Source: a virus. From it: a DNA stretch of 59,895 nt. Made by a program: the position numbers and the translations under genes. The first letter of the stretch is position 1, and the number at the start of each line of letters is the position of its first letter. The stretch is from the IMG/VR virus record IMGVR_UViG_3300045988_040622, one strand, 5' to 3'. The notes under the pieces are model-generated. The model made no database searches. It saw only the letters and a program-made list of their open reading frames with translations, and was not told where the DNA came from. This document shows positions 1-59,895 of this stretch, piece after piece.

Positions 1-67
1 CGTACGGGAATCGAACCCGTGTTTCCGCCGTGAGAGGGCGGCGTCTTAACCGCTTGACCAACGAACC
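1..67 (-). tRNA. tRNA-Glu(CUC), 3' acceptor end truncated by the window edge
   Basis: Reverse complement reads GGTTCGTTGGTCAAGCGGTTAAGACGCCGCCCTCTCACGGCGGAAACACGGGTTCGATTCCCGTACG. Anticodon stem is CCGCC/GGCGG, loop CTCTCAC (anticodon CTC), T arm ACGGG-TTCGATT-CCCGT. Bases 1-80 are identical to 59816-59895. Confidence 0.85.
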
Positions 68-223
68 GTGTATTATACTATCATAGCACAGGCCATGCGT
101 CAAGTACTTTTTTCAGAAGCCTGGTTATTGTTCCCCGGTTCCCCTGCAAGCAGTAACAAGACTTGTACTTTCTTTCCCATATGTATATAATTTGTATAAA
201 AGCAACTCAGGAGGACATCAGAA

Positions 224-979
224 ATGAAACTTATCTCATGGAACGTTAACGGGCTGCGCGCCTGCGTACAAAAAGGATTTCTCGATTATTTTCATGCCGC
301 AGATGCCGATTTTTTCTGCATCCAGGAATCCAAGCTGCAGGAAGGACAGATCGCACTTGATCTGCCGGGCTACCACCAATACTGGAATTATGCCGAGAAA
401 AAAGGCTACTCCGGCACGGCAATCTTTGCAAAACACGAACCTCTTCAGGTCACACGCGGCATCGGCACCGCAATCTGCGATACCGAAGGCCGGGTGATCA
501 CCCTCGAATATGACAGCTTCTACCTTGTCACCTGTTACACCCCAAACTCCCAGAACGAACTGGCGCGGCTTCCCTACCGCATGGAATGGGAAGATGCTTT
601 CCGCGCTTATCTTCTTCAGCTCGACAGCAAAAAGCCGGTCATTCTCTGCGGCGATTTAAATGTTGCACACACGGAGATCGATCTGAAAAATCCAAAGACC
701 AACCGCAAAAATGCCGGTTTTTCCGATGAAGAACGAGAAAAAATGACCGAACTTTTAAGCGCCGGTTTTACGGATACCTTCCGTTATTTTTATCCGGATG
801 CCGAGGGCATTTATTCCTGGTGGTCCTACCGCTTTAAAGCCCGCGAGAAAAACGCCGGATGGCGGATCGATTATTTCATCACTTCCAGGCGGCTCGATTC
901 CAGTCTCACCGGAGCAGCTATCCATACCGATGTGTTCGGTTCGGATCACTGTCCGGTGGAACTGACCATTGAATTGTAA
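224..979 (+). CDS. xth: Exodeoxyribonuclease III (ExoIII/APE1 EEP-family AP endonuclease)
   Basis: 251-aa ORF with MKLISWNVNGLRA at the N-terminus, internal LCGDLNVAH and C-terminal GSDHCPV motifs typical of ExoIII. RBS is AGGAGG. GC is visibly higher than in the prophage. A terminator follows. Confidence 0.9.
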   Translation: MKLISWNVNGLRACVQKGFLDYFHAADADFFCIQESKLQEGQIALDLPGYHQYWNYAEKKGYSGTAIFAKHEPLQVTRGIGTAICDTEGRVITLEYDSFYLVTCYTPNSQNELARLPYRMEWEDAFRAYLLQLDSKKPVILCGDLNVAHTEIDLKNPKTNRKNAGFSDEEREKMTELLSAGFTDTFRYFYPDAEGIYSWWSYRFKAREKNAGWRIDYFITSRRLDSSLTGAAIHTDVFGSDHCPVELTIEL

Positions 980-1001
980 AGAAGTTTATTTCGTAAAAAA
1001 T

Positions 1002-1044
1002 CCAGTGTTTTCACGGACGATTCCATGAAAACACTGGATTTTTC
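1002..1044 (+). terminator. Rho-independent terminator of xth
   Basis: 12-bp stem CCAGTGTTTTCA / TGAAAACACTGG followed by ATTTTTC. Confidence 0.75.
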
Positions 1045-1208
1045 ATTATGTGTACATCAATTTTCCTTTTGGCACTGGAATTTCCCGCCCAATAGCCTTT
1101 GCCGTCTCTATCCATTCGGAAATAACTGTTTCCACATTTTCCAAAGCCTCTGCCGCCGTTTCTCCATCATAAACTTTATTTCCGCGAGGATGCGCAGCTC
1201 GCGGAGCG

Positions 1209-1247
1209 TTATTTAATCATAGGAAGGAATTTCCTATGATTAAATAA
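1209..1247. repeat. Perfect 16-bp-arm palindrome on the host side of attL
   Basis: TTATTTAATCATAGGA (1209-1224) and TCCTATGATTAAATAA (1232-1247) are exact reverse complements. An A-run follows. Confidence 0.6.
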
Positions 1248-1277
1248 AAAAAATGCTGTCATACGACAACATTTTTT
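1246..1277. terminator. Putative bidirectional terminator
   Basis: Hairpin ATGCTGTC-ATAC-GACAACAT (one mismatch) with an A-run upstream and TTTTT downstream. Confidence 0.45.
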
Positions 1278-1305
1278 CGGGTTGGGCTATTATATTTATA
1301 ATAGT

Positions 1306-1330
1306 AACAGTCCGTACGGGAATCGAACCC
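1306..1330. repeat. attL core (copy of the tRNA-Glu 3' end)
   Basis: AACAGTCCGTACGGGAATCGAACCC is identical to 59809-59833. The sequences diverge immediately on both sides. Confidence 0.85.
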
Positions 1331-1380
1331 TAAAGTAATTGCCTTGAAATGGCTTAAAATAGCCATTCTTTCAATTTTTC

Positions 1381-1400
1381 TTTGAGTACCTTTGAGTACT
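1381..1400 (+). promoter_or_regulatory. Putative integrase arm-type binding sites (2 tandem copies)
   Basis: TTTGAGTACC then TTTGAGTACT, 50 bp from the attL core. The same 9-10-mer occurs twice at 59741-59762 near attR. Confidence 0.55.
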
Positions 1401-1406
1401 AGGGAC

Positions 1407-2603
1407 TCATAGTGCTTCGATTAAGTCAAGTTCCTGTCTCTTTTCCTCAATTCCGGTACGATCAAAATAATAATGATCTTTTGTGCAACTAATGTCTGTA
1501 TGCCCCATGGTATCAAGGATTGTGGACTCTTTCACTTTTCCGTCGAGCAAGATACTTCCATACGTCTTACGGATTTTGTGCGGAGATTTCACTTTCATTC
1601 GCAGTTCATGTTCGCAGATATACCGCAAACGTTCACGAAAGTTGTAGGATTTCAGCCGTTCTCCGTCTCTTTCAAATAGATACTCCCCAAAGGGATTTCT
1701 CTTTCGTACTTCATCAAGAATCCATTTGTACTTATCCGGCAGTATGGCAAATCGCAATCCGGCTTCTGATTTCGGGAAATCTTTGACCTCATAGTGAAAA
1801 CCATCATCATCACGATAACGTGTTTCTGTAGAATTGATTGCAACCGTGTAGTTTTCAACATCTTTCCGCTTTAATGCCGACAATTCTCCGACACGTACCC
1901 CTGTCTTAAACATGAATAGCAATCCAAGGTTTACGATATCCAAGTGATTCCTCAAGTACATCTCCATGCGTTCCTTTTCATCCGGCATATATACTTGGTC
2001 TTTTGCCTGCCGGACTACGTGCTTAAACGCTTTTGGCGATATATCCATATCTTTTAGCGTGTATGTAATGGGAAACTTAACATACTTCTTCCGCTTGGCA
2101 TACTTAAAGATTCCATATATTAGCGTCCGGAAGTTTGAGAATGCCTTGGAAGTCATGTTGAAGTCATGGATGCTATTTCGTATGAACGTTTCAAGGTCGC
2201 ATTCGTCTACACTTTTGATTCTCTTATCCTTGATACCGTCAAAGTATCTTTGAAAATCCATTAAGTATCTGTCGTAGGTTGCCCTGCTGATTTCTTCAAG
2301 TTCCAACTTTTGCGAAATCCAGCGGTTGAAGATTTCCTCTACTGTAGGGTCATCCTCTCTCTCTTTCCAATAATCAATGATTTTCTGCTCGACCGCTTCT
2401 CTGCGCTTTGCCTTGATTTTACGTCTGCCTTTTACTTCATCCGGCAGATATGAGTACCAGTTCTCATCCTTTCCTTGATAGATTTTATAAGGGTTTTTGT
2501 TGAGTAATTTTTCTCTCTTTTGCATAGTGACTTGTTTCTGCACAAGTGCTATGTCTAGTATGCCACTATCAACGGCATATTTCAACAGTTCTTTTTCATC
2601 CAA
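1407..2603 (-). CDS. int: Tyrosine-type site-specific integrase
   Basis: 398 aa. The C-terminal catalytic region carries GVRVGELSALKRKDV, HKIRKTYGS and LGHTDISCTKDHYY (R..HxxR..Y pattern). The gene is adjacent to attL. Confidence 0.9.
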   Translation of the reverse strand: MDEKELLKYAVDSGILDIALVQKQVTMQKREKLLNKNPYKIYQGKDENWYSYLPDEVKGRRKIKAKRREAVEQKIIDYWKEREDDPTVEEIFNRWISQKLELEEISRATYDRYLMDFQRYFDGIKDKRIKSVDECDLETFIRNSIHDFNMTSKAFSNFRTLIYGIFKYAKRKKYVKFPITYTLKDMDISPKAFKHVVRQAKDQVYMPDEKERMEMYLRNHLDIVNLGLLFMFKTGVRVGELSALKRKDVENYTVAINSTETRYRDDDGFHYEVKDFPKSEAGLRFAILPDKYKWILDEVRKRNPFGEYLFERDGERLKSYNFRERLRYICEHELRMKVKSPHKIRKTYGSILLDGKVKESTILDTMGHTDISCTKDHYYFDRTGIEEKRQELDLIEAL

Positions 2604-2809
2604 TCAAATACCCCCGTTCTTTCTATTTTATCTTTTATATCTCTCACTCTGTACTCTATCGTTCTTAGTGATAGATTTTCTTTTGTGGATATTTGCTTTT
2701 GTGAAAAACCACGGCAGAGAAGAGAGAAAATTCTCTCCTCTTCTTCCGTGAAATTGGCATTTTCTTTGATTTGTTCAAGTTCTGGCTTAATGAATTTTGT
2801 AAATTTCAT
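2582..2809 (-). CDS. Small LuxR/GerE-type HTH protein (possible excision or regulatory factor)
   Basis: 75 aa. ERIFSLLCRGFSQKQISTKENLSLRTIEYRVRDIKDKI matches the LuxR-type HTH pattern. It lies directly upstream of int and overlaps it. Confidence 0.55.
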   Translation of the reverse strand: MKFTKFIKPELEQIKENANFTEEEERIFSLLCRGFSQKQISTKENLSLRTIEYRVRDIKDKIERTGVFDWMKKNC

Positions 2810-2827
2810 AAGCCATTTCTCCTTATT

Positions 2828-3814
2828 TTATTGGTTGATATTTAAGTTTTTAAACATAGCACACATAACATCTACTACTATTGAGTTGCCGAACTGCTTA
2901 TATAGTTGCGTATTGCTGTTCACTGCTGCCATTTTGTCAATATCTTCATCAGATACACCCATCAGCCGTCCGCACTCTCTCGGTGTTAGCTTTCTGATAC
3001 GATATTTTGTAGCAATATGGCTATTTGCATATCCGTGTGTGCCAGCTACAAGATTAGCAGATATGCCGTTATCAGAAACAACTGTACCGCATTGGGATCC
3101 ATTACTTGATATTTGACCGACCTTTTCAATTCTAACAACTTCTTGGTTTTGCGCGGTTAATGTAGGGCAAGTATTGCCTTTGTCTTGCACCCTACCTCTT
3201 CTTGTTTTGCTGTTAGGATAGCTTGCTTCAAAGCAACCGCCTATTTCGCATTCAATAGAGCCGTCCTTTGTGGCTTGTCTAATTTTTACGTTTTCAAGCA
3301 CCAAATTGTCTTTCTGCACACTCGTTAAGCAATTACTTGTACCTTGCATATTTACCTCTAATCTCTGTCCTGTCGGGCTTCCCGCAGTTCTATCTGACGG
3401 ATTATCGGGATTTCTGCCACGCATAGCAACTATCTGACTTTCGGTACATATTTTAATCTGTTGTGTACTGCCACCCTCAACTGTTGTGATGTTAGGACAA
3501 AGTGCATTTTCATCATATACTGTGTTTGATTGGTGCTTACCTGTGCCATTATCCATAAATCCCAACTGTTTTACTTCAAGTATTTTAGGCTCTTGATTTC
3601 CACCTTGCATTGCACTCAATGTTGGACTACCCCCCCCTACATCATAAATTCTGTTGGTACTCTCAAATTTTGCTTCAAGAGAACCTATTGCATTTACATC
3701 TGCCATAATTACTCCTAAATCGTGGTTTTCAGCCTTTACGCATCTTGCAATCGGATATACACCTCTTTGAAAATCTGCTGTCACTCCGGTGTATATGCTA
3801 CCTATTACTTCCAT
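2828..3814 (-). CDS. DNA (cytosine-5) methyltransferase, C-terminal part (several TRD-like modules plus motifs IX-X)
   Basis: TRD-like modules GGSPTLSAMQGG, AMRGRNPDNPSDR...NCLTSVQKDN and CPTLTAQNQ, then RKLTPRECGRLMGV (motif IX) and QFGNSIVVDV (motif X). It has its own GGAG-7nt-ATG start. Confidence 0.8.
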   Translation of the reverse strand: MEVIGSIYTGVTADFQRGVYPIARCVKAENHDLGVIMADVNAIGSLEAKFESTNRIYDVGGGSPTLSAMQGGNQEPKILEVKQLGFMDNGTGKHQSNTVYDENALCPNITTVEGGSTQQIKICTESQIVAMRGRNPDNPSDRTAGSPTGQRLEVNMQGTSNCLTSVQKDNLVLENVKIRQATKDGSIECEIGGCFEASYPNSKTRRGRVQDKGNTCPTLTAQNQEVVRIEKVGQISSNGSQCGTVVSDNGISANLVAGTHGYANSHIATKYRIRKLTPRECGRLMGVSDEDIDKMAAVNSNTQLYKQFGNSIVVDVMCAMFKNLNINQ

Positions 3815-3895
3815 TCAATCACTCCATTCATAGATTGATTTCCAAAACCTTTATAATCCCTTGCCATAAGAGTCGTTGCAATATCAATCTGCTTT

Positions 3896-4846
3896 TCAAT
3901 CTGAGTTGCTTGATTGCTTAACAACAAGGTTTCCGTCTGACCGCAAGTTTGATATTCCGCAGTCATATTTTGCCTTGATACAGTTTGCGACTTCTCTTTG
4001 CTGCGGTTTATTGATTGTTCCGTCAACGCAAGTCTGTCTGTCTGTCTGTATGTCAAGATTGTGTTGTGGTAATGTGCCGTTGTCAATAAGCTGTTTTATA
4101 AGCTTGTCAGCCTTTTCATTGTTGATGTAATACTTTTCATCTACATTATCCTCAAGATAGTCTTTCAACTTCTTTTCAAGTGGTACAGGCTGCGGAAAAT
4201 CATATGAGTAATTGCCAAGGAACGAAAACATAAAGCATCTGTTTCTGTTCTGTGCCACTCCATAATTTTCAGCATTCAAATCTTGCCAATAATTTGTGTA
4301 CCCTAAACTTTCCAGGAAACCCAACCACTTCTCAAAATCATTGATGTTTTTCTTGCCGTGTACTTGTGGCACGTTCTCCATGAACAAAATCTGTGGTAAT
4401 TCTCCGTTACTATCTCTAATTTCTGTTAGTATTCTCTCAACTTCCCACAACAGACCGCTTCTTGTACCACTTCCCTTAGACATTCCAGCTTGTTTCCCGG
4501 CAACTGATAAATCTGTGCAAGGAAACGAGTAAGTAAGTAGGTAAGTAAAGGTTTCTGTGCTGCAAATATTCAAATCTTCTGCATGAACCTTTGTTATGTC
4601 CATTGTGGGGAAATCCGTACCATGTACTGCGTTATAGCTTGCAATAGCGTACTTATCAAACTCAACAACTCTGTAATGTTCAAACTTAGCGCCTATTCTC
4701 TTTAGTGCCATTGCCTGACTGCCGTAGCCGGCGAAAAGTTCTATTAAGCGAATGGGCTTTGTTATGCTGATTGGTTCTCTTGTGAAGTCAAATATGCTCA
4801 TTTGATTATCACAAGAATAATTTTCAAAATTCATAAAATCTACCAA
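3896..4846 (-). CDS. DNA (cytosine-5) methyltransferase, N-terminal part (motifs I-VIII plus first TRD-like module)
   Basis: LFAGYGS (motif I), FSFPCTDLSVAG (motif IV), ENVPQV (motif VI), QNRNRCFMFS (motif VIII), then ANCIKAKYDCGISN. It ends at a stop 84 nt before the next MTase ORF, which is in the same frame. Confidence 0.8.
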   Translation of the reverse strand: MVDFMNFENYSCDNQMSIFDFTREPISITKPIRLIELFAGYGSQAMALKRIGAKFEHYRVVEFDKYAIASYNAVHGTDFPTMDITKVHAEDLNICSTETFTYLLTYSFPCTDLSVAGKQAGMSKGSGTRSGLLWEVERILTEIRDSNGELPQILFMENVPQVHGKKNINDFEKWLGFLESLGYTNYWQDLNAENYGVAQNRNRCFMFSFLGNYSYDFPQPVPLEKKLKDYLEDNVDEKYYINNEKADKLIKQLIDNGTLPQHNLDIQTDRQTCVDGTINKPQQREVANCIKAKYDCGISNLRSDGNLVVKQSSNSD

Positions 4847-4896
4847 AAGGAAACCTCGGTTTTATGTGCGCACAACCTATTCCTTTCTGATAATTT

Positions 4897-5640
4897 TTAA
4901 TTTAAACTTAAATAACACATAATTCCACAATCCGGCATAATCTCTGTATTCATATCTCCTCTGTTCGGGTCTAATTCATCCAGATATACCGGACCGTTTT
5001 TGTCTTTCAACATGGAGTGTCCGACTTCTCTTTCCAACTTCGCCCGACTTTCAAAGACTTCCGGAAAATCCTTTCTGATATGGTTCCAATAACCCATGCC
5101 ACCTTTTATACAGCCAATGCAATTATTGTTGGAATACCCATGCTCATAATTCCAAGGACGTGGAAAAGTAAAAGTCATTAAAAACAGTCCATGCACTTCC
5201 TCTTTCGTTAAATTTCTTTCAATCAACGGAAAAATGTGATTAAACTCCGGATTGCTCTCAACCATTCGATCAGCTCGGTTCTTCTCGTTCAAGTCAAATC
5301 CCCAAACATACGTGATCTCACAGTCCGCATGTTCAGCTTCCCACTTTTTACGAATCCGCTTTTTCATCCAATTAGTACATGGTGCAAATCCGTTAGCCGG
5401 ATTTTTATAACCACCAAACGTCCTTACGCAATCTTCTACATTTCGATATTCCGTTGATCGTAGCACTGTGATTTTCTTTCCGATCGCTTTCTCGCAATCT
5501 TTAATGAATCTCATGCTATCCGGATGTTGGTCTGCAACGTCAATGTAGATCCATTCATCTACATTTCCGGCAAGATATCCTGCCATAAAACTTGATATTC
5601 CTGCGCTTATCCAACATACCTTTAGTTTCTTTTTTGCCAT
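4897..5640 (-). CDS. PAPS-reductase / PP-loop ATP-pyrophosphatase-like protein
   Basis: 247 aa. N-terminal VCWISAGISS is PP-loop-like, and a Cys cluster NNCIGCIKGG follows. This is typical of the phage PAPS reductase family. Confidence 0.55.
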   Translation of the reverse strand: MAKKKLKVCWISAGISSFMAGYLAGNVDEWIYIDVADQHPDSMRFIKDCEKAIGKKITVLRSTEYRNVEDCVRTFGGYKNPANGFAPCTNWMKKRIRKKWEAEHADCEITYVWGFDLNEKNRADRMVESNPEFNHIFPLIERNLTKEEVHGLFLMTFTFPRPWNYEHGYSNNNCIGCIKGGMGYWNHIRKDFPEVFESRAKLEREVGHSMLKDKNGPVYLDELDPNRGDMNTEIMPDCGIMCYLSLN

Positions 5641-5799
5641 AACACCACGCTACAAATCGCTTTGTAATCGTGGATAAATTTTTAGATTGCTCTACATCTC
5701 GCGGTCAGTTTCCGTTCCGCGCCTTATAGCCACAATGAATATTTTTCTATACAACCATCGCCAATCTCCGTTGCATAACCTCGGTTTACCGAGGATTCG

Positions 5800-6054
5800 T
5801 TATTCCTTTCCTTCTAAAACTTCACTTAAATATTTGTTATATGCTGCAATCATACCATCTGTCCATGCACCACATTTTTCATCCGGCAGTTCCCGAAGCG
5901 GACACCAATCCGGCTTCTCGTATGTTTCAGAATTAACTACTCTTGACACCTCGAATGCCTGACAACGATCTTCTCCGCCATTGCTGTTAATATGGCAAAA
6001 GTTGCAACCGAAACACGATTCCGGCATATCCATAACTAAAACTGCTTTAGCCAT
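5800..6054 (-). CDS. Small Cys-rich hypothetical protein
   Basis: Start is trimmed to MAKAVLVMDMPESCFGCNFC. The protein is Cys-rich (CFGC...CPL). Confidence 0.5.
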   Translation of the reverse strand: MAKAVLVMDMPESCFGCNFCHINSNGGEDRCQAFEVSRVVNSETYEKPDWCPLRELPDEKCGAWTDGMIAAYNKYLSEVLEGKE

Positions 6055-6166
6055 ACAATCACCCTTTCTTTTTCTTCTTAGGCTTAAACTTAAAAACATC
6101 ATTTTTCTGACGGCTTACCATGCTACGATAGCCGTTCATTTTACTAGCTCTGCTTTTACTCATACC

Positions 6167-6688
6167 TCACACTCCTTCCGTTTTCTCGCACCGCTCAAAT
6201 TCGATAACCCACACCCAAGGGTTAGCATTCCAACCGTAGCGATCTACGTCGGATTTCTTGACGGTACTATTCCAAAGAGTCGAAAACGCATATCTTTTTT
6301 CTCCATTCAGCACATGAGGATATTCCACCTCTACACCCTCTCTGCCAATCTGCTCCGATGTAATCTCCTGCAACCGCTCCACTCGTACATCCGTTACACG
6401 TAGCCAGATACGCGCTGCTTCTTTTGGCATGTGGATGGATGGTTTCCACTTCGTAATATCGGCAATATCATCTCTTTGCCAATCTTCATAATAATAGTAA
6501 CCATTCAGTGCTCTTTTCCATGTTTCCCGGACATACAGAATATCGCCCGATTGATATGGTGGCTTTATGCACTGTGCTCCATAACGCGCCGTAGGCTGTG
6601 GCTTTACAACTCTCCTAGTACAACTTTTCCGTCCGTCCAGAATCGCCCGAACCATCTCGGTGTTAAATAAAATCGGTTTAATTGCCAT
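6167..6688 (-). CDS. ASCH/PUA-like fold protein (putative)
   Basis: 173 aa. N-terminal PILFNTEMVRAILDGRKSCTRR and GDILYVRETW follow the pattern common in ASCH-like phage proteins. Confidence 0.4.
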   Translation of the reverse strand: MAIKPILFNTEMVRAILDGRKSCTRRVVKPQPTARYGAQCIKPPYQSGDILYVRETWKRALNGYYYYEDWQRDDIADITKWKPSIHMPKEAARIWLRVTDVRVERLQEITSEQIGREGVEVEYPHVLNGEKRYAFSTLWNSTVKKSDVDRYGWNANPWVWVIEFERCEKTEGV

Positions 6689-6834
6689 CTACCCACCTCC
6701 ATCTAAAATGAAATACTGCAAAATGAATCTGAATGTTGAAATTTTTATCAATCATTTCATGCTGTGTGCTTATCCTAATTGTCGGGAGAATATATACATC
6801 TTGTGTATCAACAAGAAAGTCAAATCTGTCAAAA

Positions 6835-7089
6835 TTAACCATCTACTCCACCGCCTTTCACAATCTCGATTGCCTTATTAAACCACTTAACATCAGCGTT
6901 CATATTCTCATATAGCATATAAGCCTTAGTTTCTTCCAACTGCTCCACAACCTTGTCCACATCGTAGGCGGTCGGCTGTACATCTATCACGCTCGCCAAT
7001 GTTGCCAAACTTGCTCTCCTAAAATCATCATCCGATTTACTTGCACGCATGCAATATTCTTTTAGTGTATCTGCATCAATCAGTCTCAT
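6835..7089 (-). CDS. Hypothetical phage protein
   Basis: 84-aa ORF whose ATG overlaps the stop of the upstream small ORF (ATGA coupling). Confidence 0.55.
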   Translation of the reverse strand: MRLIDADTLKEYCMRASKSDDDFRRASLATLASVIDVQPTAYDVDKVVEQLEETKAYMLYENMNADVKWFNKAIEIVKGGGVDG

Positions 7090-7250
7090 CGTTTTTTATC
7101 TCCTCTTTTCAAATAATCAAAAATCTCATGTCCAATCATCGCTACAACTGACAGAATGCAAAAAAGATTAACTCCAAATTCTGTTAGAATATCTAACCTA
7201 ACGGCTATAAGTATTAGTAGAAAGAAATTTATGTACGATTGAAAAATCAT
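7086..7250 (-). CDS. Small membrane protein (below the ORF-track cutoff)
   Basis: 54 aa, MIFQSYINFFLLILIAVRLD..., hydrophobic. It has ATGA overlaps with both neighbouring genes. Confidence 0.45.
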   Translation of the reverse strand: MIFQSYINFFLLILIAVRLDILTEFGVNLFCILSVVAMIGHEIFDYLKRGDKKR

Positions 7251-7624
7251 TCTTCATCACTCCAATCCAACTTGCAACCGCACTTACTACAGTAATTTGG
7301 CACATTGTTGTTGTTCATTATTCCTATATCGTGACTGACTTTGATTGTGTTTCCGCATTCACAATGGAATACAGAAAGAGTATCGCTAAGGTTATGACTA
7401 AATATAGGTTTCTTCGCCGTCTGCTTAACCGCCGCCGCCCTACATTCTTTCGGTGTGCCGATTGCGCTGTACTGTTGTACTTCTTCAAGTGCCTGTATTG
7501 CTACTCTAGTAGCTTTCGCAACCCTGCATCCCCCATATTCACAATTAAGCAGGCTGTCTGTGCCTTGTGCGCATTCATAACAACTGTCTTTCTTCAATAT
7601 CTTAATTGCTTCATTCTCCGTCAT
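7247..7624 (-). CDS. Cys-rich hypothetical protein
   Basis: 125 aa with CYEC, CECG and CSKCGC clusters (zinc-ribbon-like). Confidence 0.55.
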   Translation of the reverse strand: MTENEAIKILKKDSCYECAQGTDSLLNCEYGGCRVAKATRVAIQALEEVQQYSAIGTPKECRAAAVKQTAKKPIFSHNLSDTLSVFHCECGNTIKVSHDIGIMNNNNVPNYCSKCGCKLDWSDEE

Positions 7625-7626
7625 AG

Positions 7627-8118
7627 TTACACCTCCAACAATTCCGGATTGTCAAATATATTGCCGATAACTTCAACTGTACTTAAGGAATCATCTTCAT
7701 CATTGAAATTCCAATAAATTTCCCATAATGATATGTAATTATCGTTTTCACAAGCATACAAAGTGTTTTCACAACCTGTTAGTGGCATAATATTTGCTTG
7801 TATTTCATCCCAATCAATATGTTTTTCGTATGCAATGCCAAAACTACCGCACTCAAACTTAACAATCCCTCTATGTCCTAAGAAATCAACAACATCATTC
7901 TCCCAAATCAGTTTGCCGTTCTTGTCTCTCAAGCCTGTGCATCGGCAGATTGTATCTTTTTTTACTTCTACAATATTTGATGTTGAAAACCAACCGGCTA
8001 ATATTTTGATTGCATGATTCGGAATAATAAAATAAGTGTCATTTACTTCAACAAGTTGCCCTTTAACCCATCTGTCGGAATCATCAAACTTTGCCTTGAA
8101 TAAATATCTATCTTCCAT
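7627..8118 (-). CDS. YopX-family protein
   Basis: Start is trimmed to MEDRYLFKAKF after a GGAGAG RBS. CTGLRDKNGKLIWENDVV and IGNIFDNPELLE are typical YopX motifs. Confidence 0.65.
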   Translation of the reverse strand: MEDRYLFKAKFDDSDRWVKGQLVEVNDTYFIIPNHAIKILAGWFSTSNIVEVKKDTICRCTGLRDKNGKLIWENDVVDFLGHRGIVKFECGSFGIAYEKHIDWDEIQANIMPLTGCENTLYACENDNYISLWEIYWNFNDEDDSLSTVEVIGNIFDNPELLEV

Positions 8119-8126
8119 ATTCTCTC

Positions 8127-8738
8127 CTATTCCGCTTCTGATTGAAGCCACTTCAACGTTAATTCCAACTCTCTTTCTTTCATATTGCATCTGAAAGCAC
8201 ACCCATCTGAAAAGCTATCGCAATAATCAGCACAATTAAAGTTCGAACCGCCTGCAATACGTTCCGCCATTTCTTCATCCGACATATTCCTTATCCTGTC
8301 GGCATTGGTCGCTTTCACATCAACAAGCTCAAAACACTCATCACGCCATTTCAATACATTATCAATATTGAATGAACTGTAACCTACATGGTAATAATCT
8401 TCGCCGACTTTTTTGTACTTGATTTCGTAATATGGCTTGTTGTCTATCGTCCTTACGATAATTTCCAGAGATGTAACTTTGTTTTTTGTATCATCATTTT
8501 CTGAAACTTTGCTATCGCATCCACAACAATGCTCATTATCTCTTGAATTGCTGTTGTGCTGGAAGTCGCAAGTGTGTGCTTTTTCTTTTGTGGCTAAGTC
8601 AAGGTAATATTTCAAATCTTTTATCAAACTGATAGTTCCGTAGAGTTGTTTTTCTTCAAGCATTTCAACAACTTCCGATATTCTTCTATCAAAGTCTCGC
8701 TCGCTTACGCTTTTAAGAAATTTATCCATTCTCTCCAC
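8127..8738 (-). CDS. Hypothetical protein
   Basis: 203-aa ORF, co-directional and tightly packed with its neighbours. Confidence 0.55.
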   Translation of the reverse strand: MERMDKFLKSVSERDFDRRISEVVEMLEEKQLYGTISLIKDLKYYLDLATKEKAHTCDFQHNSNSRDNEHCCGCDSKVSENDDTKNKVTSLEIIVRTIDNKPYYEIKYKKVGEDYYHVGYSSFNIDNVLKWRDECFELVDVKATNADRIRNMSDEEMAERIAGGSNFNCADYCDSFSDGCAFRCNMKERELELTLKWLQSEAE

Positions 8739-9195
8739 CTCTCATTTCTTTCAGCTTGGCTTCGGCTTCCTCTTTTGATAAAAACCAGGTTTCCTTGTAC
8801 ATTTTTTCTGACAGGATTCGGTCTGTTGCATATTCTCGATCCTTATCACACTCCATGTACCATCCTTTTTCTGTAAAAGTAATCGAGGCTACTTTCTGAT
8901 GATAAACTTTGTTGTTCTCCGGGTGCAGACTTAAAATATTTAATTCATAATTGATTTTGCTAGGAATTATATATACATCTGAGCCAATTCCACACGGCAA
9001 CCGCAGAAGTAATCCCTGCTCCTCTGCATCCTCGTAATCCGCTAACTTCTCCATTGCGCAATAACCTTCTTCGCAGTTGGAATAATATGAATTAGGCTTT
9101 TCGCCATAGCACGAATACAAGGTTTTTAAGGATTTTTTCTCGTAATTCTCTTTTACTAAGATTCCATCCGCTGTCCGTTTTGTTAATCTCTCCAT
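8722..9195 (-). CDS. Hypothetical protein
   Basis: 157-aa ORF in the early-operon array. Confidence 0.55.
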   Translation of the reverse strand: MERLTKRTADGILVKENYEKKSLKTLYSCYGEKPNSYYSNCEEGYCAMEKLADYEDAEEQGLLLRLPCGIGSDVYIIPSKINYELNILSLHPENNKVYHQKVASITFTEKGWYMECDKDREYATDRILSEKMYKETWFLSKEEAEAKLKEMRGGENG

Positions 9196-9197
9196 GA

Positions 9198-9596
9198 CTA
9201 TCCCTCACTTTCTGCCAGCTTTGCCATTTTCCAATCGCTTATATCGCCACTTCCGCGCGCACTCCAAGATGTTGCTCCGTATCCCCATGCGTACACTATT
9301 CCGTTCTCGTATTTTGCAAAATATCTTTTTTCCCACGAATTTTTTTCGCTATTTCTTACCAAAATCGGCGTATCGACCGGAACTTTAGTCCAATCAACAG
9401 GTGGCTCAACATACTCTGAATTAAGCCATTCGCGGAAATTATACGTACTTCCTTTGCACGAATCCAACCCATAAAAATCACACTCTTCACATTTAGTTTC
9501 TCTGCAAAGTGCAGGCTCTCCATTTTTTAATACTAACTTTCCTGTGTTTACCGCAAGTTCTATAATCTCATTTCCGTATTTTTCTTTATTCGTCAT
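9198..9596 (-). CDS. Hypothetical protein
   Basis: Start is trimmed to MTNKEKYGNEI, directly after the stop of the upstream ORF. Confidence 0.5.
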   Translation of the reverse strand: MTNKEKYGNEIIELAVNTGKLVLKNGEPALCRETKCEECDFYGLDSCKGSTYNFREWLNSEYVEPPVDWTKVPVDTPILVRNSEKNSWEKRYFAKYENGIVYAWGYGATSWSARGSGDISDWKMAKLAESEG

Positions 9597-9597
9597 A

Positions 9598-10041
9598 TTA
9601 AACCCCCAAATCACACACAAACTTAATCTCATCCGCCAAACTCTGTGCTATCATCGGCACCGTCAACTGAAACTGCTTGTAATTAGCCAGTGTATCAATG
9701 TAGTCGATGAATTTTTCCGTGAAATATTGCAACTGTTTCGCTGTTATCTTAAATTCATTTTTCAGAATAGTAAGTGTCAGTGCAAAATAGTTAAACAAAG
9801 ATGCACTGGAAAGCCTGTATGCTTCACGCTCGATGCAGAAAGCTTTCTTTGCGTACAGGTTCATTAACTGTCTCTGTGGAATTTTTCCGACTTCTTCTTT
9901 GATGTCGATTCCGTATTTACTTTTCAGATAAACAGACAAGTCCTTTCCAGTATTTCCGCCGGACGATGCTTCATCTAAGTAAGATTTCAAAAAAATCCTG
10001 CAACCGGATGATTCTTGTCTGCCCGAAACCGAATTTGTCAT
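9598..10041 (-). CDS. Hypothetical protein, probably the distal part of a gene broken at a homopolymer
   Basis: It overlaps ORF 9971-10195 by 71 nt in the +1 frame. The frames meet at a run of 7 A (plus strand 9989-9995). Confidence 0.45.
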   Translation of the reverse strand: MTNSVSGRQESSGCRIFLKSYLDEASSGGNTGKDLSVYLKSKYGIDIKEEVGKIPQRQLMNLYAKKAFCIEREAYRLSSASLFNYFALTLTILKNEFKITAKQLQYFTEKFIDYIDTLANYKQFQLTVPMIAQSLADEIKFVCDLGV

Positions 10042-10195
10042 GCAAAATTATGTACCCAATCACGACAAAATCTTTGTACGATTTTGATATAACCTTATCA
10101 GCATTTCTCTTTTCAAAATCATTTCGCCCGATAATCCGCATTTCCTGTTTTGTGTAAAATGTTGGCTTTTTCTTCCGTCTCAACGCGTTGCTCAT
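9971..10195 (-). CDS. Hypothetical protein, probably the proximal part of the same broken gene
   Basis: Start is trimmed to MSNALRRKKKP (ATGA overlap with the upstream gene). It ends ...HDKFGFGQTRIIRLQDFFEILLR just after the T7 run. Confidence 0.45.
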   Translation of the reverse strand: MSNALRRKKKPTFYTKQEMRIIGRNDFEKRNADKVISKSYKDFVVIGYIILHDKFGFGQTRIIRLQDFFEILLR

Positions 10196-10461
10196 TTCTT
10201 TGCTTTCTCCTTTCTGTATGTGATTTCCAACCATGCAAAATGACTCAATACAAGCTGTCTTGCGCGCTCTTCAATCTCCATTCCTTTGTATTTGTTTATC
10301 AATGATTCTCCGGCTTTTACAACTTCATCCCACCAAGAATCAGAGTTGTCCGGGGAATAGTATTTCTGAATGAATTGCCAATAATCCATAAATACTTGCC
10401 ATTCTTCCGAACCCTTTTCGATTTTTGCACTTGCCATAGCTGCTACCTCTAAAACGGACAA
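10192..10461 (-). CDS. Hypothetical protein
   Basis: 89-aa ORF following dnaB with an overlap. Confidence 0.55.
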   Translation of the reverse strand: MSVLEVAAMASAKIEKGSEEWQVFMDYWQFIQKYYSPDNSDSWWDEVVKAGESLINKYKGMEIEERARQLVLSHFAWLEITYRKEKAKK

Positions 10462-11771
10462 TCGCCGTCATACGACTTGAATCCGTCGCCGCGCTCTTTC
10501 TTTTTGATTTCTGCAACAACATCATCAAGCGGTTTTTCGATTTCAACAAACTTCATGTGATCTCCATCAAACTCCATTGCTTCACGCATTGTCATTCCCT
10601 GCCTGTTCTTCTCGATTTTTACACCCTTGGCTCCCTTGTCATTGTCTGACAGATTCCACAGCATAATTATGTTTGACGCATCCTGTTCGATTGCCCCGGA
10701 TTCCCTCAACTCTGCCATGGTAGGTTCTTTTGTGTCTCTGCTTTCGGAAGCTCTTGTTATCTGTGAAAGTGCTATCACATGTGTATTTAAGTCTCTTGCA
10801 ACAGATTTTAAACCTCTTGAAATTGATGCTACTTCTTCGTTTCTTCCCGAATATCTGTTATCCGGCATAAGCAATTGCAGATAGTCAACAACGATAACGT
10901 CAAAGTTTTGGTGTCTGCATTCTGACTTTATCTCTCTCGGGGATACAGTCCCGGATGCAATCCATAATTGATAATCGCTCATTTCTTCATTTGCTTGGTT
11001 AAATTTTTCCTGCTCATCGCCAAGAAACGCTTTTGCCCTTCTGATTCTCGTTAAGCCGATTTCCGCAAGTCTTGAAATAAATCGTTCATACACCTGTTTA
11101 TCGCTCATCTCCAAATTGAAATATGCGACCTTAAGTCCCCTTTTTGCCATATTTCCAATAATCTGCGTTGTGAGTGCGGATTTTCCGACTGCCGGTCTTG
11201 CAGCAATTACTGTTACATCACCTCGTTCAAGATCGCCAAGTGCATCATCAAATTGCGATAACCCGATTTTTATACCGCCCTCTCCAACACTTTCGTTGAA
11301 ATATTTGTCTTTATTCTCAACTGAAATCTGCTTAATTGGCTTTAGTTTTACTTCTTTTCCCTCTTGCAAATGTTCAAGCCTTGTAAGAAGATCACTGATT
11401 GTATCATCAATGTCACATGGTTTTAAGCTGGATTTCTGATACATGTCACGAACCGTTCTTACTTTGTATTCTTTCGCAACCGCATCGGCATAACTTTTGA
11501 CCATAGTTGAAGTGATTGTTCCGGTAATACAGGATTTCATCAATTCGCTAATCTGCTCTTGTGCGTATTTGTGGCTTTCAAGTGCCATTGACAAGGACAT
11601 AGGATCTATACTTTCATTCCGGTCATACATAGCAAGCATTTCCTTGTATGTATCCTGTGCAAATTCCGAACTGAACATTTCCGGCTTCAATGTTCGCCAG
11701 ATGTTATTTAGCACATCATTGTCAATCAATACGCACCCGATCACTCCGAACTCTGCTTCTGTCAATTGCAA
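10449..11771 (-). CDS. dnaB: Replicative DNA helicase (DnaB family)
   Basis: 440 aa. Walker A is AARPAVGKSALTTQI, Walker B-like VIVVDYLQLL, plus RGLKSVARDLNTHVIALSQ. Confidence 0.85.
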   Translation of the reverse strand: MQLTEAEFGVIGCVLIDNDVLNNIWRTLKPEMFSSEFAQDTYKEMLAMYDRNESIDPMSLSMALESHKYAQEQISELMKSCITGTITSTMVKSYADAVAKEYKVRTVRDMYQKSSLKPCDIDDTISDLLTRLEHLQEGKEVKLKPIKQISVENKDKYFNESVGEGGIKIGLSQFDDALGDLERGDVTVIAARPAVGKSALTTQIIGNMAKRGLKVAYFNLEMSDKQVYERFISRLAEIGLTRIRRAKAFLGDEQEKFNQANEEMSDYQLWIASGTVSPREIKSECRHQNFDVIVVDYLQLLMPDNRYSGRNEEVASISRGLKSVARDLNTHVIALSQITRASESRDTKEPTMAELRESGAIEQDASNIIMLWNLSDNDKGAKGVKIEKNRQGMTMREAMEFDGDHMKFVEIEKPLDDVVAEIKKKERGDGFKSYDGDCPF

Positions 11772-12565
11772 TCACCTCGTTTCTCTGCAATCTGCAACCA
11801 ATAGTCGCAATCATTTTTCAGCCAATCAACATATTTTGGAATGTACCGAAAATCCGTATCGTCTGGATTCTTTTCTTGATAGTCACTCAAATATGCCTCT
11901 GTGGCTTTGTATAACAGCCGTGCAATGTCCGGTTGGTTCTCTTCGATAACTTCTAGCACCTTATCCATCCAAGCTGTTTTAGAGGTACTGTACGCTGTTT
12001 TCTTGGGGTATATACTAAAAGTCTTTTTCCATGCATCGTCAAAATCAAACAACTCTCCGGAATCGGTCGACAGCGAATTTTCTTTTATATTTTCTTTCTC
12101 TTTATCTTCTTCTTTTTCTTCTTCTTTATCTGAAACAGCGACGTCAGACGATTTATCGGGCGATTTTTGCTCAATTAGGTTCTTCTGTTTCTTTCTCCGG
12201 TTCTGCTGATATAGCCTGTCACGTTCCTTTTTCTTCTCATAAGCGTCAAGTGTTTGGTGCTTGTTCCAATTCGGAATCGTTATCACGTTGTCAACAACTT
12301 CAATCATTCCAAACTCTTCAAAGGTCTTAAGCGCAAGCCTTACCGTGTTCAAATCTCTGCGAAAAATGGTGGCAAGCATTTCATCCGTGAACGGTAATTT
12401 GTTGCTCATCATAAACACACCGTTGTTATTCTGTTTTCCGGCAAGAATGAGAAGTTTGAACCAAATCGTAATGATGCTATCCGCACTCGGCATACTCTCA
12501 ATCAGAAGAATCTTTTCATCGTCAAAAACATCTGTTGTGATTTTAATCCACTTGACTTCTGCCAT
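11762..12565 (-). CDS. Phage replisome organizer (N-terminal domain family)
   Basis: MAEVKWIKITTDVFDDEKILLIESMP...WFKLLILAGKQNNNG matches the replisome-organizer pattern. The centre is acidic and low-complexity. The gene lies directly upstream of dnaB. Confidence 0.7.
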   Translation of the reverse strand: MAEVKWIKITTDVFDDEKILLIESMPSADSIITIWFKLLILAGKQNNNGVFMMSNKLPFTDEMLATIFRRDLNTVRLALKTFEEFGMIEVVDNVITIPNWNKHQTLDAYEKKKERDRLYQQNRRKKQKNLIEQKSPDKSSDVAVSDKEEEKEEDKEKENIKENSLSTDSGELFDFDDAWKKTFSIYPKKTAYSTSKTAWMDKVLEVIEENQPDIARLLYKATEAYLSDYQEKNPDDTDFRYIPKYVDWLKNDCDYWLQIAEKRGDCN

Positions 12566-12569
12566 TTAT

Positions 12570-13187
12570 TTAATCACTCTCCTCATATGTATTTTCAGAA
12601 ATCAAAGCCATAAACTTCTCATACTGTTTTTCAGAAACTTTGTTACCCTGTTTCTCTGGCTTCAAGCGGATTTCAAGGTGCTTTTCAGCAATATGCGATA
12701 ATTCCTTAGCAAGAGTCTTTTTGCCTTGTTGTACGCCCCGCATATAACCTTTGACCACTTTTCTTTCTCCGATTGAACCACTTGCGCGATTTTCTCCTTG
12801 ACCGCCCAAACTGACATTACGCAATTGATAGCCTTTATCTGCATATAACTTGATGTAATATTTCTCCTTTTTATCAAGCTGGCTCTCTGAGAAATTCAGA
12901 AATTCAACTCGCCAACCATAAGGATTGTCGCTCTCGTTGTACAACTTATGCTTCCGTAAACTAAGGTCTATGTGTTGTTCATAGCCTGTAAGGTGGCTAC
13001 ACAATCTGCTGATTATATGCAGTGCCTGCCCGATATACGCATACCGGAAACCATTTTCATCCTCACGAAGTAAGAAGTATATTCCGCTTTCATCATTCAG
13101 TTTCGGATTCAACGCAAGCCACTTCTGTTTATTTTTGGCTTCGATGGCTTTTGCCTGTCTAAATTTCTTATAATCCACCCCAATCAC
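12570..13187 (-). CDS. GIY-YIG domain nuclease (free-standing)
   Basis: GIYFLLRED...YAYIGQA...KEKYYIKLY arrangement in a 205-aa ORF. Confidence 0.6.
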   Translation of the reverse strand: MIGVDYKKFRQAKAIEAKNKQKWLALNPKLNDESGIYFLLREDENGFRYAYIGQALHIISRLCSHLTGYEQHIDLSLRKHKLYNESDNPYGWRVEFLNFSESQLDKKEKYYIKLYADKGYQLRNVSLGGQGENRASGSIGERKVVKGYMRGVQQGKKTLAKELSHIAEKHLEIRLKPEKQGNKVSEKQYEKFMALISENTYEESD

Positions 13188-13531
13188 TTCCTCTCCAATG
13201 GCTTCATGCTCATTTGAGCCACAAACTTTCCGTAACTCATTCCGGAAGCGCGTGCCATATGATTCACAGCCTTGATTGCATCATCCTTTTTCTTTGGCTT
13301 TCTCAATCGTTCTTTAATGTCAATGCCGATGCAGTCTTGGCAATCAACTTTGCGTTCATCTATCGTCATAAACAGCCTGCCACATTTCGGGCATATTCTT
13401 GTATACACAATTCTTCCAGCCTTTTTAAAATTCTTAAACTGTGCGTATCTTTTTGCACATTTGGGTCTGCAGTATTTTTGATCTGGTCGCTTCGGCTCAA
13501 ATTCAGCCATACAGTATTCACATATTTTCAA
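13184..13531 (-). CDS. Zinc-ribbon protein
   Basis: CEYC...CRPKC and CPKCG...CQDC pairs. Confidence 0.5.
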   Translation of the reverse strand: MKICEYCMAEFEPKRPDQKYCRPKCAKRYAQFKNFKKAGRIVYTRICPKCGRLFMTIDERKVDCQDCIGIDIKERLRKPKKKDDAIKAVNHMARASGMSYGKFVAQMSMKPLERK

Positions 13532-13665
13532 TTTTTACCTCCAATCTTTTGTAAGGGCGGTGCGGTAAACGCACCGCCAAAACATGGCTTTCAATAAGGT
13601 TTGTGATAACTATTCACCAAACAAGATAGTTTCTTTTAGGCTTTCGCCAAGGTGTTTCAACCTAA

Positions 13666-13980
13666 TTATTCTTTTTCAAGTTCCGCTTTGATGGTCTCAA
13701 GTTTTTTCTCTTCATATTCAAGACGTACTCGGCAACTCTCAACAATAGCGCCCTGCCTGCTAATAAGCATTTCAACAGCTTTTTTCTTGTTTTTCTCCGT
13801 CAGAATGACCCTATCCCGGCTGCAACCGCTTAACACACCAATTTCGTCCTTGCGGATTCTCTGTCCTTTATATTCAAATTCGGATTCTTCAGTAATGATA
13901 TACGTTTTTGGCTTTTCTTCTACGTCTACTTCTCCACAAGAAAATTTATCGCCCCAAAATCTGTAAATGTATAATTTCAT
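13666..13980 (-). CDS. Hypothetical protein
   Basis: Start is trimmed to MKLYIYRFWG after an AAAGGAG RBS. Confidence 0.5.
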   Translation of the reverse strand: MKLYIYRFWGDKFSCGEVDVEEKPKTYIITEESEFEYKGQRIRKDEIGVLSGCSRDRVILTEKNKKKAVEMLISRQGAIVESCRVRLEYEEKKLETIKAELEKE

Positions 13981-13991
13981 GCTTTCTCCTT

Positions 13992-14729
13992 TCAGAACGG
14001 ACAAATGTTCATATCAACCTCTAACCCTTTTTCTGCAACATAAACATTCGCTCCATATTTAATTGTTTCTTTCGTTCGTTGTAGGAATAACGCGGGATTT
14101 CCGCTTGTGTCCGATAAGTGTATTAAAACGACATTTCGCAAAGCAGGGTTGTCGTTCGTCTGAATAAATTTAAGTGCCGTATCAAGGCTCATATGCCCTC
14201 GTAAACGGTGTTCATAATTTGGCTCATTCCGGTCTACCAAGTCCATGCTATAATTGGCTTCAACCATGATATGCTCAACCTTTATGCCGGAAAAGTCATA
14301 TTTGCAATATTCCAAGTCGGTCAAGAATAACAGTTTACCTATTTCCTCATGCTCGATTAAATAGCCGTAGCACTCGATTTCTGTATCATGCGGTACATTG
14401 AAGGGTGTTACTGTAAAACTGCCGATTTGCCGTACTCTGCGCGGTGGAATAGGTGCTGTACGTTCTCCGGTTATGGTTTCAAGTGCGGTCTGCGTTTCAA
14501 AAGCCGTGTAAACCGGAATACCGGACTGCATGAAATCTTTTATGTATCGTGCATGGTCTCCGTGTTCGTGGCTCACAATGCATCCGGAAACATTTGCTAT
14601 TTTCCAATCAATCATTTTCTTAAAGTCCATAAATTTCACACCTGCTTCAATGGCAAGAATCTCACCACTGCTGCTGATTAAAGCGTAACTGTTGCCTGCT
14701 GATGATGAACCGCAACATCGCATAAGCAT
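13992..14729 (-). CDS. MBL-fold metallo-hydrolase (putative recombination nuclease)
   Basis: IVSHEHGDHARY carries the HxHxDH motif. 245 aa. Confidence 0.7.
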   Translation of the reverse strand: MLMRCCGSSSAGNSYALISSSGEILAIEAGVKFMDFKKMIDWKIANVSGCIVSHEHGDHARYIKDFMQSGIPVYTAFETQTALETITGERTAPIPPRRVRQIGSFTVTPFNVPHDTEIECYGYLIEHEEIGKLLFLTDLEYCKYDFSGIKVEHIMVEANYSMDLVDRNEPNYEHRLRGHMSLDTALKFIQTNDNPALRNVVLIHLSDTSGNPALFLQRTKETIKYGANVYVAEKGLEVDMNICPF

Positions 14730-15536
14730 TTAAACCACCTCACTTTCATCCGTTTCAATACTTAACTGTCCCGAAACTATCTTTGAATATTCCTTTGCCA
14801 AGTCCTCAAGTGTTATCTTTGGAACTGTAATATTCATAACACGGTCTCGACCATATTCATCAATGTATTTCCTAATCCACCATGCTTCAATGTTGTTCAG
14901 ATACTCCTGTGACTTAACACGAACCTCTGTAATGGTCTCAAATACAAGGTCTGTAATATTACCTTTCAAACCGCTCTTAACGTGTTCCTGCCACCGGAAG
15001 AATGGCATATATACCGTTTGTCCTATGTAGTGCATATTAGTCTTTCTGTTGTAAATATGATAGATATATCCATATACGCCACCGTTACTCTCATATCCCT
15101 CTCTGGTTTGAAATTCTCCTTCGTAGTAGGGATTGATTTTGCTACTGGTTTTTGCTCGGCAATCATAAGAACAAAAGTAATATTTTTCTCCACCATCTGT
15201 CGTAATGTATGGAAAGTCCTTTTGTTTGCCTTTGATCGACTTATGGCAGTTAAAACAGATTGTATCAACTTCAATATTGAATCGCTCATAGAAGAATTGG
15301 TTGCTTTCCATAACCAGAGCATATATTCCGCTACCTTTTCTTGGCTTTGCAAACCTTGAAATACTGCTTTTCTTCTTTACTTCGTCCTTTGCTTCACTAC
15401 GAGACATATCTTCTCCGCAAAGATAATATTCATCAAGAAGAGTGCCTTTTTGAGAATCCCACACGTTATCATCTGTAAACTCTTTCAGTTCATCGTCTAC
15501 CTTGTAATCATAGATGCGAACCCAATAGTATTTCAT
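14730..15536 (-). CDS. GIY-YIG domain protein with N-terminal zinc-finger region
   Basis: C-terminal GYIYHIYNRKTNMHYIGQT...WQEH...IEAWWIRKY (GIY-YIG). The N-terminal region carries CFNCH...CSYDC. Confidence 0.6.
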   Translation of the reverse strand: MKYYWVRIYDYKVDDELKEFTDDNVWDSQKGTLLDEYYLCGEDMSRSEAKDEVKKKSSISRFAKPRKGSGIYALVMESNQFFYERFNIEVDTICFNCHKSIKGKQKDFPYITTDGGEKYYFCSYDCRAKTSSKINPYYEGEFQTREGYESNGGVYGYIYHIYNRKTNMHYIGQTVYMPFFRWQEHVKSGLKGNITDLVFETITEVRVKSQEYLNNIEAWWIRKYIDEYGRDRVMNITVPKITLEDLAKEYSKIVSGQLSIETDESEVV

Positions 15537-15539
15537 AGG

Positions 15540-15869
15540 CTACTCCAATTCTTCCTCTGCCGGAAACTGAAAATATTCTGTTGTAGCTTTCTGAAACATT
15601 TCTTTGCTTAACGCTTGGGAAAATTCCGTGAAGTGTTCTGAATTGGCAGTATGATGATAAAATTCATTATTTTCATACGCAATCCTAAGCATTTCCATGG
15701 CTTTCTTCGCTTTTTCTTTGGTGGGATATTCAGCAATTTGCATGTCTTCATTAAGCGACTCAACACCTATTAAGTTTTTGTTCAGGAAATAAATTCTTGA
15801 CCTGAATCTCTGAATAATCACCTCTTCGTATGGCATATCAAGCGTTCCGTCCTGCGATATAACTCTCAT
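15540..15869 (-). CDS. Hypothetical protein
   Basis: Start is trimmed to MRVISQDG, 6 nt after a GAGGAGG RBS. Confidence 0.5.
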   Translation of the reverse strand: MRVISQDGTLDMPYEEVIIQRFRSRIYFLNKNLIGVESLNEDMQIAEYPTKEKAKKAMEMLRIAYENNEFYHHTANSEHFTEFSQALSKEMFQKATTEYFQFPAEEELE

Positions 15870-15880
15870 AGAAAACCTCC

Positions 15881-16093
15881 TCATCTAAAAAACAGAAACC
15901 AAATAAGTGCCACGAATGAATCAATGAGTGCGGCTATAAACACGATTGCAACAACAACCCTACCAAAAGTGACCTTGTAAGGAATGCCGAGAGCATGACG
16001 TATTTCTTCTGCTGGACTAATGCCGGAAGCAACAAACTTTCCTATAACGAAAAACAACACCCATAACAAAATTGCAATTTTAACAAAAATCAT
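15881..16093 (-). CDS. Small two-TM membrane protein
   Basis: 70 aa and strongly hydrophobic (ILLWVLFFVIGKF..., VAIVFIAALIDSF). Confidence 0.5.
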   Translation of the reverse strand: MIFVKIAILLWVLFFVIGKFVASGISPAEEIRHALGIPYKVTFGRVVVAIVFIAALIDSFVALIWFLFFR

Positions 16094-16106
16094 AATTCAT
16101 ATCCTC

Positions 16107-17156
16107 CTAATCTTTCATAAAGTCCGGTACGTTCTCGTCATTCTCAACGGCTTTCTCCGGCTCGACTGCTGCACCGTCGGTCGCTTCGGACTCAGCTACA
16201 ACAAATGGTTCTGAATTGGCGTTTTCTGCAATTTCTTCCTGTGTCTGCACATAGGTTTCATCAAGCTGATTGAAGGACTGCTTTGCCATGCTATTGAAGT
16301 CCTTGCGATACTTCTTGATTGCATTGTTACGCATTTTACGAACAATCATTGATTCCGGTGTGTCGAGCCATGCCGCGCTGATATAAGGCTTTGCAACTTC
16401 ACATTCCAACATTTCATCAACGGTTGCGCATTTTCTCAAAGCATCGAAAATCTCCTCTTTCTTAGCCTTGATTTTGCTCAACTGCTCGGCTGATGCCTTG
16501 TAACGATTCTGACAAATTCCGAAAGTCTCATTCATCAGATTGTTGCGCACATGAGCAAACAGATTAACCTTTACACCGTCTCTCTCTGCGATCAGATACT
16601 GAAATGTGCCGTCCTTTAATTTCAGAGGATAAACAACACGGACAACCTTCTGTGATCGTCCCATTTCTTCCCATTCCGGCGGTGTCATTTCGATACCCTT
16701 ATGCTTTGGATATGAAAACTCGTCACCGTCTTTAACAAGCCAACAAGGATATACGGTATCTACATTTTCTCCATAGTTACGAAGTAATGCATCGTTGCCG
16801 TCTCCCTCAATTCCCATTTCTACAACCTGCACATAGTTGTCTCCGGACTTCTTTGTTCTAAGCTGGAAATAGCACTCTCTCGGCACTGCATTAGCATTGA
16901 GTTTAAGGCTTGCGCACTGACCGACAACCTCTCGCAGATTCGATGTATCAAGTCCGTTTAAATCCTTGATTTTATCGCTATCCTTAACAAGATGATAAAT
17001 GCTTGTCATAGCTGACATGGCGCACTGCTTTGAATAATCATCATACGGCACACCGCATAACTCGAAATCTTTTGTAACAAGATTCGTGATTGAATTAGTC
17101 CACTGGCTGACCGCAGTGTTGACTTTCTGTACCTCTAAACTGTTGTTTTCTGCCAT
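16107..17156 (-). CDS. RecT/Red-beta-like single-strand annealing protein (putative)
   Basis: 349 aa. SLKLNANAVPRECYFQLR...VEMGIEGDG resembles the RecT core. It sits in a recombination module with SSB and nuclease genes. Confidence 0.45.
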   Translation of the reverse strand: MAENNSLEVQKVNTAVSQWTNSITNLVTKDFELCGVPYDDYSKQCAMSAMTSIYHLVKDSDKIKDLNGLDTSNLREVVGQCASLKLNANAVPRECYFQLRTKKSGDNYVQVVEMGIEGDGNDALLRNYGENVDTVYPCWLVKDGDEFSYPKHKGIEMTPPEWEEMGRSQKVVRVVYPLKLKDGTFQYLIAERDGVKVNLFAHVRNNLMNETFGICQNRYKASAEQLSKIKAKKEEIFDALRKCATVDEMLECEVAKPYISAAWLDTPESMIVRKMRNNAIKKYRKDFNSMAKQSFNQLDETYVQTQEEIAENANSEPFVVAESEATDGAAVEPEKAVENDENVPDFMKD

Positions 17157-17158
17157 AA

Positions 17159-17401
17159 TTACTTATCCTCCATTCCGCTTAAAATAGCTTTGATAACTTC
17201 TGCCATGCGTTCTTTTTCTTCATTTTTAAATGTTTCTGTGTCTTTCTTGGACTCCACACTATCATTTGCTCTCTGCAAAGCACGGTTGTATTTCTCCTCT
17301 CCGAGAGCATTCCTTAATGCTACTAAAAGAGTTATAAATTCAGCCATGATAACCGGCTCTCTTCCGTCTACTTCTATTGTTCCTAAATCTGATTTAATCA
17401 T
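17159..17401 (-). CDS. Hypothetical protein
   Basis: 80-aa ORF, tightly packed. Confidence 0.5.
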   Translation of the reverse strand: MIKSDLGTIEVDGREPVIMAEFITLLVALRNALGEEKYNRALQRANDSVESKKDTETFKNEEKERMAEVIKAILSGMEDK

Positions 17402-17403
17402 AT

Positions 17404-17613
17404 CTATTCCTCGCTTTCTTCATACTTCTTCACAACCGCCATCTTATCAGCACCGTAGGTTTCTACCCACTTCATATCCACGGTTTCATCCGTGACCGTC
17501 AGCTTTGCACCCTTGGCATTTACAACCATGTCACCGGCTTTTACAGAATCCTCGGTGCGGTATGTATAGCTTCTGGTGCTGTTAGGAAATTTTGCTTTAA
17601 TATAATGCATCAT
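17404..17613 (-). CDS. Hypothetical protein
   Basis: 69-aa ORF. Confidence 0.5.
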   Translation of the reverse strand: MMHYIKAKFPNSTRSYTYRTEDSVKAGDMVVNAKGAKLTVTDETVDMKWVETYGADKMAVVKKYEESEE

Positions 17614-17795
17614 TAACCCTCCTTTTTCACATATCCATTTGACAAATTTTCAAGAATACGCAAAAGTCTTTCGTTGGTTTCTGTGGCTTTTCTAAGTTCT
17701 CCTTCAAGGCGATATTTATTACTCGTAAGTTCATCTACCTTTGTTCGCAAATCCGAGTTTTCAGCCTTCAATTTTTCAATATCATCCATGTACAC
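17613..17795 (-). CDS. Small coiled-coil protein
   Basis: 60 aa with a heptad-like charged sequence. Confidence 0.45.
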   Translation of the reverse strand: MYMDDIEKLKAENSDLRTKVDELTSNKYRLEGELRKATETNERLLRILENLSNGYVKKEG

Positions 17796-17955
17796 GACCT
17801 CTCTTTCCTTTATTTCTCATATCTTTCTCGCAATACGGAAGAGAACAATGTCCGGCTCTTCCCCAGAACCCCTTACTTGCACTCTTCCAACGCTTGCAAG
17901 ACATACACCGTGCATCCGGCTGTATGATGTTATTTTTTGTCCCTATTCTTGACAT
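17782..17955 (-). CDS. Small basic Cys-rich protein (below the ORF-track cutoff)
   Basis: 57 aa, MSRIGTKNNIIQPDARCMSCKRWK...HCSLPYCEKD. It overlaps the next start. Confidence 0.35.
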   Translation of the reverse strand: MSRIGTKNNIIQPDARCMSCKRWKSASKGFWGRAGHCSLPYCEKDMRNKGKRGRVHG

Positions 17956-17972
17956 TCAATATCCCCGCTTTC

Positions 17973-18716
17973 TTAGTGAAAATCCGCTTCCGGTTCTTTT
18001 TCCGGTTGAATATAACTGTCATCATATTCCTTATCAATAACGATAGCCGTTCCAGCTCTGGATAATCTCAAGAGTAGCACCTCAAATTCACTCAAGTTTC
18101 TAAGTGACGAAATCGTCAAATCCTTATAGGAAGAAAGTGTATATGGTTCTTCTTTTCCGTTGCCCCATATCCGCTTTGACACAGGAATTTCAACATTCAG
18201 TTTTTCATCATGCTCATTTTCAAATGTGATAACTGCTCTTTGCACACTGCTCCATGATGGCTTATCTTCCAGCTCAAACCGCATTTCACATTCCACGGGT
18301 TGATAAGAAACGCCATCATCGTAATCAATGTCTAAATCTTCTGTGTCAATATCCCTTTCGCATTGTTTAATCCATGCCTTGAACAAATCCGTAAGTTTGA
18401 TTTCTTTCTGCTCCGGCTCCACCATAAGGTCTTTAAAATTCTCCAGAATCTTTTTATTTCCAATACAGAAATCCGAATTAACAATCTCTGTTAAAACAGA
18501 ATCAAGTTTGGGAAGATACTCTGAAAAATCATAACTCTCAATGTATGGAACCATGACTTCTTTTACCTTTTCCTCAATGGCATGCTTTGCATCTCCCCAA
18601 CGAAAAGCATCTTCGATTGCTCCCACCAATGCATTCATAAATTTTTCTTTGACAATTTCACTTACTTCATCCGAAGATAAACTTTCCGATGCTATTTTCA
18701 ATAATTCTTCTTTCAT
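17973..18716 (-). CDS. Hypothetical acidic protein (partner of the ATPase?)
   Basis: 247-aa ORF that abuts the ATPase gene with no gap. Confidence 0.55.
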   Translation of the reverse strand: MKEELLKIASESLSSDEVSEIVKEKFMNALVGAIEDAFRWGDAKHAIEEKVKEVMVPYIESYDFSEYLPKLDSVLTEIVNSDFCIGNKKILENFKDLMVEPEQKEIKLTDLFKAWIKQCERDIDTEDLDIDYDDGVSYQPVECEMRFELEDKPSWSSVQRAVITFENEHDEKLNVEIPVSKRIWGNGKEEPYTLSSYKDLTISSLRNLSEFEVLLLRLSRAGTAIVIDKEYDDSYIQPEKEPEADFH

Positions 18717-20768
18717 TTACACACCCTCCACTTTCAACTGCTTATCCTCTGATACTGTCAGAAGAATTAACTGTGTATCAACAGCCGGTACATATTCATC
18801 ATTGATACTTTCTGCACCATCAAGGAAAATCGGAACATACATATTAAAGAACTTCTGAAAACTGTTGCAAATATCAATCTTCGCTTCAATTTCCCTGCCA
18901 GTGTTAGTCGTGTCACCGAACACCTTGTAAATGCCAGCTTCTTCATCAAGCACCGTAGGAATACAAACTTCCTTATATTCTCCGTTTTTCTGGAAATCGA
19001 ACAACTTCCAACGTACAATACCGAAATGCTGATTGATTTCTTCAACAAGTAACTTATTCTTTCGTTTTGAAACTTCTTTGAGCTGATAAAGAATCCTCTC
19101 GGCATCTGCCTTTGCTTGTCCATACTCGTTCTGTTTATGTTGCATATCTGCAATCTTGTCATCAATTTGAACATTGTTTTCAGCCTGTGCAATAATCTTA
19201 TTTACTTCATCAAGCTGGCTCTGCAGATCTGCTTTCTCGACTTTCAAATCAGTAACAATCTTGTCCGCACCATCAGATTCCAGCTTTTCAATATCGGCGA
19301 GAACCTTGTCACGCTCTGCTTTCAGTTTCACATAATCTTCATTCTGCGTGTAATCAGCTTCGCTCGGGATCTCGGATAACTGCTTCGAAAGTTCTTCTTT
19401 CTTTGCAATGGCATCCTGTTCCTGTTTCTTTAAAGCGTCAATTTCTGTATTCAGATCAGCATTCATCTTTGCAAGTTCGGTAATAAGTTCTTTCTTCTCG
19501 GTGCCAATAGTATTCAACCGATTCAGTTCAACCTTTTTGTCAGTGTCAAACTTAAATCTTTTTGCTTTCAGTTTTTCTTCTGCATCCGCCTTGGCTTTTT
19601 CTTTCCGGCTTTCAAAATCAGCCTTTAACTGCTCGATTTTATCTTCTGGCAACTTCTGACCGCACAGTGAACAAACAGTGCTATTTTCATCAAATACCCA
19701 CTTGGATTCGTCAAACAGGTAAGGCGCTTCATCAAATGCCTTGGCATATTCTGCATTGTACTTTTCTCCAATTTTCTTCCGTTCTGCATCCGCATCTGTG
19801 ATAGCCTTTTCATTACCGACAATCTGATTTTCTTTCAAAGAAATCGTCTGCTCCAGATGTTTTAATTCATCTTCGCAACCGCACAGATCAGCATCAATTT
19901 CGTATCTACGATTGGATAATTCGCGGTTCATCGTCTGTGTAATTCCGGATATATCAAGTTGTAACCGCATTTCCTTATCGCGCAATTCGTCAAGCGAATG
20001 ATCGGCACCGGCAATCTTCTTATCGCATTCAGCGATTCTTCTTGGCAGATCAGCCTTGGCAAGTTCCTGCTCTGCCACATCTACATCAACTTTTGCTTTC
20101 TCCAGACCGATAATCTGATTAGGAATCGCATCTAACTGTTCAACTGCTTTCTTCTTGGAAGCGTTATTCATGGCTTCAATTTCCTCGAATTTATAAGATT
20201 CAAGTAGTTTTGCAACATCGGCAGTTTCTTTATCCATTTGTGCAATCTCTAAATCTGTTTTTTCGCTTGCCATAGTGAATAAATATTTGCGCATTTCATC
20301 CTGTTTTTTCTTTAACGACAAATCCTTAGTGAACACATTCGGGTGCGAACAAATGAGGAATTTATCAAACTCAAACCCTAATTCTTCCAGATATGCCTTA
20401 AAATCACGTTCTGTCTTAGGCACAGAATTAATCTCATATGTATTTGTGATTGTAATTTTCGAAACTCCATTTTTATCCGGCTTTCCGACTTTTCGCTTCT
20501 GCATCTTGGAAAGAGTGATTTCTTTTCCACTTACATCAACATCTGCAGTAACGGTCGGAATGCAATCTTCTACATTGTCCGGTCTAATGTTTGGATTGCT
20601 GACAAGCTCATAGTTCTTATCAGACATCAGCCAGTACCATGCCGCCCCGATTGTGGTCTTTCCTCTCCGGTTCATGCCGGAAACCCTTGTTGTCTTTCCG
20701 AATTCGTATGTCTTATCCTTTACACCTTTGAAATTTTCAATATGTAACGATTTTAAAATCATTCGCAT
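18717..20768 (-). CDS. Rad50/SbcC-like AAA ATPase with coiled coil and CxxC hook
   Basis: N-terminal SLHIENFKG...GMNRRGKTTIG (Walker A), a long coiled coil with central CSLCGQKL, and C-terminal IFLDGAESIND (Walker B/D-loop). Confidence 0.7.
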   Translation of the reverse strand: MRMILKSLHIENFKGVKDKTYEFGKTTRVSGMNRRGKTTIGAAWYWLMSDKNYELVSNPNIRPDNVEDCIPTVTADVDVSGKEITLSKMQKRKVGKPDKNGVSKITITNTYEINSVPKTERDFKAYLEELGFEFDKFLICSHPNVFTKDLSLKKKQDEMRKYLFTMASEKTDLEIAQMDKETADVAKLLESYKFEEIEAMNNASKKKAVEQLDAIPNQIIGLEKAKVDVDVAEQELAKADLPRRIAECDKKIAGADHSLDELRDKEMRLQLDISGITQTMNRELSNRRYEIDADLCGCEDELKHLEQTISLKENQIVGNEKAITDADAERKKIGEKYNAEYAKAFDEAPYLFDESKWVFDENSTVCSLCGQKLPEDKIEQLKADFESRKEKAKADAEEKLKAKRFKFDTDKKVELNRLNTIGTEKKELITELAKMNADLNTEIDALKKQEQDAIAKKEELSKQLSEIPSEADYTQNEDYVKLKAERDKVLADIEKLESDGADKIVTDLKVEKADLQSQLDEVNKIIAQAENNVQIDDKIADMQHKQNEYGQAKADAERILYQLKEVSKRKNKLLVEEINQHFGIVRWKLFDFQKNGEYKEVCIPTVLDEEAGIYKVFGDTTNTGREIEAKIDICNSFQKFFNMYVPIFLDGAESINDEYVPAVDTQLILLTVSEDKQLKVEGV

Positions 20769-20770
20769 TA

Positions 20771-21355
20771 TTACACCCCCACGATTCCTTTTATTGACAA
20801 CTCATATGTAACTTTTTCCACAACACGACCATCTTTACACGTTTTCTTGTATCTCCGGCTCTGTAATCTGCCGTATGTGCTCACCCTATCGCCTAAAGCA
20901 AGTGAGTCCGTATACTCTGCACTCTTTCCCCATGCAATGCAAGTAATCAAATCCTCTTTTCCGTTCTCTCTTAAATTTTTGAGTTTCACATCACAGATTT
21001 TACGACCAAGCGGTGTTTCTCTAAGGTGCTTTTCCTCGATGATTCCATCAAGGCTTACTTCATTCAAAGGGCTATCGTCTTCCGGTTTTGTGATTGAATC
21101 AGCCATAACATACATAAGAATTGCTTTTCCAGATCCGGTTTTTACGTGCCGGGTAATTATCTTTCCCTTGACACATACCGTTCCGCTAATTTCTGTATCG
21201 CTGATTTCTTTGTCAAACAGTACCGGAAGTATATCTGCAACACCACTTCTTCTTTCAACTCCGATAAAAAATTTATAAAAATTCTTACCATTTGATTTAT
21301 GGCTTTCCCTTGGTGCTGATGCAACATCACCGATCAGTGTTATTTTGTTCTCCAT
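20771..21355 (-). CDS. Single-stranded DNA-binding protein (tandem OB-like, putative)
   Basis: Start is trimmed to MENKITLIGDVAS after AAAGGAG. It shows two repeats of an OB-like pattern (..V.GKIITR.., ..YGRLQSRRY). Confidence 0.5.
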   Translation of the reverse strand: MENKITLIGDVASAPRESHKSNGKNFYKFFIGVERRSGVADILPVLFDKEISDTEISGTVCVKGKIITRHVKTGSGKAILMYVMADSITKPEDDSPLNEVSLDGIIEEKHLRETPLGRKICDVKLKNLRENGKEDLITCIAWGKSAEYTDSLALGDRVSTYGRLQSRRYKKTCKDGRVVEKVTYELSIKGIVGV

Positions 21356-21496
21356 TGCTTCTCCTTTCCATTTCTCTTCCGAGAACCTTTTTAAAATTCT
21401 CTTTATCATTCTGTTTCTTTCGTTTCCCTGCCAAAAGTTCAGCAAGCATACGCTTTTCTTCCGTGGAACATCTCGTGCCACTTATATACACAACGC

Positions 21497-21727
21497 CTAC
21501 CATGCATCCTCTCTCATTCTGCGTTTTCTCTTAATTCGCTTGTCAAGTTCGGCTCTCTTCCGGTCTACTTCCGACCAGTAATACATGATTGCCGCAATTA
21601 CTGCCCCGGCTACAAATTTAATAGCCGCCATATTCCCGACCGCGCCCTCACTATCCATATAGCACGCGGCAACTAATGAATACTCCATTGCGACCGCACC
21701 TATGATGAATTGGATTACTTTTTTCAT
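21497..21727 (-). CDS. Small membrane protein
   Basis: 76 aa with two hydrophobic segments and a basic tail. Confidence 0.5.
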   Translation of the reverse strand: MKKVIQFIIGAVAMEYSLVAACYMDSEGAVGNMAAIKFVAGAVIAAIMYYWSEVDRKRAELDKRIKRKRRMREDAW

Positions 21728-21754
21728 TCATGCTCCTTTCTGCCACTTTATAAT

Positions 21755-22030
21755 TTAGTACCAGTCAGAAACAAACGTTCCGAGTAACGGACATACAACA
21801 ACATCTATAAAACGCACGAAACCATCTTCCATGGAATATGTAAAAGCCATTGCAGGTGTGTAAGTCGAATCTCCTGTCTGTATCTGTGCATCTCTTACAG
21901 AAACCCCATATGTTGTTTCCTCGTCAACGAAAATGCTTGAAAAACTTTCCGCAGAGTCTACCTTTGCCAAATAGTTATCACCGCTACGAATTACCCTTGA
22001 ATTAACTTTCTGAAATTCAAAATTGCTCAT
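21755..22030 (-). CDS. Hypothetical protein
   Basis: Start is trimmed to MSNFEFQKVN after a GGAAAGGAG RBS. Confidence 0.5.
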   Translation of the reverse strand: MSNFEFQKVNSRVIRSGDNYLAKVDSAESFSSIFVDEETTYGVSVRDAQIQTGDSTYTPAMAFTYSMEDGFVRFIDVVVCPLLGTFVSDWY

Positions 22031-22031
22031 T

Positions 22032-22193
22032 TTAATTCTCCTTTCCATTATGTGTTTCGTTTTCCTCGCCCTGCTCACTATGTTTCGAAGCAGAACTCTC
22101 TACCATTCCAAGAACATATCCTTTCTGAAAATCTGTCATATTCGGAATAGCATCACGAAGTTTTTCAACAACTCGTTTTTCCTTTTCGCTCAT
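22032..22193 (-). CDS. Small hypothetical protein (below the ORF-track cutoff)
   Basis: 53 aa, MSEKEKRVVEKLRDAIPNMTDFQKGYVLG... It fills the gap between neighbouring genes. Confidence 0.4.
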   Translation of the reverse strand: MSEKEKRVVEKLRDAIPNMTDFQKGYVLGMVESSASKHSEQGEENETHNGKEN

Positions 22194-22207
22194 TCAATCA
22201 CTTCCTT

Positions 22208-23017
22208 TCATGCGCAATATCTGATTTCATACTCTGCTACGATTTTTGAAAAGATTTCACGCAATTTCTTATCATCCTCAATAATGTCCATTTTGTTCAA
22301 TGCGCTGATTTCTGTTTTCGTGCATCCGCTTTCTGCCATGCGCTCACGTCTGTTTCTGATTCTTCTACTTAAGTCGCATCCGGCACGGTGTTCAAGTTCT
22401 GAATACATTTCAGTTCTCAATACATTGAATTGACAATCTGCATTTCTCTGAATCCGGTTAAACTTGGCATTGATTTCATTTCTCCAATTATCAAATACCG
22501 GTTTCACCGCTTCTTTGATATGTTCAGTTGTCTCAATGGCTTTCTGTGCTGTGTCCTGTGCCTTGGCAATCTGTCTGTCTCTCTCCTTGTCAGCAAGTTC
22601 TTTTTGAACCATCTGATTAAGAAGTCCTTGCAATGCTTGCAATTCTGGAGATAACTGATCGTTGACACTTTGATGTACATTGAAATAGGAAGAAACTAAT
22701 TTTCTTTGCACTTCCCATGCCAAATCATCCGTGAATGACTTGACCAACATCAGATAGCCCTGTTCGGTAATGAGTGCTTTGCTCATAAAATCCTTGTCAG
22801 ATATAGGAAACATGCGGCTTGTACGAATTTCGTCCGCGCTTACAATGAAGTAATCTTCTCCCTCAACGAAGCGTGCTTTGTTCGTATTAAAATTTCTTTT
22901 CGCTGTTCCGTCTGGTCTTTCATGTACCATGTCAATGTCCTTAAATGTGACCACTCTTTCCCCTTTGTACTCTTTGATGGAAATATCTGCATTTCCAATG
23001 TGTACCAAATTATCCAT
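22208..23017 (-). CDS. ORF6N/KilA-N-type antirepressor-like DNA-binding protein
   Basis: IKEYKGERVVTFKDIDMVHERPDGTAKRNFNTNKARFVEGEDYF...ITEQGYLMLVKSF matches the ORF6N-domain pattern. Confidence 0.6.
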   Translation of the reverse strand: MDNLVHIGNADISIKEYKGERVVTFKDIDMVHERPDGTAKRNFNTNKARFVEGEDYFIVSADEIRTSRMFPISDKDFMSKALITEQGYLMLVKSFTDDLAWEVQRKLVSSYFNVHQSVNDQLSPELQALQGLLNQMVQKELADKERDRQIAKAQDTAQKAIETTEHIKEAVKPVFDNWRNEINAKFNRIQRNADCQFNVLRTEMYSELEHRAGCDLSRRIRNRRERMAESGCTKTEISALNKMDIIEDDKKLREIFSKIVAEYEIRYCA

Positions 23018-23244
23018 ATTTTCACTCCTTTCTGTGGTATAATTCCCTTATCATCAAATAAGGAGGTGATACAATTTGAAATACTTTTTGTTTTGCGATT
23101 TTTCTACAATATCCTGCGACCGCGAAAAGATGGCAAAGATATTAGCCGAAAATGATATAACGTTCGCAAATATAAATAATTTCTGTTGGGAACTAAATGT
23201 TCCTGAAACGTTTGGCAATCCGCTATGCAACACAACAGCAGAAT

Positions 23245-23523
23245 CTATTCACTGTCTGTTTTATCAGTACACTCACAAGAACTCTCTTCTTCTTGTGGTA
23301 AAAGCAAATGAATATTTTCCAAACGGAGATTAGGATATAATCTCTTTGTTTCTTCATATACGGTTTTGGTTTTCAGCCACTTCCGCATATGGAGAACCTG
23401 TTCCATGACATCCATATCGTGAATATCCACTTTGTTTAAAATCTTCTGCAATTCCTTTTCCATTCCATTAAAATAAGAAACCGGAACAACAATTATGTCA
23501 TTTGCTGATTTAATCTCTTTCAT
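23245..23523 (-). CDS. First gene of the leftward early operon (hypothetical)
   Basis: 92-aa ORF directly downstream of the leftward promoter. I could not recognise an HTH. Confidence 0.5.
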   Translation of the reverse strand: MKEIKSANDIIVVPVSYFNGMEKELQKILNKVDIHDMDVMEQVLHMRKWLKTKTVYEETKRLYPNLRLENIHLLLPQEEESSCECTDKTDSE

Positions 23524-23557
23524 GTTCTCACCTCTTTCCTGTTCATTTGATGTACAT

Positions 23558-23586
23558 ACAATAGCACATTAAATATACATTGTCAA
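23558..23586 (-). promoter_or_regulatory. Leftward early promoter
   Basis: On the minus strand, TTGACA-17nt-TATTGT. The ACATTAAAT half-site (23566-23574) lies in the spacer. Confidence 0.55.
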
Positions 23587-23595
23587 TAGTTTTTG

Positions 23596-23624
23596 TTGAC
23601 TTAATGAACATTTAATGTTAATAT
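23596..23624 (+). promoter_or_regulatory. Rightward promoter of the CI-like repressor gene
   Basis: TTGACT-17nt-TAATAT, then AAGGAGGG and ATG. The ATTTAATGT half-site (23610-23618) is the inverted partner of 23566-23574. Confidence 0.55.
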
Positions 23625-23646
23625 AATTGTGAAAGGAGGGTAAAGG

Positions 23647-24012
23647 ATGAATGAGAGAATAAAGCAAGTTCGGTTATCGACAAAATTAAGTCAAACCGAA
23701 TTTGCAGAAAAAATTTTAGTCTCACGATCTGCTGTATGCAAAATGGAAAGCGGAGAAAATTCTCCATCAGAACAAACTGTTAAATTGATTTGTCAAGAGT
23801 TTAATGTCAATGAAGATTGGCTTCGCACCGGAAACGGAGAAATGTTTGTTGAATTATCAAAAGACGAACAGATTTCAGCAATGCTTGGAGAAATCCAAAG
23901 ATTAGGTGATGAAAACTTTAAGTATCGACTTGTTTCTGCACTGTGCAAATTAAGCGAAAGCGATTGGACAGCCTTAGAAAATTTAGTAGATATGATTTCA
24001 GACAAAAAGTAA
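23647..24012 (+). CDS. XRE-family HTH repressor (CI-like)
   Basis: IKQVRLSTKLSQTEFAEKILVSRSAVCKMESGENSPS is a classic HTH_XRE. It is the only plus-strand gene between 1.4 and 54 kb and is divergent from the early operon. Confidence 0.8.
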   Translation: MNERIKQVRLSTKLSQTEFAEKILVSRSAVCKMESGENSPSEQTVKLICQEFNVNEDWLRTGNGEMFVELSKDEQISAMLGEIQRLGDENFKYRLVSALCKLSESDWTALENLVDMISDKK

Positions 24013-24051
24013 AAAAGAGCCAAGGGCAATGCGCAGACCCTTGGCTCTTTT
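24011..24051. terminator. Bidirectional terminator
   Basis: GAGCCAAGGG / CCCTTGGCTC 10-bp stem, with A6 upstream and T4 downstream. It lies between the convergent repressor gene and the late operon. Confidence 0.75.
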
Positions 24052-24346
24052 CCTATTTTAATAAGTTGCTTATGTATGCATATATGGTTTTTAACCAATG
24101 CAAATTGTCGCATTTTTCAATCAATTCAATGATTTCATTTTTGTAGTATTCTTTTCCCAACCTAAAACCCCCAATCGTGTGCCCTATGTAGCGATACAGA
24201 TATTATAGTCAATCCCCAATTATGGGCGGAGCCATGCCAAACCCCACCCATGCCAGAACTTGAAGTGTCCTTTCGGACAAGTCCATAGTATCACTGTAAT
24301 ATGCATGATTTCAACATTTTTCGGTCGCAAGTTTCGACAGAAAATG

Positions 24347-24472
24347 TCATTGCAGAGAAGCGGAGAGCTGTTTCTCAATCTCTTCTTGCACTTTTGCGCG
24401 CCAACGCATCGGCACTTCATCAATTGTCATTTTCTTATCTACCAAGATTCTGCGCACATAAAACTTAACCAT
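24347..24472 (-). CDS. XkdX-like small tail-fibre-associated protein (below the ORF-track cutoff)
   Basis: 41 aa, MVKFYVRRILVDKKMTIDEVPMRWRAKVQEEIEKQ, after a GTGAGGTG RBS. Position and pattern resemble XkdX. Confidence 0.45.
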   Translation of the reverse strand: MVKFYVRRILVDKKMTIDEVPMRWRAKVQEEIEKQLSASLQ

Positions 24473-24475
24473 GTC

Positions 24476-24856
24476 TTACACCTCACTTTCTGCGGCAATG
24501 CTTGCCAGTTCTTCGATTGCTTCTGCGTTTGCTTCGTGCCCTGCTTTAAGTTCATCAATTGCTTTTTCCATTTCCGTCTTTGTTCTAAGTCTTACCGTTA
24601 CGGTATATGTGCCATCTTCTGCGCTATCCTCGCCCATATTCGGAACATATGTAAACCCATCGGATTTCATATCTGCGTACTTTCCAGACTCTGCAGCATT
24701 ATGAGTGAACGTCACTTCCTTCAGATTAGCCTCAGTAAAGGCATCAGTGATTGTCTTGATAGCATCGAAGTTCTCAGCCTGGATCTTAATAGATGAGAGG
24801 CTAGCTCCATCAGCAATCTCAAATTCAGTTTTGTTAGCTAAAATAATTTTATCCAT
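24476..24856 (-). CDS. Hypothetical tail-fibre-associated protein (XkdW position)
   Basis: Start is trimmed to MDKIILANKTEF after an AAAGGAAG RBS. Confidence 0.5.
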   Translation of the reverse strand: MDKIILANKTEFEIADGASLSSIKIQAENFDAIKTITDAFTEANLKEVTFTHNAAESGKYADMKSDGFTYVPNMGEDSAEDGTYTVTVRLRTKTEMEKAIDELKAGHEANAEAIEELASIAAESEV

Positions 24857-24911
24857 AATATCTTCCTTTCTATGCGTGAAATGGTTTAGGTATATCTTTA
24901 GTTTTCCTAGA

Positions 24912-25874
24912 TTATGCACCTGTAAAGTTATCTTTAAGTTCGATACTTCGCACAATTGTTTCTCCGTCAGCAGTTTCTGGAACAACTTTCATATCATCAT
25001 AAGCTCTTGCCGAAGTAACGTAAATAGGCGTTGGTATATTTACTAACAGTTTAGTTTCATCATCATACCCTCTGCTGAATATATCCAAATATAAAATGTT
25101 GACTTTTCTAACAACTCTAACTTTTGTTATGTTTGATGTTCCAAGACCTATGCTAGAAATGCTGGCTTTATCTGAGTATTTTGTAATTATTTGCACCCTT
25201 TGAAAGCATCCAACTTGTAAATTCCAGACTTGGTTTATTAACATTTCTATGAATAAACTATTTGCTCCTTTGGCGGCTGTATCAGTATCACAAACTATTT
25301 CAGCAGATCTATACCATCCTTCTCCAAGTTTGCCAATTGAAAAGTGGCTGTATATCTTAATACTATCGGCTGGATTTAAAGCTCTCACTTCAGTTTTAGT
25401 AGCAGCATTACTTAACTGTTTAGCCAAAGTTCCATCCACGTTTGGATTAGCCTGTCTAGCGTCTAAGGCGAATCCTGCTTCAGTTGTTGTCTGGTTATTG
25501 GCAATGCTTTCAGGCTGCAGTGCGCTTCCGATCTTTTCTTTTAGTGTATCTGCCAACTTTATGACGTTTTTCGCTTCATCTAATGTGATTGTAGTTCCAT
25601 CCAAGTTAATGCTAAGCGTTCCGCTTTCATCTACGCTCATGCTCTTTCCGTCCGGCTTTACAACTCCGGCATCCTCTGTTGTTGCAATCGCACTAGCACC
25701 GCCCACGATAGATTTCGACCAATATTCCGTATTGCTCGTTGCTGTTCCTGCCGGAACTTCTTTTTTCGCAAAATACAATGTGTTATTATAAGTTACTGCA
25801 TCCAATCTCTTATATGTAGCATCTGCGCTCCAATCGCCCTTTGGTACAATCGCCACTCTTCCTGCTATAGCCAT
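24912..25874 (-). CDS. Tail fibre / receptor-binding protein (putative)
   Basis: The N-terminus VPKGDWSADATYKRLDAVTYNNTLYFAKK...EYW follows a pattern common in fibre proteins of Firmicutes prophages. Confidence 0.55.
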   Translation of the reverse strand: MAIAGRVAIVPKGDWSADATYKRLDAVTYNNTLYFAKKEVPAGTATSNTEYWSKSIVGGASAIATTEDAGVVKPDGKSMSVDESGTLSINLDGTTITLDEAKNVIKLADTLKEKIGSALQPESIANNQTTTEAGFALDARQANPNVDGTLAKQLSNAATKTEVRALNPADSIKIYSHFSIGKLGEGWYRSAEIVCDTDTAAKGANSLFIEMLINQVWNLQVGCFQRVQIITKYSDKASISSIGLGTSNITKVRVVRKVNILYLDIFSRGYDDETKLLVNIPTPIYVTSARAYDDMKVVPETADGETIVRSIELKDNFTGA

Positions 25875-25875
25875 T

Positions 25876-26613
25876 CTAAGCCACCTCCCAATTCAAATTT
25901 CCGTCATTGTCAACGACAAAGTTATAAGCAGAATTGTCCGTGTAAATCAACTCTCCATCCTCATTCACATCAAATTCTGTCATTGTGAGTTTCTTGTTAA
26001 TCTCGTTTTCGATTTCCTGCACTCGGTCTGCGCTGTCCTTGGCATCTGTGGCAGATGTTGCCGCCTTGGTTTCGGACTCTTTTGCGCTTTTGGCAGACGC
26101 TGTAGCTTTGGCAGATTCCACCTTAATATCCGCCAAGAAGTTCGGTTGCAACTTATCCTCAGTTATTGAGCCGCCCTTAATCATCGGCTTGACTTTTCCA
26201 TCAGAAGTGACCTCAAATGCAATCTCGTCACCCTCTAAGAACTCATACTGCGTGATCAGCGCGGATAAGTCCACGTTCTGCGCCGTGCCATCGTCAAGCG
26301 TGATTACCAACTGCTGACTTTCCGGATCATACTTGAAGTTGACTGCCAGCTTCTCCAACTTGGTATCAATGACCGCCTTGGAACCATTCATCTTAACGAC
26401 CGTCAGCGTTCCGTTGGATTCATCCCAAAGGATTTCCTTTACAAGTTCGTTAGCTTTGGTCAAGTCAACTTTCGTGGTGTCGAGTGCGCACACACGATCG
26501 TCGATTGCATCAATGCCGCCCTCTATGTTGTTCAGCCTATTTCGATTAATTGCGGTCTTTTCGCTTGGAAGGTTCTCCCAATATTCGCGGCTATAGATTT
26601 TCTGATATGCCAT
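25876..26613 (-). CDS. Tail fibre / baseplate-associated protein (putative)
   Basis: 245 aa. N-terminal REYWENLPSEKTAINRNRLNNIEGGIDAID, and its position between Tal and the fibre gene. Confidence 0.5.
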   Translation of the reverse strand: MAYQKIYSREYWENLPSEKTAINRNRLNNIEGGIDAIDDRVCALDTTKVDLTKANELVKEILWDESNGTLTVVKMNGSKAVIDTKLEKLAVNFKYDPESQQLVITLDDGTAQNVDLSALITQYEFLEGDEIAFEVTSDGKVKPMIKGGSITEDKLQPNFLADIKVESAKATASAKSAKESETKAATSATDAKDSADRVQEIENEINKKLTMTEFDVNEDGELIYTDNSAYNFVVDNDGNLNWEVA

Positions 26614-26617
26614 CTGC

Positions 26618-28861
26618 TCACTTCCTTTCTAACGCGGATAGCCTGCGTTCAAAATCTCTACATCTGTTCTGCAGTTTCTGTATCATGGCAGTATTCAAAG
26701 CAATAAACTCTTGATAACACAGCGTATACATATCATTTGCACCACCATTTTGCTCTAAAAATTTTTTCCATTCCTCATTAGATTCAAAATCTTTTTCGGA
26801 GAATACCGCATGTTCCAGTCCGTAAAACTCATTTTCAGATATGTCACAATCCGTCATTGCCTGTTCGACATCCTGTGCAACAAATCCCATGTGCATTTTT
26901 TCGTCATTTTCTATGAGCCGATATTCCATCGGTTGTAACAACTCGAAAAATCTCTCAAACCGATCATCCTCTAACAGTTTTCGAAAATCCTTTTTCTTTC
27001 TGCCATCAGACGTTGTTTTCCAACCACCGGAAGAATACCCTCCGGCAAATGGATTGGGGTTAGTTCCACAGTACACAGAACTAGAACTTGGAATTAAATT
27101 TCCGTTGTCTGAAATTCGTACATAATCGGATAGTCCAATACCTTGCAAATAATGCGCGGTTGATGCCATTATACACTGCCTTGCACTTTCTGCAGTTGTT
27201 GCAGAGTCTGCGGTTGTCGCATGATCTGCCGTACTTGCATGATCCCCTATGGCTACTCCATCTTGATCTGTCACAGACTCTAGGTCAATGAGTATGTTTT
27301 GCAGCATAGGTCTACCTTTTCCGTCAAGCCCAATAATTGTAAGGTCATCACCAAGAGCTGTTGATTTAAAGTTTAGAGAATCAATGATCGTTACTCTTCC
27401 GTTTCCATCAAGCTCGAAGTTATTGCTTTCAATTATAAGTCTGTTTCCGCTAAGCGTAATCTGGTCGGCACTTGCATTAATCATCGAAACGACTTGGTCG
27501 TTTTCATCTCTTCCAAGTTTCAATTCCAATGATGCGTCTAATTGTCCCTCTGCTTTTTGTGCGCGGTTGACTTCTGCAGAAATGCTTTTTGCGGTCTGCT
27601 CAAACTTGGTATTTGTCTGTTCCTCTAAATCCTCATACGTGGATTGAAGATGGTCCGCGTTCCTCTCTAGCTTTCCGGTACGTCTTTCCACGCTTTCAAT
27701 CGTGTCTCTGATAGAATTGACCTTTGCAGAGTGCGTCTGCGTTCCCTGTGCCGAGATTGAATCTCTCTTGCTTTGTACTCCGGTTAAAGTGCGTTGCAAT
27801 AGATACGTTTCAACAATCTCTCTCGTGGTATTGAATCGGATTGGTTCCCCAAGTGTCAGACATGGATTTCCGACACAGGTGCAACTTTTAATCGGTGTAT
27901 ATGCTGCTTTTGCCATAATCGGCAATAGGTTATTTGCAATCTGTTCCAGCTCTGCTCCGGTCTTGTCTGATACAAGAAAGTTTCCTGTAATCGAATAGTT
28001 GTTTCCGGCAGTTCCAACAATAGCACCAGCGTTATCTTCGCTTGTCTTGATTTCTAGCTGTGTGATTTCCTTGCTTTGGAAGTCCTCGTAATCAAACGTG
28101 ATGTAATGTCCGGTCATAGACTCTGTGTTTGCGTCAGACGGAAATAAATTGTCAGACGGAAATAAATCTTCTGCCGGATAAAGCGCGCTTGTGATTGCTT
28201 TCAGAAAGATATACTCAAACTTGCCCTCTCGGTTGATATTTCCAAAGCATCCGTTAATCTCACAGATTGCCGTTACAACGGTTTTTCCACTGATAGCAGA
28301 CTCTTCTGTGACCGCGCTTGAATCGTCCGTCTGTGTGGCTACAATCGTCTTATTGACCGTCATGGAATCATTGACAAGGCTTGTTTCAACTTGCGCAATT
28401 CCAAGATGCGCAAAGAAGCTATCCCGAAATGCTTTAAGCGTCATAGGAAAGTCAAGTCCTGCATACCAAGCCTTAACGTCAGCATTGATAATGTCATATA
28501 TCGCATCATATGCCGTAATTTGCCGTTTTGTTCGGTCAGCCGTAGGAACATCGGATGCAACCTTAAAAACTCCGTATGGCATCGGATTTTCGCTATCTCC
28601 GTCAACTGTTTCCGAAATGGAAATAGTTCTACCGTTAATGCTTCCTGCGGTGTTTCGTGCTGTGAATTTTACACAGTTTGCTTCACACGCACCAAACTTT
28701 AACTCTGATTCCGAGCAAAGACTTTCTTCAAGCGCAAACGTACCGATTTCAAGCATCGAATTGTCTATCTTCTGGTTCGTTCCAACAACAGATATGACCA
28801 TCTGCTTATCTGTCGAGGAATCCCAATACTTTTCTTTCAAACTACTATTTATCATACACAC
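26618..28861 (-). CDS. Tail-associated tip protein (Tal-like) with C-terminal S74-type intramolecular chaperone domain
   Basis: 747 aa. The C-terminus LQPMEYRLIENDEKMHMGFVAQDVEQA...YGLEHA fits the endosialidase-chaperone (Peptidase_S74) pattern. Confidence 0.7.
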   Translation of the reverse strand: MCMINSSLKEKYWDSSTDKQMVISVVGTNQKIDNSMLEIGTFALEESLCSESELKFGACEANCVKFTARNTAGSINGRTISISETVDGDSENPMPYGVFKVASDVPTADRTKRQITAYDAIYDIINADVKAWYAGLDFPMTLKAFRDSFFAHLGIAQVETSLVNDSMTVNKTIVATQTDDSSAVTEESAISGKTVVTAICEINGCFGNINREGKFEYIFLKAITSALYPAEDLFPSDNLFPSDANTESMTGHYITFDYEDFQSKEITQLEIKTSEDNAGAIVGTAGNNYSITGNFLVSDKTGAELEQIANNLLPIMAKAAYTPIKSCTCVGNPCLTLGEPIRFNTTREIVETYLLQRTLTGVQSKRDSISAQGTQTHSAKVNSIRDTIESVERRTGKLERNADHLQSTYEDLEEQTNTKFEQTAKSISAEVNRAQKAEGQLDASLELKLGRDENDQVVSMINASADQITLSGNRLIIESNNFELDGNGRVTIIDSLNFKSTALGDDLTIIGLDGKGRPMLQNILIDLESVTDQDGVAIGDHASTADHATTADSATTAESARQCIMASTAHYLQGIGLSDYVRISDNGNLIPSSSSVYCGTNPNPFAGGYSSGGWKTTSDGRKKKDFRKLLEDDRFERFFELLQPMEYRLIENDEKMHMGFVAQDVEQAMTDCDISENEFYGLEHAVFSEKDFESNEEWKKFLEQNGGANDMYTLCYQEFIALNTAMIQKLQNRCRDFERRLSALERK

Positions 28862-29261
28862 CGCCTATAAATGAAAACTTGATTGCGTCATACTTAATCT
28901 TCCCATGTGCCACAGAATAGAACGTAGGCTGAATATCTGCGATATATCCGTACTGCGTCACATATCCACGTTTCTCCGGCACGTATGCCGTGATATAGCC
29001 ACCGCGCTCCTTTGCCTTGGTATAGTTCTTTTCAATATTTTTCCAAAAATCATCAAACTGCTTTTCGGTCAGCATGGCTTTGGTTTCAAACTCGACCTTT
29101 AAGGCTTTCAGTTCCACGGCATCACGATGCTCATATCCGTTTTCATCCGTCCAAGGGTCTTTGTCCTGCATATTTACATAGGAACTAAACGTGTCCTGCT
29201 TTATTAAATTGTTCGGTATGGTATAATTCCCAAACTTTACTAAATATCCGCCATATCCCAT
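28845..29261 (-). CDS. Distal tail protein-like (short, putative)
   Basis: 138 aa, immediately upstream of Tal, with an AGGAGG RBS. Confidence 0.4.
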   Translation of the reverse strand: MGYGGYLVKFGNYTIPNNLIKQDTFSSYVNMQDKDPWTDENGYEHRDAVELKALKVEFETKAMLTEKQFDDFWKNIEKNYTKAKERGGYITAYVPEKRGYVTQYGYIADIQPTFYSVAHGKIKYDAIKFSFIGGVYDK

Positions 29262-29284
29262 CGTTTACCTCCTAAAAATGGGTA

Positions 29285-29316
29285 TAAAAATAGCACCTAC
29301 CGTTTTGGTAGATGCT
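29285..29316 (-). terminator. Terminator after the Bro-N gene
   Basis: The minus-strand hairpin AGCATCTACC-AAAA-GGTAGGTGCT has one G-U pair and is followed by ATTTTTAT. Confidence 0.6.
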
Positions 29317-29333
29317 ATCCATTTAATTAAATT

Positions 29334-30194
29334 TTAAGCTACTACTGATTCCCATTCAGATTTCAGCTTTTCTACATCGTTTTCAAAAAGTTTGCAAGCG
29401 ATTTCGTACAACTGCGGAATCATTCCCATTTCCCTGTCGATATAATCCATCTTGTTTCTTACTTTCGGTTTGAGTGTACACCCTTCCATCCTTGATTTAA
29501 GGTTGCAGTGATATTTCCTTTCAAATTCTCCATAAAGCAATGAATAGCGTTCTTGATACTTTCCATCGGCACCGAAACGGACAATCTGCGTTATCCGCTG
29601 TCTCTTAGTTGCCAAGTCAATATCATCAACGAGTCCGATAATAACATCTTCTTTATGGATGATTTCTTTCTGCTGCCTTTTAATGGTTTCGTTCTGCTCT
29701 CTAACAGTTTTTAATGTCTGTGAAAATATCAGCTTAGTGTTTTCATCTGCATACGGCAGGTAAGTGGAAATAAATAATTCATCATTATTGACATACCCAC
29801 CTGTTTTACGGATTGTAGGGAGAACCTCGGATGTTACCCAACGTTTGAACTTATGAAGTTTTTCTTTTCTTTCGTTTATAAGGGAGTCGTTTTGTGACAC
29901 ACCCTTTGCTTTCTGTGGTTGCATCTGAAAGAGCAAGGAATACAAACCGCTTTCATTAACAACCGTCATTCTTTGTTTTCCACCGGGAGTATCAATTTGT
30001 GACACACCCTTATCAGAATCATCAATATTTGAAAGGCTTCTTCTGTAATTCGTATCTCCGAATACTTCGCATATATCCTTTCCAACAAACCATGGTTCAT
30101 CATCGACCATGACCATTCTAATCTGTCCGAATATTGGATTCTCAAATACCTCAATGCTGTTTTGAATCTTAAGCATAAGTTGTGATTTTTTCAT
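29334..30194 (-). CDS. Bro-N domain antirepressor-like protein
   Basis: FENPIFGQIRMVMVDDEPWFVGKDICEVFG...ESGLYSLLF is the Bro-N signature. It has its own GGAGG RBS. Confidence 0.7.
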   Translation of the reverse strand: MKKSQLMLKIQNSIEVFENPIFGQIRMVMVDDEPWFVGKDICEVFGDTNYRRSLSNIDDSDKGVSQIDTPGGKQRMTVVNESGLYSLLFQMQPQKAKGVSQNDSLINERKEKLHKFKRWVTSEVLPTIRKTGGYVNNDELFISTYLPYADENTKLIFSQTLKTVREQNETIKRQQKEIIHKEDVIIGLVDDIDLATKRQRITQIVRFGADGKYQERYSLLYGEFERKYHCNLKSRMEGCTLKPKVRNKMDYIDREMGMIPQLYEIACKLFENDVEKLKSEWESVVA

Positions 30195-30224
30195 TCGTGT
30201 CTACCTCCATACATTTTTATCTGA

Positions 30225-30268
30225 ATAAAAAAGAGGAAACCGGTTGTGAAATCACATTGGTTTCCTCT
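30225..30268 (-). terminator. Terminator (second of a tandem pair after the Big_2 gene)
   Basis: 10-bp stem AGAGGAAACC / GGTTTCCTCT followed by CTTTTTT on the minus strand. Confidence 0.7.
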
Positions 30269-30375
30269 TTCGTACAGTATGGCGTTCAAGTAAGTAATCC
30301 GCTTCTTCACGGATAAGGTTGTTTCCTTAGTAATAAGGATAGACTATTTTTGATTTTGTGTCAATCCGATTTTGG

Positions 30376-30404
30376 AATTAAAATAAGCCGTGTTTCCACG
30401 GCTT
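30376..30404 (-). terminator. Terminator of the Big_2 gene
   Basis: AAGCCGTG-GAAA-CACGGCTT followed by ATTTTAATT on the minus strand. Confidence 0.7.
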
Positions 30405-30427
30405 AAGTATCATTTATCTTTCAATTT

Positions 30428-31342
30428 TTATTGTAACCAAGTATATGTATATGCTTCATCAACATATATCTTATAACTGCTCGGATAGATCGTATCGTAA
30501 TTTGAATCGTACGGAAAACTAAACGAGAAATAATCGGTGTCTCCGTTCTTTTCACATTCTGCATAATGATAATCATATTTGATCAAGTTGCCAGATGCAT
30601 CATACATTAAGCAAGAAATTTTCACAAATGAAAAATCTTTTCCGGAATCGTTTGTAGCTTCAACCGTAACATTATCTGCTCCAATGTCCGATTGAACCAT
30701 TATATTGCGAACATCACAAACAGCATTTGTTGCTTCATCAACACTCAACGACATTTTATAGTTATCATAAGAAACATCGTTATAATCAGAATCGCTCGGT
30801 GCGTCAAAATAAAGAACACATTCCTTACCGGATTCAAAAGCTCTGTTACAATCGCTTTTGCTATCCAGCATTTTACCGTTTTTGTAGTATACAAGTTTTG
30901 CGTCCAGATCAACATTTACCTTGTTGTTGTTTTTCAAGATAGCAACAACTCCATGACCACTATCTTGGTATTCAATTGAGATGTTTTTCTTTACCTTGTT
31001 CGCATTAAAGGAAGAAGTGACGGTAACTTTGCAAGAAAGCGTTTTCTTTGCAATTTTTGCTTTTACGTACGTTGTTCCTTCTCCAACCGCCAGAACTTTT
31101 CCAGACTTGTTTACAGAAGCAACATATTTATTGCCACTACTCCATTTAGCAGTTTTCCTCATTCCGCTTATCTTTAATGTTGCGGATTCTCCAATTTTTA
31201 AATTAAGAGTCTTTCTGCTTAATTTGATAGTTGCCGCCTGTGCAACAATCTGTTCCCCATTTGCATTTTGGATTGGCATAGCCGAAATCAAAACGGCAAA
31301 TGCCAATCCCATCGCTACTAATAATTTTTTTGTGTTTCTCAT
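30428..31342 (-). CDS. Secreted protein with signal peptide and Big_2 (bacterial Ig-like) domain
   Basis: Start is trimmed to MRNTKKLLVAMGLAFAVLISAMP after AAAGGAG. ATIKLSRKTLNLKIGESATLKISG...WSSGNKYVASVNKSGKVLAVGEGTTYV is Big_2-like. Confidence 0.65.
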   Translation of the reverse strand: MRNTKKLLVAMGLAFAVLISAMPIQNANGEQIVAQAATIKLSRKTLNLKIGESATLKISGMRKTAKWSSGNKYVASVNKSGKVLAVGEGTTYVKAKIAKKTLSCKVTVTSSFNANKVKKNISIEYQDSGHGVVAILKNNNKVNVDLDAKLVYYKNGKMLDSKSDCNRAFESGKECVLYFDAPSDSDYNDVSYDNYKMSLSVDEATNAVCDVRNIMVQSDIGADNVTVEATNDSGKDFSFVKISCLMYDASGNLIKYDYHYAECEKNGDTDYFSFSFPYDSNYDTIYPSSYKIYVDEAYTYTWLQ

Positions 31343-31404
31343 AATGACTCCTTTCTTGTGATATGATTTATTTAGAATTATATCACGTTCTATTATAGAA
31401 GTCA

Positions 31405-34008
31405 CTAAAAAACATATACATTGTCTCCGGTTCGATTGTAATGTTCTCTACCATAATCCCTTGCAGCTTTTCCTATGTCGTTTGTAGTAATTCCGAAATT
31501 TTTCTGTAAAATAGCTTGTAATAACTGATTTTGTTGTCGCAGTAAGGAAACCTCTTGCGCAGATGTTGAATTGATGGCATCTTTGATTCCGGTAATCTCT
31601 TGGCTTCCTGCAACCGCCGGCTTACCTCCGACCGTTCCCATAAGTTCCGGAAGACCGTTTTCTCCAACCGTTGCTATGCTATATTTATCCATGAAACCGC
31701 CCGTTGCATAAGCCTTTACTTTAGGTAGGCTCACTTTCGGCACAAGATCGACTCCGCTCCACTTTACCTTTGCTACTTTAGCCGCCGCAGAAACAACACT
31801 GTTGAACCCTCTCAAAACGGTATTCACTCCACCGATCAATGAATTTATTGCTGTTTCAATTCTTGAAATTACGGTGTTCATTGCCCCGGCAACGCCACTT
31901 TTCACGCTATTCCATAATTTGCTGAATATTTCAGCTACACTTTCTTTCATCTTCGAGAAAGCATTTTTTATCGGGGTGGTTACATGTTCTTTAAACCAAC
32001 TAGAAACACTGTTCCACGCCCCGGTTACCGCTGTTTTTGCCGCGCTAAATGCTTTCTGAATAGATTCTTTTGCTGAACTAAAAGCATTCTTAATAGGTGT
32101 TGTAACATGCTCCTTAAACCAACCGGAAACCACAGCCCATACCGATTTCACAGTTGTCCATAGAACCTTAAATGCGGTTGATACTGCCGATTTCAATAAT
32201 TCAAAATTCTTCTTTATTGGCTCTATTACCTTTGATTTAAACCAATCAGAAACAACAATCCATACAGCCTTGACAATGATCCACAATCCTTGAAAGATTT
32301 GACCAACTCTTTTCGAAAATCCTTGGAAAAATGAAACAATAGGAGTTATAACATTAGTATTGAACCATCCAGAAACTGTTTTCCATACACCGGATATATC
32401 TTTCCATAAAGAAGAGAAAAAACCGGAAACGGATTTCCATAATCCCTCAAAAAATCCGCTTATTGGCTTAATCACATTAGTATTAAACCAATCTCCGGCT
32501 TTTGAGAAAATTCCTTTTATTTCTTTCCAATGATCCTTGACTACTACAGTTGCCGTTGCAACAGCAGCTACTATTCCTGCGATAATAGCTGCCGGTGCTG
32601 CCGCTACCCCTAAGATAACCGCTCCGACTGCCGTAATCGTAACTCCGACAAGCATAAGCGCTTCATTAAGCCAACTGAATCCGTTCTTTAACATGGTCAC
32701 AAAGTTTGATATTGCAGTAAATGCACCAATCGCAACGGAGCCTATTCCGGTTATTGCTTTTGCAACAGGGCTTATAAATGCAAGCGCACCTTCTGCCGCT
32801 TTACTTCCAAACAAAGCCTTAAATCCTGCCGAAATGGTTGTTCCAACCGTCGCAAATGCCGTCGTTATTTTTCCGGATAATGCGGTAGACAAAGCTGCGC
32901 CAATTCCTTGGTTTGCCGCAATTCCAACACCTAATTTAGATGCAATAGAAGACGCTATTGCTTTTGAAATGGAAGTTCCGATTATATCAAGTGCGGTTTT
33001 TGCAAGATGCAATCCAAGGATTTTTTTGATTGTCAACGCACCGATGATAATTCCAACCGTCTTTACGTCTAAGTTGCTTAAAAACTCCTTTGCTCCGTTC
33101 CAAACATCCTTCCAGGAAATTTTACTTAATGCTGTCGTAACTGCATCAAATGTCCCTTGCGCCCACGAATTAAGCGTTTTAGCCAATAACGCAAAGTCAA
33201 AGTTTTGGAAAAACTTGTTGATTCCGTCTGCGATTGAATTTCCAAATTGTTTCCAATTAAAAGTTGTGCCGAATGAATCTAATCCGTGAAGCACTGTGTT
33301 TAGTGAATTGGCAATCAGTTTTCCGGTTTCTCCGAATAATGTTGTACCTTTTTGCCCTTTAAACAGTCCGTTGAGGAATTGAGCCAATCCTCTTCCAAAT
33401 CCTTCGGCTTTTGCATACACCTCTTTCCATTTAATTTTCTTCATTGCTTTAATTAACGCGCCGGAGATTGCTTTTCCAAGTCCTTCAAGGTCTTTGATGT
33501 CGCTTTTGAATTTCTTAAAAATCGTGTCAGTCTGAACTAGTTTTCCGGTATCTCCACCACCAGAACCACCAACGCCAGAACCAGAGCCAGAACCTTTATT
33601 TCCTGAACCGGATTTTTTGTCTTTACTCTGCTTTGAAATAACCTTTAATTCATCAAATGCACGAGTTGCCTGTTGGATTTCCTTTTTTGCTTTCTTGGCA
33701 TTTTTTGCGATACCACCTGTGTTTTTCCCTGCGTTTCCTGCGGCATTGCTTAAATCGTCCATGCCGTCAGATGCGCTTCCAATATCATCAGCAAGACCGC
33801 TGATTCCTGCCCCTTTGCTTGCTTCATACTTCCATCCGAAGATAGAACCTAAAGCATTTGTTACCATTTCCGCAAAAGAAATCACCTTTTGCAGAACCGC
33901 GTTAAGTACCTTGATAAATGGCTTAAATGCATTGATTAAACCACCACCAACAACCGCTCCAAGTGCTTTGAAGTTCTCTTTAAGCATGGTTATCTGGTTA
34001 TGCCATGT
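31405..34008 (-). CDS. Tail tape-measure protein, predicted exon 2
   Basis: It begins (T)WHNQITMLKENFKALGAVVGGG, the expected continuation of ...GDFARTAD. It has long Gly/Ala/hydrophobic and W-repeat regions. No RBS precedes its only in-frame TTG. Confidence 0.75.
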   Translation of the reverse strand, partial: TWHNQITMLKENFKALGAVVGGGLINAFKPFIKVLNAVLQKVISFAEMVTNALGSIFGWKYEASKGAGISGLADDIGSASDGMDDLSNAAGNAGKNTGGIAKNAKKAKKEIQQATRAFDELKVISKQSKDKKSGSGNKGSGSGSGVGGSGGGDTGKLVQTDTIFKKFKSDIKDLEGLGKAISGALIKAMKKIKWKEVYAKAEGFGRGLAQFLNGLFKGQKGTTLFGETGKLIANSLNTVLHGLDSFGTTFNWKQFGNSIADGINKFFQNFDFALLAKTLNSWAQGTFDAVTTALSKISWKDVWNGAKEFLSNLDVKTVGIIIGALTIKKILGLHLAKTALDIIGTSISKAIASSIASKLGVGIAANQGIGAALSTALSGKITTAFATVGTTISAGFKALFGSKAAEGALAFISPVAKAITGIGSVAIGAFTAISNFVTMLKNGFSWLNEALMLVGVTITAVGAVILGVAAAPAAIIAGIVAAVATATVVVKDHWKEIKGIFSKAGDWFNTNVIKPISGFFEGLWKSVSGFFSSLWKDISGVWKTVSGWFNTNVITPIVSFFQGFSKRVGQIFQGLWIIVKAVWIVVSDWFKSKVIEPIKKNFELLKSAVSTAFKVLWTTVKSVWAVVSGWFKEHVTTPIKNAFSSAKESIQKAFSAAKTAVTGAWNSVSSWFKEHVTTPIKNAFSKMKESVAEIFSKLWNSVKSGVAGAMNTVISRIETAINSLIGGVNTVLRGFNSVVSAAAKVAKVKWSGVDLVPKVSLPKVKAYATGGFMDKYSIATVGENGLPELMGTVGGKPAVAGSQEITGIKDAINSTSAQEVSLLRQQNQLLQAILQKNFGITTNDIGKAARDYGREHYNRTGDNVYVF

Positions 34009-35224
34009 CAATATGTTATCGTAAAGGCTTTTTATCCTCTACTTCTTATGGTTTCCCATAAGTTCGGCGTACATTTTCAACCACAGCATTGTGGCTGTCG
34101 GATACTCTTGGGGATATTATATTCTACACTCTTTCCATAAGAAAAGAGCATAGGTTCAATCCCTACGCTCTACAATGTGCTATAACTTTTATTTTATAGC
34201 CTTATCTCGGTATTAGCTTATTGACTTATCCACTTATAGCCATAAGCAGTTCGCCCCTCTTGGTCAATTACATTATGTATTGCTTTGTAATTAACTCCAA
34301 GAGATTCCCCTGCTTCGGATATTCTATCGAACACTCTTATAATCTCTCTGGTTTTCGCATCCACTTGCGCAATTTTTCTTCCTTTTTTGCGCTTTTTATA
34401 GATGCTCAAATCTTTTATTGGAAAATCTTCTTCGTATACAAAAATATATCCATTTGCCGACTTATAGGTATTTGAAAGCACACCGGAAATAGTTGTTCTA
34501 TTTGCTCCGGTAATCCTAGCCGCCTCCTGCAAACTTTTAAATTTCTGTATAAAATTTCCTTCCATATCACATTGAATAATGCTTCTCATTCCGTTAGGTT
34601 CCGGCTTTCTATAGGTTTTCGCTCCGTTTGATTCATACTCATCCTCAAACATGAACATATAGCCCTTTGTCTGCCGCCTTTTTCCTTTACAATTAAGCAG
34701 AACATCCGTATTATTAAATCCGTCAATTTCTGCATCCATTGCACTATCATAACGCTTAATGTACCGTCCGTCAAGCGTCAGCAAAACAACTGCCCTGGCG
34801 TTATGATACGGCGCGCCTTTCCCACCTTTGGTCATATTATAGCCATCTCGATAGGTGTTAAATTTTTCAATGTAATACTTTTCCAACTCACAGGCTCCAT
34901 CTTCGCTTTCACACGTTTCGATGATTTCCCATGAGAAGTTGTCAAACCCGAATTCTTTAATTGCTCTATGAAAGTCGCAATCTTCTTTTTCGTAGCACCT
35001 TTGATGTTGCCACACTCTGCTATGAAAATCACAAGTTTGACCGACATAAGATTTTCCGTTTATTTTATTTGTTGCTTTGTAGATATAATATGTTCGCATT
35101 AAATCACCTCAAACATATTATACAAAAATGTTCGTGCTAAGTCAACTTAGCCTTCACCGATTTTACCCGATTTTTCATCGACATATTGCTATGCCGCGCG
35201 ACACATGAAACAAAAGTTTCGTTT
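34009..35224 (-). other. Putative group I self-splicing intron interrupting the tape-measure gene
   Basis: A 1216-nt insert lies between the ...GCC GAT and ACA TGG... codons. The upstream exon ends in U and the insert ends in G, and the join is in frame. The flanks are rich in hairpins, including CUUAUGG-GAAA-CCAUAAG and GCUAAG-UUGA-CUUAGC. It contains a GIY-YIG ORF. Confidence 0.6.
34218..35099 (-). CDS. GIY-YIG homing endonuclease (I-TevI-like, with C-terminal DNA-binding repeats)
   Basis: YYIYKATNKINGKSYVGQT...RVWQH...ELEKYYIEKF form the GIY-YIG core. The repeated modules GYMFMFEDE, GYIFVYEED and GYKWIS follow. RBS is GAGGTGA. Confidence 0.8.
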   Translation of the reverse strand: MRTYYIYKATNKINGKSYVGQTCDFHSRVWQHQRCYEKEDCDFHRAIKEFGFDNFSWEIIETCESEDGACELEKYYIEKFNTYRDGYNMTKGGKGAPYHNARAVVLLTLDGRYIKRYDSAMDAEIDGFNNTDVLLNCKGKRRQTKGYMFMFEDEYESNGAKTYRKPEPNGMRSIIQCDMEGNFIQKFKSLQEAARITGANRTTISGVLSNTYKSANGYIFVYEEDFPIKDLSIYKKRKKGRKIAQVDAKTREIIRVFDRISEAGESLGVNYKAIHNVIDQEGRTAYGYKWISQ

Positions 35225-36400
35225 ATCGGCTGTTCTGGCAAAGTCTCCGGTAATATTGGTTGTATGCGCAAGCACATACTGATAACGCAACATGGCTTTT
35301 TGAGCCTGCGTCATTGATGAAATGTTCGCATCAAGCCCTTGCTTTAACGCCCATTCCTTTAATGTTGCCTGTGTCAAGTCGATACCATAACGCCGCATAG
35401 GTGCCGTAGTACCGGAAAATACAGATTGCAGACTCTTGGCAATATCTTCTTGACTCACATCATAGAATGAAGCCATATCTCCGGCTAATTCTGTCAACCG
35501 GATAGACATTTTTGCCATCTGCCCCTGTGGAATATCAAGGGCTGTTCCCATTGCTTGGAAACGGCTTGCAAACTGTTTCGCGGACAGTTCGGACATACCA
35601 AATTTTTCAATTGATGTTTTTGCGAAATTGTTAATTAGGTTTTCATACTGCCCGAATGTCTGCCTTACAACGTTCTCAACCTCTGTCAGTGAGGATGATA
35701 TGTCAATGGCATCTCCAAGTAGCCTAAATCCGCGGAATAAAGCCCAATACGTTGCATACACTTTTCCGATTGCAGACGCAAGAGAAAATGACTTCTTGGT
35801 AACCGCAGAAGCACCGGAACTAAATCCACTAAATGAGCTTGTGATGCTTTTTGCCGCTGTTCCTGCCGCTCCACCGGTACGTGATAATTTTGCCAATGCG
35901 TTTGTCATGTCAATAATATTCCGGCTTACGCTAGGGGCTTTCGACAATTCGGACATAAGCTGACGCATTGCAACCGCAAGTTTTGGTATATTCTCGATAG
36001 CCTTTGTTGAGCTTGTATAACCAAGTTGCTTGATTCCTCCGGCTAATTCCGATAACCCTTGCACCGATTTTGACATACCGGAAAACGAGCTTACCGACTT
36101 TGAAATCTGTCGCATTGCTCCGGCTGCTGCATTTATCTTTCCTGTGTCAATGTTGCTAAGCGTTTTGATGTTTCTTGCAAGAGTCGAGAATGACCTTGAA
36201 TCAACACTGCGCATGGCACTCATTGAGTTTGACAATCGGTTTACTCCGGTTGATAACCGGTTAATTCCGCTAGAATCTATGCTTTGCAAGGATGAAGATA
36301 GCTTTCCCAACCTTGTTATCAGCGCATCAATCTGACCATTAGCCTGTCTTGCCTGTGCTTGAATCTTGACCTCTAAGGTTTCTAATTCCAACAGTTCCAC
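35225..36400 (-). CDS. Tail tape-measure protein, predicted exon 1 (the open frame runs on to a stop at 35189 inside the insert)
   Basis: FGMSELSAKQFASRFQAMG...FYDVSQEDIAKSLQSVFSG...RYQYVLAHTTNITGDFARTAD is the conserved TMP core. After it come 11 unrelated codons and a stop. Confidence 0.75.
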
Positions 36401-36456
36401 CTCCTTTATGTAGTTTTAGAAAAAGGCGGTAGGATTTGACCCCTACCGCCCTTGAA

Positions 36457-37146
36457 TTACTTTTTCAGTTTTCCCTTTTTCAGAAGAGAAATCATCTTTG
36501 AATTTTCCTCTGATGTAAACTTAAAATTGGAAAATCCGTTCTTTTTTGCGATTTCCGCGCGATGTTCTTTCGATACATCATCTTCTCCAACCGCTTTTAA
36601 TGCTTCAACGATTGATCCAGATTTTCCGGTATACATCGAATAATACTTGCTTGCATTTTTCTTTGCTCCAATTACAACGATTGCAGTGTGACCTTTTGTA
36701 CGCGTCACAAGAATGTCCCCGTTGTAAAGCAGTTCTCCGATTCGGTAAGAACCAGCATCGGTAAACAAGCCGGATTTCAAAAGAATGATTCTTTCGTTTG
36801 CAGTATTGAAATCTCCTACATCCTTCCCGAATGCATGGATAATACAAGCGCGTACAAGAGAAGAACAATCGCATTCCGTCTTAACCTTTGCGCTAATGCC
36901 ATGTTTAATGACTCCGTAGCGTTCCGATTGGTCATAGCCGATGTTTTTGTTGCCACACGCAATCTTCATAGCTTCAGCTAACTTCTCCGCAACCTTATTA
37001 TCCTTTGCTCTTAACACATTCCATCCCTTAGAATGGTTGTAAAACTTCTGCGTAGACACTTCCTGTCCGGTCTGGTCTCCGGCTTTTCCGCCAGAATAGC
37101 AGTTTCCGTGTTCATCGTGTCGCGCACTTCCGATAATTACTGCCAT
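36457..37146 (-). CDS. NlpC/P60-type peptidoglycan hydrolase (endolysin or virion-associated lysin candidate)
   Basis: CDCSSLVRACI (catalytic Cys context) and GDILVTRTKGHTAIVVIG (His context), with an extra C-terminal domain. Confidence 0.55.
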   Translation of the reverse strand: MAVIIGSARHDEHGNCYSGGKAGDQTGQEVSTQKFYNHSKGWNVLRAKDNKVAEKLAEAMKIACGNKNIGYDQSERYGVIKHGISAKVKTECDCSSLVRACIIHAFGKDVGDFNTANERIILLKSGLFTDAGSYRIGELLYNGDILVTRTKGHTAIVVIGAKKNASKYYSMYTGKSGSIVEALKAVGEDDVSKEHRAEIAKKNGFSNFKFTSEENSKMISLLKKGKLKK

Positions 37147-37162
37147 GGTAATACCTCTTTTC

Positions 37163-37501
37163 TTAAACTATCTTTGGCTTTGGTAAATGTGATTTCCTTG
37201 ATTCAGCCGCCCATGCTTCTTCCGCCTTAAGCATTTCTCGTATCTCAGCATCGGGATCGTCCGTATTATGCTTTTCGATGGAATCATAGCAAGTTTCTTT
37301 CACGTACTTACTATTACCCTTACCGAATGTAGCATCTATTGCTGTCACAAGTGCTGACGTTGCATATCTGCCAAACCACATATACATTTCCATATCGCGT
37401 TGCTTCCATTCTGTCTTATATGCATCCACATAAGGCTTAAGCAACTCTGGATTCATCATATCTATATCATCAACGGAAAATCCGTAGCCTTTCGTTACCA
37501 C
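37163..37501 (-). CDS. Tail assembly chaperone, -1 frame extension (T part of G-T)
   Basis: It lies in the -1 frame relative to 37543-37968. That frame is open continuously from the slippery site at 37579. Confidence 0.55.
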   Translation of the reverse strand: MVTKGYGFSVDDIDMMNPELLKPYVDAYKTEWKQRDMEMYMWFGRYATSALVTAIDATFGKGNSKYVKETCYDSIEKHNTDDPDAEIREMLKAEEAWAAESRKSHLPKPKIV

Positions 37502-37542
37502 AAGGTAAAACGGACGGATTTCCGAAACGTAATATTCCCATG

Positions 37543-37968
37543 TTAATTCTTGGCTTTCGCTTTGGATGGGGTCTTTTTCTTCTCCTGTTCCTGCTCCTGC
37601 GCTCTCTTCAACGACTCCATCATCTGCGCTAAAAAACCGTTTGTCACCATTTCCTTCTGCATATCATCAAATAAATCCATGCAGTTAATCTCGTTTGTGT
37701 CAATCGCGTCATAGAGAATGTTAGACACCTTCTCAAGCTGCTCATCGTAGCCTTCGTTTGTTTTGTAATCATATCCAAATTCTTCATTGTGATGCATCTG
37801 CAATCCTACAAGAAGCGTCTTAGGAAGTGTTTCAAGAAGAATATCTTCCATAGAAGAAATATCTTTCATGTCCTGCGTTTTCATAATATCCTGTAAGATA
37901 TGTGATTTTAACGATGGTCTTGTTGCAAACTGAATTGTATATTCTTTTCCACCTAATTTTACTTTCAT
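37543..37968 (-). CDS. Tail assembly chaperone (G-like)
   Basis: 141 aa, between the major tail and tape-measure genes, with an acidic/Lys-rich C-terminus. Confidence 0.6.
   Translation of the reverse strand: MKVKLGGKEYTIQFATRPSLKSHILQDIMKTQDMKDISSMEDILLETLPKTLLVGLQMHHNEEFGYDYKTNEGYDEQLEKVSNILYDAIDTNEINCMDLFDDMQKEMVTNGFLAQMMESLKRAQEQEQEKKKTPSKAKAKN
37573..37579 (-). promoter_or_regulatory. Putative -1 programmed frameshift site
   Basis: G AAA AAG in the zero frame (GAG AAG AAA AAG ACC), 10 codons before the G stop. Confidence 0.5.
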
Positions 37969-38111
37969 GTTTTACCTTGCCTTTCTGCCCTATATTGGCA
38001 AGGGGCAGTGTTGCCACCGCCCCATTGTTGCTTATCTTATTGCTTCAAGTTCTGCGATCGACCGTTCATCCTCGCCTACCGGTGCGGTCGATTGCTCGTC
38101 CGATAGGCTTT

Positions 38112-38597
38112 TTACCCCACCACTGTTACAGTGAATGTTCCATCGTTGTTATCAACGACAGTCAGCTTATCTGTAACAAGCTCTGATGCCGTGTTTGGAA
38201 TAACTGTTACCGTCATTTCAAGGATTTCATCGTTTCCACCTACATCGTTAGGTGTGGCAGTTGCGGTTCCTACATATGCGTACTTCGCTACGCCGCCAAT
38301 ACCGTCCGTTCCATACAGATGGATAATATCAAGTTTTTTATCTCCATATCCATCCACCTTTGAAAGATATTCTTTTTCAAGGTTTCCTGTGATTTCTCTT
38401 GAATCAGAAGTTTTAATTCCTTTTTCAAAAGTCTGCTGGTCATCTTCCATTGTGGTCGACTCAACAGTGTTTGGTGGTGATGCAGGACTTGGAACTGACT
38501 TAGCCGCAACCAAAAGATTATATGTTCCTGCAAAGTCAGCCTGTTTTTCCGTGTGCTCTTTTACAATGACACGCGTTCTATAACTTGTTGATGCCAT
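38112..38597 (-). CDS. Major tail protein
   Basis: 161 aa, placed before the chaperones. It is beta-rich, with GTATATPNDVGG...VTVIPN. Confidence 0.6.
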   Translation of the reverse strand: MASTSYRTRVIVKEHTEKQADFAGTYNLLVAAKSVPSPASPPNTVESTTMEDDQQTFEKGIKTSDSREITGNLEKEYLSKVDGYGDKKLDIIHLYGTDGIGGVAKYAYVGTATATPNDVGGNDEILEMTVTVIPNTASELVTDKLTVVDNNDGTFTVTVVG

Positions 38598-38618
38598 GAT
38601 TTCCTACTTCCTTTCTGC

Positions 38619-39047
38619 TTATAGCTGATCTAAATGCTCAACGTTTCCAATTACGCGAGTTGCGCGGAATGTAGCCGTTCGCACTTGCTTGGAAATTGTT
38701 GTGATTACATTTGATACTTCAAAACTTTGTTGTTTAAAAAAAGACACCGCATATGCTGCGATGTCCTTAGTTGCTTTTCTTGAACCTTTGTTTGTAATTG
38801 TGATCTGAAATGTTGGGCGAATTGCATTGATTGTCTTTGCTTCATTCGTTCGTCCGGCTTCTGTGACACCGATTTGTCTGACTAAAAGCGTCGGGAATAC
38901 TGCGGTGCCGCCCGATTCTTCTTCTTGCGTCACTTTAATTCCTCTTACCTTGCTTTCCATGTACGATTTCAAAAGGGAACATAAGGTGTCTTCAAAATCA
39001 AGTGCCCAACTATTTAACTCATTTTCCACCGAATACCTCCCTTGCAA
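38619..39047 (-). CDS. Tail terminator / neck protein (putative)
   Basis: 142 aa. Assigned by position only. Confidence 0.4.
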   Translation of the reverse strand: MQGRYSVENELNSWALDFEDTLCSLLKSYMESKVRGIKVTQEEESGGTAVFPTLLVRQIGVTEAGRTNEAKTINAIRPTFQITITNKGSRKATKDIAAYAVSFFKQQSFEVSNVITTISKQVRTATFRATRVIGNVEHLDQL

Positions 39048-39561
39048 TTTTTACGTACTGTTGAATAATCTGTTGCTCCGCATTATACATAGGCATTGTG
39101 GCTTTGATACCGTGGGTATAACGCCATGTTTCGGTCTTATCGTCCCAATAGTACCAACCATCTTCAAAAGCGTGTATTTGTCCCGGATACGTTCCGACAC
39201 CGAATCCAAGTTCGGGTGCTTTTGGGTTCTCTTTGGAGTTATAAAAAATACCGGCTCCAAACTCTACCGCCAACAAAGTATAGAACGGTTCTCTATCTTC
39301 TGCCGTTACCGTTTTTCCGGTCGCAATGAGAATCGCGTTCGAGGTCATTAACTGCGGTGCTTTATCTACCCTTACCGTTATCGTGTTTCCTAATGGTGAT
39401 TCCGATATGTGTTGTATTGCCACCGTCTGACCTATCTGTGCAAGCCTAGAAACAAGTAAATCGCATTTAGCCTGTAAACTATCGCGGTACTTTTCTAATT
39501 CCTTTATGGCGGCTTGTATGGATTTAGTGGATAGTGTCATTGAAATAGTTTTCTTTGCCAT
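39019..39561 (-). CDS. Neck / tail-completion protein (putative)
   Basis: 180 aa. Assigned by position only. Confidence 0.4.
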   Translation of the reverse strand: MAKKTISMTLSTKSIQAAIKELEKYRDSLQAKCDLLVSRLAQIGQTVAIQHISESPLGNTITVRVDKAPQLMTSNAILIATGKTVTAEDREPFYTLLAVEFGAGIFYNSKENPKAPELGFGVGTYPGQIHAFEDGWYYWDDKTETWRYTHGIKATMPMYNAEQQIIQQYVKIAREVFGGK

Positions 39562-39569
39562 GTGATTAC

Positions 39570-40028
39570 CTACTTAATATTCTTCCGAAGAAGAAACAAA
39601 TCCGTGGTCAGTCCTTCATCGGCAACGCCTTTTACGATGTAATCTGCGGTTTCTGAATCCACAAGTCCATCATCAGTGCGTTTGACTTCCGAACGTTTCC
39701 ACACCACATCACCGGCTTTCAGTGGCAAATATCCTTTATCCGTGACAAGCTGACAGTATGATGTACTATCATCAATTCCGAATTCTTTCACAAGGGCTTC
39801 TGACAACTTATTGCTGATATTGGCTTTGAATGTCGTAGGTTCTGAAAACCCTTCAATTTCCTCGCCTTTTGGAATCTTGTTGCCTTCGGAATCTAAATAA
39901 GGTACAAAGTTTCCATCGGAATCCTTGTACCCTTCATAGACAATATCTCCATTTTCGTCAGTTTGTGGGATAAATACCCTCTGACCGGATTGTGAATACT
40001 TCATTTCCTGCTTGTTAATGTCAAGCAT
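39570..40028 (-). CDS. Head-closure / neck protein (putative)
   Basis: Start is trimmed to MLDINKQEMKY, overlapping the stop of the holin-like gene. Confidence 0.4.
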   Translation of the reverse strand: MLDINKQEMKYSQSGQRVFIPQTDENGDIVYEGYKDSDGNFVPYLDSEGNKIPKGEEIEGFSEPTTFKANISNKLSEALVKEFGIDDSTSYCQLVTDKGYLPLKAGDVVWKRSEVKRTDDGLVDSETADYIVKGVADEGLTTDLFLLRKNIK

Positions 40029-40224
40029 TGGTGTTTTCCTCTGGGATTCCGGCAACACTTGTCAGAAGTGATAACACTCCGGCAAGGACTGATGCAGAAA
40101 GAACATATTTCCAATCCACCGCGCCCATAAATGCCGCCGTTCCAATTCCGGCAATTGCCGCCTGCGCAACAGTCTTGATTGCTCGGATTCCGGCTTTCTT
40201 AGTCCAATCCTTCCAATTCCTCAT
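40021..40224 (-). CDS. Holin-like small membrane protein (LL-H / phiLC3-type pattern)
   Basis: 67 aa. AGIRAIKTVAQAAIAGIGTAAFMGAVDW...VLAGVLSLLTSVAG gives two TM segments of the kind seen in these holins. Confidence 0.5.
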   Translation of the reverse strand: MRNWKDWTKKAGIRAIKTVAQAAIAGIGTAAFMGAVDWKYVLSASVLAGVLSLLTSVAGIPEENTNA

Positions 40225-40528
40225 GGCTTTTATCTCCTTTCCCTATATGAATCTCTTCAATCTCATGTTTCATTTTCGTAACCATGCCATTTCCACCTAA
40301 CGCATGGTACGCATCATACATCTCACAGAAGTTCTGATAGGCATATGACGGTATTTCTCCGATTCTGGTGTACTTTGCATGGTATTCAATGAGCTGGACG
40401 CGCAAAAGAAGCATTGTTCCTTTACTGTTCGCGTCCCTGCTTTTCTTTTGCTGTTTAAGAAGCCAAACTATATACCCAAGCACTATCGGAAGTGCCACAA
40501 GATAAGTTTGAATCAAAATACTTTTCAT
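40199..40528 (-). CDS. N-terminally membrane-anchored protein (holin-associated?)
   Basis: Start is trimmed to MKSILIQTYLVALPIVLGYIVWLL after an AAAGGAG RBS. It overlaps the holin-like gene. Confidence 0.45.
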   Translation of the reverse strand: MKSILIQTYLVALPIVLGYIVWLLKQQKKSRDANSKGTMLLLRVQLIEYHAKYTRIGEIPSYAYQNFCEMYDAYHALGGNGMVTKMKHEIEEIHIGKGDKSHEELEGLD

Positions 40529-40624
40529 TTGAATCTCCTTTTGACGCACTGCCCACCACCGCTTAATGTGCGCCGCCTGCAACCATTTTACCGACATCGG
40601 CAATATGGTCACGCTCAATCTTCT

Positions 40625-41002
40625 TTATAAAACTTTAGCAAATGGAAATACCCCAACAAATAAGCTGCCTCTATCTCTCCAAGCTCTGTTAACGCCATTC
40701 TCGTTGTAGCTTGCCATAAATGTTTCACCTGCCTGCGAATGGTCGTAGACAGCCAGATTAACAATAACACTCTCAAATTTTTTCAAGTCCTCAGTTATCA
40801 TTTCATCTGTGTAGCTGTCTGGATAATTTCTCTTTGCCTTTACATCTTCTGCAGCCTGTTTAATAAGCTGTTCGATTACCGGATTATCTTCTTTGTTATC
40901 GAACACTACCACATCAGATGTTGTTTCATCATCATTTGTGACTGTATCAATATGAAATTGTTTAAGTCTGATTTTAACTTGCTCTAATGTGGTGTATTCC
41001 AT
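40625..41002 (-). CDS. Head-tail connector (gp6-like) protein
   Basis: 125 aa. TLEQVKIRLK...QLIKQAAEDVKAKRNY fits the pattern of head-tail connector (DNA-packaging) proteins. Confidence 0.55.
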   Translation of the reverse strand: MEYTTLEQVKIRLKQFHIDTVTNDDETTSDVVVFDNKEDNPVIEQLIKQAAEDVKAKRNYPDSYTDEMITEDLKKFESVIVNLAVYDHSQAGETFMASYNENGVNRAWRDRGSLFVGVFPFAKVL

Positions 41003-41013
41003 AATTTCAGCTC

Positions 41014-41292
41014 CTATAACCCTAATTTCTCAATTAACAGTTCTTTAAGTTCTGCTCCTGTAAGCTCCATTGCGTTCTCAATACCTTGTTCTAAGGCAAG
41101 TGTCTGCAAGTCCGCTGTTGACATACGCTTAATATCTGTCTTTGTGTAGTCGCTTGTAGGTTGAGCAGGGAACTTGTCCTGCTCTTCCTCATACTTAAGC
41201 TCATCTCCATAAACAGCTTCTTGTCTTACATTATCTGCTGTTACTTCTTCGCTCTGCTTTGCGGCGTTGATTTTATGTCGTCTTAATAACAT
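41014..41292 (-). CDS. Small protein with Rho-N/SAP-like C-terminal motif
   Basis: The C-terminus is STADLQTLALEQGIENAMELTGAELKELLIEKLGL. Confidence 0.45.
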   Translation of the reverse strand: MLLRRHKINAAKQSEEVTADNVRQEAVYGDELKYEEEQDKFPAQPTSDYTKTDIKRMSTADLQTLALEQGIENAMELTGAELKELLIEKLGL

Positions 41293-41303
41293 ATAAACAC
41301 CTC

Positions 41304-42335
41304 TTACTTTCCGAACTTAGCAAGAACAACCTTTGAATCATTGCTTAAGACTGCTGTATAGTGTTCATCACCAGAGATAACAGTTGTCTTTGCAAGAATA
41401 TCTCTGTCTGATTCAATCTCAACGCTTCTCTTCATATAGATTGTAAGTGCATTCTCTTCCTCTGATGCGCCATCTGCACCTGCGTCCTCGTTAGGGTCAT
41501 CTGCTGACACGATAACAATAGGGCAAGCGTAGAACTCTGTTGTAACAGCCTTTAACTTGCTACCTACCTTAATTTCTTTGCCCTTTGGCTTAAGCGTATG
41601 TGCAAGTGCTGTGTCAAGATGAACATTGGTTGAATCCTCACTTGTTGTATCAGCCACAACATTGATTGTTCCTGTTGAATCATCAAGCTCATACTTAACT
41701 AACTTAACTTTCTTTGACTTAACAACCTGCGCTCCCGCAATAGAACCGATAGTTCCATTCATAATTACATTAAGTGGGTACTTGTCATTGCTCTTGAAAT
41801 CATCGTCATTAAGTAATGTAGCTTCCTGCGCCGGATTAATGAACAATATCTTTGTAAGTGATGAATCTGATTCATCATCAAACTTGCTATTAGCCGCTAC
41901 AACTGCTGAATAGCTGATAGGTGCTGCTGTTCCATCGTAATCAATAGGTGCTGTGCAAAGTGCGTCATAGCTGTCATTATCAACTTTTGCAGCGATTGAC
42001 ATAGCAATCTGATTGATAGCTGTACCAAGTGGGTCGCCATAACCAGATAATACTGATTCATCTGTAAGCTCTACAGCCTTACCTGCTTTCTTAACCTTTG
42101 CTTCTGTTGTAGATGTTGTAAGTACTGTTGTACCCATAGCAACACCTTCTGCTACATCTTCTGCGTCACCAATATAAGCATACTTTGGCACAACGATTGT
42201 GCTTCCCGGTCTGCCTACAAGTGTTGTATCAACTCTTGCAATAGGCGAAAACTTAATTTTCTTTGGTAACTTAGCTGATACCATATCAGCCATTACTTGT
42301 GGGTCTACTAAATTTTCTAACTTAGTCTGTGGCAT
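41304..42335 (-). CDS. Major capsid protein
   Basis: 343 aa, downstream of the scaffold gene. N-terminal LVDPQVMADMVSAKLPKKIKFSPIARVD...VPKYAYIGDAEDV is typical of a widespread MCP family. Confidence 0.75.
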   Translation of the reverse strand: MPQTKLENLVDPQVMADMVSAKLPKKIKFSPIARVDTTLVGRPGSTIVVPKYAYIGDAEDVAEGVAMGTTVLTTSTTEAKVKKAGKAVELTDESVLSGYGDPLGTAINQIAMSIAAKVDNDSYDALCTAPIDYDGTAAPISYSAVVAANSKFDDESDSSLTKILFINPAQEATLLNDDDFKSNDKYPLNVIMNGTIGSIAGAQVVKSKKVKLVKYELDDSTGTINVVADTTSEDSTNVHLDTALAHTLKPKGKEIKVGSKLKAVTTEFYACPIVIVSADDPNEDAGADGASEEENALTIYMKRSVEIESDRDILAKTTVISGDEHYTAVLSNDSKVVLAKFGK

Positions 42336-42355
42336 AGTTTCTTTACCTCCGTTTT

Positions 42356-42934
42356 CTACTCTGTGAACTTTTTATAAAGTTCTGGATTCTTATTTTTGAA
42401 CTCCACTCTTTCGTGGTAATTCATCTTGTTAAACTGTTCCTGTGTTATCGTGCTTTCTTCTCCACCGCCTGCATTAATAGCCGGTCTTGATTTAAGCCAC
42501 TCTGCCTTTGCTTCTTTAACCTGTCTTTGCACTTCATTAGCAATTACAGTTGCTATAAGGCTATGGTCTGCATCTGTAACCGCCTCAATCAAAGAATCAA
42601 TATCCTTTCCATCACCTATAACTTTCTGATAAGCATTGACAGCTTTCATATGATTAAGTTCTTTGCTCATGTTCTCGAACTTTTCAGCCTGCAATTTTTC
42701 AGCTTCCGCTTTTGCTTCCGCTTCCTGTTCTTCTGCTGTCTGCTTCGAGCGAAGTTCTTTCTTATACTTAGCTGCTTCTGAACTGGCTTTATCGGAAGCG
42801 TTCTTATACTTCTCTTTTTCAGCTCTTTCACTAGCGAGCTGTGCCATAAGTTCTTCTACGCTAGGTGTATGCTCTTCGTTCTGTGGTTCATTGTTAGTTG
42901 TTGGTTCTGTTGTTGTGTTAATTACATCTGCCAT
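42356..42934 (-). CDS. Scaffolding protein
   Basis: Start is trimmed to MADVINTTT. The sequence is a highly charged coiled coil (AEEQEAEAKAEAEKLQAEK), between the portal and MCP genes. Confidence 0.65.
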   Translation of the reverse strand: MADVINTTTEPTTNNEPQNEEHTPSVEELMAQLASERAEKEKYKNASDKASSEAAKYKKELRSKQTAEEQEAEAKAEAEKLQAEKFENMSKELNHMKAVNAYQKVIGDGKDIDSLIEAVTDADHSLIATVIANEVQRQVKEAKAEWLKSRPAINAGGGEESTITQEQFNKMNYHERVEFKNKNPELYKKFTE

Positions 42935-43060
42935 AATTTCTTTACCTCTGCTTTCTGCGTTTTTTGTTGTTCTCTCAACTTCTTGCGATATTTGTATTGC
43001 CCTTTCTCTAGGGCATATAAAAAACCACAAGGCATTTTCTACCTTGTGGCTCAATATCAA

Positions 43061-44653
43061 TTATTTATCTGTTCTGCTCTTATCTATAACCGGACTATTT
43101 TCTGTCTGATCTGATAAGTCTTGCATTGTGCGATCTTTATTAGGTGGCTGTTCTCCATCTCCACCCTCTGCTTGGTTCTGTGTATCTTTGTTGATTATAC
43201 TGTCTTGATATGCTCTAACCATCTTTCCGCTTCTCGCTACAACATCGTTAGGGTCATCAAAGAATGGAATTGCATCAACTGTATCTTTAAGGCTAAATCC
43301 GTGGCTTATCAATGTTGCCATGGCATTAACCTTGGTTGACATTTCATAAGTTTTTTGTCGCTTAATGTTAGGCTTTACATCTCTTGCCCTTAATTTAAGT
43401 AATGGGTTGCTGCTGTTAACATTGTTTGAAAACTTAATAGCCGCAAGAACAACTTTTATTTCTTCCATTTTGCAGCCATCAGTAATTAATTGCTGTTTTG
43501 CTGCCGCTGTCTCAGCCTGTGACCAACCTGTTGCGTCTGACATTGCAACTCCTGTACTGCCACCACTGTTATCATTTCGTTGTGGTACATTGCATTTCTG
43601 TAAGATTATCTGCCGCCTTGATTGGATATTATTAAGCATACCTGTGTAATCATAATTAATTGCAAGTGGTTCAACTATTGGAGTTTTGCCATCTGCTGAT
43701 GTGTAGGTCTGCATCCATTCTCCAGATTTTGGTTTCCTTGCTTTTTCAGTAATGCGTTGCGTTCCATCTTTATCAACTGTTGTTTCCTGTTCAACTGGGA
43801 AATCAACATCATTTGTATGCCATACTGCCTGTGTATTCTGTTCGACATCATTTGTAAAATCTGAAATGAGTAGGTTCAAGTTATCCATTTCAGATATTTG
43901 CCGTTCAAAACAGCCCATTCTATCAAATGACCTTGTGTATTCAATGATAGGAATTTTATGCAGTGGGTTTTCTTCTCCGCTTCTCTCCAAAAACCCCCAT
44001 TTTGTTTTCCCTTTATTTTTTCCGTTAGTGATTTTTATTCCGTCGGTAATTTCATATCTCGTATCTTTGGTAAAACAAGTGTAATACCTGGTACCGCTGT
44101 GCTTATCTTTTATATATGTCCCAGCAAGAACAACTCTCTTGTCGCTGTAGGCGGTTGACCTTACAACAAATGTCGTTCTTGGATCTAATACATTATATGT
44201 GAAATAGCTTTCCCCATCCTCGTATTCTGTATTTACATCAATGAGGACATATCCAACACCACCGATTTCAACATATCTTGCAAGTTTCTGCTGCTTCTGT
44301 CTTGCGTTCTGTGATTCGTAGCAACTGTTTAATTCCGCTATAGCTTTTGTAAGGTTAGAATCCTCATTGTCGCCATTTTGAACTAACGTTATAGGATTTC
44401 CCCACTTAAAACCTAAATTAAACTCCGTGACTTCATTAGCCACATTATCACAGCACTCACAGTCAATGTCTGGTCTGTAAGTCTTTGGATTCTTCCTAAC
44501 TATTGGCTGTATTCCTGCGTCATAATCAAGAAGAAACTGTATTCTGTTAGAATTAATATCATGTTCCAAAATTGCTTCACGCAAAATTGGTATTATGTTG
44601 TCAGACGTTATTTCTTTTGCGCCTGTATATATGACAATTCTTCCTGCCTGCAT
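43061..44653 (-). CDS. Portal protein (SPP1 gp6-like)
   Basis: 530 aa. N-terminal ITSDNIIPILREAILEHDINSNRIQFLLDYDAGIQPI and its position support the call. Confidence 0.8.
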   Translation of the reverse strand: MQAGRIVIYTGAKEITSDNIIPILREAILEHDINSNRIQFLLDYDAGIQPIVRKNPKTYRPDIDCECCDNVANEVTEFNLGFKWGNPITLVQNGDNEDSNLTKAIAELNSCYESQNARQKQQKLARYVEIGGVGYVLIDVNTEYEDGESYFTYNVLDPRTTFVVRSTAYSDKRVVLAGTYIKDKHSGTRYYTCFTKDTRYEITDGIKITNGKNKGKTKWGFLERSGEENPLHKIPIIEYTRSFDRMGCFERQISEMDNLNLLISDFTNDVEQNTQAVWHTNDVDFPVEQETTVDKDGTQRITEKARKPKSGEWMQTYTSADGKTPIVEPLAINYDYTGMLNNIQSRRQIILQKCNVPQRNDNSGGSTGVAMSDATGWSQAETAAAKQQLITDGCKMEEIKVVLAAIKFSNNVNSSNPLLKLRARDVKPNIKRQKTYEMSTKVNAMATLISHGFSLKDTVDAIPFFDDPNDVVARSGKMVRAYQDSIINKDTQNQAEGGDGEQPPNKDRTMQDLSDQTENSPVIDKSRTDK

Positions 44654-44664
44654 TGTCTACACCT

Positions 44665-44874
44665 CTAATAAAATCTCATGCCATTCGAACTTCTTCTGTC
44701 CGGTATTTCCTTAACCTGAAAATCGTCATCATCGTTAGGTACATACCAAATCCACTTGTGGCAGTGCCTACAAGCCAGTTTATGTGTTCGTGGGTCTTTG
44801 CTGTCTGCTTTTGTTAAAAATTTATGGCAGTTCGGACACATGATTGATTTATCTTTATTCATATAAAAATTCAT
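44665..44874 (-). CDS. Small zinc-ribbon protein
   Basis: Start is trimmed to MNFYMNKDK. It carries CPNC...CRHC. Confidence 0.45.
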   Translation of the reverse strand: MNFYMNKDKSIMCPNCHKFLTKADSKDPRTHKLACRHCHKWIWYVPNDDDDFQVKEIPDRRSSNGMRFY

Positions 44875-44895
44875 ATTTTTACCTCGTTGCATAAC

Positions 44896-44930
44896 AAAAA
44901 GCACCGCCACAATTAAGCAACGGTGCTTTT
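44896..44930 (-). terminator. Terminator between the DUF1492-like gene and the portal region
   Basis: AAAAGCACCG / CGGTGCTTTT stem, followed by TTTTTG on the minus strand. Confidence 0.65.
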
Positions 44931-45006
44931 GATGAAGAATGTGTTTATGAAAAACATCTTTGTAACTTCTTACAAATACAGTATATCATTGAAGCAATAT
45001 GACATT

Positions 45007-45438
45007 CTATGACATCTTTAAATACGTGTTACCATATTTTTCTTCAAATGCTTTAAGAGCCTTTCCGTGAAGTCTGATAATTTGTCTCCATGAGTATTTC
45101 ATTTCTGTAGCGATAACTTCAAAAGTTTTCTTTTCGATATATCTTGAAAACAAAATATTATAGCAATCTTCATTCTCTATGCCGTCTATTTGCCCTATAA
45201 TCAAGTCTTTTTTTTCAATGTATTCATCTATCATGTTGTCAAGATTATGCTCCATTTCGTCAATTTTGGCGTATGTAGAGCCTATTTTATCTGGGTCAGA
45301 TGAAACCATTACTCTTTCTTCATTTTTTACCGCCAATATGCTGTGGGAAAGCTCTCTAAGCTGTGATATCTCTGCCAGCTTATTATTTATCATTCTATTG
45401 AGTCTGCTTATTTGGTTCAAATAATCCTTGGTTGTCAT
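45007..45438 (-). CDS. Sigma-70 region-4-like phage transcriptional regulator (DUF1492/ArpU-RinA-like)
   Basis: DYLNQISRLNRMINNKLAEISQLREL at the N-terminus and ILFSRYIEKKTFEVIATEMKYSWRQIIRLHGKALKAFE at the C-terminus (HTH). Confidence 0.6.
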   Translation of the reverse strand: MTTKDYLNQISRLNRMINNKLAEISQLRELSHSILAVKNEERVMVSSDPDKIGSTYAKIDEMEHNLDNMIDEYIEKKDLIIGQIDGIENEDCYNILFSRYIEKKTFEVIATEMKYSWRQIIRLHGKALKAFEEKYGNTYLKMS

Positions 45439-45451
45439 ACAAACCCTCCTC

Positions 45452-47176
45452 TTATATCGGACTTGATATTATTACTGTCTTCTTTATCCTGTTTCCTTTT
45501 GTAATTCTTAACGCAAAGTTTGAGAAAACATCCGGCACATCATCTAATTGTTTCTTGCCCGATACCGAATATTGCTTTAATAATGACATCATCACTCCAT
45601 ATGGCTCATTAGGCTTATAAAGTGATTGATCTTTGAAAATAATATGTTGTAAAATCCAGTTAGAACACTGAAAAATACGTGCTTCCTTATTTGTCTCTGT
45701 CGGTACATCAGTGATGTTGCATATCCATCCTTTATTTTCAACTCGCTTATTAACTTCCATAGCCACTCTGTCACCACCGGCATTACGTTCAAACTCACAC
45801 TCTTGTACCTGATTGTTGACCAATATGTTTGACGCATTTTCATACTGCATTTCATAGTCTGCCGTATTATCGCACACGCAATCAACGCAGTAATAGTCGT
45901 CCCCATATTTTTGAAGCACAGGCATAACAAAATAGTCTGTTCCCTTGCCTTTAGTATCACATTGAGCTGTAACAATTTCTGGTTCTCCGTGTGGCAGATT
46001 GAGGTATCTGCGGATTTTATCATCCGGGAATAGTAATCCCTCACGTTCAATAGGCTCCTGTTTATACAAACATCGGTAAGAGATTTCGTCCATGAGTAAT
46101 TGTTGGTCGGCAAAAAACTCTTTCGTAAAACCGCCATACTCATAATCAAAATTACTTTCCCCTGTCACTGGGTCTACATCAGGAACCGATATTGTTTTGA
46201 CTCTCGGATTTCCAATATACATATTTTGAATACGTCCGATAACATCATGTACGCTCCAACGAGTGGCAATATGTATCTCTTTACACGGCTTTCCGTCTGT
46301 ATCTTGTGTCTTACGCTGTCTTGCGTCTACTGCGTATTTATTCCATAATTTATCAAGTATTGTAGGATTTAAGGCTTCCTCAATTCCACCTATCATATCA
46401 TCAACTAGCAAAAATTTACTTGCACGGACTTTACCAGCATTCTTACTTCCTACAGAAGTACACTGTACAGACGGAAAAGGTTTGTATTTGCCAATATTGA
46501 ATTGCTCCATTTTGGCATTCGTGCTTGTAACTGATAGATTAGGGAAAATGTCATGCCATGCATAATCATCATCATTGGTAACAATGTCGTATACCCCATC
46601 ATAGTACATTCGTGTAATATCGCCACTGTGCGAATAAAATAGGCTGTAGTCTTTTGGGAACCAACCGGCAACTGCCGAATGAAAAAATTTCTCAATCGTA
46701 CTCTTTCCAGCTCCTGGCACTAGACTCACACACAATATGTCGTATTTATCATCAATCATGCCTTGTAATGCGTCCACAAGTCCGATTTTGATTAGTTGTT
46801 TCCTACGTGGCATATAAAATCGGTCTTTAGGCTCACGCTTTTTCTCTATGTACTGAAAATAGCTGTCAACTATTTTGTTTTGGGCTTCGAGTAACAAAAT
46901 CTCATATTTTTTGTTTATCAGATCATATGCGGTTTTGTGGTCGAATGCGTATTTTTCCAAATCCCAAATCGTACCGCCTGTTTTATCCTTGCAGAAACGC
47001 TCTATAATGTCTTTTGCCCTTTCTGTAAGTTGTAATCCATACTCAACATCTTTCTCTCCGTTTATGGCTACGCTACAAGCATCTACATAGGCATTAATTG
47101 CTTGTTCATCTATTCCGTTTTTCTTTATGTAGTTTTCATATCCATTTACTGCATTGATTAACTGCTTTGAAGCCAA
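45452..47176 (-). CDS. terL: Terminase large subunit
   Basis: 574 aa. Walker A is LVPGAGKST and Walker B is KFLLVDDMIGG, with a C-terminal nuclease region. It starts at TTG. Confidence 0.85.
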   Translation of the reverse strand: MASKQLINAVNGYENYIKKNGIDEQAINAYVDACSVAINGEKDVEYGLQLTERAKDIIERFCKDKTGGTIWDLEKYAFDHKTAYDLINKKYEILLLEAQNKIVDSYFQYIEKKREPKDRFYMPRRKQLIKIGLVDALQGMIDDKYDILCVSLVPGAGKSTIEKFFHSAVAGWFPKDYSLFYSHSGDITRMYYDGVYDIVTNDDDYAWHDIFPNLSVTSTNAKMEQFNIGKYKPFPSVQCTSVGSKNAGKVRASKFLLVDDMIGGIEEALNPTILDKLWNKYAVDARQRKTQDTDGKPCKEIHIATRWSVHDVIGRIQNMYIGNPRVKTISVPDVDPVTGESNFDYEYGGFTKEFFADQQLLMDEISYRCLYKQEPIEREGLLFPDDKIRRYLNLPHGEPEIVTAQCDTKGKGTDYFVMPVLQKYGDDYYCVDCVCDNTADYEMQYENASNILVNNQVQECEFERNAGGDRVAMEVNKRVENKGWICNITDVPTETNKEARIFQCSNWILQHIIFKDQSLYKPNEPYGVMMSLLKQYSVSGKKQLDDVPDVFSNFALRITKGNRIKKTVIISSPI

Positions 47177-47208
47177 ATAAAAAGCACCTCCGCAAAAGCA
47201 GAAGTGCC
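47177..47208 (-). terminator. Terminator after rtcB, overlapping the terL ribosome-binding region
   Basis: The minus-strand hairpin GCACUUCUGC-UUUU-GCGGAGGUGC has two G-U pairs. TTTTTATTTG follows, where the final TTG is the terL start. Confidence 0.6.
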
Positions 47209-47272
47209 TTGACCTCTGCCTATAACTGTTTTAGGGTAGCGACTAACTCCATTTGTTAGCCGGTAATTGTTT

Positions 47273-48478
47273 TTATTCGTTTGCTTTGAAATTGTAAATC
47301 GGTTTTATAATGTCAACTATTTCAACAGTGTCTTTTATATTTCCAATTATTTCATCCATTGTTTTATATGCCATAGGACTTTCATCAATCGTAGATGTAT
47401 TTACAGATGTTGTAAATATTCCATCCATTGCTTTTTGATACTCTTCTAGCAAAATGCTTTCTTTTGCCTTTGATCTGCTCATTGTTCGACCTGCTCCATG
47501 CGGTGCTGAATAATTCCAATTTTCATTTCCCTTGCCAATTCCCAAAATGCAACCGTCACGCATGTTTATCGGTATCAGTACCCTTTCCCCCATTTTTGCA
47601 GAAATAGCACCCTTGCGGACAATATTTGAATCATGGTCGATATAATTGTGAATGCACTCGAAGTAATCCGGCATATCTACATCAACGCCCCACTCCATAT
47701 GGTTGCATATAATTTGCGCAATCATGACACGGTTGATATATGCAAACTTCTGACAAATTCTCATATCATGCAGATAATCTTCCCTGTATTTGCCCTCTAA
47801 ATAGCACAAATCCTTTGGAATCTTCGGATTAACTGCCTTGAAATTCCTGTGCAACTCTGCTATCGCACTTTGAATTTCAGATTTTCTTCCGGCGGCTTTG
47901 TACTGTTTGATAAGTCTGTCCTGTTCTTCATACAGTTTATCTTTGCCGCTCATAAGTTCAAATGCAAGGTTTTGATAATAGTCAGCTACCTGTTTCCCGA
48001 GATTACGGCTACCGGTATGAATAACAAGATACTTTTCTCCATCTTCCGCAATATCAATCTCAATGAAGTGATTCCCGCCGCCAAGAGTGCCGATAGACCG
48101 CTCAAGCCGTTTTGTATCTCGTAATTCTCGGTAGCACTTCAAATCCTGTAATTCCTCAAATCTGATGATTCTTCCCTCATGCACATCTCTTCCGCTTGGA
48201 ATATAAGAACGAATCACGTTATCCAGCTTTTCGAAGTCAATATCTGCCTGACCAAGGCTTACGCAAAGCATGCCACAACCAATATCAACGCCGACAATGT
48301 TCGGGATAACCTTTTCCCCAAGGTCTGCCGTAAATCCAATAACACATCCCTTTCCCGCGTGAACATCCGGCATGATACGAACTTTACAATCTTTGAATGC
48401 ATCCTGTGCAAGCAATAATTCAATTTGATCTACCGCTTCCTGTTCAACGTTCTTGGTAAATATTTTCAAATCACTCAT
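47273..48478 (-). CDS. rtcB: RtcB RNA 3'-phosphate ligase
   Basis: 401 aa. MPDVHAGKG, GGGNHFIEI, HTGSRNLG and APHGAGR are the conserved RtcB metal and GTP motifs. Confidence 0.9.
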   Translation of the reverse strand: MSDLKIFTKNVEQEAVDQIELLLAQDAFKDCKVRIMPDVHAGKGCVIGFTADLGEKVIPNIVGVDIGCGMLCVSLGQADIDFEKLDNVIRSYIPSGRDVHEGRIIRFEELQDLKCYRELRDTKRLERSIGTLGGGNHFIEIDIAEDGEKYLVIHTGSRNLGKQVADYYQNLAFELMSGKDKLYEEQDRLIKQYKAAGRKSEIQSAIAELHRNFKAVNPKIPKDLCYLEGKYREDYLHDMRICQKFAYINRVMIAQIICNHMEWGVDVDMPDYFECIHNYIDHDSNIVRKGAISAKMGERVLIPINMRDGCILGIGKGNENWNYSAPHGAGRTMSRSKAKESILLEEYQKAMDGIFTTSVNTSTIDESPMAYKTMDEIIGNIKDTVEIVDIIKPIYNFKANE

Positions 48479-48666
48479 TATCTCTCTCCAATTCTATTGA
48501 TTTTCCCGCATTTCGGACATTTAATTTCAGCCTGTCCGTTGAATTTGCCTAAAAGACGGTTGCATTTGCCGCAACGCGCATCTGTCAATCCCTCCGGTGG
48601 ATTCATACGCTGCGCAAATGCGCCATGCTCTATTGATTCAATTACTTCTGCCATACTCATTTCCAA
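48478..48666 (-). CDS. Com-like zinc-ribbon protein (Mu Com family pattern)
   Basis: ARCGKCNRLLGKFNGQAEIKCPKCGKINRIG. Its TAA shares one base with the rtcB ATG (TAATG). Confidence 0.6.
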   Translation of the reverse strand: MEMSMAEVIESIEHGAFAQRMNPPEGLTDARCGKCNRLLGKFNGQAEIKCPKCGKINRIGER

Positions 48667-48872
48667 TACACCCTAAACCCTTTCGCTTTATACTCTTCTA
48701 CGGCTTTTTTAAGGCTCATATCGTCCTCATACTTTTCATTCAACATAATCACCACATTATCTTTTTCAATGCCGTATATGTTGCAATTAGCAAGTTTCTT
48801 AGCCGTTCCAAGAATAGCTTTTGCTTGCTTGCGGCTCATTTCATAGGTTTGGGTTCCCATATTAACTGTCAT
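48657..48872 (-). CDS. Hypothetical protein
   Basis: 71-aa ORF overlapping the com-like start. Confidence 0.5.
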   Translation of the reverse strand: MTVNMGTQTYEMSRKQAKAILGTAKKLANCNIYGIEKDNVVIMLNEKYEDDMSLKKAVEEYKAKGFRVYWK

Positions 48873-48922
48873 TTCTCATAAACCTCCTTGTTTCCTCAAT
48901 TATTTTAGAGTCTCTAGCGGAA

Positions 48923-49069
48923 GTCATTTCAATATGGCTTTGTGGCAGTCTGCCAAACTTTTCCAAAGCATATTTTCTACCACTTCTCTTGAAATATCTA
49001 TTCCAAAATTTATCATCACTTCTTTAGATGTCGGTTGATACTCTGATAAGGGATTGTCAATGTTATTCA
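48923..49069 (-). CDS. Small hypothetical protein (below the ORF-track cutoff)
   Basis: 48 aa, MNNIDNPLSEYQPTSKEVMINFG... Its ATG overlaps the end of the upstream gene. Confidence 0.3.
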
Positions 49070-49323
49070 TTCTTCATAAACCTCTCAAAATCTTTCCTAC
49101 ACTTAGGGCATAAGTCATATGTACGACCAAACGGAAATAATATGTTTGAATGAATCTCTTTGATTTCTCCCCTTACGTTTCCATCTTCAAAAATGGGACT
49201 TGGAGTAAAATAATCACCAATCGGCATAAATTCAAATTCACTTATTGGTTTTACTTTTATTTCTTCGCCGCACCTGTCGCAAGCGAGCCATTCTTTTTGA
49301 TGTTTCATATAAACCACCCTCAC
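49063..49323 (-). CDS. Zinc-ribbon protein
   Basis: CDRCGEE...CPKCRKD. Confidence 0.5.
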   Translation of the reverse strand: MRVVYMKHQKEWLACDRCGEEIKVKPISEFEFMPIGDYFTPSPIFEDGNVRGEIKEIHSNILFPFGRTYDLCPKCRKDFERFMKNE

Positions 49324-49511
49324 TTATCACATTCGATTCCCGGAATAAATGTTCTTTTACCTATACAAGCATCTTCAAAAGTCGTAGTTTCTATTGAACA
49401 TCCGCAACTAACCGGGTCTAATGGACAATTTTCATGATTAATACATGTGCATAAAATTTCTTTTTCCTGCTTCATCATTCCACCGCCTTTCAAACTAACC
49501 CTAGCATACAT
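49320..49511 (-). CDS. Small Cys-rich protein
   Basis: 63 aa with several Cys. Confidence 0.4.
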   Translation of the reverse strand: MYARVSLKGGGMMKQEKEILCTCINHENCPLDPVSCGCSIETTTFEDACIGKRTFIPGIECDK

Positions 49512-49837
49512 AAAATATCAAGTCCTGATATTCTCTCCGCACCCTCTCTTGTGTGCATAAGAATATCTTTAAGTTTTTCATTTTCTGCATCGCTGTATTT
49601 ATTTCTATCATACGCTTCCGAAAAACAATAATATTTGCAATATCCATAGCCTGTACCAAGCATGTTTCCGTGAATGCTCTTTCCGACAATATCGTAATAT
49701 TTTGGTACTTTTAAAACGTTATGTTCTTCATCCATGGTACATTCCTTTTGCTCTGCTTCTAGTTTTGATTGAAGATATTTTAAAAAACTAACAATATCTT
49801 TTTCCGTTTTGGAAATATATAAAATAGTTTCTTTCAT
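49490..49837 (-). CDS. Hypothetical protein
   Basis: Start is trimmed to MKETILYISKTEKD after GGTGGAAG. Confidence 0.5.
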   Translation of the reverse strand: MKETILYISKTEKDIVSFLKYLQSKLEAEQKECTMDEEHNVLKVPKYYDIVGKSIHGNMLGTGYGYCKYYCFSEAYDRNKYSDAENEKLKDILMHTREGAERISGLDILCMLGLV

Positions 49838-50036
49838 TCTTCCACCAACTTTCTTCCGCAGATAGGGCAATAATTGATTTTTATATATCCAAGGCAACCA
49901 CTGTCTCCTGTGTCGATTAACACGCCAAATCCATTTTCGTCTTTGAAAATAAAATCTCCACCAGCGTATCTTTTTCATAATATTCATCATTGTTCATTGC
50001 TATGTTTTTGCAAAAATCACACATATTACACCTCAA

Positions 50037-50294
50037 TCAAAGTAATTTTTTCGGAACAATACGATGCAAAATGCCGTCCGCATCGCAATATGATTCTTCA
50101 CAATGACACGCCCATGGTTCGGGCATTGACAATCTTATGTAATCATCTAATGACAATTTCTGCGTCGCTGATCCTATAAGACCTAAACTATAATTTCCTG
50201 CATTTTCATATGGAGTTTTGCAATAAGGACACGCCTTTTTATCGGTTTCGATCGGTGTGCCACAATTCACGCAGTTTGTCATATTATACCCCAA
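50037..50294 (-). CDS. Zinc-ribbon protein
   Basis: CVNCG...CPYC. The likely true start is the internal ATG at 50282. Confidence 0.5.
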   Translation of the reverse strand: MGYNMTNCVNCGTPIETDKKACPYCKTPYENAGNYSLGLIGSATQKLSLDDYIRLSMPEPWACHCEESYCDADGILHRIVPKKLL

Positions 50295-50301
50295 TCATAG
50301 C

Positions 50302-50330
50302 AAAAAACGGAATCCTCGTGAGGTTCCGTT
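50302..50330 (-). terminator. Terminator downstream of the tRNA cluster
   Basis: AACGGAA...TTCCGTT stem with inner CCT/AGG pairs, followed by TTTTTTG on the minus strand. Confidence 0.65.
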
Positions 50331-50359
50331 TCTTTCGTTTGATATAAATATTCCGCAAG

Positions 50360-50444
50360 CGCAGTGTATAGGATTCGAACCTACAAGGCGAATAAACGCC
50401 CGACCGGATAGCAACCGGCTCCAATTCCATTATGGGAACACTGC
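50360..50444 (-). tRNA. tRNA-Ser(GCU), type II with long variable arm
   Basis: GCAGTGT...ACACTGC acceptor, anticodon stem GCCGG/CCGGT with loop TTGCTAT, variable arm CGGGCGTTTATTCGCC, T arm GTAGG-TTCGAAT-CCTAT. Confidence 0.75.
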
Positions 50445-50609
50445 CGAATTGACAAGATGCACTCGATCAAAGGCTACCAAACGCATAGGGATATTTTCGA
50501 GTGTCCTGTCTGAACTGCTTTTGTTGTACTTCCTACTCACAGCCTGTTTGTTGTGCGTTTCTTTTATAACCACTCGCATACTCCGCTAAAGAATGCGCAA
50601 GACCTCTCG

Positions 50610-50681
50610 TTGGGATTGCAGGAATCGAACCCGCGACAACCCGGATATAAGCCGTGTCTTCTACCACTGAATTAAATCCCA
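50610..50681 (-). tRNA. tRNA-Ile(UAU)
   Basis: TGGGATT/AATCCCA acceptor, anticodon loop CTTATAT (anticodon TAT), T arm GCGGG-TTCGATT-CCTGC. The anticodon stem has one mismatch. 72 nt. Confidence 0.7.
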
Positions 50682-50687
50682 ATACAG

Positions 50688-50758
50688 TGATCGGTACGAG
50701 ATTCGAACTCGTGTTACCACCGTGAAAGGGTGGTGTCTTACCGCTCGACTAACCGATC
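50688..50758 (-). tRNA. tRNA-Glu(UUC)
   Basis: GATCGGT/ACCGATC acceptor, CCACC-CTTTCAC-GGTGG anticodon arm, ACGAG-TTCGAAT-CTCGT T arm. 71 nt. Confidence 0.85.
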
Positions 50759-50985
50759 ATAACCGCCACGAGACGGTTAGCAATATGTTTTACGTGCTAT
50801 GCGTTACACGATCATGCGCCGTGGGATAGACGCATGATAGAATACCACCGGACGGTCTCGCACCGTCCTTAACAGAATCGTCCTAGTGGCGAAAGGAGGA
50901 ACCCAAATGCTTGAATCACTCAACCAAGGGTTCAAGTACATATGAAAAACATACGTGGCTACATGGAACGTCAGCATGTAACCAA

Positions 50986-51057
50986 TTAGGCTACCGGGAT
51001 TCGAACCCGGGAATACAGGAATCAAAATCCTGTGCCTTACCGCTTGGCGATAGCCCA
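50986..51057 (-). tRNA. tRNA-Gln(UUG)
   Basis: TGGGCTA/TAGCCTA acceptor, CAGGA-TTTTGAT-TCCTG anticodon arm, CCGGG-TTCGAAT-CCCGG T arm. 72 nt. Confidence 0.85.
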
Positions 51058-51264
51058 TCATTTCCAAATGACCATAATATTCATGGCAAAAATCGCGTAT
51101 GAAAGCAAATACCCCATTGCGTTTGAATTGTCTGTCTGCTTTACCTGTCCTCCCATAAGTCCAAGTATTACAAGGGCATCTATCGCCGTAGCGATTATAT
51201 TTAAAATCATATCAATATCCCCCATCCTCAAAGCTGTGTTCCTGTTTGAATCGTTCCATTTCAT
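51058..51264 (-). CDS. Small membrane protein (start uncertain, possibly 51210)
   Basis: Hydrophobic core ILNIIATAIDALVILGLMGG and AMGYLLSYAIFAMNIMVIW. It abuts tRNA-Gln. Confidence 0.4.
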   Translation of the reverse strand: MKWNDSNRNTALRMGDIDMILNIIATAIDALVILGLMGGQVKQTDNSNAMGYLLSYAIFAMNIMVIWK

Positions 51265-51562
51265 TTACACTCATACCGAAGATCCCGGCAGATGAATCAG
51301 AGTCCGTATGTTCGAAATACTCGCCCTGCTGTGGAAACATGAACCGGAACATAGCATAGTTTGCAACATCACACAGATATTCAAGATTCCCGGTCTCTTC
51401 AAACTTGGCAAGGCGCATTTTCAAACTTTCGATTGCATCCACATTCCCTGTGGAAAAGTTCATTCTTGCCGGTCCGTATTTGTAATACGACTGCTCAATC
51501 AAACCTTTGCGCTTTTTATCAAAAGCCGTGGAATACTCGGTTTTCATCAATGTTTCATTCAT
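51212..51562 (-). CDS. Hypothetical protein
   Basis: Start is trimmed to MNETLMKTEYS. 116 aa. Confidence 0.5.
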   Translation of the reverse strand: MNETLMKTEYSTAFDKKRKGLIEQSYYKYGPARMNFSTGNVDAIESLKMRLAKFEETGNLEYLCDVANYAMFRFMFPQQGEYFEHTDSDSSAGIFGMSVNEMERFKQEHSFEDGGY

Positions 51563-51780
51563 TTCCGTTTCTCCTGTTTCTGTTCCCAAAAATCGCATGA
51601 ATGGTCGTATTCTACAAAATCAGCAACATAATCTCGCTTTCTTCGTTTGAACGAACATAACCGTTTGCCTTGACGCATAAGCCATATTTACATGTGCCAC
51701 AACATTCTTTACACTCTGCCATTACACATCACCCTCCGCCCTTCGTTTGGATTTACAACTTTGACCTTTGACGCAGCCTT

Positions 51781-52254
51781 TCAATCCGAGTTCACAATTT
51801 CGTAAATAACATCATCACGATAATTGCCTGTAGCATCTCTAACGCTGTCTTTCAGAACGTGTTTATTTCCGCTATGTTTCTCGCAGAATTTATCATAACT
51901 GCGTTCTGCCGGATTGCCACCGATCATACGCCACTCAACCCGATGTAAAGTTGATGTAAGCTCTTCTAGCTTCTCAAACACGTCTTTCCCGACAACAGGA
52001 TTTCCGCGGTCAAAAGACATCAACCCAAAATTGTAAGCCTTGGATACATAGTAATCAACTTGGTATGAAAGATACCCTATCAACTTATTGTTGCTCACGA
52101 TTGCAAAATCGAATCTTCCATCATCTGGATTATCTGATATTTCCGGAGTCCATTGTCCTAGACATCCGGTTTCAAACAACATGTCTTTCGTGTAGTAAAG
52201 CTTTTGAAACTCTCTTTCAATCTGGTCTCTGTATAGTATCGCAGGTACCAACAT
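51781..52254 (-). CDS. GNAT-family N-acetyltransferase (putative)
   Basis: 157 aa. The NKLIGYLSYQ beta-strand pattern, NPVVGKDVFEKLEEL (Q/RxxGxG-like) and a C-terminal Y..DVIYEI fit GNAT. Confidence 0.5.
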   Translation of the reverse strand: MLVPAILYRDQIEREFQKLYYTKDMLFETGCLGQWTPEISDNPDDGRFDFAIVSNNKLIGYLSYQVDYYVSKAYNFGLMSFDRGNPVVGKDVFEKLEELTSTLHRVEWRMIGGNPAERSYDKFCEKHSGNKHVLKDSVRDATGNYRDDVIYEIVNSD

Positions 52255-52307
52255 ACGTTTTCACCTCTTACTATGTTTTTTGTTTTTAAAAAAATTTTGG
52301 AAATTTA

Positions 52308-52322
52308 GTTGCGATTCGCAAC
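52308..52322. promoter_or_regulatory. Perfect palindrome (candidate operator) just downstream of the island promoter
   Basis: GTTGCGA-T-TCGCAAC, with 7-bp arms. Confidence 0.45.
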
Positions 52323-52346
52323 GTGAAAGTGAATTGTTATAAATTT

Positions 52347-52374
52347 ATTATAGCCTATTTTCGGTGAAAGTCAA
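52347..52374 (-). promoter_or_regulatory. Strong sigma-A-type promoter reading into the GNAT/tRNA island
   Basis: Minus strand TTGACT-16nt-TATAAT. Confidence 0.55.
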
Positions 52375-52671
52375 TGGGTGTTGTTGTAAGTGGCTTTTTA
52401 TTTTTTGAGGAATTTGAGGAACTTAGTAGACGCCCGGTGGTCTTTCTGTCAGACCCCCTCCCCATCCTTTTCTTGCAAACATGGGAATCTAAAATATTTT
52501 CCATTTCGTTTTGTTGTCATTGTGTGAAAATCAAATTGTTTTAATACAATTCATGTCATACCCTTGCAACTATTCGCAAAACCTAACTTTTCCGAATAGT
52601 TCACGAATAGTTGAAACGCTACAACCCTTGGTATTACTGCATTTGTGAATTGTAGAATAAACACACACAAT

Positions 52672-53355
52672 TTAAACTGTATTATTTGCCACTGCATCTG
52701 TGAATTGTGTGTCAATTGCGTGCAATTCTTGACTCTTTTTCTCGTCCAATCTTGGCAGCTCCTGCGCTGTGATTGCCCTTCTTTGGGTGGCATTATCTCC
52801 AATTCCCGGCTGATTCATGCCGAATTCGTTGTTGCCCACGAACATAGTGCCTACAGGGCTGTTGGAGTCATACGCACGATCGAGGATGCAATCTTTACGA
52901 GATCGCTGCAATTTTTGCCAAATCTTAAAAGCCACCGAACTTGATTCCTCGTCTTTCCATAGGTCAAACGTTGTAGTAGGTATATTACAAAAATAACTGA
53001 ATGCTACTGTACTCACTAGTTTACTGTACACATTGGATATATATATATAATAATCACAAAGCTTATATAATACCTCTCTATCATATCTATTGCAGTTAGT
53101 CGGTATAGTTGCATTACCAAGAGGTTTCAAACTCTTGTCTTTTAGTACCGATGTATCCGGGAATAAATGCATACCAACATACTGCATAACAGCTTTCCAC
53201 TGTCTCTGCCCAGCTTTCAACAAATCTTCGATGTGAAATTCTATACAAGCGTTGTCTATTAAATCTTGCACAGTTGATGTATATATCTGTACTGTACCTA
53301 GATCCACTATAAGGGTTGTAAGATCTACATTCTCTACACTCTTTACATCCTGCAT
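52672..53355 (-). CDS. terS: Terminase small subunit (putative)
   Basis: 227 aa. CDYYIYISNVYSKLVSTVAFSYFCNIPTTTFDLW (HTH-like) and NSPVGTMFVGNNEFGMNQ match the usual TerS layout (..GAIFLLKNNFG..). Confidence 0.55.
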   Translation of the reverse strand: MQDVKSVENVDLTTLIVDLGTVQIYTSTVQDLIDNACIEFHIEDLLKAGQRQWKAVMQYVGMHLFPDTSVLKDKSLKPLGNATIPTNCNRYDREVLYKLCDYYIYISNVYSKLVSTVAFSYFCNIPTTTFDLWKDEESSSVAFKIWQKLQRSRKDCILDRAYDSNSPVGTMFVGNNEFGMNQPGIGDNATQRRAITAQELPRLDEKKSQELHAIDTQFTDAVANNTV

Positions 53356-53588
53356 ATACTTTTCGCACCTCCAATCCGTTTTATTTCTCTCTGCTTTTGG
53401 TATACACTATTTTCGGGCTTAAAGTCAAGGCTTAATTTTTTACAGTGGCATTATATACTTACGCCGCGCGCATATGCGGATATACACTTACTCTACAACC
53501 TATAAGCTTTAGATACAGTGTATTATTATTAATCAAAAAAGATTAAGAAAAAGAGAGAGAAAGAGAAACATAGTTCTGAAAAAGCGAC

Positions 53589-53633
53589 GTCAGACGATTG
53601 TGTCGCCTTATGTCAGACGATTGTCAGACGATT
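53589..53633 (+). repeat. Three copies of GTCAGACGATT (iteron-like)
   Basis: Copies at 53589-53599, 53612-53622 and 53623-53633. The 17-mer AGCGACGTCAGACGATT (53583-53599) recurs at 12137-12153 inside the replisome-organizer gene. Confidence 0.6.
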
Positions 53634-53647
53634 TTTACCAAAAACTA

Positions 53648-53677
53648 ATACTATTCTATCATTTTGGGACTTGTCAA
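53648..53677 (-). promoter_or_regulatory. Candidate promoter upstream of terS
   Basis: Minus strand TTGACA-18nt-TAGTAT. The iteron-like repeats lie just downstream. Confidence 0.35.
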
Positions 53678-53851
53678 AGACCTAATGAACCTAGCCTTGT
53701 TTATAAAAATTTAAGAAAAGTTTTATAGTTTGTTTACGATTTTTCGGAGATTTTGTAAGATATGCCCGGGCGCGTTGCTGATTTTGGACATGGCAAAAAG
53801 AAAAGGCAGCCGGAAAAGCTACCCTTTGTTTGAAAATATTCAATTACGTTC

Positions 53852-54172
53852 TTATTGCTTCTGTACCAGCTCGTAAACCAAGGCGTCAATACGTTTTTCC
53901 ATTTCGTCAAACTCGCAAGTCTCATTTTCCTGAAACGCTGGCATTAGTACATAACTTTCAAACGCTTTTGTTATGTCGTTCCACTTTCCTCCGGTCGCAA
54001 AAGACAAATCCCCATTTTTCAATATTGCCAAGCTATCAACATTCATCTGCGATTCGACCAATTTTCTAACATATACGGAAATCGGCTCACCGCTTGGCAA
54101 CTTATAATTATCTCCTGTAAATTGCCATTCGCTTCTGATTTTTATGATCTTCTTGAACTCGTTTCTTTTCAT
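53852..54172 (-). CDS. Hypothetical protein
   Basis: 106-aa ORF. Confidence 0.5.
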   Translation of the reverse strand: MKRNEFKKIIKIRSEWQFTGDNYKLPSGEPISVYVRKLVESQMNVDSLAILKNGDLSFATGGKWNDITKAFESYVLMPAFQENETCEFDEMEKRIDALVYELVQKQ

Positions 54173-54223
54173 GGCATGTTCCCCTTTCCTGGCTTTCGCC
54201 TTTGCTCTATTTCTTTGATCTGA

Positions 54224-54275
54224 TTACATTATATATAGTTAGTGCTTAATTGTCAATACTTAATTAGTGCTTAAT
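54224..54275 (+). repeat. 52-bp operator module, copy 1 (two TTAGTGCTTAAT boxes)
   Basis: TTACATTATATATAGTTAGTGCTTAATTGTCAATACTTAATTAGTGCTTAAT matches 54495-54546 at 50 of 52 positions. Confidence 0.7.
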
Positions 54276-54278
54276 TTA

Positions 54279-54470
54279 TTATTTTTTCATTCTATCCATT
54301 TTATCGAGTTCCGCAAGAATCAATTCTCTAGCAAATGCGCTTGTTTTTAATCCGTATGAGTTGATTCTCTCTATTGTTCCAAGTGGCAATATAATGTTTA
54401 TTCTATCTTTATTGCTCATGCATTTCTTTACCGCTTGCCTGTTCTTTTCCGCTTTTGTGTTTTCGTCCAT
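54279..54470 (-). CDS. Ribbon-helix-helix (Arc/CopG-like) DNA-binding protein
   Basis: 63 aa. RINIILPLGTIERINSYGLKTSAFARELILAEL fits beta-alpha-alpha. The repeated operator modules flank it. Confidence 0.55.
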   Translation of the reverse strand: MDENTKAEKNRQAVKKCMSNKDRINIILPLGTIERINSYGLKTSAFARELILAELDKMDRMKK

Positions 54471-54494
54471 ATTCCTGCACCTCCGTATTTTTTC

Positions 54495-54546
54495 TTACAT
54501 TATATATAATTAGTGCTTAATTGTCAATACCTAATTAGTGCTTAAT
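54495..54546 (+). repeat. 52-bp operator module, copy 2 (two TTAGTGCTTAAT boxes)
   Basis: Matches 54224-54275 at 50 of 52 positions. Confidence 0.7.
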
Positions 54547-54572
54547 AATAATGCACAATTCATAATATAATA

Positions 54573-54619
54573 TTAGTGCTTAATATTGTGTATTTTGTCA
54601 ATATACATTAGTGCCTAAT
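54573..54619 (+). promoter_or_regulatory. Two further operator boxes
   Basis: TTAGTGCTTAAT at 54573-54584 and TTAGTGCCTAAT at 54608-54619. Confidence 0.55.
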
Positions 54620-54669
54620 TTATATATAATACAAGTATCAAATGAAGCACAGAAAGCGAGGAAAATAAC

Positions 54670-54810
54670 ATGGAAAGAATTAAAGAGTTAGAAAAGGAAT
54701 TAACAAGGGTCTGCGGCACTTACGAAAATGATTGCTCCAAGTGCCCGAAACAGAAGGAATGTGAAGAATATTGCAAATTGGCACAGATTTACGAAATCGT
54801 AAACAGATAA
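54670..54810 (+). CDS. Small Cys-rich protein (below the ORF-track cutoff)
   Basis: 46 aa, MERIKELEKELTRVCGTYENDCSKCPKQKECEEYCKLAQIYEIVNR. A GAGG RBS sits 8 nt upstream. Confidence 0.4.
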   Translation: MERIKELEKELTRVCGTYENDCSKCPKQKECEEYCKLAQIYEIVNR

Positions 54811-54870
54811 GAAAGAGGGGCTTTGAACTACGAAATATTTTTTGGCGCGCGGAGAAAATTTTCTTTCATC

Positions 54871-54897
54871 AAAAACCCGCCTAACTGGCGGGTTTTC
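54871..54897. terminator. Bidirectional terminator
   Basis: ACCCGCC-TAACT-GGCGGGT with A5 upstream and T4 downstream, between convergent genes. Confidence 0.7.
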
Positions 54898-55152
54898 TTA
54901 TTTCTTCTCTTTCATTGCAATTTCTAAATCAAGCCCCAATGCATCCGCAATCTGCCGCATTTCCTTTTCTGAAAAGTTGTCACGTTTCATTTTTTGCGAA
55001 AGATTTTGTGAGCTGGTGTCAATAAGTCTTGCTAGATCGGTCACTCTTAATTCCTTTTCAATAAGCGTATGTTTTACGATTTTTGCAAACAATGTACCGC
55101 CTCCTCTCTCTTGACGTGTTTCAATAATATCATAAATAAATTTATTATTCAA
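54898..55152 (-). CDS. XRE-family HTH regulator
   Basis: IEKELRVTDLARLIDTSSQNLSQKMKRDNFSEKEMRQIADALG. Confidence 0.7.
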   Translation of the reverse strand: MNNKFIYDIIETRQERGGGTLFAKIVKHTLIEKELRVTDLARLIDTSSQNLSQKMKRDNFSEKEMRQIADALGLDLEIAMKEKK

Positions 55153-55173
55153 TTATTTAATTACAAACAATAC

Positions 55174-55201
55174 TTGACAATCACAAAATAAACCGTATAA
55201 T
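55174..55201 (+). promoter_or_regulatory. Near-consensus promoter of the rha gene
   Basis: TTGACA-16nt-TATAAT. Confidence 0.6.
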
Positions 55202-55238
55202 GTAATTAAAGAGTTACAACAGTAATTGATAAGTTACA
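55202..55238 (+). repeat. Two 17-bp direct repeats between the promoter and the rha RBS (candidate operators)
   Basis: GTAATTAAAGAGTTACA (55202-55218) and GTAATTGATAAGTTACA (55222-55238). Confidence 0.5.
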
Positions 55239-55253
55239 GAAAGGGGCACAAAT

Positions 55254-55922
55254 ATGGCACAAATAGAACAAACCATCACTACTTTAGAGATTGCAGAAAT
55301 GATGGAAATGCGTCACGACAGAGTTTTAAGAAAATTGGAAGGACAGGATGTAAAGGGAAAACATACTGAAGGAATCATTGAAATTTTGACTCACCACAAT
55401 TTAGGTGCGAGTGATTATTTCATTCCATCTACCTACAAAGATGAATCCGGAAAAGAAAACAAGTGCTACAAAGTAACCAAGTTAGGATGTGATTTTCTTG
55501 CGAACAAATTCAACGGAGAAAAAGGCATCGTATTTACTGCCCGATACGTGAAACGTTTTACCGACATGGAGAAAGCCATAAAGAAACCACAGGCGGCATT
55601 GCCGAAAAATGATGACCTATTTGCAGATTGTTACATTTCAAAACAGCAATTGGACGCATCACGCGGAGCGTGGTTCAGAAAAAATAATTGGAAATTAAAA
55701 ATTATCATGGAACAGTTTGGGTGGACGAGAAAATTTTTATATCACAAGATTCTCGTGGAGCTATCTGACATTTACGACTTAGAACTTGAAGAAAAGTTCT
55801 ATGTGCAGAGGTTTGGCTATAGGCCAGAGTACAAATTGGATTTGTTGGATGGCAGTAAAAGCCTTGCCAGACTTGCGACAGGATATATCAACTATTTATT
55901 AACAGAAGAAGGAGACTACTAA
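55254..55922 (+). CDS. Rha-family phage regulatory protein
   Basis: TLEIAEMMEMRHDRVLRKLE...CYKVTKLGCDFLANKFNGEKGIVFTARYVKRF is the Phage_pRha pattern. Confidence 0.7.
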   Translation: MAQIEQTITTLEIAEMMEMRHDRVLRKLEGQDVKGKHTEGIIEILTHHNLGASDYFIPSTYKDESGKENKCYKVTKLGCDFLANKFNGEKGIVFTARYVKRFTDMEKAIKKPQAALPKNDDLFADCYISKQQLDASRGAWFRKNNWKLKIIMEQFGWTRKFLYHKILVELSDIYDLELEEKFYVQRFGYRPEYKLDLLDGSKSLARLATGYINYLLTEEGDY

Positions 55923-55923
55923 A

Positions 55924-56163
55924 ATGGATGAATTTATTAAAATTGTATGTTCAAGTCAGCTTGACAATGAAACCGGAAATGCCTTTGTTGAATACTTCTC
56001 ACCCTTAACAGAGAAGCTAAAAGGGTTATTAAGTGAAAATTTATATTCAGAGTTCGAGGAACTGCTTTTTAGTTGCTGTGCAAAGAATAATGATTTTTAC
56101 ATGACGGAAGGCGCGAAACTCGCTATAGAAATAATGAAAGGTTCTTACATTCCGAAAGTCTGA
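55924..56163 (+). CDS. Hypothetical protein
   Basis: 79-aa ORF coupled to rha (TAAAATG). Confidence 0.5.
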   Translation: MDEFIKIVCSSQLDNETGNAFVEYFSPLTEKLKGLLSENLYSEFEELLFSCCAKNNDFYMTEGAKLAIEIMKGSYIPKV

Positions 56164-56170
56164 CACAATT

Positions 56171-56203
56171 CCGGCGGCGATTCAAACCGCCGGATTTATT
56201 TTT
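56171..56203 (+). terminator. Terminator of the rha operon
   Basis: CCGGCGG-N9-CCGCCGG followed by ATTTATTTTT. Confidence 0.7.
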
Positions 56204-56348
56204 GCCCTAGCGCAACGATGTTTTCTTTCGTAAAAATCAAAGACCGCGCAGCATAATCACTTTTGCTCAACTCTTCTATCAGCCTTTCCCTAGTCATTTC
56301 CGGATTCGTCCGGTGCACGTACTGTAAGAGTTCTGAAATTTTATCCAT
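56196..56348 (-). CDS. Small hypothetical protein (below the ORF-track cutoff)
   Basis: 50 aa, MDKISELLQYVHRTNPEMTRERLIEELSKSDY... It has a TAATG overlap with the protease-like gene. Confidence 0.4.
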   Translation of the reverse strand: MDKISELLQYVHRTNPEMTRERLIEELSKSDYAARSLIFTKENIVALGQK

Positions 56349-56683
56349 TATGCAACAACCTCCATAAGTTCAATCAATAGTCTGTCCGCTATTTCAAATA
56401 CTTCTCTTCCGTATGTAGTCAAGAAGTCTGCTACAATTTCCTCGGTATCAATATCCATGTATACATTATATGAAAGACAGAACGCATGACATAATTCGTG
56501 GCATAACACACGGTCAAGGAATCTTCCGCGTAGATCATCCGCAAGATATATCGTTTTCGTGTCTCTGTCGGTCATGCCTACTGTTCTGCTTCCATCACTT
56601 CTCTGTAGCATATCGCTGTAACGTGATACTTTGACCAAATTCCAAATTTCATTGTTTATTGTGAACAATTTACCACCTCGCAA
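56348..56683 (-). CDS. ImmA/IrrE-like zinc metalloprotease (HExxH)
   Basis: 111 aa. VLCHELCHAF carries the HExxH motif in a small protein of ImmA/IrrE size. Confidence 0.55.
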   Translation of the reverse strand: MRGGKLFTINNEIWNLVKVSRYSDMLQRSDGSRTVGMTDRDTKTIYLADDLRGRFLDRVLCHELCHAFCLSYNVYMDIDTEEIVADFLTTYGREVFEIADRLLIELMEVVA

Positions 56684-56706
56684 ACAAAGAGGGCAAAATG
56701 CCCTCT
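56682..56706 (-). terminator. Terminator closing the attR-proximal cargo operon
   Basis: AGAGGGCA-TTT-TGCCCTCT followed by TTGTTTG on the minus strand. Confidence 0.6.
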
Positions 56707-56709
56707 CTA

Positions 56710-57390
56710 TTACATTTTCGTGACAAGCGTAGTCAGCTTTGTCTTGGTCAACTGTTTCTCTTCTGGGGACATACCGGAAAACAGTTCTGTCACATCTTCC
56801 GAAAGAGATTTCATGTACTTTTCAAGTTCTTTCATCTTTGCGTCCTTATCTTCCGGTGAATTTCCGTTATGCATTTCCTTTGTCTCCATGTAGCTTCTCC
56901 GGCTCATACCGGCTCTGCCCTCTCTTGCATCGTGAGTACCGGTACTCATGCCGTTATTTCCGCTCATAGGCTCTGAATAATACATCTTTCCCATACTCAT
57001 TCTGTCAAGGTCTCTCATTCGGTCGTATTCCGGCATTCTCTCCCATTCGTGGTAATCTTCTGGCATCTGATGATAATACGGTGGTTCTACATATCCTCTG
57101 CGTGTTCCACGCCCTTTCGGTGCGAATCTGCCATTTGAGTACCGGTACTCATTGTAGTATCTTCTTACCGGATAATCCCCAAATTCTTCCACCATGCGCA
57201 TGATTTCTTCATCTTCAGACTTCTTCATTGCTTCAACAATGTTATAGTCCTTGTCAAAGCATACGATATTCTTTGCAATCTCCGTCCAATCCTTGAGATC
57301 ATCAAGGTTTTGTCCCTCAAAATTCTCAATTCCAATGCCGTCAACGTGGGCTTTCACGCAATCCATAATCTGTTTCGCAAACTTATGCAT
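56710..57390 (-). CDS. Low-complexity R/Y/M/E-rich protein (unknown function)
   Basis: 226 aa. The central region is RRYYNEYRYSNGRFAPKGRGTRRGYVEPPYYHQMPEDYHEWERMPEYDRMRDLDRMSMGKMYY. RBS is GGGAGG. Confidence 0.6.
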   Translation of the reverse strand: MHKFAKQIMDCVKAHVDGIGIENFEGQNLDDLKDWTEIAKNIVCFDKDYNIVEAMKKSEDEEIMRMVEEFGDYPVRRYYNEYRYSNGRFAPKGRGTRRGYVEPPYYHQMPEDYHEWERMPEYDRMRDLDRMSMGKMYYSEPMSGNNGMSTGTHDAREGRAGMSRRSYMETKEMHNGNSPEDKDAKMKELEKYMKSLSEDVTELFSGMSPEEKQLTKTKLTTLVTKM

Positions 57391-57394
57391 AATA

Positions 57395-57814
57395 TCAAGC
57401 CTCCCTTACTGCAATCAAATTACTGTTCTGAACCTCGATAGCCTGTGTGGACGCATTCTGCACGGCTACGGTACTGCAACAACCGCATGGCACATCAACA
57501 TATGCTTGTGCTGATACATTAAAGAAATTCTCAACTGCCGCAGGGGTCACGATCATCTTTGTTGACTGTAAAGGCTCTCCGTCTACTGCAATGGCAAGCG
57601 AAATCTCTCCAACTGTGCCGCCTGTCGGAATCTGAATGTTGCCGGAATACGATACCAAAAATCTAGCTTTGCACTGATTGGTGATACCTCTTAGCTTGAT
57701 AATTCCACTTCCCTGTCTGTGTACGATACATTTTGTTCCGTTCACTGCTGTTTCTGTGAATGCCACATCTTCTCCAGCGGCAACGGTTTGTAATGCAATT
57801 CCTGTTACTTCCAT
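57395..57814 (-). CDS. Beta-rich protein resembling BclA-C-terminal/C1q-TNF-like jelly-roll domains (tentative)
   Basis: Start is trimmed to MEVTGIALQTVAAGEDVAF. The sequence is alternating and beta-rich, ending ...VQNASTQAIEVQNSNLIAV. The resemblance is by eye only. Confidence 0.5.
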   Translation of the reverse strand: MEVTGIALQTVAAGEDVAFTETAVNGTKCIVHRQGSGIIKLRGITNQCKARFLVSYSGNIQIPTGGTVGEISLAIAVDGEPLQSTKMIVTPAAVENFFNVSAQAYVDVPCGCCSTVAVQNASTQAIEVQNSNLIAVREA

Positions 57815-57936
57815 TATTTTTACCTCTCTTTCATAAGAATAAGGGCAAACATTATAGTCTGCCCTTTGATTATAAGTAATACTGCATAGCAGACATGATT
57901 GAGTTAAACTCAATTAAGATACTCAATTATTTAGTT

Positions 57937-58698
57937 TTAGCAGCCACATCCTGTGTTGCATCCGCATCCATATGCATAAGCATTTGGGTTAGGTACAACA
58001 TATGCCGGAATAGCAGACGGATTTACCGCGTTGATAATCTGCTGTGTCTGAGCCGCCATCTGAGTTGTAAGCAGTGCGCTCTGACGATCTTGTGAAGCTG
58101 CTCTGCGAAGGTCATTATTTTCTGCCTGTAAGCTAGAGATTTTCTCATTGCAGAGATAATCAAGAATAGCGCGTGTTCCTGCATTCTGGCTGTCGATAAT
58201 GTCTCTCGTGTTGCTGTTCATGGTGTTCTGCAACGCGCAAGTGTTAGTTGCCATGTTGTAGTTTACACCTTGGATAGCTTCTCTTGTTTCGCAGCAGCAG
58301 TTTGCAAGCTGTGACTGTAATGCGTTTGTATTCTGCATGTTAGCGACTGTATCAGCATTGATAGCCTGCTGAATGCCGAATCCGGTCTGCAAAATGTTTG
58401 TGTTGACGCCATTCATGCCGGTTTGCACTGCATAGAATCCGTCACAAAGTCCGTTTGTAATGCCATCAAGTTTTGACACAACCGCCTGATTATCAAATCC
58501 GCGCTGGATTTCGCTTCCGACGCCACCATTCATTCCGTTTCCTCCGAATCCGTTACCGAATCCGCCCCATCCGAAAATGGCAAAGATAACGATAATGAAC
58601 CATAACCATGAGCCTTCTGCGCCCCATCCATTGTTATTTCCGTTTCCGTCAATGTTCGCAACAAGCGGAACGGATGCACAATTACCTGTGTTAAACAT
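57937..58698 (-). CDS. Membrane-anchored Gly/Asn/Gln-rich protein with Cys-rich C-terminus (unknown function)
   Basis: Start is trimmed to MFNTGN after GGAGG. It has a TM segment WLWFIIVIFAIFGWGGFGNGFGGNG, a Q/N-rich helical body with a CCC motif, and a YGCGCNTGCGC tail. Confidence 0.6.
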   Translation of the reverse strand: MFNTGNCASVPLVANIDGNGNNNGWGAEGSWLWFIIVIFAIFGWGGFGNGFGGNGMNGGVGSEIQRGFDNQAVVSKLDGITNGLCDGFYAVQTGMNGVNTNILQTGFGIQQAINADTVANMQNTNALQSQLANCCCETREAIQGVNYNMATNTCALQNTMNSNTRDIIDSQNAGTRAILDYLCNEKISSLQAENNDLRRAASQDRQSALLTTQMAAQTQQIINAVNPSAIPAYVVPNPNAYAYGCGCNTGCGC

Positions 58699-58751
58699 AG
58701 AATTTACCTCCATAATTCATTTTTATATACATAATCTTGCAAGAATTAGTA

Positions 58752-58979
58752 TCACATTCCTAATTGGCTTTTAAACGACTCAAAAGCCTTATCTGCGTCA
58801 ATTCCCTTTTCTTTGCACAAATTCCTAGCCATCTGCTCGATGCCCTTGGAATCCCCCTTCTGTGCCATCTGCATAGCATTTCTAGCCATGGGGTTACTCA
58901 TTACGCTGTTATTCCCCATCATTTGTTGTAAAAACTGCTGCGGGTTTTTCATTCCCTGTAACATCTGCATAGGATTCAT
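58752..58979 (-). CDS. Small Met/Gln/Asn-rich protein (unknown function)
   Basis: 75 aa, MNPMQMLQGMKNPQQFLQQMMGNNSVMSNPMARNAMQMAQ... It has a TAATG overlap with the upstream gene. Confidence 0.55.
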   Translation of the reverse strand: MNPMQMLQGMKNPQQFLQQMMGNNSVMSNPMARNAMQMAQKGDSKGIEQMARNLCKEKGIDADKAFESFKSQLGM

Positions 58980-59455
58980 TAAGACTCACTCTCCTTTTGT
59001 GTCCGCGAAGATTTTCTTTGCGTTTGCGAAGATAACTTATCTTCCAACTCTTCCATTTTTCCAAACAAACAATCCAATTTGTCAGTAATAGCCTTTGTCG
59101 CATCGTCAGACAGCCCTATTTCGATTTTTTTATCATCACTTGAATAATCTGCCATCTGCTCATTAAAAGGCTTGTAAACGGTCTTTCTTATTGTTCCATT
59201 GGCATCCCATTGTTTTGCTACGATTGCGCTCATGTCCTGCATCGGGAAAAACGCAACACTTCCATCCATAGGTACATCATTCGCCATGATCGCTGATTCC
59301 GACTGCACTACTTTTCCTTGGATTCCAAGAAACTGCGGTTGCATCTGCGGAATCTGTGGCTCTGGTTGTTGAAATCTCTGCATTGGGTTGTATTGATAAG
59401 CGGCATAGCTTGGGTTTGGGTTAAATGCCATATTCTGATTTTGCATCTGATACAT
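58979..59455 (-). CDS. Protein with Q/N/P-rich N-terminal region (unknown function)
   Basis: 158 aa, MYQMQNQNMAFNPNPSYAAYQYNPMQRFQQPEPQIPQMQPQ, then a globular part. RBS is GGAGGAAG. Confidence 0.6.
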   Translation of the reverse strand: MYQMQNQNMAFNPNPSYAAYQYNPMQRFQQPEPQIPQMQPQFLGIQGKVVQSESAIMANDVPMDGSVAFFPMQDMSAIVAKQWDANGTIRKTVYKPFNEQMADYSSDDKKIEIGLSDDATKAITDKLDCLFGKMEELEDKLSSQTQRKSSRTQKESES

Positions 59456-59573
59456 TCTCTTCCTCCAACACTTCCTTGATTGCGTGAATCATTGCTGACT
59501 GATACACAAGCGGAACCTTTGACACATCTTCTCTTGTTAAGATTTTTTCAAGAATTTCATCTGTAAATAACAT
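59421..59573 (-). CDS. Small hypothetical protein, first gene of the cargo operon (below the ORF-track cutoff)
   Basis: 50 aa, MLFTDEILEKILTREDVSKVPLVYQSAMIHAIKEVLEEE, after a GGAGGGA RBS. Confidence 0.4.
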   Translation of the reverse strand: MLFTDEILEKILTREDVSKVPLVYQSAMIHAIKEVLEEENVSDAKSEYGI

Positions 59574-59740
59574 TCCGCATCCCTCCTATGCTTATATTTT
59601 TGCATAAAAAAATACGGTTCTTCCGCAAAAAATAAGCAGAAAAACCGCATAAAAAAAGAACGCCAAAAGCGTTCCAAGTCTACCATTTTCAGAAAAGAAT
59701 CTAAAGCACTTGCGCAGACTCCTTTCTTTTGTGTTCAGTT

Positions 59741-59762
59741 TTTGAGTACCATTTTGAGTACC
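59741..59762 (+). promoter_or_regulatory. Putative integrase arm-type binding sites (2 copies)
   Basis: TTTGAGTACC at 59741-59750 and 59753-59762, 47 bp from the attR core. The same motif occurs at 1381-1400. Confidence 0.55.
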
Positions 59763-59808
59763 AATTTTTTTTAAGACGCCGCAAACACAGTGTTTATGCG
59801 ACTTTTAA

Positions 59809-59833
59809 AACAGTCCGTACGGGAATCGAACCC
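59809..59833. repeat. attR core (inside the tRNA-Glu 3' end)
   Basis: Identical to 1306-1330. Confidence 0.85.
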
Positions 59834-59882
59834 GTGTTTCCGCCGTGAGAGGGCGGCGTCTTAACCGCTTGACCAACGAACC
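59811..59882 (-). tRNA. tRNA-Glu(CUC), integration target
   Basis: Full 72-nt cloverleaf: acceptor GGTTCGT/ACGGACT (two G-U pairs), anticodon loop CTCTCAC, T arm ACGGG-TTCGATT-CCCGT. The 3' 23 nt lie within the att repeat. Confidence 0.9.
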
Positions 59883-59895
59883 GTGTATTATACTA

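What the first reader, a model, noticed from the sequence alone, without database searches (positions are those of the whole stretch)
2828..4846. C5 cytosine methyltransferase split in its variable region, with one recognition module stranded out of frame
Motifs I-VIII and one TRD-like module (ANCIKAKYDCGISN) are in ORF 3896-4846. Three or more further TRD-like modules plus motifs IX-X are in ORF 2828-3814.

Both ORFs are in the same reading frame, separated by 84 nt containing four stops.

A classic TRD-like peptide, IATTLMARDYKGFGNQSMNGVIE, is encoded in that gap, but in the +1 frame. Reading it would need a +1 shift and then a -1 shift.

The downstream ORF has its own GGAG-7nt-ATG.

Two readings are possible. 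The enzyme may be a two-subunit MTase split between motifs VIII and IX, as in M.AquI, that has silenced one specificity module. Alternatively it may be a multispecific phage MTase caught in decay or module shuffling.

The adjacent PAPS-reductase-like gene may belong to the same DNA-modification module.
Basis: partly seen in the sequence, partly recalled or inferred. Interest (0 to 1): 0.65.

Follow-up and report, generated by a model that had tools for sequence, protein, structure and literature searches.

The report
Repeat-switched split phage cytosine methyltransferase
A prophage of a gut Lachnospiraceae bacterium encodes a cytosine DNA methyltransferase as two genes, and slippery short repeats set the reading frame, so the "broken" look is most likely a random switch of which DNA-recognition module is made rather than gene decay.

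Summary
ORF 3896-4846(-) holds motifs I-VIII plus one recognition module (TRD1). ORF 2828-3814(-) holds six modules plus motifs IX-X. They share a frame and are separated by four stops. TRD2 lies in the +1 frame.

The split is not an assembly error: identical ORFs occur in at least 11-23 independent metagenome contigs.

These carry the only indels among 16 near-identical prophage copies.

In 59 related viral contigs the same junction carries (GACA)n or (AGAAC)n tracts of 11-67 nt. All three frames are about equally used: TRD1 then stop, linker plus TRD2 then stop, or an immediate stop. In 49 of 57 loci the downstream ORF starts at an ATG overlapping the TRD2 stop.

The N-domain, TRD1, TRD2 and the downstream ORF each show purifying selection in their own frame, so decay is unlikely.

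Best reading: a two-subunit (M.AquI-like) multispecific phage C5 methyltransferase that is a multi-repeat contingency locus. The repeat chooses TRD1, TRD2 or neither. Methylation output is untested.

The PAPS-reductase-like neighbour is not co-conserved (6 of 49 loci).

The parts
3896..4846 (-). ORF A, the N-subunit as read in this window (316 aa). It holds C5-MTase motifs I-VIII, the repeat-encoded IQTDRQT, then TRD1 and a stop (TGA 3896-3898).
   Evidence: PF00145 profile positions 2-215, E 3e-46. Motif coordinates. The exact protein occurs on at least 17-23 independent contigs. N-domain pN/pS is 0.13 at pS 0.56 across 45 distinct relatives.
4032..4049 (-). Simple repeat 1: (CAGA)4 at 4033-4048, within the period-4 tract 4032-4049. 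It lies between the catalytic domain and the recognition modules and sets the downstream reading frame.
   Evidence: TRF finds it. It is the only tetranucleotide repeat of at least 4 units in the window, with 0.0 expected from shuffles. L008 has (CAGA)5 in an otherwise identical 2.2 kb; L009 (1 mismatch) has a 4-nt gain and the same 275-aa ORF A, but the repeat regex did not confirm where the gain lies. L061 (97.8% identical over 854 aligned nt) has 3 units. Relatives carry 11-67 nt tracts of (GACA)n or (AGAAC)n at the same place.
3920..3994 (-). TRD1 core, EVANCIKAKYDCGISNLRSDGNLVV, in frame a. It is in frame with the N-domain when the CAGA count is 1 modulo 3, as here.
   Evidence: pN/pS is 0.32 in this frame against 0.84 and 1.25 in the other two frames, across 32 distinct relatives. 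A stop follows within about 10 codons in nearly all relatives.
3889..4035 (-). Frame-b linker. This is the +1 reading of the TRD1 DNA (RLALTEQ...QIEKQ), free of stops, and it joins the repeat to TRD2 when the CAGA count is 0 modulo 3.
   Evidence: The same frame is read in intact relatives: P0029 reads through all of it; P0001, P0015 and P0009 keep only its AE[FY]QTCGQTETLLL-like part. pN/pS is 0.84, so it is a passenger reading and not a conserved peptide.
3808..3888 (-). TRD2, IDIATTLMARDYKGFGNQSMNGVIEWK, in frame b. Its stop is TAA at 3805-3807.
   Evidence: pN/pS is 0.17-0.49 in frame b against 0.70-0.91 in the other frames. The homologous module is in frame in intact enzymes P0001, P0009, P0010, P0011 and P0015.
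3805..3825 (-). Conserved junction GGAGTGATTGA-ATG-GAAGTAA. It combines a Shine-Dalgarno-like GGAG (3822-3825), the ORF B start ATG (3812-3814) and the TRD2-frame stop TAA (3805-3807). The stop and start overlap.
   Evidence: An ATG overlapping the TRD2-frame stop is present in 49 of 57 related loci, with three different downstream sequences: MEVIGS.., MEKLTD.. and MEILGS...
2828..3814 (-). ORF B, the C-subunit (328 aa). It holds six TRD-like modules: TRD3 3704-3763, TRD4 3575-3652, TRD5 3449-3523, TRD6 3293-3346, TRD7 3125-3190 and TRD8 3014-3082. It also holds motif IX (2957-2995) and motif X (2873-2896).
   Evidence: PF00145 profile positions 239-322. It matches PDB C5-MTase motifs IX-X. 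The modules are present or absent independently in intact relatives. The exact protein occurs on at least 6-11 contigs. Codons 1-37 from the ATG have pN/pS 0.16. Against L014, ORF B shows 15.75 synonymous and 3.25 non-synonymous differences.
3630..3637 (-). Simple repeat 2: G8 on the coding strand, encoding the GGG of YDVGGGSPTL just before the TRD4 core. G8 keeps ORF B intact. G7 or G9 truncate it to 65 or 62 aa.
   Evidence: It is the only G/C run of at least 8 nt in the window. G9 occurs in L010, L011, L015, L018 and L019, which are otherwise 99-100% identical. The exact 62-aa (G9) and 65-aa (G7) products are in public data on 10 and 2 contigs.
4528..4548 (-). Imperfect (TTAC)5-like tract, TTACTTACCTACTTACTTAC, encoding TYLLTYS just before catalytic motif IV. 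It is interrupted and in frame here. It may be a third, weaker repeat switch.
   Evidence: TRF finds it. Three relatives (L042, L055, L059) have one extra perfect unit (+4 nt), which frameshifts the N-domain. It does not vary among the 16 near-identical copies.

Best explanation
The locus is a working, repeat-controlled contingency locus. It encodes a two-subunit, multi-module (multispecific-type) C5 cytosine DNA methyltransferase of a temperate phage integrated in a Roseburia-like Lachnospiraceae genome.

The N-subunit gene ends in a slippage-prone (CAGA)n tract. Three different reading frames follow it.
- Frame a gives TRD1 then a stop. This is the state of this window (n=4, 316 aa).
- Frame b reads the TRD1 DNA out of frame as a linker, then TRD2, then a stop that overlaps the start codon of the next gene (n=3 or 6, 345 or 349 aa).
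- Frame c stops at once (n=2 or 5, 271 or 275 aa).

The C-subunit gene (ORF B) starts at its own ATG. It supplies six further modules and motifs IX-X. A G8 run toggles it between intact and truncated.

Shown: the repeats vary, repeat length alone sets the frame, the architecture is conserved, and every coding part is under purifying selection in its own frame.

Inferred:
- The two polypeptides assemble as in M.AquI.
- Repeat slippage therefore changes which sequences are methylated: a constant set from the C-subunit, plus TRD1, TRD2 or neither.
- Poly-G slippage turns the enzyme on or off.
- The phage population thereby hedges its bets against the restriction systems of diverse hosts, including methylation-dependent ones.
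For: The split is real.
- ORF A and ORF B occur exactly on at least 23 and at least 11 independent contigs.
- The 2.2-kb region is 99-100% identical in 16 loci.

The only indels among those copies fall in the two repeats, on backgrounds with no substitutions.
- (CAGA)4 versus 5: L008 has 0 mismatches and a 4-nt gap.
- G8 versus G9: L011 has 0 mismatches and a 1-nt gap.

Both repeats are unique in the 59.9-kb window.

Survey of 59 IMG/VR contigs carrying TRD1:
- The same junction holds (GACA)n with tracts of 11-67 nt (22 distinct lengths), or a different non-triplet unit, (AGAAC)n.
- Frame states are a 14, b 20, c 19.
- Within groups of equal non-repeat length, the state is fully determined by tract length mod 3.
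- TRD1 is followed by a stop, and the +1 frame is open through to TRD2 and then stops.
- An ATG overlaps that stop in 49 of 57 loci.

Frame-specific selection (pN/pS):
- TRD1: 0.32 in frame a against 0.84 and 1.25.
- TRD2: 0.17-0.49 in frame b against 0.70-0.91.
- N-domain: 0.13; C-terminal 100 codons: 0.32.
- First 26-37 codons of the C-ORF from the overlapped ATG: 0.10-0.16.
- ORF B, window versus L014: 15.75 synonymous and 3.25 non-synonymous differences.

Other support:
- The exact 275-aa, 62-aa and 65-aa alternative products exist in public data.
- The eight modules are present or absent independently in intact relatives.
- The conceptual fusion aligns to multispecific M.H2I and M.rho11sI over 95% of its length.
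- Split C5-MTases with the break in the variable region are active. This holds for M.AquI and for fragment complementation of M.BspRI, M.BsuRI, M.HhaI and M.SssI (PMC3404938).
Against: - There are no methylation, protein or switching-rate data. Assembly of the two polypeptides, and the activity of a TRD sitting at the C-terminus of the N-subunit, are inferred.
- The tract here is short (4 units). Among the 13 distinct samples behind the 16 near-identical loci, 2 differ from it.
- The exact state-b product of this lineage is not in the public protein collection. State b is seen only in a copy 97.8% identical over 854 aligned nt (L061).
- State b inserts a 49-aa non-conserved out-of-frame linker.
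- In relatives with the MEKLTD-type C-ORF, only 4 of 17 listed loci stay in frame past that ORF's poly-G run, and 2 reach motif IX. This is fewer than the one-third expected, so part of the family may be degenerating or may work differently.
- The Shine-Dalgarno-like GGAG is also part of the conserved NGVIE codons, so its conservation is not independent evidence.
- The pN/pS values are simple pooled Nei-Gojobori proportions on recombining, non-independent sequences. The survey was conditioned on an exact 26-nt TRD1 match.
Confidence: 0.6

Rival explanations
1. It is a simple on/off phase variation of an enzyme that works only as a single chain. The repeats are real switches. However, only fused relatives such as P0029, L071 and P0015 make active enzyme. 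The split architecture in this window is a locked-off or weakly active derivative, kept intact by recombination with active copies.
For: Intact single-chain relatives of 376-600 aa are abundant. L024 (P0029) has the repeat, and frame b runs through to motif X. L071 fuses TRD1 in frame. No single repeat change in this window restores one long ORF.
Against: The split junction is the majority form among TRD1-bearing loci, at 49 of 57, and has diversified downstream sequences. The C-ORF is under strong purifying selection from its own ATG in split loci. So are TRD1 and TRD2, each in its own frame. Natural and engineered split C5-MTases are active (PMC3404938).
Confidence: 0.2
2. It is a decaying pseudogene. 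A multispecific phage methyltransferase has been inactivated by frameshifts, and repeat-length variation is neutral slippage in dead DNA.
For: Two frame changes separate the conserved motifs. Several relatives carry extra frameshifts at poly-G runs or at the (TTAC)n tract.
Against: pS reaches 0.56 in the N-domain with pN/pS of 0.13. ORF B shows 15.75 synonymous against 3.25 non-synonymous differences between two split lineages. The frame contrasts in TRD1, TRD2 and the C-ORF start all favour the proposed coding frames. There are no stops within the 316-aa and 328-aa ORFs. Frameshifts occur only at simple repeats and not at random positions. Two different non-triplet repeat units occupy the same junction.
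Confidence: 0.07
3. One full-length protein is made by programmed ribosomal frameshifting: +1 after TRD1 and -1 at the EWK/ATG junction.
For: The frame order (0, +1, 0) would in principle allow it, and the junction sequence is conserved.
Against: I see no slippery heptamer at either site in the sequence. The 131-nt junction RNA folds no better than shuffles, z = +0.67. The stop-start overlap with an ATG is the classic arrangement for coupled translation of two proteins. The frame upstream is set by repeat length, which varies freely.
Confidence: 0.03
4. The two frame changes are sequencing or assembly errors.
For: None was found. One of the repeats is a homopolymer, and homopolymers are error-prone.
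Against: The identical arrangement appears in at least 11-23 independently assembled contigs from different studies. Neither frame change between ORF A, TRD2 and ORF B lies in a homopolymer.
Confidence: 0.01

Closest known systems
M.AquI, a two-subunit C5 methyltransferase; more loosely, M.EcoHK31I
   Same: There are two adjacent ORFs. The larger has motifs I-VIII plus the proximal part of the variable region. The smaller has the distal variable region plus motifs IX-X (PMC3404938). This is the layout of ORF A and ORF B.
   Different: M.AquI has a single specificity and no repeat switch. Here the N-subunit can end in either of two alternative modules or none. The C-subunit carries six modules. 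The split junction is a stop-start overlap reached only from one of three frames.
Multispecific Bacillus phage C5 methyltransferases: M.SPRI, M.phi3TI, M.rho11sI, M.H2I and M.phiBssHII
   Same: All are encoded by temperate phages. Several short recognition modules sit in tandem between motifs VIII and IX, and they are gained and lost independently. The conceptual fusion aligns to M.H2I and M.rho11sI over 95% of its length at about 27% identity. The references are listed in PMC8936443.
   Different: Those enzymes are single polypeptides with a fixed set of specificities. To my knowledge none has been described with internal non-triplet repeats, modules placed in different reading frames, or a split.
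Phase-variable methyltransferases controlled by simple repeats: Type III mod phasevarions, Type I hsdS, and the Type IIG cj0031
   Same: A non-triplet repeat lies inside the coding region, and its length varies between otherwise identical strains and shifts the frame. Examples are tetranucleotide repeats in Haemophilus mod and poly-G in C. jejuni cj0031 (PMC11868660; PMC4889913).
   Different: Those are chromosomal adenine methyltransferases of R-M systems in pathogens, and the repeat gives on/off switching. From my own knowledge, a truncated HsdS is the other known outcome. Here the enzyme is a phage-borne orphan C5 enzyme. Two of the three frames each lead to a different, selected recognition module. 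Additional repeats sit in the partner subunit.
Hypermutable poly-G tracts in Campylobacter phage genes
   Same: The phage itself, not the host, carries repeat-based contingency loci that create phenotypic diversity. The source is Sorensen et al. 2021, as cited in PMC12823448.
   Different: Those tracts are in receptor-binding or structural genes, not in a DNA-modification enzyme.

Membership tests
C5 cytosine DNA methyltransferase (Pfam PF00145) | Conserved motifs I, IV (PC), VI (ENV) and VIII (QxRxR) in the N-terminal part | tested here: met
   ORF A matches PF00145 at profile positions 2-215, E 3e-46. The motifs were located at LFAGYGS, SFPCTDLS, MENVP and QNRNRCF.
C5 cytosine DNA methyltransferase (Pfam PF00145) | Motifs IX and X downstream of a variable region | tested here: met
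   ORF B matches PF00145 at positions 239-322, E 1e-10. It aligns to motifs IX-X of solved C5-MTases 3lx6, 3me5 and M.HhaI.
C5 cytosine DNA methyltransferase (Pfam PF00145) | All ten motifs on one polypeptide (the usual monomeric form) | tested here: not met
   Four stops and two frame changes separate motif VIII from motif IX. The same arrangement appears in many independent contigs.
Two-subunit C5 methyltransferase (M.AquI type) | Two adjacent co-oriented ORFs, one with I-VIII plus proximal variable region and one with distal variable region plus IX-X | tested here: met
   No terminator-like site lies on the coding strand between the ORFs. The start of the second ORF is conserved.
Two-subunit C5 methyltransferase (M.AquI type) | Both polypeptides are made, and both are required and sufficient for activity | not testable with these tools
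   Support is indirect only: purifying selection on both ORFs, and on the first codons of ORF B from its own ATG.
Multispecific phage C5 methyltransferase (SPR, phi3T, rho11s, H2 type) | Several tandem recognition modules between motifs VIII and IX that are individually dispensable | tested here: met
   Eight modules were recognised. They are independently present or absent in 13 intact relatives.
Multispecific phage C5 methyltransferase (SPR, phi3T, rho11s, H2 type) | Each module confers a distinct target sequence | not testable with these tools
   This needs methylome or restriction-protection data.
Multispecific phage C5 methyltransferase (SPR, phi3T, rho11s, H2 type) | Sequence relatedness to the characterised enzymes | tested here: inconclusive
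   tblastn of the conceptual fusion covers 95% of the query in M.H2I and M.rho11sI, but at only about 27% identity (E 2e-21 and 3e-22). Much of that is the shared catalytic core.
Phase-variable gene controlled by a simple repeat (contingency locus) | A repeat with a non-triplet unit inside the reading frame | tested here: met
   (CAGA)4 at 4033-4048 and G8 at 3630-3637. Relatives carry (GACA)n or (AGAAC)n at the same junction.
Phase-variable gene controlled by a simple repeat (contingency locus) | Repeat number differs between otherwise (near-)identical genomes and alone changes the frame | tested here: met
   L008 differs from the window by one CAGA unit only, and L011 by one G only. The frame state is fully predicted by tract length mod 3 within groups of equal flank length.
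Phase-variable gene controlled by a simple repeat (contingency locus) | High-frequency, reversible switching within a clonal population, with a phenotypic consequence | not testable with these tools
   This needs read-level or amplicon data from a clonal lysogen, and methylomes.

The most novel reading that the evidence does not exclude
A temperate gut phage uses slipped-strand mispairing to choose between alternative DNA-recognition modules. The modules are laid out in different reading frames behind one catalytic domain, on a naturally split multispecific C5 methyltransferase. Further poly-G switches sit in the partner subunit. A single prophage genotype would therefore generate a combinatorial set of methylation specificities: at least 3 x 2 states here. 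That would be a phage-encoded 'specificity phasevarion' for hedging against both methylation-sensitive and methylation-dependent host restriction.
Probability: 0.45. Interest if true: 0.85.

Novelty: new variant of a known kind. Interest (0 to 1): 0.78.

Why it matters
Phase-variable methyltransferases are known mainly as on/off adenine methyltransferases of R-M systems in pathogens. Multispecific phage C5 enzymes are known as fixed single chains.

This locus, and at least 59 related gut-virome contigs, combine both ideas in a new way. The repeat does not just switch the gene off. It selects which of two selected recognition modules ends the N-subunit of a split enzyme.

If confirmed, three things follow.
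- It would be a compact natural system for stochastic switching of 5mC specificity in abundant gut Lachnospiraceae prophages.
- It would explain why such genes are routinely annotated as truncated or frameshifted methyltransferases.
- It would give a directly testable model for how phages hedge against diverse restriction systems.

It is also a warning for annotation pipelines, which would discard these genes as pseudogenes.

Tried and rejected
- Assembly error was rejected by exact recurrence.
- Megablast of the region against GenBank phages found only one partial 78.6% hit, in the PAPS-reductase-like gene.
- An exact TRD1 pattern scan of GTDB species-representative genomes found nothing. No named isolate host was obtained that way. 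The host was inferred only from the flanking xth gene, which is 84% identical at protein level to Roseburia sp. MAGs.
- Pfam gave no hit for the PAPS-reductase-like protein, but PHROGs did. The idea that it forms a module with the methyltransferase was rejected because only 6 of 49 related loci carry a homologue.
- Programmed frameshifting is not supported. The junction RNA has no notable structure, z = +0.67.
- Promoter-like sites are no more frequent than in shuffles, and no coding-strand terminator lies between the ORFs.
- The exact predicted state-b products (345 and 349 aa), and the n=2 and n=7 products of this lineage, are absent from the protein collection.
- A first attempt to compare the first 50 codons of the C-ORFs without alignment was meaningless because of indels. 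It was redone on equal-length subsets.
- Two regex attempts to size the second poly-G run failed before worked. One search then crashed on an eighteenth locus.
- The openness of the +1 frame across TRD1 is not in itself unusual. Other +1 stretches of 46 codons are also open in ORF B. I do not use it as evidence.
- Literature searches found no description of a repeat-switched or split multispecific phage C5 methyltransferase. The library does not cover most subscription journals.
- No structure prediction was run. A single-chain model cannot test subunit assembly.
Full report
**Observation**

The finding is accurate as a description. All genes here are on the minus strand.

- ORF A (3896-4846, 316 aa) matches the C5 methyltransferase family PF00145 over profile positions 2-215 (E 3e-46). 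It contains motifs I, IV, VI and VIII.
- ORF B (2828-3814, 328 aa) matches profile positions 239-322. It aligns to motifs IX-X of solved C5 methyltransferases.
- Both ORFs are in the same frame. The 84 nt between them, counting ORF A's stop, contain four stops.
- The peptide IDIATTLMARDYKGFGNQSMNGVIEWK is encoded at 3808-3888 in the +1 frame.
- GGAG lies 7 nt before the ATG of ORF B.
- ORF B holds six recognition-module-like segments. With TRD1 in ORF A and TRD2 in the +1 frame, that makes eight.

**Not an error**

ORF A is encoded exactly on at least 23 contigs, and ORF B on at least 11. These come from independent human-gut metagenome assemblies.

Sixteen fetched loci are 99-100% identical to the window over the 2.2-kb region.

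Among those 16 copies, the only indels are in two simple repeats.

- L008 has no substitution but five CAGA units instead of four. L009 (one mismatch) also has a 4-nt gain, though the repeat regex did not confirm its position. In both, ORF A is cut to 275 aa.
- L010, L011, L015, L018 and L019 have G9 instead of G8. This splits ORF B into 62 and 263 aa. L011 is otherwise identical to the window.

In the window, (CAGA)4 lies at 4033-4048, directly between the catalytic domain and TRD1. The G8 run lies at 3630-3637, just before the core of TRD4.

These are the only tetranucleotide repeat of at least 4 units and the only G/C run of at least 8 nt in the whole 59.9-kb window. Shuffles expect 0.0 and 0.45.

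**Relatives**

A search with the conceptual fusion finds thousands of intact single-chain relatives of 376-600 aa, which carry different subsets of the same modules.

Reading their DNA in three frames was decisive.
- In L024 (protein P0029) an (ACAGA)9 pentanucleotide repeat sits at the same junction.
- TRD1 is encoded there out of frame and is followed by a stop.
- The called protein reads through the TRD1 DNA in the +1 frame and continues into the next module.
- P0001, P0015 and P0009 have lost the repeat and most of TRD1. They read the TRD1 tail in the +1 frame as AEFQTCGQTETLLL.

So 'TRD1 in one frame, the next module in the +1 frame' is an ancestral layout. It is not an accident of this window.

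**Survey**

An exact 26-nt TRD1 pattern retrieved 59 IMG/VR viral contigs. Where they align, they are 77-97% identical to the window.

- Nearly all carry a non-triplet repeat at the junction. It is (GACA)n with tracts of 11-67 nt and 22 distinct lengths, or (AGAAC)n.
- The N-domain is in frame with TRD1 in 14 loci (state a), with the linker and TRD2 in 20 (state b), and with the third frame in 19 (state c). The third frame stops at once.
- Within groups that have the same non-repeat length, the state is fully determined by tract length mod 3.
- TRD1 is followed by a stop. The +1 frame stays open to TRD2, which occurs in several sequence variants, and then stops, mostly as EWK(N/Y)*.
- In 49 of 57 loci an ATG inside GAATGGAA overlaps that stop. 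It opens the C-terminal ORF, whose downstream sequence comes in at least three types: MEVIGS.., MEKLTD.. and MEILGS...
- Further poly-G runs of 5-9 nt precede other module cores and shift the frame in many loci.
- A (TTAC)n tract before motif IV carries one extra unit, and a frameshift, in three loci.

**Selection**

I used the other two frames of the same DNA as internal controls.

| Region | pN/pS in proposed frame | pN/pS in other frames |
|---|---|---|
| TRD1 | 0.32 | 0.84, 1.25 |
| TRD2 | 0.17-0.49 | 0.70-0.91 |
| N-domain | 0.13 (pS 0.56) | 1.48 |
| Last 100 codons of the C-ORF | 0.32 | not computed |
| First 26-37 codons of the C-ORF from the overlapped ATG | 0.10-0.16 | 0.65 or higher |

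Between the window and L014, ORF B has 15.75 synonymous and 3.25 non-synonymous differences.

These are simple pooled Nei-Gojobori proportions on recombining sequences. Even so, the frame contrasts are consistent. The locus is not a pseudogene. TRD1 and TRD2 are both maintained as coding sequence, although in any one genome at most one of them is in frame.

**Proposed mechanism**

The steps marked 'inferred' have not been shown.

Slippage at (CAGA)n cycles the N-subunit through three products.
- n = 4 or 7: N-domain plus TRD1 (316 or 320 aa). This is the state of this window.
- n = 3 or 6: N-domain, a 49-aa out-of-frame linker, then TRD2 (345 or 349 aa). Its stop overlaps the ORF B start.
- n = 2 or 5: N-domain only (271 or 275 aa).

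ORF B is translated from its own ATG. It supplies TRD3-8 and motifs IX-X. G8 keeps it intact, while G7 or G9 truncate it to 65 or 62 aa. Both truncated products exist in public data.

Inferred:
- The two polypeptides associate as in M.AquI. This is plausible because natural and engineered C5 methyltransferases split in the variable region are active (PMC3404938).
- The repeat therefore changes which sequences are methylated.
- The phage population gains by hedging between protection from ordinary restriction enzymes and avoidance of methylation-dependent ones.

**Rivals**

- On/off switching only, with the split form inactive. This cannot be excluded without experiments. It is disfavoured by the prevalence of the split junction and by the selection on it.
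- Decay. This is contradicted by the selection data and by frameshifts occurring only at repeats.
- Programmed ribosomal frameshifting. There is no support: I see no slippery heptamer, and the junction RNA folds no better than shuffles, z = +0.67.
- Assembly error. This is excluded.

**Comparison with known systems**

- The layout equals M.AquI: I-VIII plus the proximal variable region, then the distal variable region plus IX-X.
- The modular variable region equals the multispecific Bacillus phage enzymes. The references are listed in PMC8936443. The fusion aligns to M.H2I and M.rho11sI over 95% of its length at about 27% identity.
- The repeat control equals phase-variable Type I, III and IIG methyltransferases (PMC11868660; PMC4889913).
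- Phage-borne hypermutable tracts are known in Campylobacter phages (cited in PMC12823448).

I found no description of the combination: alternative recognition modules placed in different frames behind a non-triplet repeat, on a split phage C5 enzyme. I therefore rate it a new variant of a known kind.

**Context**

- The locus lies at the integrase end of a prophage. The integrase is at 1407-2603.
- Next to it is a host xth gene whose protein is 84% identical to those of Roseburia sp. MAGs.
- The upstream PAPS-reductase-like gene (4897-5640) belongs to phrog_424 (E 1e-35). A homologue is present in only 6 of 49 related loci, so there is no evidence that it belongs to a common modification module.

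**Limits**

- There are no methylation, protein or read-level data.
- The tract in this lineage is short.
- The survey is conditioned on the presence of TRD1.
- Part of the family, the MEKLTD-type C-ORFs, is mostly out of frame at its first poly-G run. I cannot explain this.

Noticed in passing
window 4528-4548 (minus strand): An imperfect (TTAC)5-like tract encodes TYLLTYS just before catalytic motif IV. In relatives L042, L055 and L059 a perfect tract has one extra unit, which frameshifts the N-domain. This may be a third, weaker repeat switch.
   Followed up: partly
window 4897-5640 (minus strand): A PAPS-reductase-like gene lies directly upstream of the methyltransferase. It matches phrog_424 (E 1e-35) but has no Pfam hit. 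A homologue is present in only 6 of 49 related loci, so it is not a conserved partner. A 78.6%-identical copy is the only GenBank-phage DNA hit for the region (MT835516.1).
   Followed up: yes
window 2582-2809 (minus strand): A 75-aa GerE/LuxR-type (sigma region 4-like) ORF lies between the methyltransferase and the integrase. It overlaps the integrase start by 22 nt and is conserved in all near-identical prophage copies.
   Followed up: no
window 224-2603: This is one prophage end. A tyrosine integrase (1407-2603, minus) abuts a host exodeoxyribonuclease III gene (224-979, plus). In L004 the next host genes are rimP and nusA. The best xth matches are Roseburia sp. MAGs at 84% amino-acid identity, so the host is a Lachnospiraceae not represented at species level in GTDB representatives.
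   Followed up: partly
L002 3150-3480 (Streptococcus phage Javan179); L003 3130-3420 (Dulem virus 40): Other phages also carry C5 methyltransferases annotated as two CDS. In Javan179 the first ORF ends right after a TRD1-like module (..NAVIGRYDAGIRNQQSVGGAVIELIE*). No tetranucleotide repeat is seen there, only poly-A runs. Split phage C5 enzymes may be more common than appreciated.
   Followed up: partly
L028-L078, MEKLTD-type C-ORFs, about 80 nt after their ATG: A second poly-G run (6-9 G, TTAGGGGGGGG(T)ATTTG) precedes the ICPTLRANK module. Only 4 of 17 listed loci stay in frame with the ATG past this run, and 2 reach motif IX. This is fewer than the one-third expected for a freely switching tract, and it is unexplained.
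   Followed up: partly
Protein clusters: The 90%-identity cluster of ORF A has 324 members of 275-323 aa. The short N-terminal fragments of ORF B (59-72 aa) form clusters of 132 and 55 members, and some members are seen on 30-54 contigs. Public databases therefore hold many of these repeat-truncated products, labelled as hypothetical proteins or as truncated methyltransferases.
   Followed up: no
L020 and L023 (P0015, P0001), L025 (P0009): These are intact single-chain relatives that have lost the junction repeat and most of TRD1. They keep the out-of-frame TRD1 tail as an in-frame linker (AEFQTCGQTETLLL). They look like 'locked' derivatives of the switchable form.
   Followed up: partly

What the first reader, a model, noticed from the sequence alone, without database searches (positions are those of the whole stretch)
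34009..35224. Tape-measure gene interrupted by an intron-like element carrying a GIY-YIG homing endonuclease
The conserved tape-measure core ends at ...ITGDFARTAD (codon GAT, 35227-35225). It then runs into 11 unrelated codons and a stop.

The expected continuation (T)WHNQITMLKENFKALG resumes 1216 nt downstream, in an ORF with no RBS and only a TTG.

Joining ...GCC GAU to ACA UGG... is in frame. The upstream exon ends in U and the insert ends in G, which is the group I rule.

The insert carries an I-TevI-like GIY-YIG ORF with its own RBS. It is flanked by about 125 nt and 209 nt of hairpin-rich non-coding sequence, including a GAAA tetraloop hairpin.

Self-splicing introns are known in phage genes. 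An essential tail-length ruler that depends on RNA splicing would still be worth documenting.
Basis: partly seen in the sequence, partly recalled or inferred. Interest (0 to 1): 0.8.

Follow-up and report, generated by a model that had tools for sequence, protein, structure and literature searches.

The report
Group I intron splitting tape-measure gene
A phage tail tape-measure gene is interrupted by a 1216-base mobile group I intron carrying its own GIY-YIG homing endonuclease gene; the call is correct, but introns of this family in tape-measure genes were already described in 2008.

Summary
On the minus strand, a tape-measure (TMP) gene is split into exon 1 (36400..35225) and exon 2 (34008..31405) by a 1216-nt insert (35224..34009).

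- **Junction.** One TMP profile runs across it without a gap (positions 356|357). Uninterrupted homologues read ...GDFARTAD|TWHNQ.... A 97%-identical intron-less allele breaks its DNA alignment at exactly these bases.
- **RNA.** The insert folds as a group I ribozyme of the IA type. Covariation in 24 relatives gives 92.8% paired cells against 34-42% in slid controls. A guide sequence pairs with both exons (P1 with U·G, P10). P7 has a bulged base, P9 carries a GAAA loop, P5 holds its receptor, and the last base is G.
- **Endonuclease.** The GIY-YIG/NUMOD1 gene sits in the loop of P5a and has its own RBS and a promoter-like site.
- **Rfam.** RF00028 misses this whole family. A model built from 23 relatives, excluding this copy, hits 34215..34009 at 157 bits and nowhere else in the window.
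- **Spread and precedent.** The family occurs in at least 120 viral contigs, 138 phage records and 48 plasmids, in several genes. Group I introns in TMP genes were published by Tourasse and Kolstø in 2008.

Verdict: a real feature, correctly interpreted, and a new member of a known kind. Splicing itself was not tested.

The parts
35225..36400 (-). TMP exon 1 (392 codons, GTG start). Its last four bases, CGAU (35228..35225), form the 5' strand of P1.
   Evidence: phrog_1535 profile positions 3-356. DNA alignment with the intron-less allele L125 ends at 35224.
34009..35224 (-). Group I intron, 1216 nt. It starts AAACG and ends ...GAUAACAUAUUG, so the last base is G.
   Evidence: Insert boundaries from the intron-less allele. 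Structure and covariation.
35199..35206 (-). Internal guide sequence AUGU|GUCG. GUCG pairs with the exon 1 end CGAU (P1, with U·G at the splice site). AUGU pairs with the exon 2 start ACAU (P10).
   Evidence: The same arrangement, with different sequences, occurs at six other insertion sites (L001, L003, L004, L113, L115, L118).
35179..35196 (-). P2 hairpin CGGCAUA-GCAA-UAUGUCG. The in-frame stop UAG that ends ORF A (35191..35189) lies partly in its loop.
   Evidence: L001 has an equivalent GCAA-capped P2.
35156..35170 (-). P3 5' strand UCGGG, J3/4 UAAAA and P4 5' strand UCGGU.
   Evidence: All five P3 pairs and two P4 pairs show changes on both sides. This stretch is the only conserved 5' block found by BLAST.
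35146..35151 (-). 5' half of an 11-nt-type GAAA tetraloop receptor in P5 (GCUAAG). Its partner is UAAGC at 34220..34216.
   Evidence: Sequence read. L078 and L124 carry the canonical CCUAAG...UAUGG. Its role is inferred from established group I knowledge.
35138..35145 (-). P5a 5' strand UUGACUUA. It pairs with UAAGUCAA (34228..34221, the last codons of the endonuclease ORF), so this helix closes the loop that holds the ORF.
   Evidence: Equivalent closing helices with unrelated sequences occur in L011 (11 bp), L012, L053, L091 and L009.
35117..35145 (-). Sigma-70-like promoter TTGACT-17-TATAAT upstream of the endonuclease gene.
   Evidence: 11 of 12 consensus matches. It is conserved as TTGATT-17-TATAAT in L009. 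Function is inferred.
34218..35099 (-). GIY-YIG homing endonuclease gene, 293 aa, with the RBS GAGGTG.
   Evidence: Pfam GIY-YIG, NUMOD1 and I-HmuI NUMOD-like. phrog_314 homing endonuclease, 1e-30. I-TevI catalytic domain 1LN0/1MK0, with the Arg, Glu and Asn positions conserved.
34207..34220 (-). Receptor 3' half UAAGC (overlapping the stop codon), P5 3' strand, J5/4 AAU and P4 3' strand ACCGA.
34174..34206 (-). P6 (GAU/AUU) and P6a (GCUAUAA/UUAUAGC).
34164..34170 (-). P7 5' strand G[A]GCGUA with a bulged A. It pairs with UACGCC (34071..34066). The invariant G-C pair next to the bulge is the expected guanosine-binding site.
   Evidence: 100% of cells paired. Two pairs alternate (AU 17 / GC 7 and AU 12 / GC 12), and the G-C pair is invariant in 24 of 24. 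RNAalifold finds the same helix.
34111..34163 (-). P7.1 (GGGAU/AUCCC) enclosing a P7.2 hairpin (CUCUUUUC/GGAAAGAG). This extra domain is characteristic of subgroup IA.
   Evidence: P7.1 is 100% paired and all five pairs covary. The MFE fold recovers it.
34098..34102 (-). P3 3' strand UCCGA. This pairing crosses P7, forming the pseudoknot.
34066..34097 (-). P8 (CAGCCACA/UGUGGUUG), J8/7 AAAAUG and P7 3' strand UACGCC.
34009..34062 (-). P9 (CUUAUGG-GAAA-CCAUAAG), P9.1 (GUAGAGG-AUAAAAAG-CCUUUAC) and the conserved tail GAUAACAUAUUG, which ends in the terminal G.
   Evidence: The tail motif is found in at least 120 viral contigs. The family model match ends exactly at 34009.
31405..34008 (-). TMP exon 2 (867 codons plus stop). 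It begins ACA UGG, and no RBS or ATG is available at its start.
   Evidence: phrog_1535 profile positions 357-1078..

Best explanation
This is a mobile group I intron of subgroup IA (IA1-like) inserted in the most conserved block of a siphovirus-type tape-measure gene, between the codons for Asp392 and Thr393.

**Inferred mechanism**
- The tail operon is transcribed through the intron.
- A ribosome translating exon 1 stops at a UAG in the P2 loop, 34 nt into the intron.
- The RNA folds into the P3-P9 core. P5a closes off the 882-nt endonuclease ORF as a loop. The L9 GAAA tetraloop is expected to dock on the receptor in P5.
- The guide sequence AUGU|GUCG aligns both exons.
- A free guanosine bound at the G-C pair of P7 attacks after U35225.
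- The freed exon 1 then attacks after G34009. This joins GCC GAU to ACA UGG and gives mRNA for a 1259-aa TMP.
- The GIY-YIG enzyme is made from its own promoter-like site and RBS. It is expected to cut intron-less TMP alleles in co-resident phages near this site, so the intron is copied in by repair (homing).

**Shown:** anatomy, homology, covariation, exact boundaries and patchy distribution.
**Inferred:** catalysis, endonuclease activity and homing.
For: **Exact, in-frame interruption**
- A single TMP profile is contiguous across the junction.
- Uninterrupted homologues span it.
- The intron-less allele defines 35224..34009.

**Homology of the non-coding flanks**
- The 3' flank matches 138 phage records and 48 plasmids at 68-93% identity. 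These lie in terminase, TMP, head and other genes.
- The 5' and 3' blocks co-occur with or without an ORF between them.

**Structure**
- 72 pairs in 24 sequences are 92.8% paired, against 34-42% when slid. 52 pairs have compensatory changes, and 0 of 500 shuffles reach this value.
- RNAalifold on 23 relatives without this copy recovers P6, P6a, P7, P7.1, P8, P9 and P9.1. 30 of its 39 pairs are compensated.
- The MFE fold of the 3' 209 nt gives the same helices, z = -5.8.
- The family covariance model gives 157.4 bits, E = 2.5e-38, covers the full model length and ends at 34009.

**Splice-site logic**
- P1 and P10 are complementary to the local exons at seven different insertion sites.

**ORF placement**
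- The P5a closing helix covaries among ORF-bearing copies.

**Mobility signature**
- The same intron and endonuclease, 97-100% identical, occur in 8 viral contigs.
- Endonucleases 55-65% identical sit at the same TMP site in TMPs only 50-56% identical.
- A 97%-identical TMP lacks the intron.

**Precedent**
- PMC2504315.
Against: - Rfam RF00028 gives no hit on the window even at E <= 10. It also gives none on ORF-less relatives.
- P1 has only four exon pairs.
- The receptor 3' half is UAAGC rather than UAUGC, because the stop codon overlaps it.
- A terminator-like hairpin (34171..34145) could compete with P7.
- No RNA or biochemical data were available, so splicing and homing are untested.
Confidence: 0.9

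Rival explanations
1. A free-standing GIY-YIG endonuclease gene has inserted into the TMP gene. The two halves are now translated as separate polypeptides that assemble without any RNA splicing.
For: Gene callers and database records treat the halves as separate proteins. Many 400-aa exon 1-only proteins are on record, and split TMP CDSs are annotated in CBP1 and BMBtp13.
Against: - Exon 2 has no RBS and only a TTG start.
- The flanks form a covarying ribozyme fold that an ORF-only insertion would not need.
- The guide sequence pairs with both exon ends.
- ORF-less copies split genes in the same way.
- The boundaries restore the motif with no residue gained or lost.
Confidence: 0.03
2. This is a decayed group I intron that no longer splices. 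The TMP would then be a pseudogene in a defective prophage.
For: Splicing was not tested. The copy has a short P1, a receptor variant and a possible competing hairpin.
Against: - All core helices and invariant positions are intact, and the model score is full length.
- Both exons remain open, at 392 and 867 codons.
- The endonuclease ORF is intact and its catalytic residues are conserved.
- Near-identical copies recur in 8 independent viral contigs.
Confidence: 0.05
3. The interruption is of another kind: a group II intron, an intein, or translational bypassing.
For: None specific.
Against: - No reverse transcriptase or domain V-like element is present.
- The ORF is out of frame, has its own start, and is not fused to the host protein.
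- A 1216-nt gap is far beyond any known bypass.
- The fold is that of a group I intron.
Confidence: 0.01

Closest known systems
Group I introns TMP-IVS1/2/3 and term-IVS1/2 of Bacillus cereus-group prophages (Tourasse and Kolstø 2008, PMC2504315)
   Same: - They are group I introns of class IA1 or IA2 inside TMP genes, at conserved sites.
- Homologous ribozymes occur in TMP and terminase genes, with P1 re-tuned to each site.
- Some carry an H-N-H or a GIY-YIG endonuclease gene.
- The 3' core of this intron matches the B. cereus 03BB108 plasmid between terS and the portal gene, where term-IVS2 was reported.
- It also matches the second intron of the B. thuringiensis phage BMBtp13 TMP.
   Different: - The host lineage differs. 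This is a gut-type phage, and the nearest annotated relatives are in Clostridia.
- The TMP family differs, and the insertion site (D|T in GDFARTAD-TWHNQ) could not be aligned to the Bacillus sites.
- Here a GIY-YIG gene sits in a TMP intron. The published TMP intron with an endonuclease gene carries an H-N-H gene.
Phage T4 td intron with I-TevI
   Same: It is a subgroup IA intron in an essential phage gene. A GIY-YIG endonuclease is encoded in a peripheral loop and has its own expression signals. The catalytic domain is similar to I-TevI.
   Different: - In td the ORF lies in the P6 extension; here it lies in the P5a loop.
- The DNA-binding part here is of the NUMOD1 / I-HmuI-like type.
- Protein similarity is weak (E = 4e-4).
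- The host gene is structural rather than for nucleotide metabolism.
Rfam RF00028 Intron_gpI
   Same: The overall P1-P9 topology is the same. An RF00028-type intron even shares the TMP gene of BMBtp13 with a member of this family.
   Different: The model does not detect this family at all. The J6/7-P7 and J8/7-P7' sequences differ from the R/S consensus: GUAGAGCGUA and AAAAUGUACGCC here, against GUUCAaAGACUA and AAGAUAUAGUC.

Membership tests
Group I intron | Conserved P3-P9 core with the P3/P7 pseudoknot and the P4-P6 domain | tested here: met
   72 pairs are 92.8% paired, against 34-42% when slid. 52 pairs are compensated. An independent RNAalifold run agrees.
Group I intron | P1 helix formed by an internal guide sequence, with a U·G wobble at the 5' splice site, and P10 formed with the 3' exon | tested here: met
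   CGAU/GUCG and ACAU/AUGU in this copy. Both pairings track the exon sequence at six other insertion sites.
Group I intron | Terminal G at the 3' end of the intron | tested here: met
   The intron ends ...AUAUUG at 34009. That boundary is fixed by the intron-less allele and by the end of the model match.
Group I intron | Guanosine-binding G-C pair in P7 next to a bulged nucleotide | tested here: met
   G[A]GCGUA/UACGCC. The G-C pair is invariant in 24 of 24 sequences, and the outer pair alternates G-C with A-U.
Group I intron | Match to the curated covariance model RF00028 | tested here: not met
   No hit at the gathering score or at E <= 10. ORF-less relatives are also missed. I read this as a coverage gap in the model, not as evidence against the fold.
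Group I intron | Removal restores an uninterrupted, conserved host reading frame | tested here: met
Group I intron | Guanosine-dependent self-splicing | not testable with these tools
   This needs in vitro transcription with GTP and Mg2+, or RT-PCR.
Subgroup IA (IA1-like) | Extra P7.1/P7.2 helices between P7 and the 3' strand of P3 | tested here: met
   P7.1 is 100% paired and all five pairs covary.
Subgroup IA (IA1-like) | Sequence homology to published IA1 phage introns (TMP-IVS3, term-IVS) | tested here: inconclusive
   BLAST hits fall in B. cereus 03BB108 pBFI_4 between terS and the portal gene, and in Staphylococcus phage ROSA. Both are named in PMC2504315. The published intron sequences themselves were not aligned.
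GIY-YIG homing endonuclease | GIY-YIG catalytic domain with conserved Tyr, Arg, Glu and Asn positions | tested here: met
   Pfam PF01541, 36.5 bits against a cut-off of 22.6. The alignment to I-TevI keeps the R27, E75 and N90 equivalents.
GIY-YIG homing endonuclease | C-terminal DNA-binding modules | tested here: met
   NUMOD1, 44 bits, and I-HmuI NUMOD-like, 41 bits.
GIY-YIG homing endonuclease | Site-specific cleavage of the intron-less allele, and homing | not testable with these tools
   Only indirect support: patchy presence and absence among close TMP alleles.

The most novel reading that the evidence does not exclude
The intron may do more than splice itself out. A near-consensus sigma-70 promoter overlaps the 5' strand of P5a. 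In this copy a terminator-like hairpin also competes with P7. Together they could form a switch that separates endonuclease expression from splicing. Such a switch could make TMP supply, and so tail assembly, depend on RNA folding or on translation through exon 1.
Probability: 0.08. Interest if true: 0.5.

Novelty: new member of a known kind. Interest (0 to 1): 0.25.

Why it matters
- **Annotation.** The two "tape measure" ORFs and the nuclease between them should be annotated as one 1259-aa TMP gene with an intron. The same correction applies to many deposited phage records, including CBP1, BMBtp13, crAss-like phage cr128_1 and Sextaecvirus genomes.
- **Detection.** A large family of phage group I introns escapes the standard Rfam model. 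Split structural genes in viromes are therefore likely to be under-recognised. A dedicated covariance model would find them; the one built here scores 157 bits.
- **Biology.** It adds one more case of an essential virion gene that depends on RNA splicing. This was already documented in 2008.

Tried and rejected
- **Rfam scans.** Scans of the window at the gathering score and at E <= 10 gave only tRNAs and noise.
- **Rfam on relatives.** Scans of 24 related loci gave RF00028 hits only on other introns in those contigs, not on this family.
- **BLAST of the 5' flank.** It gave only 26-30-nt matches at E about 0.1-0.5. These became useful only because they co-locate with the 3' hits.
- **Host identification.** One genome-contig scan with exon 1 gave only 26-44% identical hits in MAGs of doubtful binning, so the host stays unassigned. 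It is probably a member of Clostridia, judging by the nearest intron relative in C. butyricum and a Clostridium sp. homologue name.
- **Bacillus and Caldibacillus TMP sites.** tblastn found no alignable similarity, so I cannot say whether it is the same site.
- **Local hairpin GCUAAG-UUGA-CUUAGC.** I considered it as P5 and rejected it. The receptor plus long-range P5a reading fits better, because P5a covaries in other ORF-bearing copies.
- **Extended -10 element.** I checked for one at the internal promoter, and it is absent.

Full report
**What is in the sequence**

All elements lie on the minus strand.
- ORF A (36400..35189, 403 aa) ends ...ITGDFARTAD, followed by 11 unrelated codons and a TAG.
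- A 293-aa ORF (35099..34218) follows. GAGGTG lies 5 nt before its ATG.
- ORF B (34011..31405) follows after a further 209 nt. It starts at a TTG with no Shine-Dalgarno sequence and reads (M)TWHNQITMLKENFKALG.
- The middle ORF carries GIY-YIG, NUMOD1 and I-HmuI-type NUMOD domains above Pfam's cut-offs.
- Its catalytic domain aligns to I-TevI (1LN0/1MK0), with the Arg, Glu and Asn positions kept.

**The split is exact**

- The PHROG tape-measure profile phrog_1535 matches ORF A up to profile position 356 and ORF B from position 357.
- Joining GCC GAU to ACA UGG is in frame and gives 1259 aa.
- A search of 5.8 billion proteins with the joined region found uninterrupted homologues that read GDFARTAD-TWHNQITMLKENF with no indel. 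P0001 is 97% identical.
- The contig encoding P0001 (L125) aligns to window 37200..35224 and then to 34008..31000. The two blocks meet at one shared base.
- The insert is therefore 35224..34009. The U-before and G-last rule resolves that ambiguity.

**The generic model fails, but the flanks are a conserved RNA**

- Rfam found no group I match in the window, either at the gathering score or at E <= 10.
- The 3' flank nevertheless matches 138 phage records at 68-93% identity. These include phages of Streptococcus thermophilus, Staphylococcus, Clostridium, Clostridioides, Oenococcus, Caldibacillus and Bacillus, and a crAss-like phage.
- It also matches 48 plasmid-borne prophages.
- The matches lie between split terminase, tape-measure or head genes.
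- A short 5' block co-occurs in the same records, either about 100 nt or about 1.1 kb upstream of the 3' block. The core therefore exists both with and without an ORF.

**Structure**

Reading ORF-less relatives against this copy gave a complete group I layout.
- P1: exon CGAU with guide GUCG, and a U·G wobble at the splice site.
- P10: exon 2 ACAU with AUGU, immediately 5' of that guide.
- P2 is capped by GCAA.
- P3 is UCGGG/UCCGA, followed by J3/4 UAAAA.
- P4 is UCGGU/ACCGA.
- P5 holds an 11-nt-type tetraloop receptor (GCUAAG...UAAGC).
- P5a (UUGACUUA/UAAGUCAA) closes the ORF-bearing loop.
- P6 and P6a follow.
- P7 is G[A]GCGUA/UACGCC, with a bulged A.
- P7.1 and P7.2 are present. These are the hallmark of subgroup IA.
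- P8 is followed by J8/7 AAAAUG.
- P9 carries a GAAA loop.
- P9.1 is followed by the tail GAUAACAUAUUG.

Four tests support this layout.
- On a MAFFT alignment of 24 members, 92.8% of cells pair, against 34-42% when partners are slid. 52 of 72 pairs show changes on both sides, and no shuffle out of 500 reaches the observed values. P3, P7 and P7.1 are 92-100% paired.
- RNAalifold on 23 relatives that exclude this copy independently predicts P6, P6a, P7, P7.1, P8, P9 and P9.1. 30 of its 39 pairs are compensated.
- The thermodynamic fold of this copy's 3' 209 nt gives the same helices, z = -5.8.
- A covariance model built from those 23 relatives hits the window once, at 34215..34009. The score is 157.4 bits, E = 2.5e-38, over the full model, and the match ends at the proposed 3' splice site.

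**Splice-site logic**

At seven different insertion sites, the bases just 5' of P2 are complementary to the last 4-6 bases of the local upstream exon. That pairing always ends in U·G. The bases immediately before them are complementary to the first 4-6 bases of the downstream exon. This is the group I guide-sequence mechanism, and nothing else explains it simply.

**The ORF is a passenger**

- Among ORF-bearing copies the helix that closes the loop has unrelated sequences but stays complementary. L011 has 11 bp, and L012, L053, L091 and L009 have their own versions.
- Family members carry different nucleases. BMBtp13 has an HNH gene and B. subtilis plasmids have a NUMOD3 protein.
- A promoter-like site, TTGACT-17-TATAAT, precedes the ORF in this copy. 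It is conserved in a relative whose nuclease is 63% identical.

**Mobility signature**

- The same intron and nuclease, 97-100% identical, recur in eight viral contigs.
- Nucleases 55-65% identical sit at the same D|T site in TMPs only 50-56% identical.
- A TMP that is 97% identical in the junction-region protein lacks the intron.

**Context**

The window is a siphovirus-like genome. It encodes DnaB, a large terminase, an SPP1-type portal, a capsid protein, tail genes, an endolysin-like protein just upstream of the TMP, RtcB and five tRNAs. No second copy of the intron is present.

**Comparison with what is known**

- Tourasse and Kolstø (2008, PMC2504315) described group I introns of class IA1 or IA2 at three sites in TMP genes of B. 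cereus-group prophages.
- They also described homologous introns in terminase genes with re-tuned P1 helices. One TMP intron carries an H-N-H gene, and a homologous terminase intron carries a GIY-YIG gene.
- They list a TMP intron in Lactobacillus phage JCL1032.
- This element matches DNA in B. cereus 03BB108 at the place where their term-IVS2 lies.
- It is therefore a further member of a described kind, in a different host lineage and at a different TMP site.

**Limits**

- No RNA or biochemical evidence was available.
- Subgroup IA1 is inferred from P7.1/P7.2 and from indirect homology.
- The host is not identified.
- P1 is short, at 4 bp.
- One receptor base differs from the consensus.
- A terminator-like hairpin overlaps P7.

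I put 0.9 on "functional group I intron with a homing endonuclease gene".

Noticed in passing
window 47273-48478 (-) and 50359-51057 (-): The phage encodes an RtcB RNA ligase (Pfam 208 bits) close to a cluster of four tRNA genes (Ser, Ile, Glu, Gln). This looks like a tRNA repair and supply module and is unrelated to group I splicing.
   Followed up: partly
window 35117-35145 (-): A near-consensus sigma-70 promoter (TTGACT-17-TATAAT, 11 of 12) lies inside the intron and overlaps the 5' strand of P5a, just upstream of the endonuclease RBS. It is conserved as TTGATT-17-TATAAT in relative L009.
   Followed up: partly
window 34145-34171 (-): A terminator-like hairpin (AGAGCGUAGG...CCUAUGCUCU plus a U-run) lies 47 nt after the endonuclease stop codon. 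It is mutually exclusive with the P7 5' strand and P7.1. The P7.2 insertion that allows it is absent from L009-type relatives.
   Followed up: partly
L004 2369-2587 and 2909-4035 (Bacillus phage BMBtp13, KX190832): The TMP gene of this phage is annotated as three "tape measure" CDSs. It holds two unrelated group I introns: an ORF-less one that Rfam detects (97 bits), and an HNH-bearing member of the Rfam-blind family studied here.
   Followed up: partly
L002 about 1373-1760 (crAss-like phage cr128_1, NC_055885): An ORF-less member of the same intron family splits the major head protein gene. The two halves are annotated as "hypothetical protein" and "major head protein".
   Followed up: partly
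L001 about 1464-1717 (Staphylococcus phage PG-2021_67, MZ417341): An ORF-less member sits in a TMP gene at a different site (...STIVNLG|NNMAAQ...). Its P1 (UGGGU/GCCCA) and P10 (AAUAAC/GUUAUU) are tuned to that site.
   Followed up: yes
L125 4040-4120 (Logan ERR4088416_650): The intron-less allele differs from this window only by synonymous changes clustered at the insertion site: GCACGTACAGCAGAT|ACG against GCCAGAACAGCCGAT|ACA. One of these changes would weaken P1. This could reflect co-conversion or resistance to the endonuclease.
   Followed up: no
L124 5424-5683 and L111 864-1122: Viral contigs that carry a member of this family also carry a separate RF00028-type group I intron elsewhere. 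Some of these phages are therefore multi-intron genomes.
   Followed up: no
window 36457-37146 (-) and 29334-30194 (-): An endolysin-like-domain (ELLD) protein is encoded directly upstream of the TMP, and a Bro-N domain protein sits inside the tail module. The intron-less relative L125 has both at the same places.
   Followed up: no

What the first reader, a model, noticed from the sequence alone, without database searches (positions are those of the whole stretch)
56710..59573. Terminator-bounded cargo operon of extreme low-complexity proteins next to attR
Six co-directional genes at the attR-proximal end of the prophage end at their own terminator (56682-56706). None of them has an obvious phage role. 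They encode:
- a 50-aa protein;
- a protein with a Q/N/P-rich head (MYQMQNQNMAFNPNPSYAAYQYNPMQ...);
- a 75-aa Met/Gln/Asn-rich protein;
- a membrane-anchored Gly/Asn-rich protein with a CCC motif and a YGCGCNTGCGC tail;
- a beta-rich protein that resembles BclA-C-terminal/C1q-like domains by eye;
- an R/Y/M-rich protein.

Tyr-, Cys-, Gly- and Gln-rich compositions together with a BclA-like domain recall spore coat and exosporium components of Firmicutes. Prophage-driven remodelling of the host spore or cell surface is therefore one speculative reading.

Superinfection exclusion or a condensate-forming system are alternatives.
Basis: inference. Interest (0 to 1): 0.65.

Follow-up and report, generated by a model that had tools for sequence, protein, structure and literature searches.

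The report
Widespread uncharacterised phage membrane-protein cassette
The six odd low-complexity genes beside the prophage attachment site are real, but they are one copy of a conserved gene cassette of unknown function carried by thousands of phages, including virulent phages of non-sporulating bacteria, so it is unlikely to be spore-remodelling cargo.

Summary
Observation confirmed. Six co-directional minus-strand genes (P1-P6, 59573-56710) lie between the attR core in tRNA-Glu and a strong hairpin terminator. All six are under strong purifying selection (pN/pS 0.03-0.09). The by-eye BclA/C1q call for P5 holds at fold level.

The genes are the local version of a conserved cassette: P2, P3, the membrane protein P4, a beta protein and P6, plus a small peptidase. 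Among 101 loci with enough flank, 97 carry a beta protein and 93 a P2-type protein. P4-like proteins fall into 2,072 clusters at 50% identity.

The cassette occurs in phages assigned to Lachnospiraceae, Clostridium, Bacilli, Bacteroides and Gastranaerophilales. These include virulent crAss-like phages and the lytic Butyrivibrio phage Ceridwen. It often follows holin or endolysin genes, and in TAG-recoded crAss-like phages it carries in-frame TAG codons like the neighbouring late genes.

The HExxH peptidase P7, just past the terminator, probably belongs to the unit. No Pfam, NCBIfam, PADLOC or PDB-sequence match explains any core protein.

Best guess, at low confidence: a peptidase-matured, membrane-anchored assembly acting at the cell envelope late in infection. 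A spore-surface role is unlikely as the general function.

The parts
59810..59883 (-). Host tRNA-Glu(CTC). Its 3' end (59809-59833) is the attR core GGTTCGATTCCCGTACGGACTGTT.
   Evidence: ARAGORN. The 25-nt repeat also occurs at 1306-1330. Junction compared with the episomal attP in L016.
59574..59808 (-). Phage arm of attP upstream of P1. It holds two GGTACTCAAA repeats (possible integrase arm sites; a reading from the sequence, not tested) and two hairpin/U-tract elements (59657-59675 and about 59600-59640) that would insulate the cassette from tRNA or integrase read-through.
   Evidence: Sequence. Terminator scan. Folds: dG -15.7 kcal/mol (z -4.1) and -14.1 kcal/mol (z -3.2). No sigma-70 consensus promoter was found here.
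59421..59573 (-). P1, an acidic 50-aa protein. It is lineage-specific, seen only in the window lineage and in Dulem virus 39.
   Evidence: pN/pS 0.09
58979..59455 (-). P2: a Q/N/P/Y-rich head, a small conserved domain (by eye a beta domain, motif DG...F....IY.K...GT..Y) and a C-terminal helical, coiled-coil-like tail. Core cassette family.
   Evidence: Alignment A5. A P2-type protein is present in 93 of 101 loci. pN/pS 0.06. No Pfam or PDB-sequence match.
58752..58979 (-). P3: a 75-aa Met/Gln/Asn-rich protein with repeated NPxxxxxxM motifs. Core cassette family.
   Evidence: pN/pS 0.05
57937..58698 (-). P4, the hallmark protein. It has a short acidic N-tail and a Gly/Trp-flanked hydrophobic helix (about residues 29-47). 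Three long predicted helices follow (72-104, 110-157, 163-219) carrying the invariant CCC. It ends in a Pro-rich linker (PxIPAY) and a GCGC tail.
   Evidence: phrog_16490, 2e-59. Alignment A2 invariants. 2,072 clusters at 50% identity; 138 of the best 150 keep CCC. AF2 gave secondary structure only, at pLDDT 30.
57841..57866 (-). 10-bp GC-rich hairpin in the 122-nt P4-P5 spacer, with a weak U tract. Possible attenuator or RNA-stability element. A palindrome ATTGAGTTTAACTCAAT lies upstream of it.
   Evidence: (dG -17.9 kcal/mol, z -5.4)
57395..57814 (-). P5: a stand-alone 139-aa C1q/TNF/BclA-CTD-like beta jelly-roll with a CGCC cluster.
   Evidence: phrog_20016, 6e-67. AF2 pLDDT 76.6. Foldseek against PDB and BFVD. 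4,234 clusters at 90% identity. pN/pS 0.03.
56710..57390 (-). P6: a helical N-domain, an Arg/Tyr/Met/Gly/Asp/Glu-rich low-complexity middle (disordered by composition) and a C-terminal helix.
   Evidence: Homologues follow P5 in other P7-type loci. pN/pS 0.05, with frequent indels.
56682..56706 (-). Intrinsic-terminator-like hairpin between P6 and P7. It probably acts as an attenuator, because P7's RBS follows directly.
   Evidence: Fold: dG -19.2 kcal/mol, z -4.6. An equivalent hairpin plus U tract occupies the same spacer in Dulem virus 39. RBS geometry.
56348..56668 (-). P7: a small HExxH metallopeptidase (ImmA/SprT/DUF6782-like, all matches below the curated cut-offs). Probable peptidase component of the cassette.
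   Evidence: Pfam and PHROG hits. P7-type and Cys-His-Asp-type enzymes are nearly mutually exclusive across loci: 2/9/79/11, Fisher p = 3.5e-6. pN/pS 0.12.
56196..56348 (-). P8: a 50-aa protein translationally coupled to P7. Lineage-specific.
   Evidence: pN/pS 0.07
1306..2603 (-). attL core (1306-1330) and tyrosine integrase (1407-2603). In the circular phage genome the integrase reads directly towards attP and the cassette.

Best explanation
What it is.

Shown:
- P1-P6, very probably together with P7/P8, are one lineage's version of a self-contained, horizontally mobile phage gene cassette.
- The conserved core is a P2-type protein, P3, the single-pass Cys-rich membrane protein P4, a small beta protein (usually the C1q/TNF/BclA-like P5) and a low-complexity P6-type protein. 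A small peptidase accompanies them.
- The peptidase is usually an unnamed protein of about 125 aa with invariant Cys, His and Asp. In the window lineage it is the HExxH protein P7 instead.

How it most likely works (inferred):
- P4 is anchored in the cytoplasmic membrane by its Gly/Trp-flanked helix and carries a helical stalk of about 190 residues studded with Cys.
- The stand-alone jelly-roll P5 docks on a peptide of a partner, as the stand-alone TNF-like ExsFA/BxpB trimer docks the N-terminal peptides of BclA and F-Anchor.
- P2, P3 and P6 (Q/N-, Met/Gln- and Arg/Tyr-rich) act as scaffold, chaperone or matrix.
- The peptidase, made in small amounts by read-through of the P6 hairpin, matures one component.
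- The assembly is made with the late genes. It acts at the cell envelope around lysis or release, for example in egress or in protecting progeny.
- It is not a lysogen-specific or spore-specific cargo.

The existence and composition of the cassette are well supported. The timing and the envelope or egress role are inference.
For: Cassette reality:
- Dulem virus 39 keeps P1-P8 in the same order.
- Eight MAG loci and 115 IMG/VR loci keep the order P2-P3-P4-beta-P6.
- Of 101 loci with at least 2.5 kb on both sides of P4, 97 have a beta protein, 93 a P2-type protein and 81 the Cys-His-Asp enzyme.
- The P4 family has 2,072 clusters at 50% identity, all stand-alone proteins of roughly 100-370 aa.
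- All genes are under purifying selection.
- The cassette is fixed in this lineage.

Not lysogeny- or spore-specific:
- It occurs in crAss-like Suoliviridae, in Bacteroides phage C3_41T2LP and in the lytic Butyrivibrio phage Ceridwen (PMC7372960).

Late or lysis neighbourhood:
- It sits directly after holin and LysB/FtsL-like genes in cr109_1, and after the same LysB/FtsL-like gene in cr52_1.
- It sits after holin or endolysin genes in Dulem 40, Dulem 33, bajarodcaudo 5 and Ceridwen.
- It sits between head genes in Dulem 35.
- Endolysin-type Pfam domains are the commonest class among 146 flanking proteins of 50 dereplicated loci.
- In TAG-recoded crAss-like phages the P4-like gene carries 2 in-frame TAG codons and the P2b-like gene 7-9, like the adjacent lysis and tail genes. 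Recoding marks late structural and lysis genes (bioRxiv 10.1101/2021.08.26.457843).

Membrane anchor and stalk:
-.

P5 fold:
-.

Peptidase membership:
- The two enzyme types are nearly mutually exclusive, p = 3.5e-6.
- A conserved hairpin followed by an RBS lies before P7 in both the window and Dulem 39.
- HExxH genes also lie downstream of the cassette in L095 and C3_41T2LP.
Against: - There are no expression data for this phage. Here the cassette is not next to lysis or late genes. It sits alone between attR and a convergent Rha operon, flanked by terminators, which is the classic layout of a prophage-expressed moron.
- In temperate Firmicutes phages the slot after the lysin is also the classic lysogenic-conversion slot, so adjacency to lysis genes is ambiguous there.
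- In C3_41T2LP-like phages the cassette follows recombination genes.
- P4 topology could not be decided: there are few charged residues on either side of the helix.
- P4 could not be modelled (pLDDT 30).
- No physical interaction has been tested.
- The loci sampled are not phylogenetically independent.
- The P6 families (window type versus Ceridwen type), the P2 and P2b families, and the two beta-protein families (P5 versus B2) are linked by position and composition only. hhalign gave probabilities of 10%, 3.5% and 0.1%.
Confidence: 0.35

Rival explanations
1. Prophage-expressed accessory (moron) cassette. It is transcribed autonomously in the lysogen and places P4, with its partners, at the membrane. 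There it excludes superinfecting phages, blocks DNA entry or otherwise defends the cell, or it remodels the vegetative cell surface.
For: - The block sits next to attR, insulated by hairpins on both sides, convergent with the neighbouring operon and separate from the main lytic transcript.
- Integrases or recombinases flank the cassette in several other phages.
- It includes a membrane protein.
- Its position varies between genomes, as for mobile defence or moron cassettes.
Against: - It is present in virulent crAss-like phages and in Ceridwen.
- TAG recoding implies late translation in crAss-like phages.
- It needs five to seven proteins, most without signal peptides.
- There are no PADLOC hits apart from a coiled-coil ZorA match at E 0.008.
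- No sigma-70 consensus promoter lies upstream of P1.
- Homing endonucleases repeatedly target the cassette. Such elements usually sit in conserved core genes; this is general background, not a result here.
Confidence: 0.25
2. Virion-associated accessory structure. P4 would be a trimeric helical fibre with the C1q-like P5 as its knob, and P2, P3 and P6 would be assembly chaperones or further fibre parts. The structure would decorate the head or tail for adhesion.
For: - C1q/TNF-like knobs are typical fibre tips. Foldseek hits include the cyanophage A-1(L) short tail fibre, the phi812 central spike knob, and giant-virus collagen/C1q proteins.
- The crAss annotators labelled the P4-like proteins 'spike protein/glycoprotein' or 'viral fiber'.
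- The cassette lies among tail genes in crAss-like phages and between head genes in Dulem 35.
- TAG recoding indicates late translation.
Against: - P4 has a segment of about 19 residues with TM-grade hydrophobicity, conserved in 85 of the 150 best representative proteins, several of which are fragments.
- In most genomes the cassette lies outside the structural operon, behind its own terminators.
- Three of the five proteins are low-complexity.
- A dedicated peptidase is unusual for fibres.
Confidence: 0.15
3. The prophage cargo adds coat- or exosporium-like proteins (Cys-, Tyr-, Gly- and Gln-rich proteins plus a BclA/ExsFA-like trimer) to the host spore or mother cell.
For: - The P5 fold best matches exosporium proteins F-BclA, ExsFA, BxpB and BclA.
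- The proteins lack signal peptides, as expected for assembly in the mother-cell cytoplasm.
- The composition is Cys/Tyr/Gln-rich.
- The host lineage has spo0A, and Roseburia can form spores (PMC11913394).
Against: - The same cassette occurs in phages of Bacteroides/crAss hosts and in a Butyrivibrio fibrisolvens phage seen only in lytic growth.
- Sequence identity to the exosporium proteins is only 8-16%.
- There are no collagen-like repeats.
- There are no Pfam or NCBIfam sporulation-family hits.
- The C1q/TNF fold is common in phage fibres.
Confidence: 0.05
4. Membrane-tethered condensate. The Arg/Tyr-rich P6, the Q/N-rich P2 and the Met/Gln-rich P3 phase-separate on the P4 anchor to organise a replication or assembly compartment.
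For: The compositions resemble eukaryotic sticker-and-spacer condensate proteins, and these features are conserved across phyla.
Against: This is an argument from composition only. No nucleic-acid-binding or replication domains are present. It does not explain the jelly-roll protein, the Cys clusters or the peptidase.
Confidence: 0.05

Closest known systems
Bacillus exosporium C1q/TNF-like trimers: BclA C-terminal domain, F-BclA, ExsFA/BxpB (PDB 1wck, 9h38, 7r1m, 8d02, 9h3d)
   Same: P5 has the same beta jelly-roll fold (Foldseek E 3.5e-6 to 1e-4, TM 0.67-0.75). Like ExsFA/BxpB it is a stand-alone domain of about 140 aa with no signal peptide. Its partners are Cys-rich.
   Different: Sequence identity is only 8-16%. 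There is no Pfam hit and no collagen-like stalk. P5 is encoded by phages, including phages of non-sporulating hosts. Trimerisation and peptide docking are untested.
Phage envelope-lysis proteins with an N-terminal anchor and a helical ectodomain (i-spanins Rz/LysB; T4-type class III holin)
   Same: P4 has a single N-proximal hydrophobic helix followed by long helices with conserved Cys and a Pro-rich end. In many phages the gene lies next to holin, endolysin or LysB-like genes.
   Different: There is no sequence similarity. No lipoprotein partner is present. The cassette occurs in phages of Gram-positive hosts, which need no spanin. P4 always comes with four other families. In the window it is not near the endolysin-like gene.
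Lysogenic-conversion or superinfection-exclusion morons of temperate siphophages (for example Sie2009 and Ltp, which lie between the integrase and the repressor)
   Same: The block is att-proximal, bounded by terminators, and contains a membrane protein.
   Different: It is a multi-gene unit conserved across phyla and present in virulent phages. It shows no homology to these systems, and lysogen expression has not been shown.
Protease-primed class I viral fusion proteins (influenza HA2)
   Same: This is an analogy only. Both have a Gly-rich hydrophobic segment followed by long helices, and both have an associated protease. The crAss annotators' 'spike glycoprotein' label has the same flavour.
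   Different: The HA2 match is not significant (E 0.25). No second membrane anchor is present and no cleavage site has been shown.
ImmA/IrrE and SprT-type small HExxH metallopeptidases
   Same: P7 has the HExxH motif and weak Pfam matches to DUF6782, SprT-like and Peptidase_M78 (E 2e-4 to 8e-3).
   Different: All scores are below the curated cut-offs. There is no adjacent XRE-family substrate gene. In other cassettes the same position is filled by a Cys-His-Asp enzyme.

Membership tests
BclA_C / C1q-TNF jelly-roll superfamily (P5) | Compact beta jelly-roll fold of about 130-140 residues | tested here: met
   The AF2 model has pLDDT 76.6 and pTM 0.73. 26 PDB matches reach E <= 1e-3. The top 17 are BclA, F-BclA, ExsFA or BxpB, and most of the rest are TNF-family proteins or phage fibre knobs. 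BFVD matches include 'BclA protein' and C1q-domain proteins.
BclA_C / C1q-TNF jelly-roll superfamily (P5) | Sequence-level family membership | tested here: not met
   There is no Pfam or NCBIfam hit, no PDB sequence hit, and only 8-16% identity in the structural alignments.
BclA-type exosporium glycoprotein | N-terminal collagen-like GXX repeats, with exosporium targeting | tested here: not met
   P5 is a bare 139-aa domain, and no GXX repeat array occurs in any cassette protein.
BclA_C / C1q-TNF jelly-roll superfamily (P5) | Homotrimer formation | not testable with these tools
   Only monomer prediction was available.
Two-component spanin | i-spanin: N-terminal TM segment plus a coiled-coil periplasmic domain | tested here: inconclusive
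   P4 has the architecture, but it has no homology and its topology is undecided.
Two-component spanin | o-spanin lipoprotein partner with a lipobox, and a Gram-negative host | tested here: not met
   No lipobox-bearing ORF occurs among P1-P8 (sequences). The host is Roseburia faecis, a member of the Bacillota.
Holin | Small membrane protein encoded next to the endolysin | tested here: not met
   P4 is 253 aa. The only endolysin-like-domain protein in the window (PF25309, 1.7e-35) maps most likely to 36457-37146, about 21 kb away.
Lysogenic-conversion moron | Autonomous transcription unit with its own promoter and terminator | tested here: inconclusive
   Hairpin terminators lie on both sides, but no sigma-70 consensus promoter lies upstream of P1.
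Lysogenic-conversion moron | Expressed from the repressed prophage, and dispensable for lytic growth | not testable with these tools
   This needs RNA-seq and deletion mutants. The distribution in virulent phages argues against it.
Known anti-phage defence systems (PADLOC-DB) | A profile match to any component | tested here: not met
   The only hit is a coiled-coil match to ZorA at E 0.008.
ImmA/IrrE (Peptidase_M78) anti-repressor peptidase (P7) | HExxH motif and a family profile match above the cut-off | tested here: inconclusive
   The HELCH motif is present. Scores are Peptidase_M78 16.4 bits (cut-off 22), SprT-like 20.1 (25.6) and DUF6782 20.9 (27).
ImmA/IrrE (Peptidase_M78) anti-repressor peptidase (P7) | Adjacent cognate XRE-family repressor gene | tested here: not met
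   The neighbour P8 (50 aa) has no HTH hit. The CI-like XRE gene lies at 23647-24012.

The most novel reading that the evidence does not exclude
The cassette could be a previously unrecognised, pan-phylum phage machine. In this reading P4 is a peptidase-primed membrane protein with a Gly-rich, fusion-peptide-like segment and a triple-helix Cys-rich stalk. It is capped by a C1q/TNF-like trimer and embedded in a low-complexity protein matrix. The machine remodels or ruptures the host envelope at the end of infection. That would be a new class of lysis or egress device shared by crAss-like phages and by abundant phages of gut Firmicutes.
Probability: 0.15. Interest if true: 0.8.

Novelty: categorically new. 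Interest (0 to 1): 0.6.

Why it matters
The host phage is one of the commonest Roseburia faecis phages in human gut data. More than 600 IMG/VR contigs carry P5, which falls into 4,234 clusters at 90% identity.

The cassette's hallmark protein P4 spans more than 2,000 clusters at 50% identity, in phages of at least three bacterial phyla, including crAss-like phages. Yet none of its five core families has a Pfam, NCBIfam or PADLOC model. Their PHROGs are labelled 'unknown function', and no paper in the searched library describes it.

A conserved multi-protein unit this widespread probably performs a general step of phage biology in anaerobes that is not yet in the textbooks. Three cultured phage-host pairs carry it (Ceridwen with Butyrivibrio fibrisolvens, CPD1 with Clostridium perfringens, C3_41T2LP with Bacteroides uniformis), so the question is directly testable.

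If the cassette turns out to be a moron or defence cassette, it is still a new kind with unusual protein chemistry.

Tried and rejected
1. 'The cassette replaces a missing lysis cassette.' No holin or endolysin follows the tail fibres. However, a batch Pfam scan found an endolysin-like-domain protein (PF25309, 1.7e-35), most likely ORF 36457-37146. Idea dropped.

2. Structure of P4. AF2 with the only permitted, shallow alignment gave pLDDT 30, so no fold search was done. A profile search intended to diversify the alignment returned almost only near-identical sequences.

3. Sequence searches of PDB chains with profiles of P5, P2, P4 and the Cys-His-Asp enzyme. Nothing was significant.

4. Pfam, NCBIfam and PADLOC on P1-P8, and Pfam on accessory proteins of other cassettes. 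These gave only sub-threshold peptidase hits for P7, DUF7841 for one accessory protein and Sigma70_r4 for an upstream regulator.

5. Homology between the two beta-protein types (P5 versus B2), between P2 and P2b, and between the P6 types. hhalign probabilities were 0.1-10%. They are treated as positional analogues only.

6. Genome-collection scan. The tool chose Gly-rich patterns and returned only 9 loci.

7. Shared promoter motifs between the upstream regions of cassette genes and other operons of the window. None were found.

8. Literature searches on crAss lysis, BclA with prophage, DUF7841 and Roseburia prophages. No description of the cassette was found.

9. P4 topology by the positive-inside rule. 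Too few charged residues to decide.

Full report
**1. The observation**

| Gene | Coordinates | Length |
|---|---|---|
| P1 | 59421-59573 | 50 aa |
| P2 | 58979-59455 | 158 aa |
| P3 | 58752-58979 | 75 aa |
| P4 | 57937-58698 | 253 aa |
| P5 | 57395-57814 | 139 aa |
| P6 | 56710-57390 | 226 aa |

- Each gene is preceded by a GGAGG-type ribosome-binding site.
- The stated compositions are accurate.
- P4 has 11 Cys, a CCC triplet, a GCGCNTGCGC end and one strongly hydrophobic stretch.
- The hairpin at 56682-56706 folds at -19.2 kcal/mol (z -4.6) and is followed by a U tract.
- Two further hairpin/U-tract elements lie between the tRNA and P1, and a 10-bp hairpin sits between P4 and P5.
- Across 67-79 full-length, near-identical copies of each gene in IMG/VR contigs (36-62 distinct alleles), pN/pS is 0.03-0.09 for P1-P6 and 0.07-0.12 for the two downstream genes. 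All are therefore real, constrained genes, including the low-complexity ones.

**2. The prophage and its ends**

- A 25-nt core occurs at 59809-59833, the 3' end of tRNA-Glu(CTC) at 59810-59883. It recurs at 1306-1330, next to a tyrosine integrase at 1407-2603.
- An IMG/VR contig shows the uninterrupted junction integrase-attP-P1.
- Of 40 contigs with this integrase that extend at least 3.5 kb beyond it, 39 show the same junction followed by P1-P8. The phage therefore excises, and the cassette is fixed in the lineage.
- The host is Roseburia faecis, from the NCBI MAG name on an identical-length P4 and a 2.06-Mb contig.
- On the minus strand the layout is: attR, cassette, hairpin, P7 and P8. 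These converge on a plus-strand Rha operon. Next come a divergent promoter region at about 55.15-55.2 kb, tRNAs with RtcB, terminase, head and tail. Beyond a CI-like XRE gene at 23647-24012(+) come anti-repressor, SSB, SbcC, RecT and DnaB, then methyltransferases, integrase and attL.

**3. What the proteins are**

- Pfam, NCBIfam and PADLOC give nothing for P1-P6.
- PHROGs place P4 in phrog_16490 (2e-59) and P5 in phrog_20016 (6e-67). Both are labelled unknown function.
- AF2 on P5 with a shallow alignment gave an all-beta model (pLDDT 76.6, pTM 0.73).
- Foldseek against the PDB put F-BclA, ExsFA, BxpB and BclA C-terminal domains first (E 3.5e-6 to 1e-4, TM 0.67-0.75). A phage fibre head, TNF-family ligands and a phage spike knob followed.
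- Against BFVD the best matches are stand-alone gut-phage proteins of about 135 aa, one of them named 'BclA protein', and giant-virus collagen/C1q proteins.
- P4 could not be modelled (pLDDT 30). The predicted secondary structure is a hydrophobic helix at residues 30-41 and three long helices at 72-219, followed by an unstructured Pro- and Cys-rich tail.
- P7 (likely 56348-56668) is a small HExxH protein with sub-threshold matches to DUF6782, SprT-like and Peptidase_M78.

**4. The cassette is widespread**

- tblastn against GenBank phages found P4 and P5 adjacent in many gut-phage contigs. P4-like genes also occur in Butyrivibrio phage Ceridwen, in Clostridium perfringens phages, in Bacteroides uniformis phage C3_41T2LP and in eight crAss-like (Suoliviridae) records.
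- Reading the neighbours showed the same set of protein types in the same order:
  - a Q/N/P/Y-headed protein with a small conserved domain and a coiled-coil tail (P2 type);
  - a Met/Gln/Asn-rich protein of about 75 aa (P3);
  - the P4 type, with invariant CCC, SQ, Pro and terminal GCGC (alignment A2);
  - a beta-rich protein of 125-180 aa;
  - an Arg/Tyr/Asp/Glu-rich protein (P6 type).
- Dulem virus 39 keeps P1 to P8 in order right after its integrase.
- Eight MAG loci keep the order. Their records name Lachnospiraceae, Pseudobutyrivibrio, Bacilli, Bacillales, Clostridium, Bacteroidales and Gastranaerophilales; one is an unclassified bacterium.
- With 115 further IMG/VR loci and iterated local HMMs, I examined 101 loci that have at least 2.5 kb on both sides of P4:

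| Component | Loci (of 101) |
|---|---|
| Beta protein (P5 type 81, a second type 'B2' 16) | 97 |
| P2-type protein | 93 |
| P3 | at least 63 |
| P6-type protein | at least 66 |
| Cys-His-Asp protein of about 125 aa | 81 |
| Small sigma-70-region-4 protein upstream | 50 |
| P7-type HExxH protein | 11 |

- The P4 family comprises 2,072 clusters at 50% identity (1,130 at E <= 1e-10). All are stand-alone proteins, and 138 of the best 150 retain CCC.
- Caveats:
  - The loci are not independent samples.
  - The two beta-protein types are not detectably homologous (hhalign probability 0.1%).
  - The P2 and P2b types are not linked either (3.5%).
  - The window-type and Ceridwen-type P6 are linked only weakly (10%).

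**5. P7 belongs to the unit**

- P7-type and Cys-His-Asp-type enzymes are nearly mutually exclusive across cassettes: both 2, P7 only 9, Cys-His-Asp only 79, neither 11 (Fisher p = 3.5e-6).
- HExxH genes also follow the cassette in a Gastranaerophilales locus and in C3_41T2LP.
- In the window, the P6 hairpin's U tract runs straight into P7's ribosome-binding site.
- Dulem virus 39 has a different hairpin plus U tract in the same spacer, followed directly by the RBS.
- The simplest reading is an attenuator that lets a minority of transcripts reach the peptidase.

**6. Context and timing**

- In crAss-like cr109_1 the order is holin, LysB/FtsL-like, P6-like, P4-like, beta, P2b-like. cr52_1 has the same order after an unannotated gp20.
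- In Dulem 40 the cassette follows a holin.
- In Dulem 33, bajarodcaudo 5 and Ceridwen it follows the endolysin or holin.
- In Dulem 35 it lies between minor and major capsid genes.
- In C3_41T2LP-like phages it follows recombination genes.
- Among 146 proteins flanking 50 dereplicated cassettes, endolysin-type domains are the commonest functional class: CW_7, PG_binding_1, CHAP, ELLD, Glucosaminidase and GH25. Integrases or recombinases flank about five.
- In the two TAG-recoded crAss-like genomes the P4-like gene has 2 in-frame TAG codons and the P2b-like gene 7-9, like the adjacent lysis and tail genes.
- Recoded stops mark late structural and lysis genes in such phages (bioRxiv 10.1101/2021.08.26.457843).
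- Ceridwen was seen only in the lytic cycle, and its authors consider it virulent (PMC7372960).
- Homing-endonuclease genes interrupt or abut the cassette in four lineages.
- Together this points to a phage-cycle function, probably late, rather than a lysogen-only cargo. For the window phage itself no expression evidence exists, and its layout also fits a moron.

**7. Ideas rejected**

- I tested whether the cassette stands in for a missing lysis module. No lysin follows the tail fibres, but a batch Pfam scan found an endolysin-like-domain protein (1.7e-35). It is most likely ORF 36457-37146, which resembles ORFs lying a few kb upstream of the cassette in several Ceridwen-like loci. The idea was dropped.
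- Profile searches of PDB sequences gave only non-significant coiled-coil or HA2 matches for P4, and nothing for P2, P5 or the Cys-His-Asp enzyme.

**8. Verdict**

The BclA-like fold, the att-proximal position and the terminators hold. The 'cargo' and spore readings are not supported as the general function.
- The best-supported statement is that this is a conserved, mobile, peptidase-associated phage cassette. It is built around a Cys-rich single-pass membrane protein and a C1q/TNF-like (or other beta) protein, with three low-complexity partners.
- My committed mechanism, at confidence 0.35: a membrane-anchored, peptidase-matured assembly made late and acting at the envelope around lysis or release.
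- Rivals: prophage-expressed exclusion or defence cassette (0.25), virion fibre or decoration module (0.15), spore-surface remodelling (0.05), condensate (0.05).
- No described system matches, so I rate it categorically new in kind, with function unproven.

Noticed in passing
window 1-80 and 59816-59895; 81-1305: The first and last 80 bases are identical. They cover part of tRNA-Glu plus 12 nt upstream. Either a second tRNA-Glu copy follows 1.3 kb of host flank, or the contig was closed through the repeat. The flank carries an 'endonuclease' ORF at 224-979 (phrog_19169).
   Followed up: partly
window 31405-36400: The tape-measure gene appears split. Both 35189-36400 and 31405-34011 match phrog_1535 (tape measure protein). 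They are separated by a GIY-YIG/HNH homing-endonuclease ORF at 34218-35099, which suggests an intron or a mobile insertion.
   Followed up: no
window 47273-51057: A phage-borne tRNA cluster (Ser-GCT, Ile-TAT, Glu-TTC, Gln-TTG; 50359-51057) lies next to an RtcB-type tRNA ligase gene (47273-48478). This pairing suggests repair of host-cleaved tRNAs.
   Followed up: no
window 36457-37146; 24113-24985: No lysis cassette follows the tail fibres. The only endolysin-like-domain (PF25309) protein most likely sits inside the tail module, just upstream of the tape-measure gene. A two-TM 68-aa ORF at 51058-51264 is a possible holin.
   Followed up: partly
window 54224-54585 and 55152-55201: Three operator-like repeats (TAGTGCTTAATTGTCAATAC.TAATTAGTGCTTAAT) are present. 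A perfect TTGACA-16-TATAAT promoter drives the Rha operon, divergent from a small HTH gene at 54898-55152. The CI-like XRE repressor candidate is far away, at 23647-24012(+).
   Followed up: no
L219 8784-8856 (R. faecis MAG GCA_046997445.1): A very close relative of the phage (P4 99% identical) sits next to tRNA-Thr(CGT) rather than tRNA-Glu. Its early region is interrupted by TniB-like genes. Host spo0A lies about 7 kb from the prophage end.
   Followed up: partly
L085 4122-4745; L001 9428-10222; L096 4067-4618; L101 7282-7902: Homing-endonuclease genes (HNH, NUMOD4) are inserted within or beside the cassette in C. perfringens phage CPD1, Ceridwen, Dulem virus 33 and C3_41T2LP-like phages.
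   Followed up: no
L003 and L099 (crAss-like cr52_1, cr109_1): The P2b-like gene carries 7-9 in-frame TAG codons in 188 codons, as dense as the LysB-like gene. It may be the 'fourth, unknown' preferentially recoded family mentioned in bioRxiv 10.1101/2021.08.26.457843.
   Followed up: partly
window 57815-57936: The P4-P5 spacer holds a palindrome (ATTGAGTTTAACTCAAT), a direct repeat TAATTGAGT and two TATAAT boxes around the hairpin. This could be an internal, regulated promoter for P5 and P6.
   Followed up: no
window 29334-30194 and 45007-45438: A Bro-N-domain gene sits inside the tail-gene block. A sigma-70-region-4/DUF1492-like gene sits between the large terminase and the portal gene.
   Followed up: no
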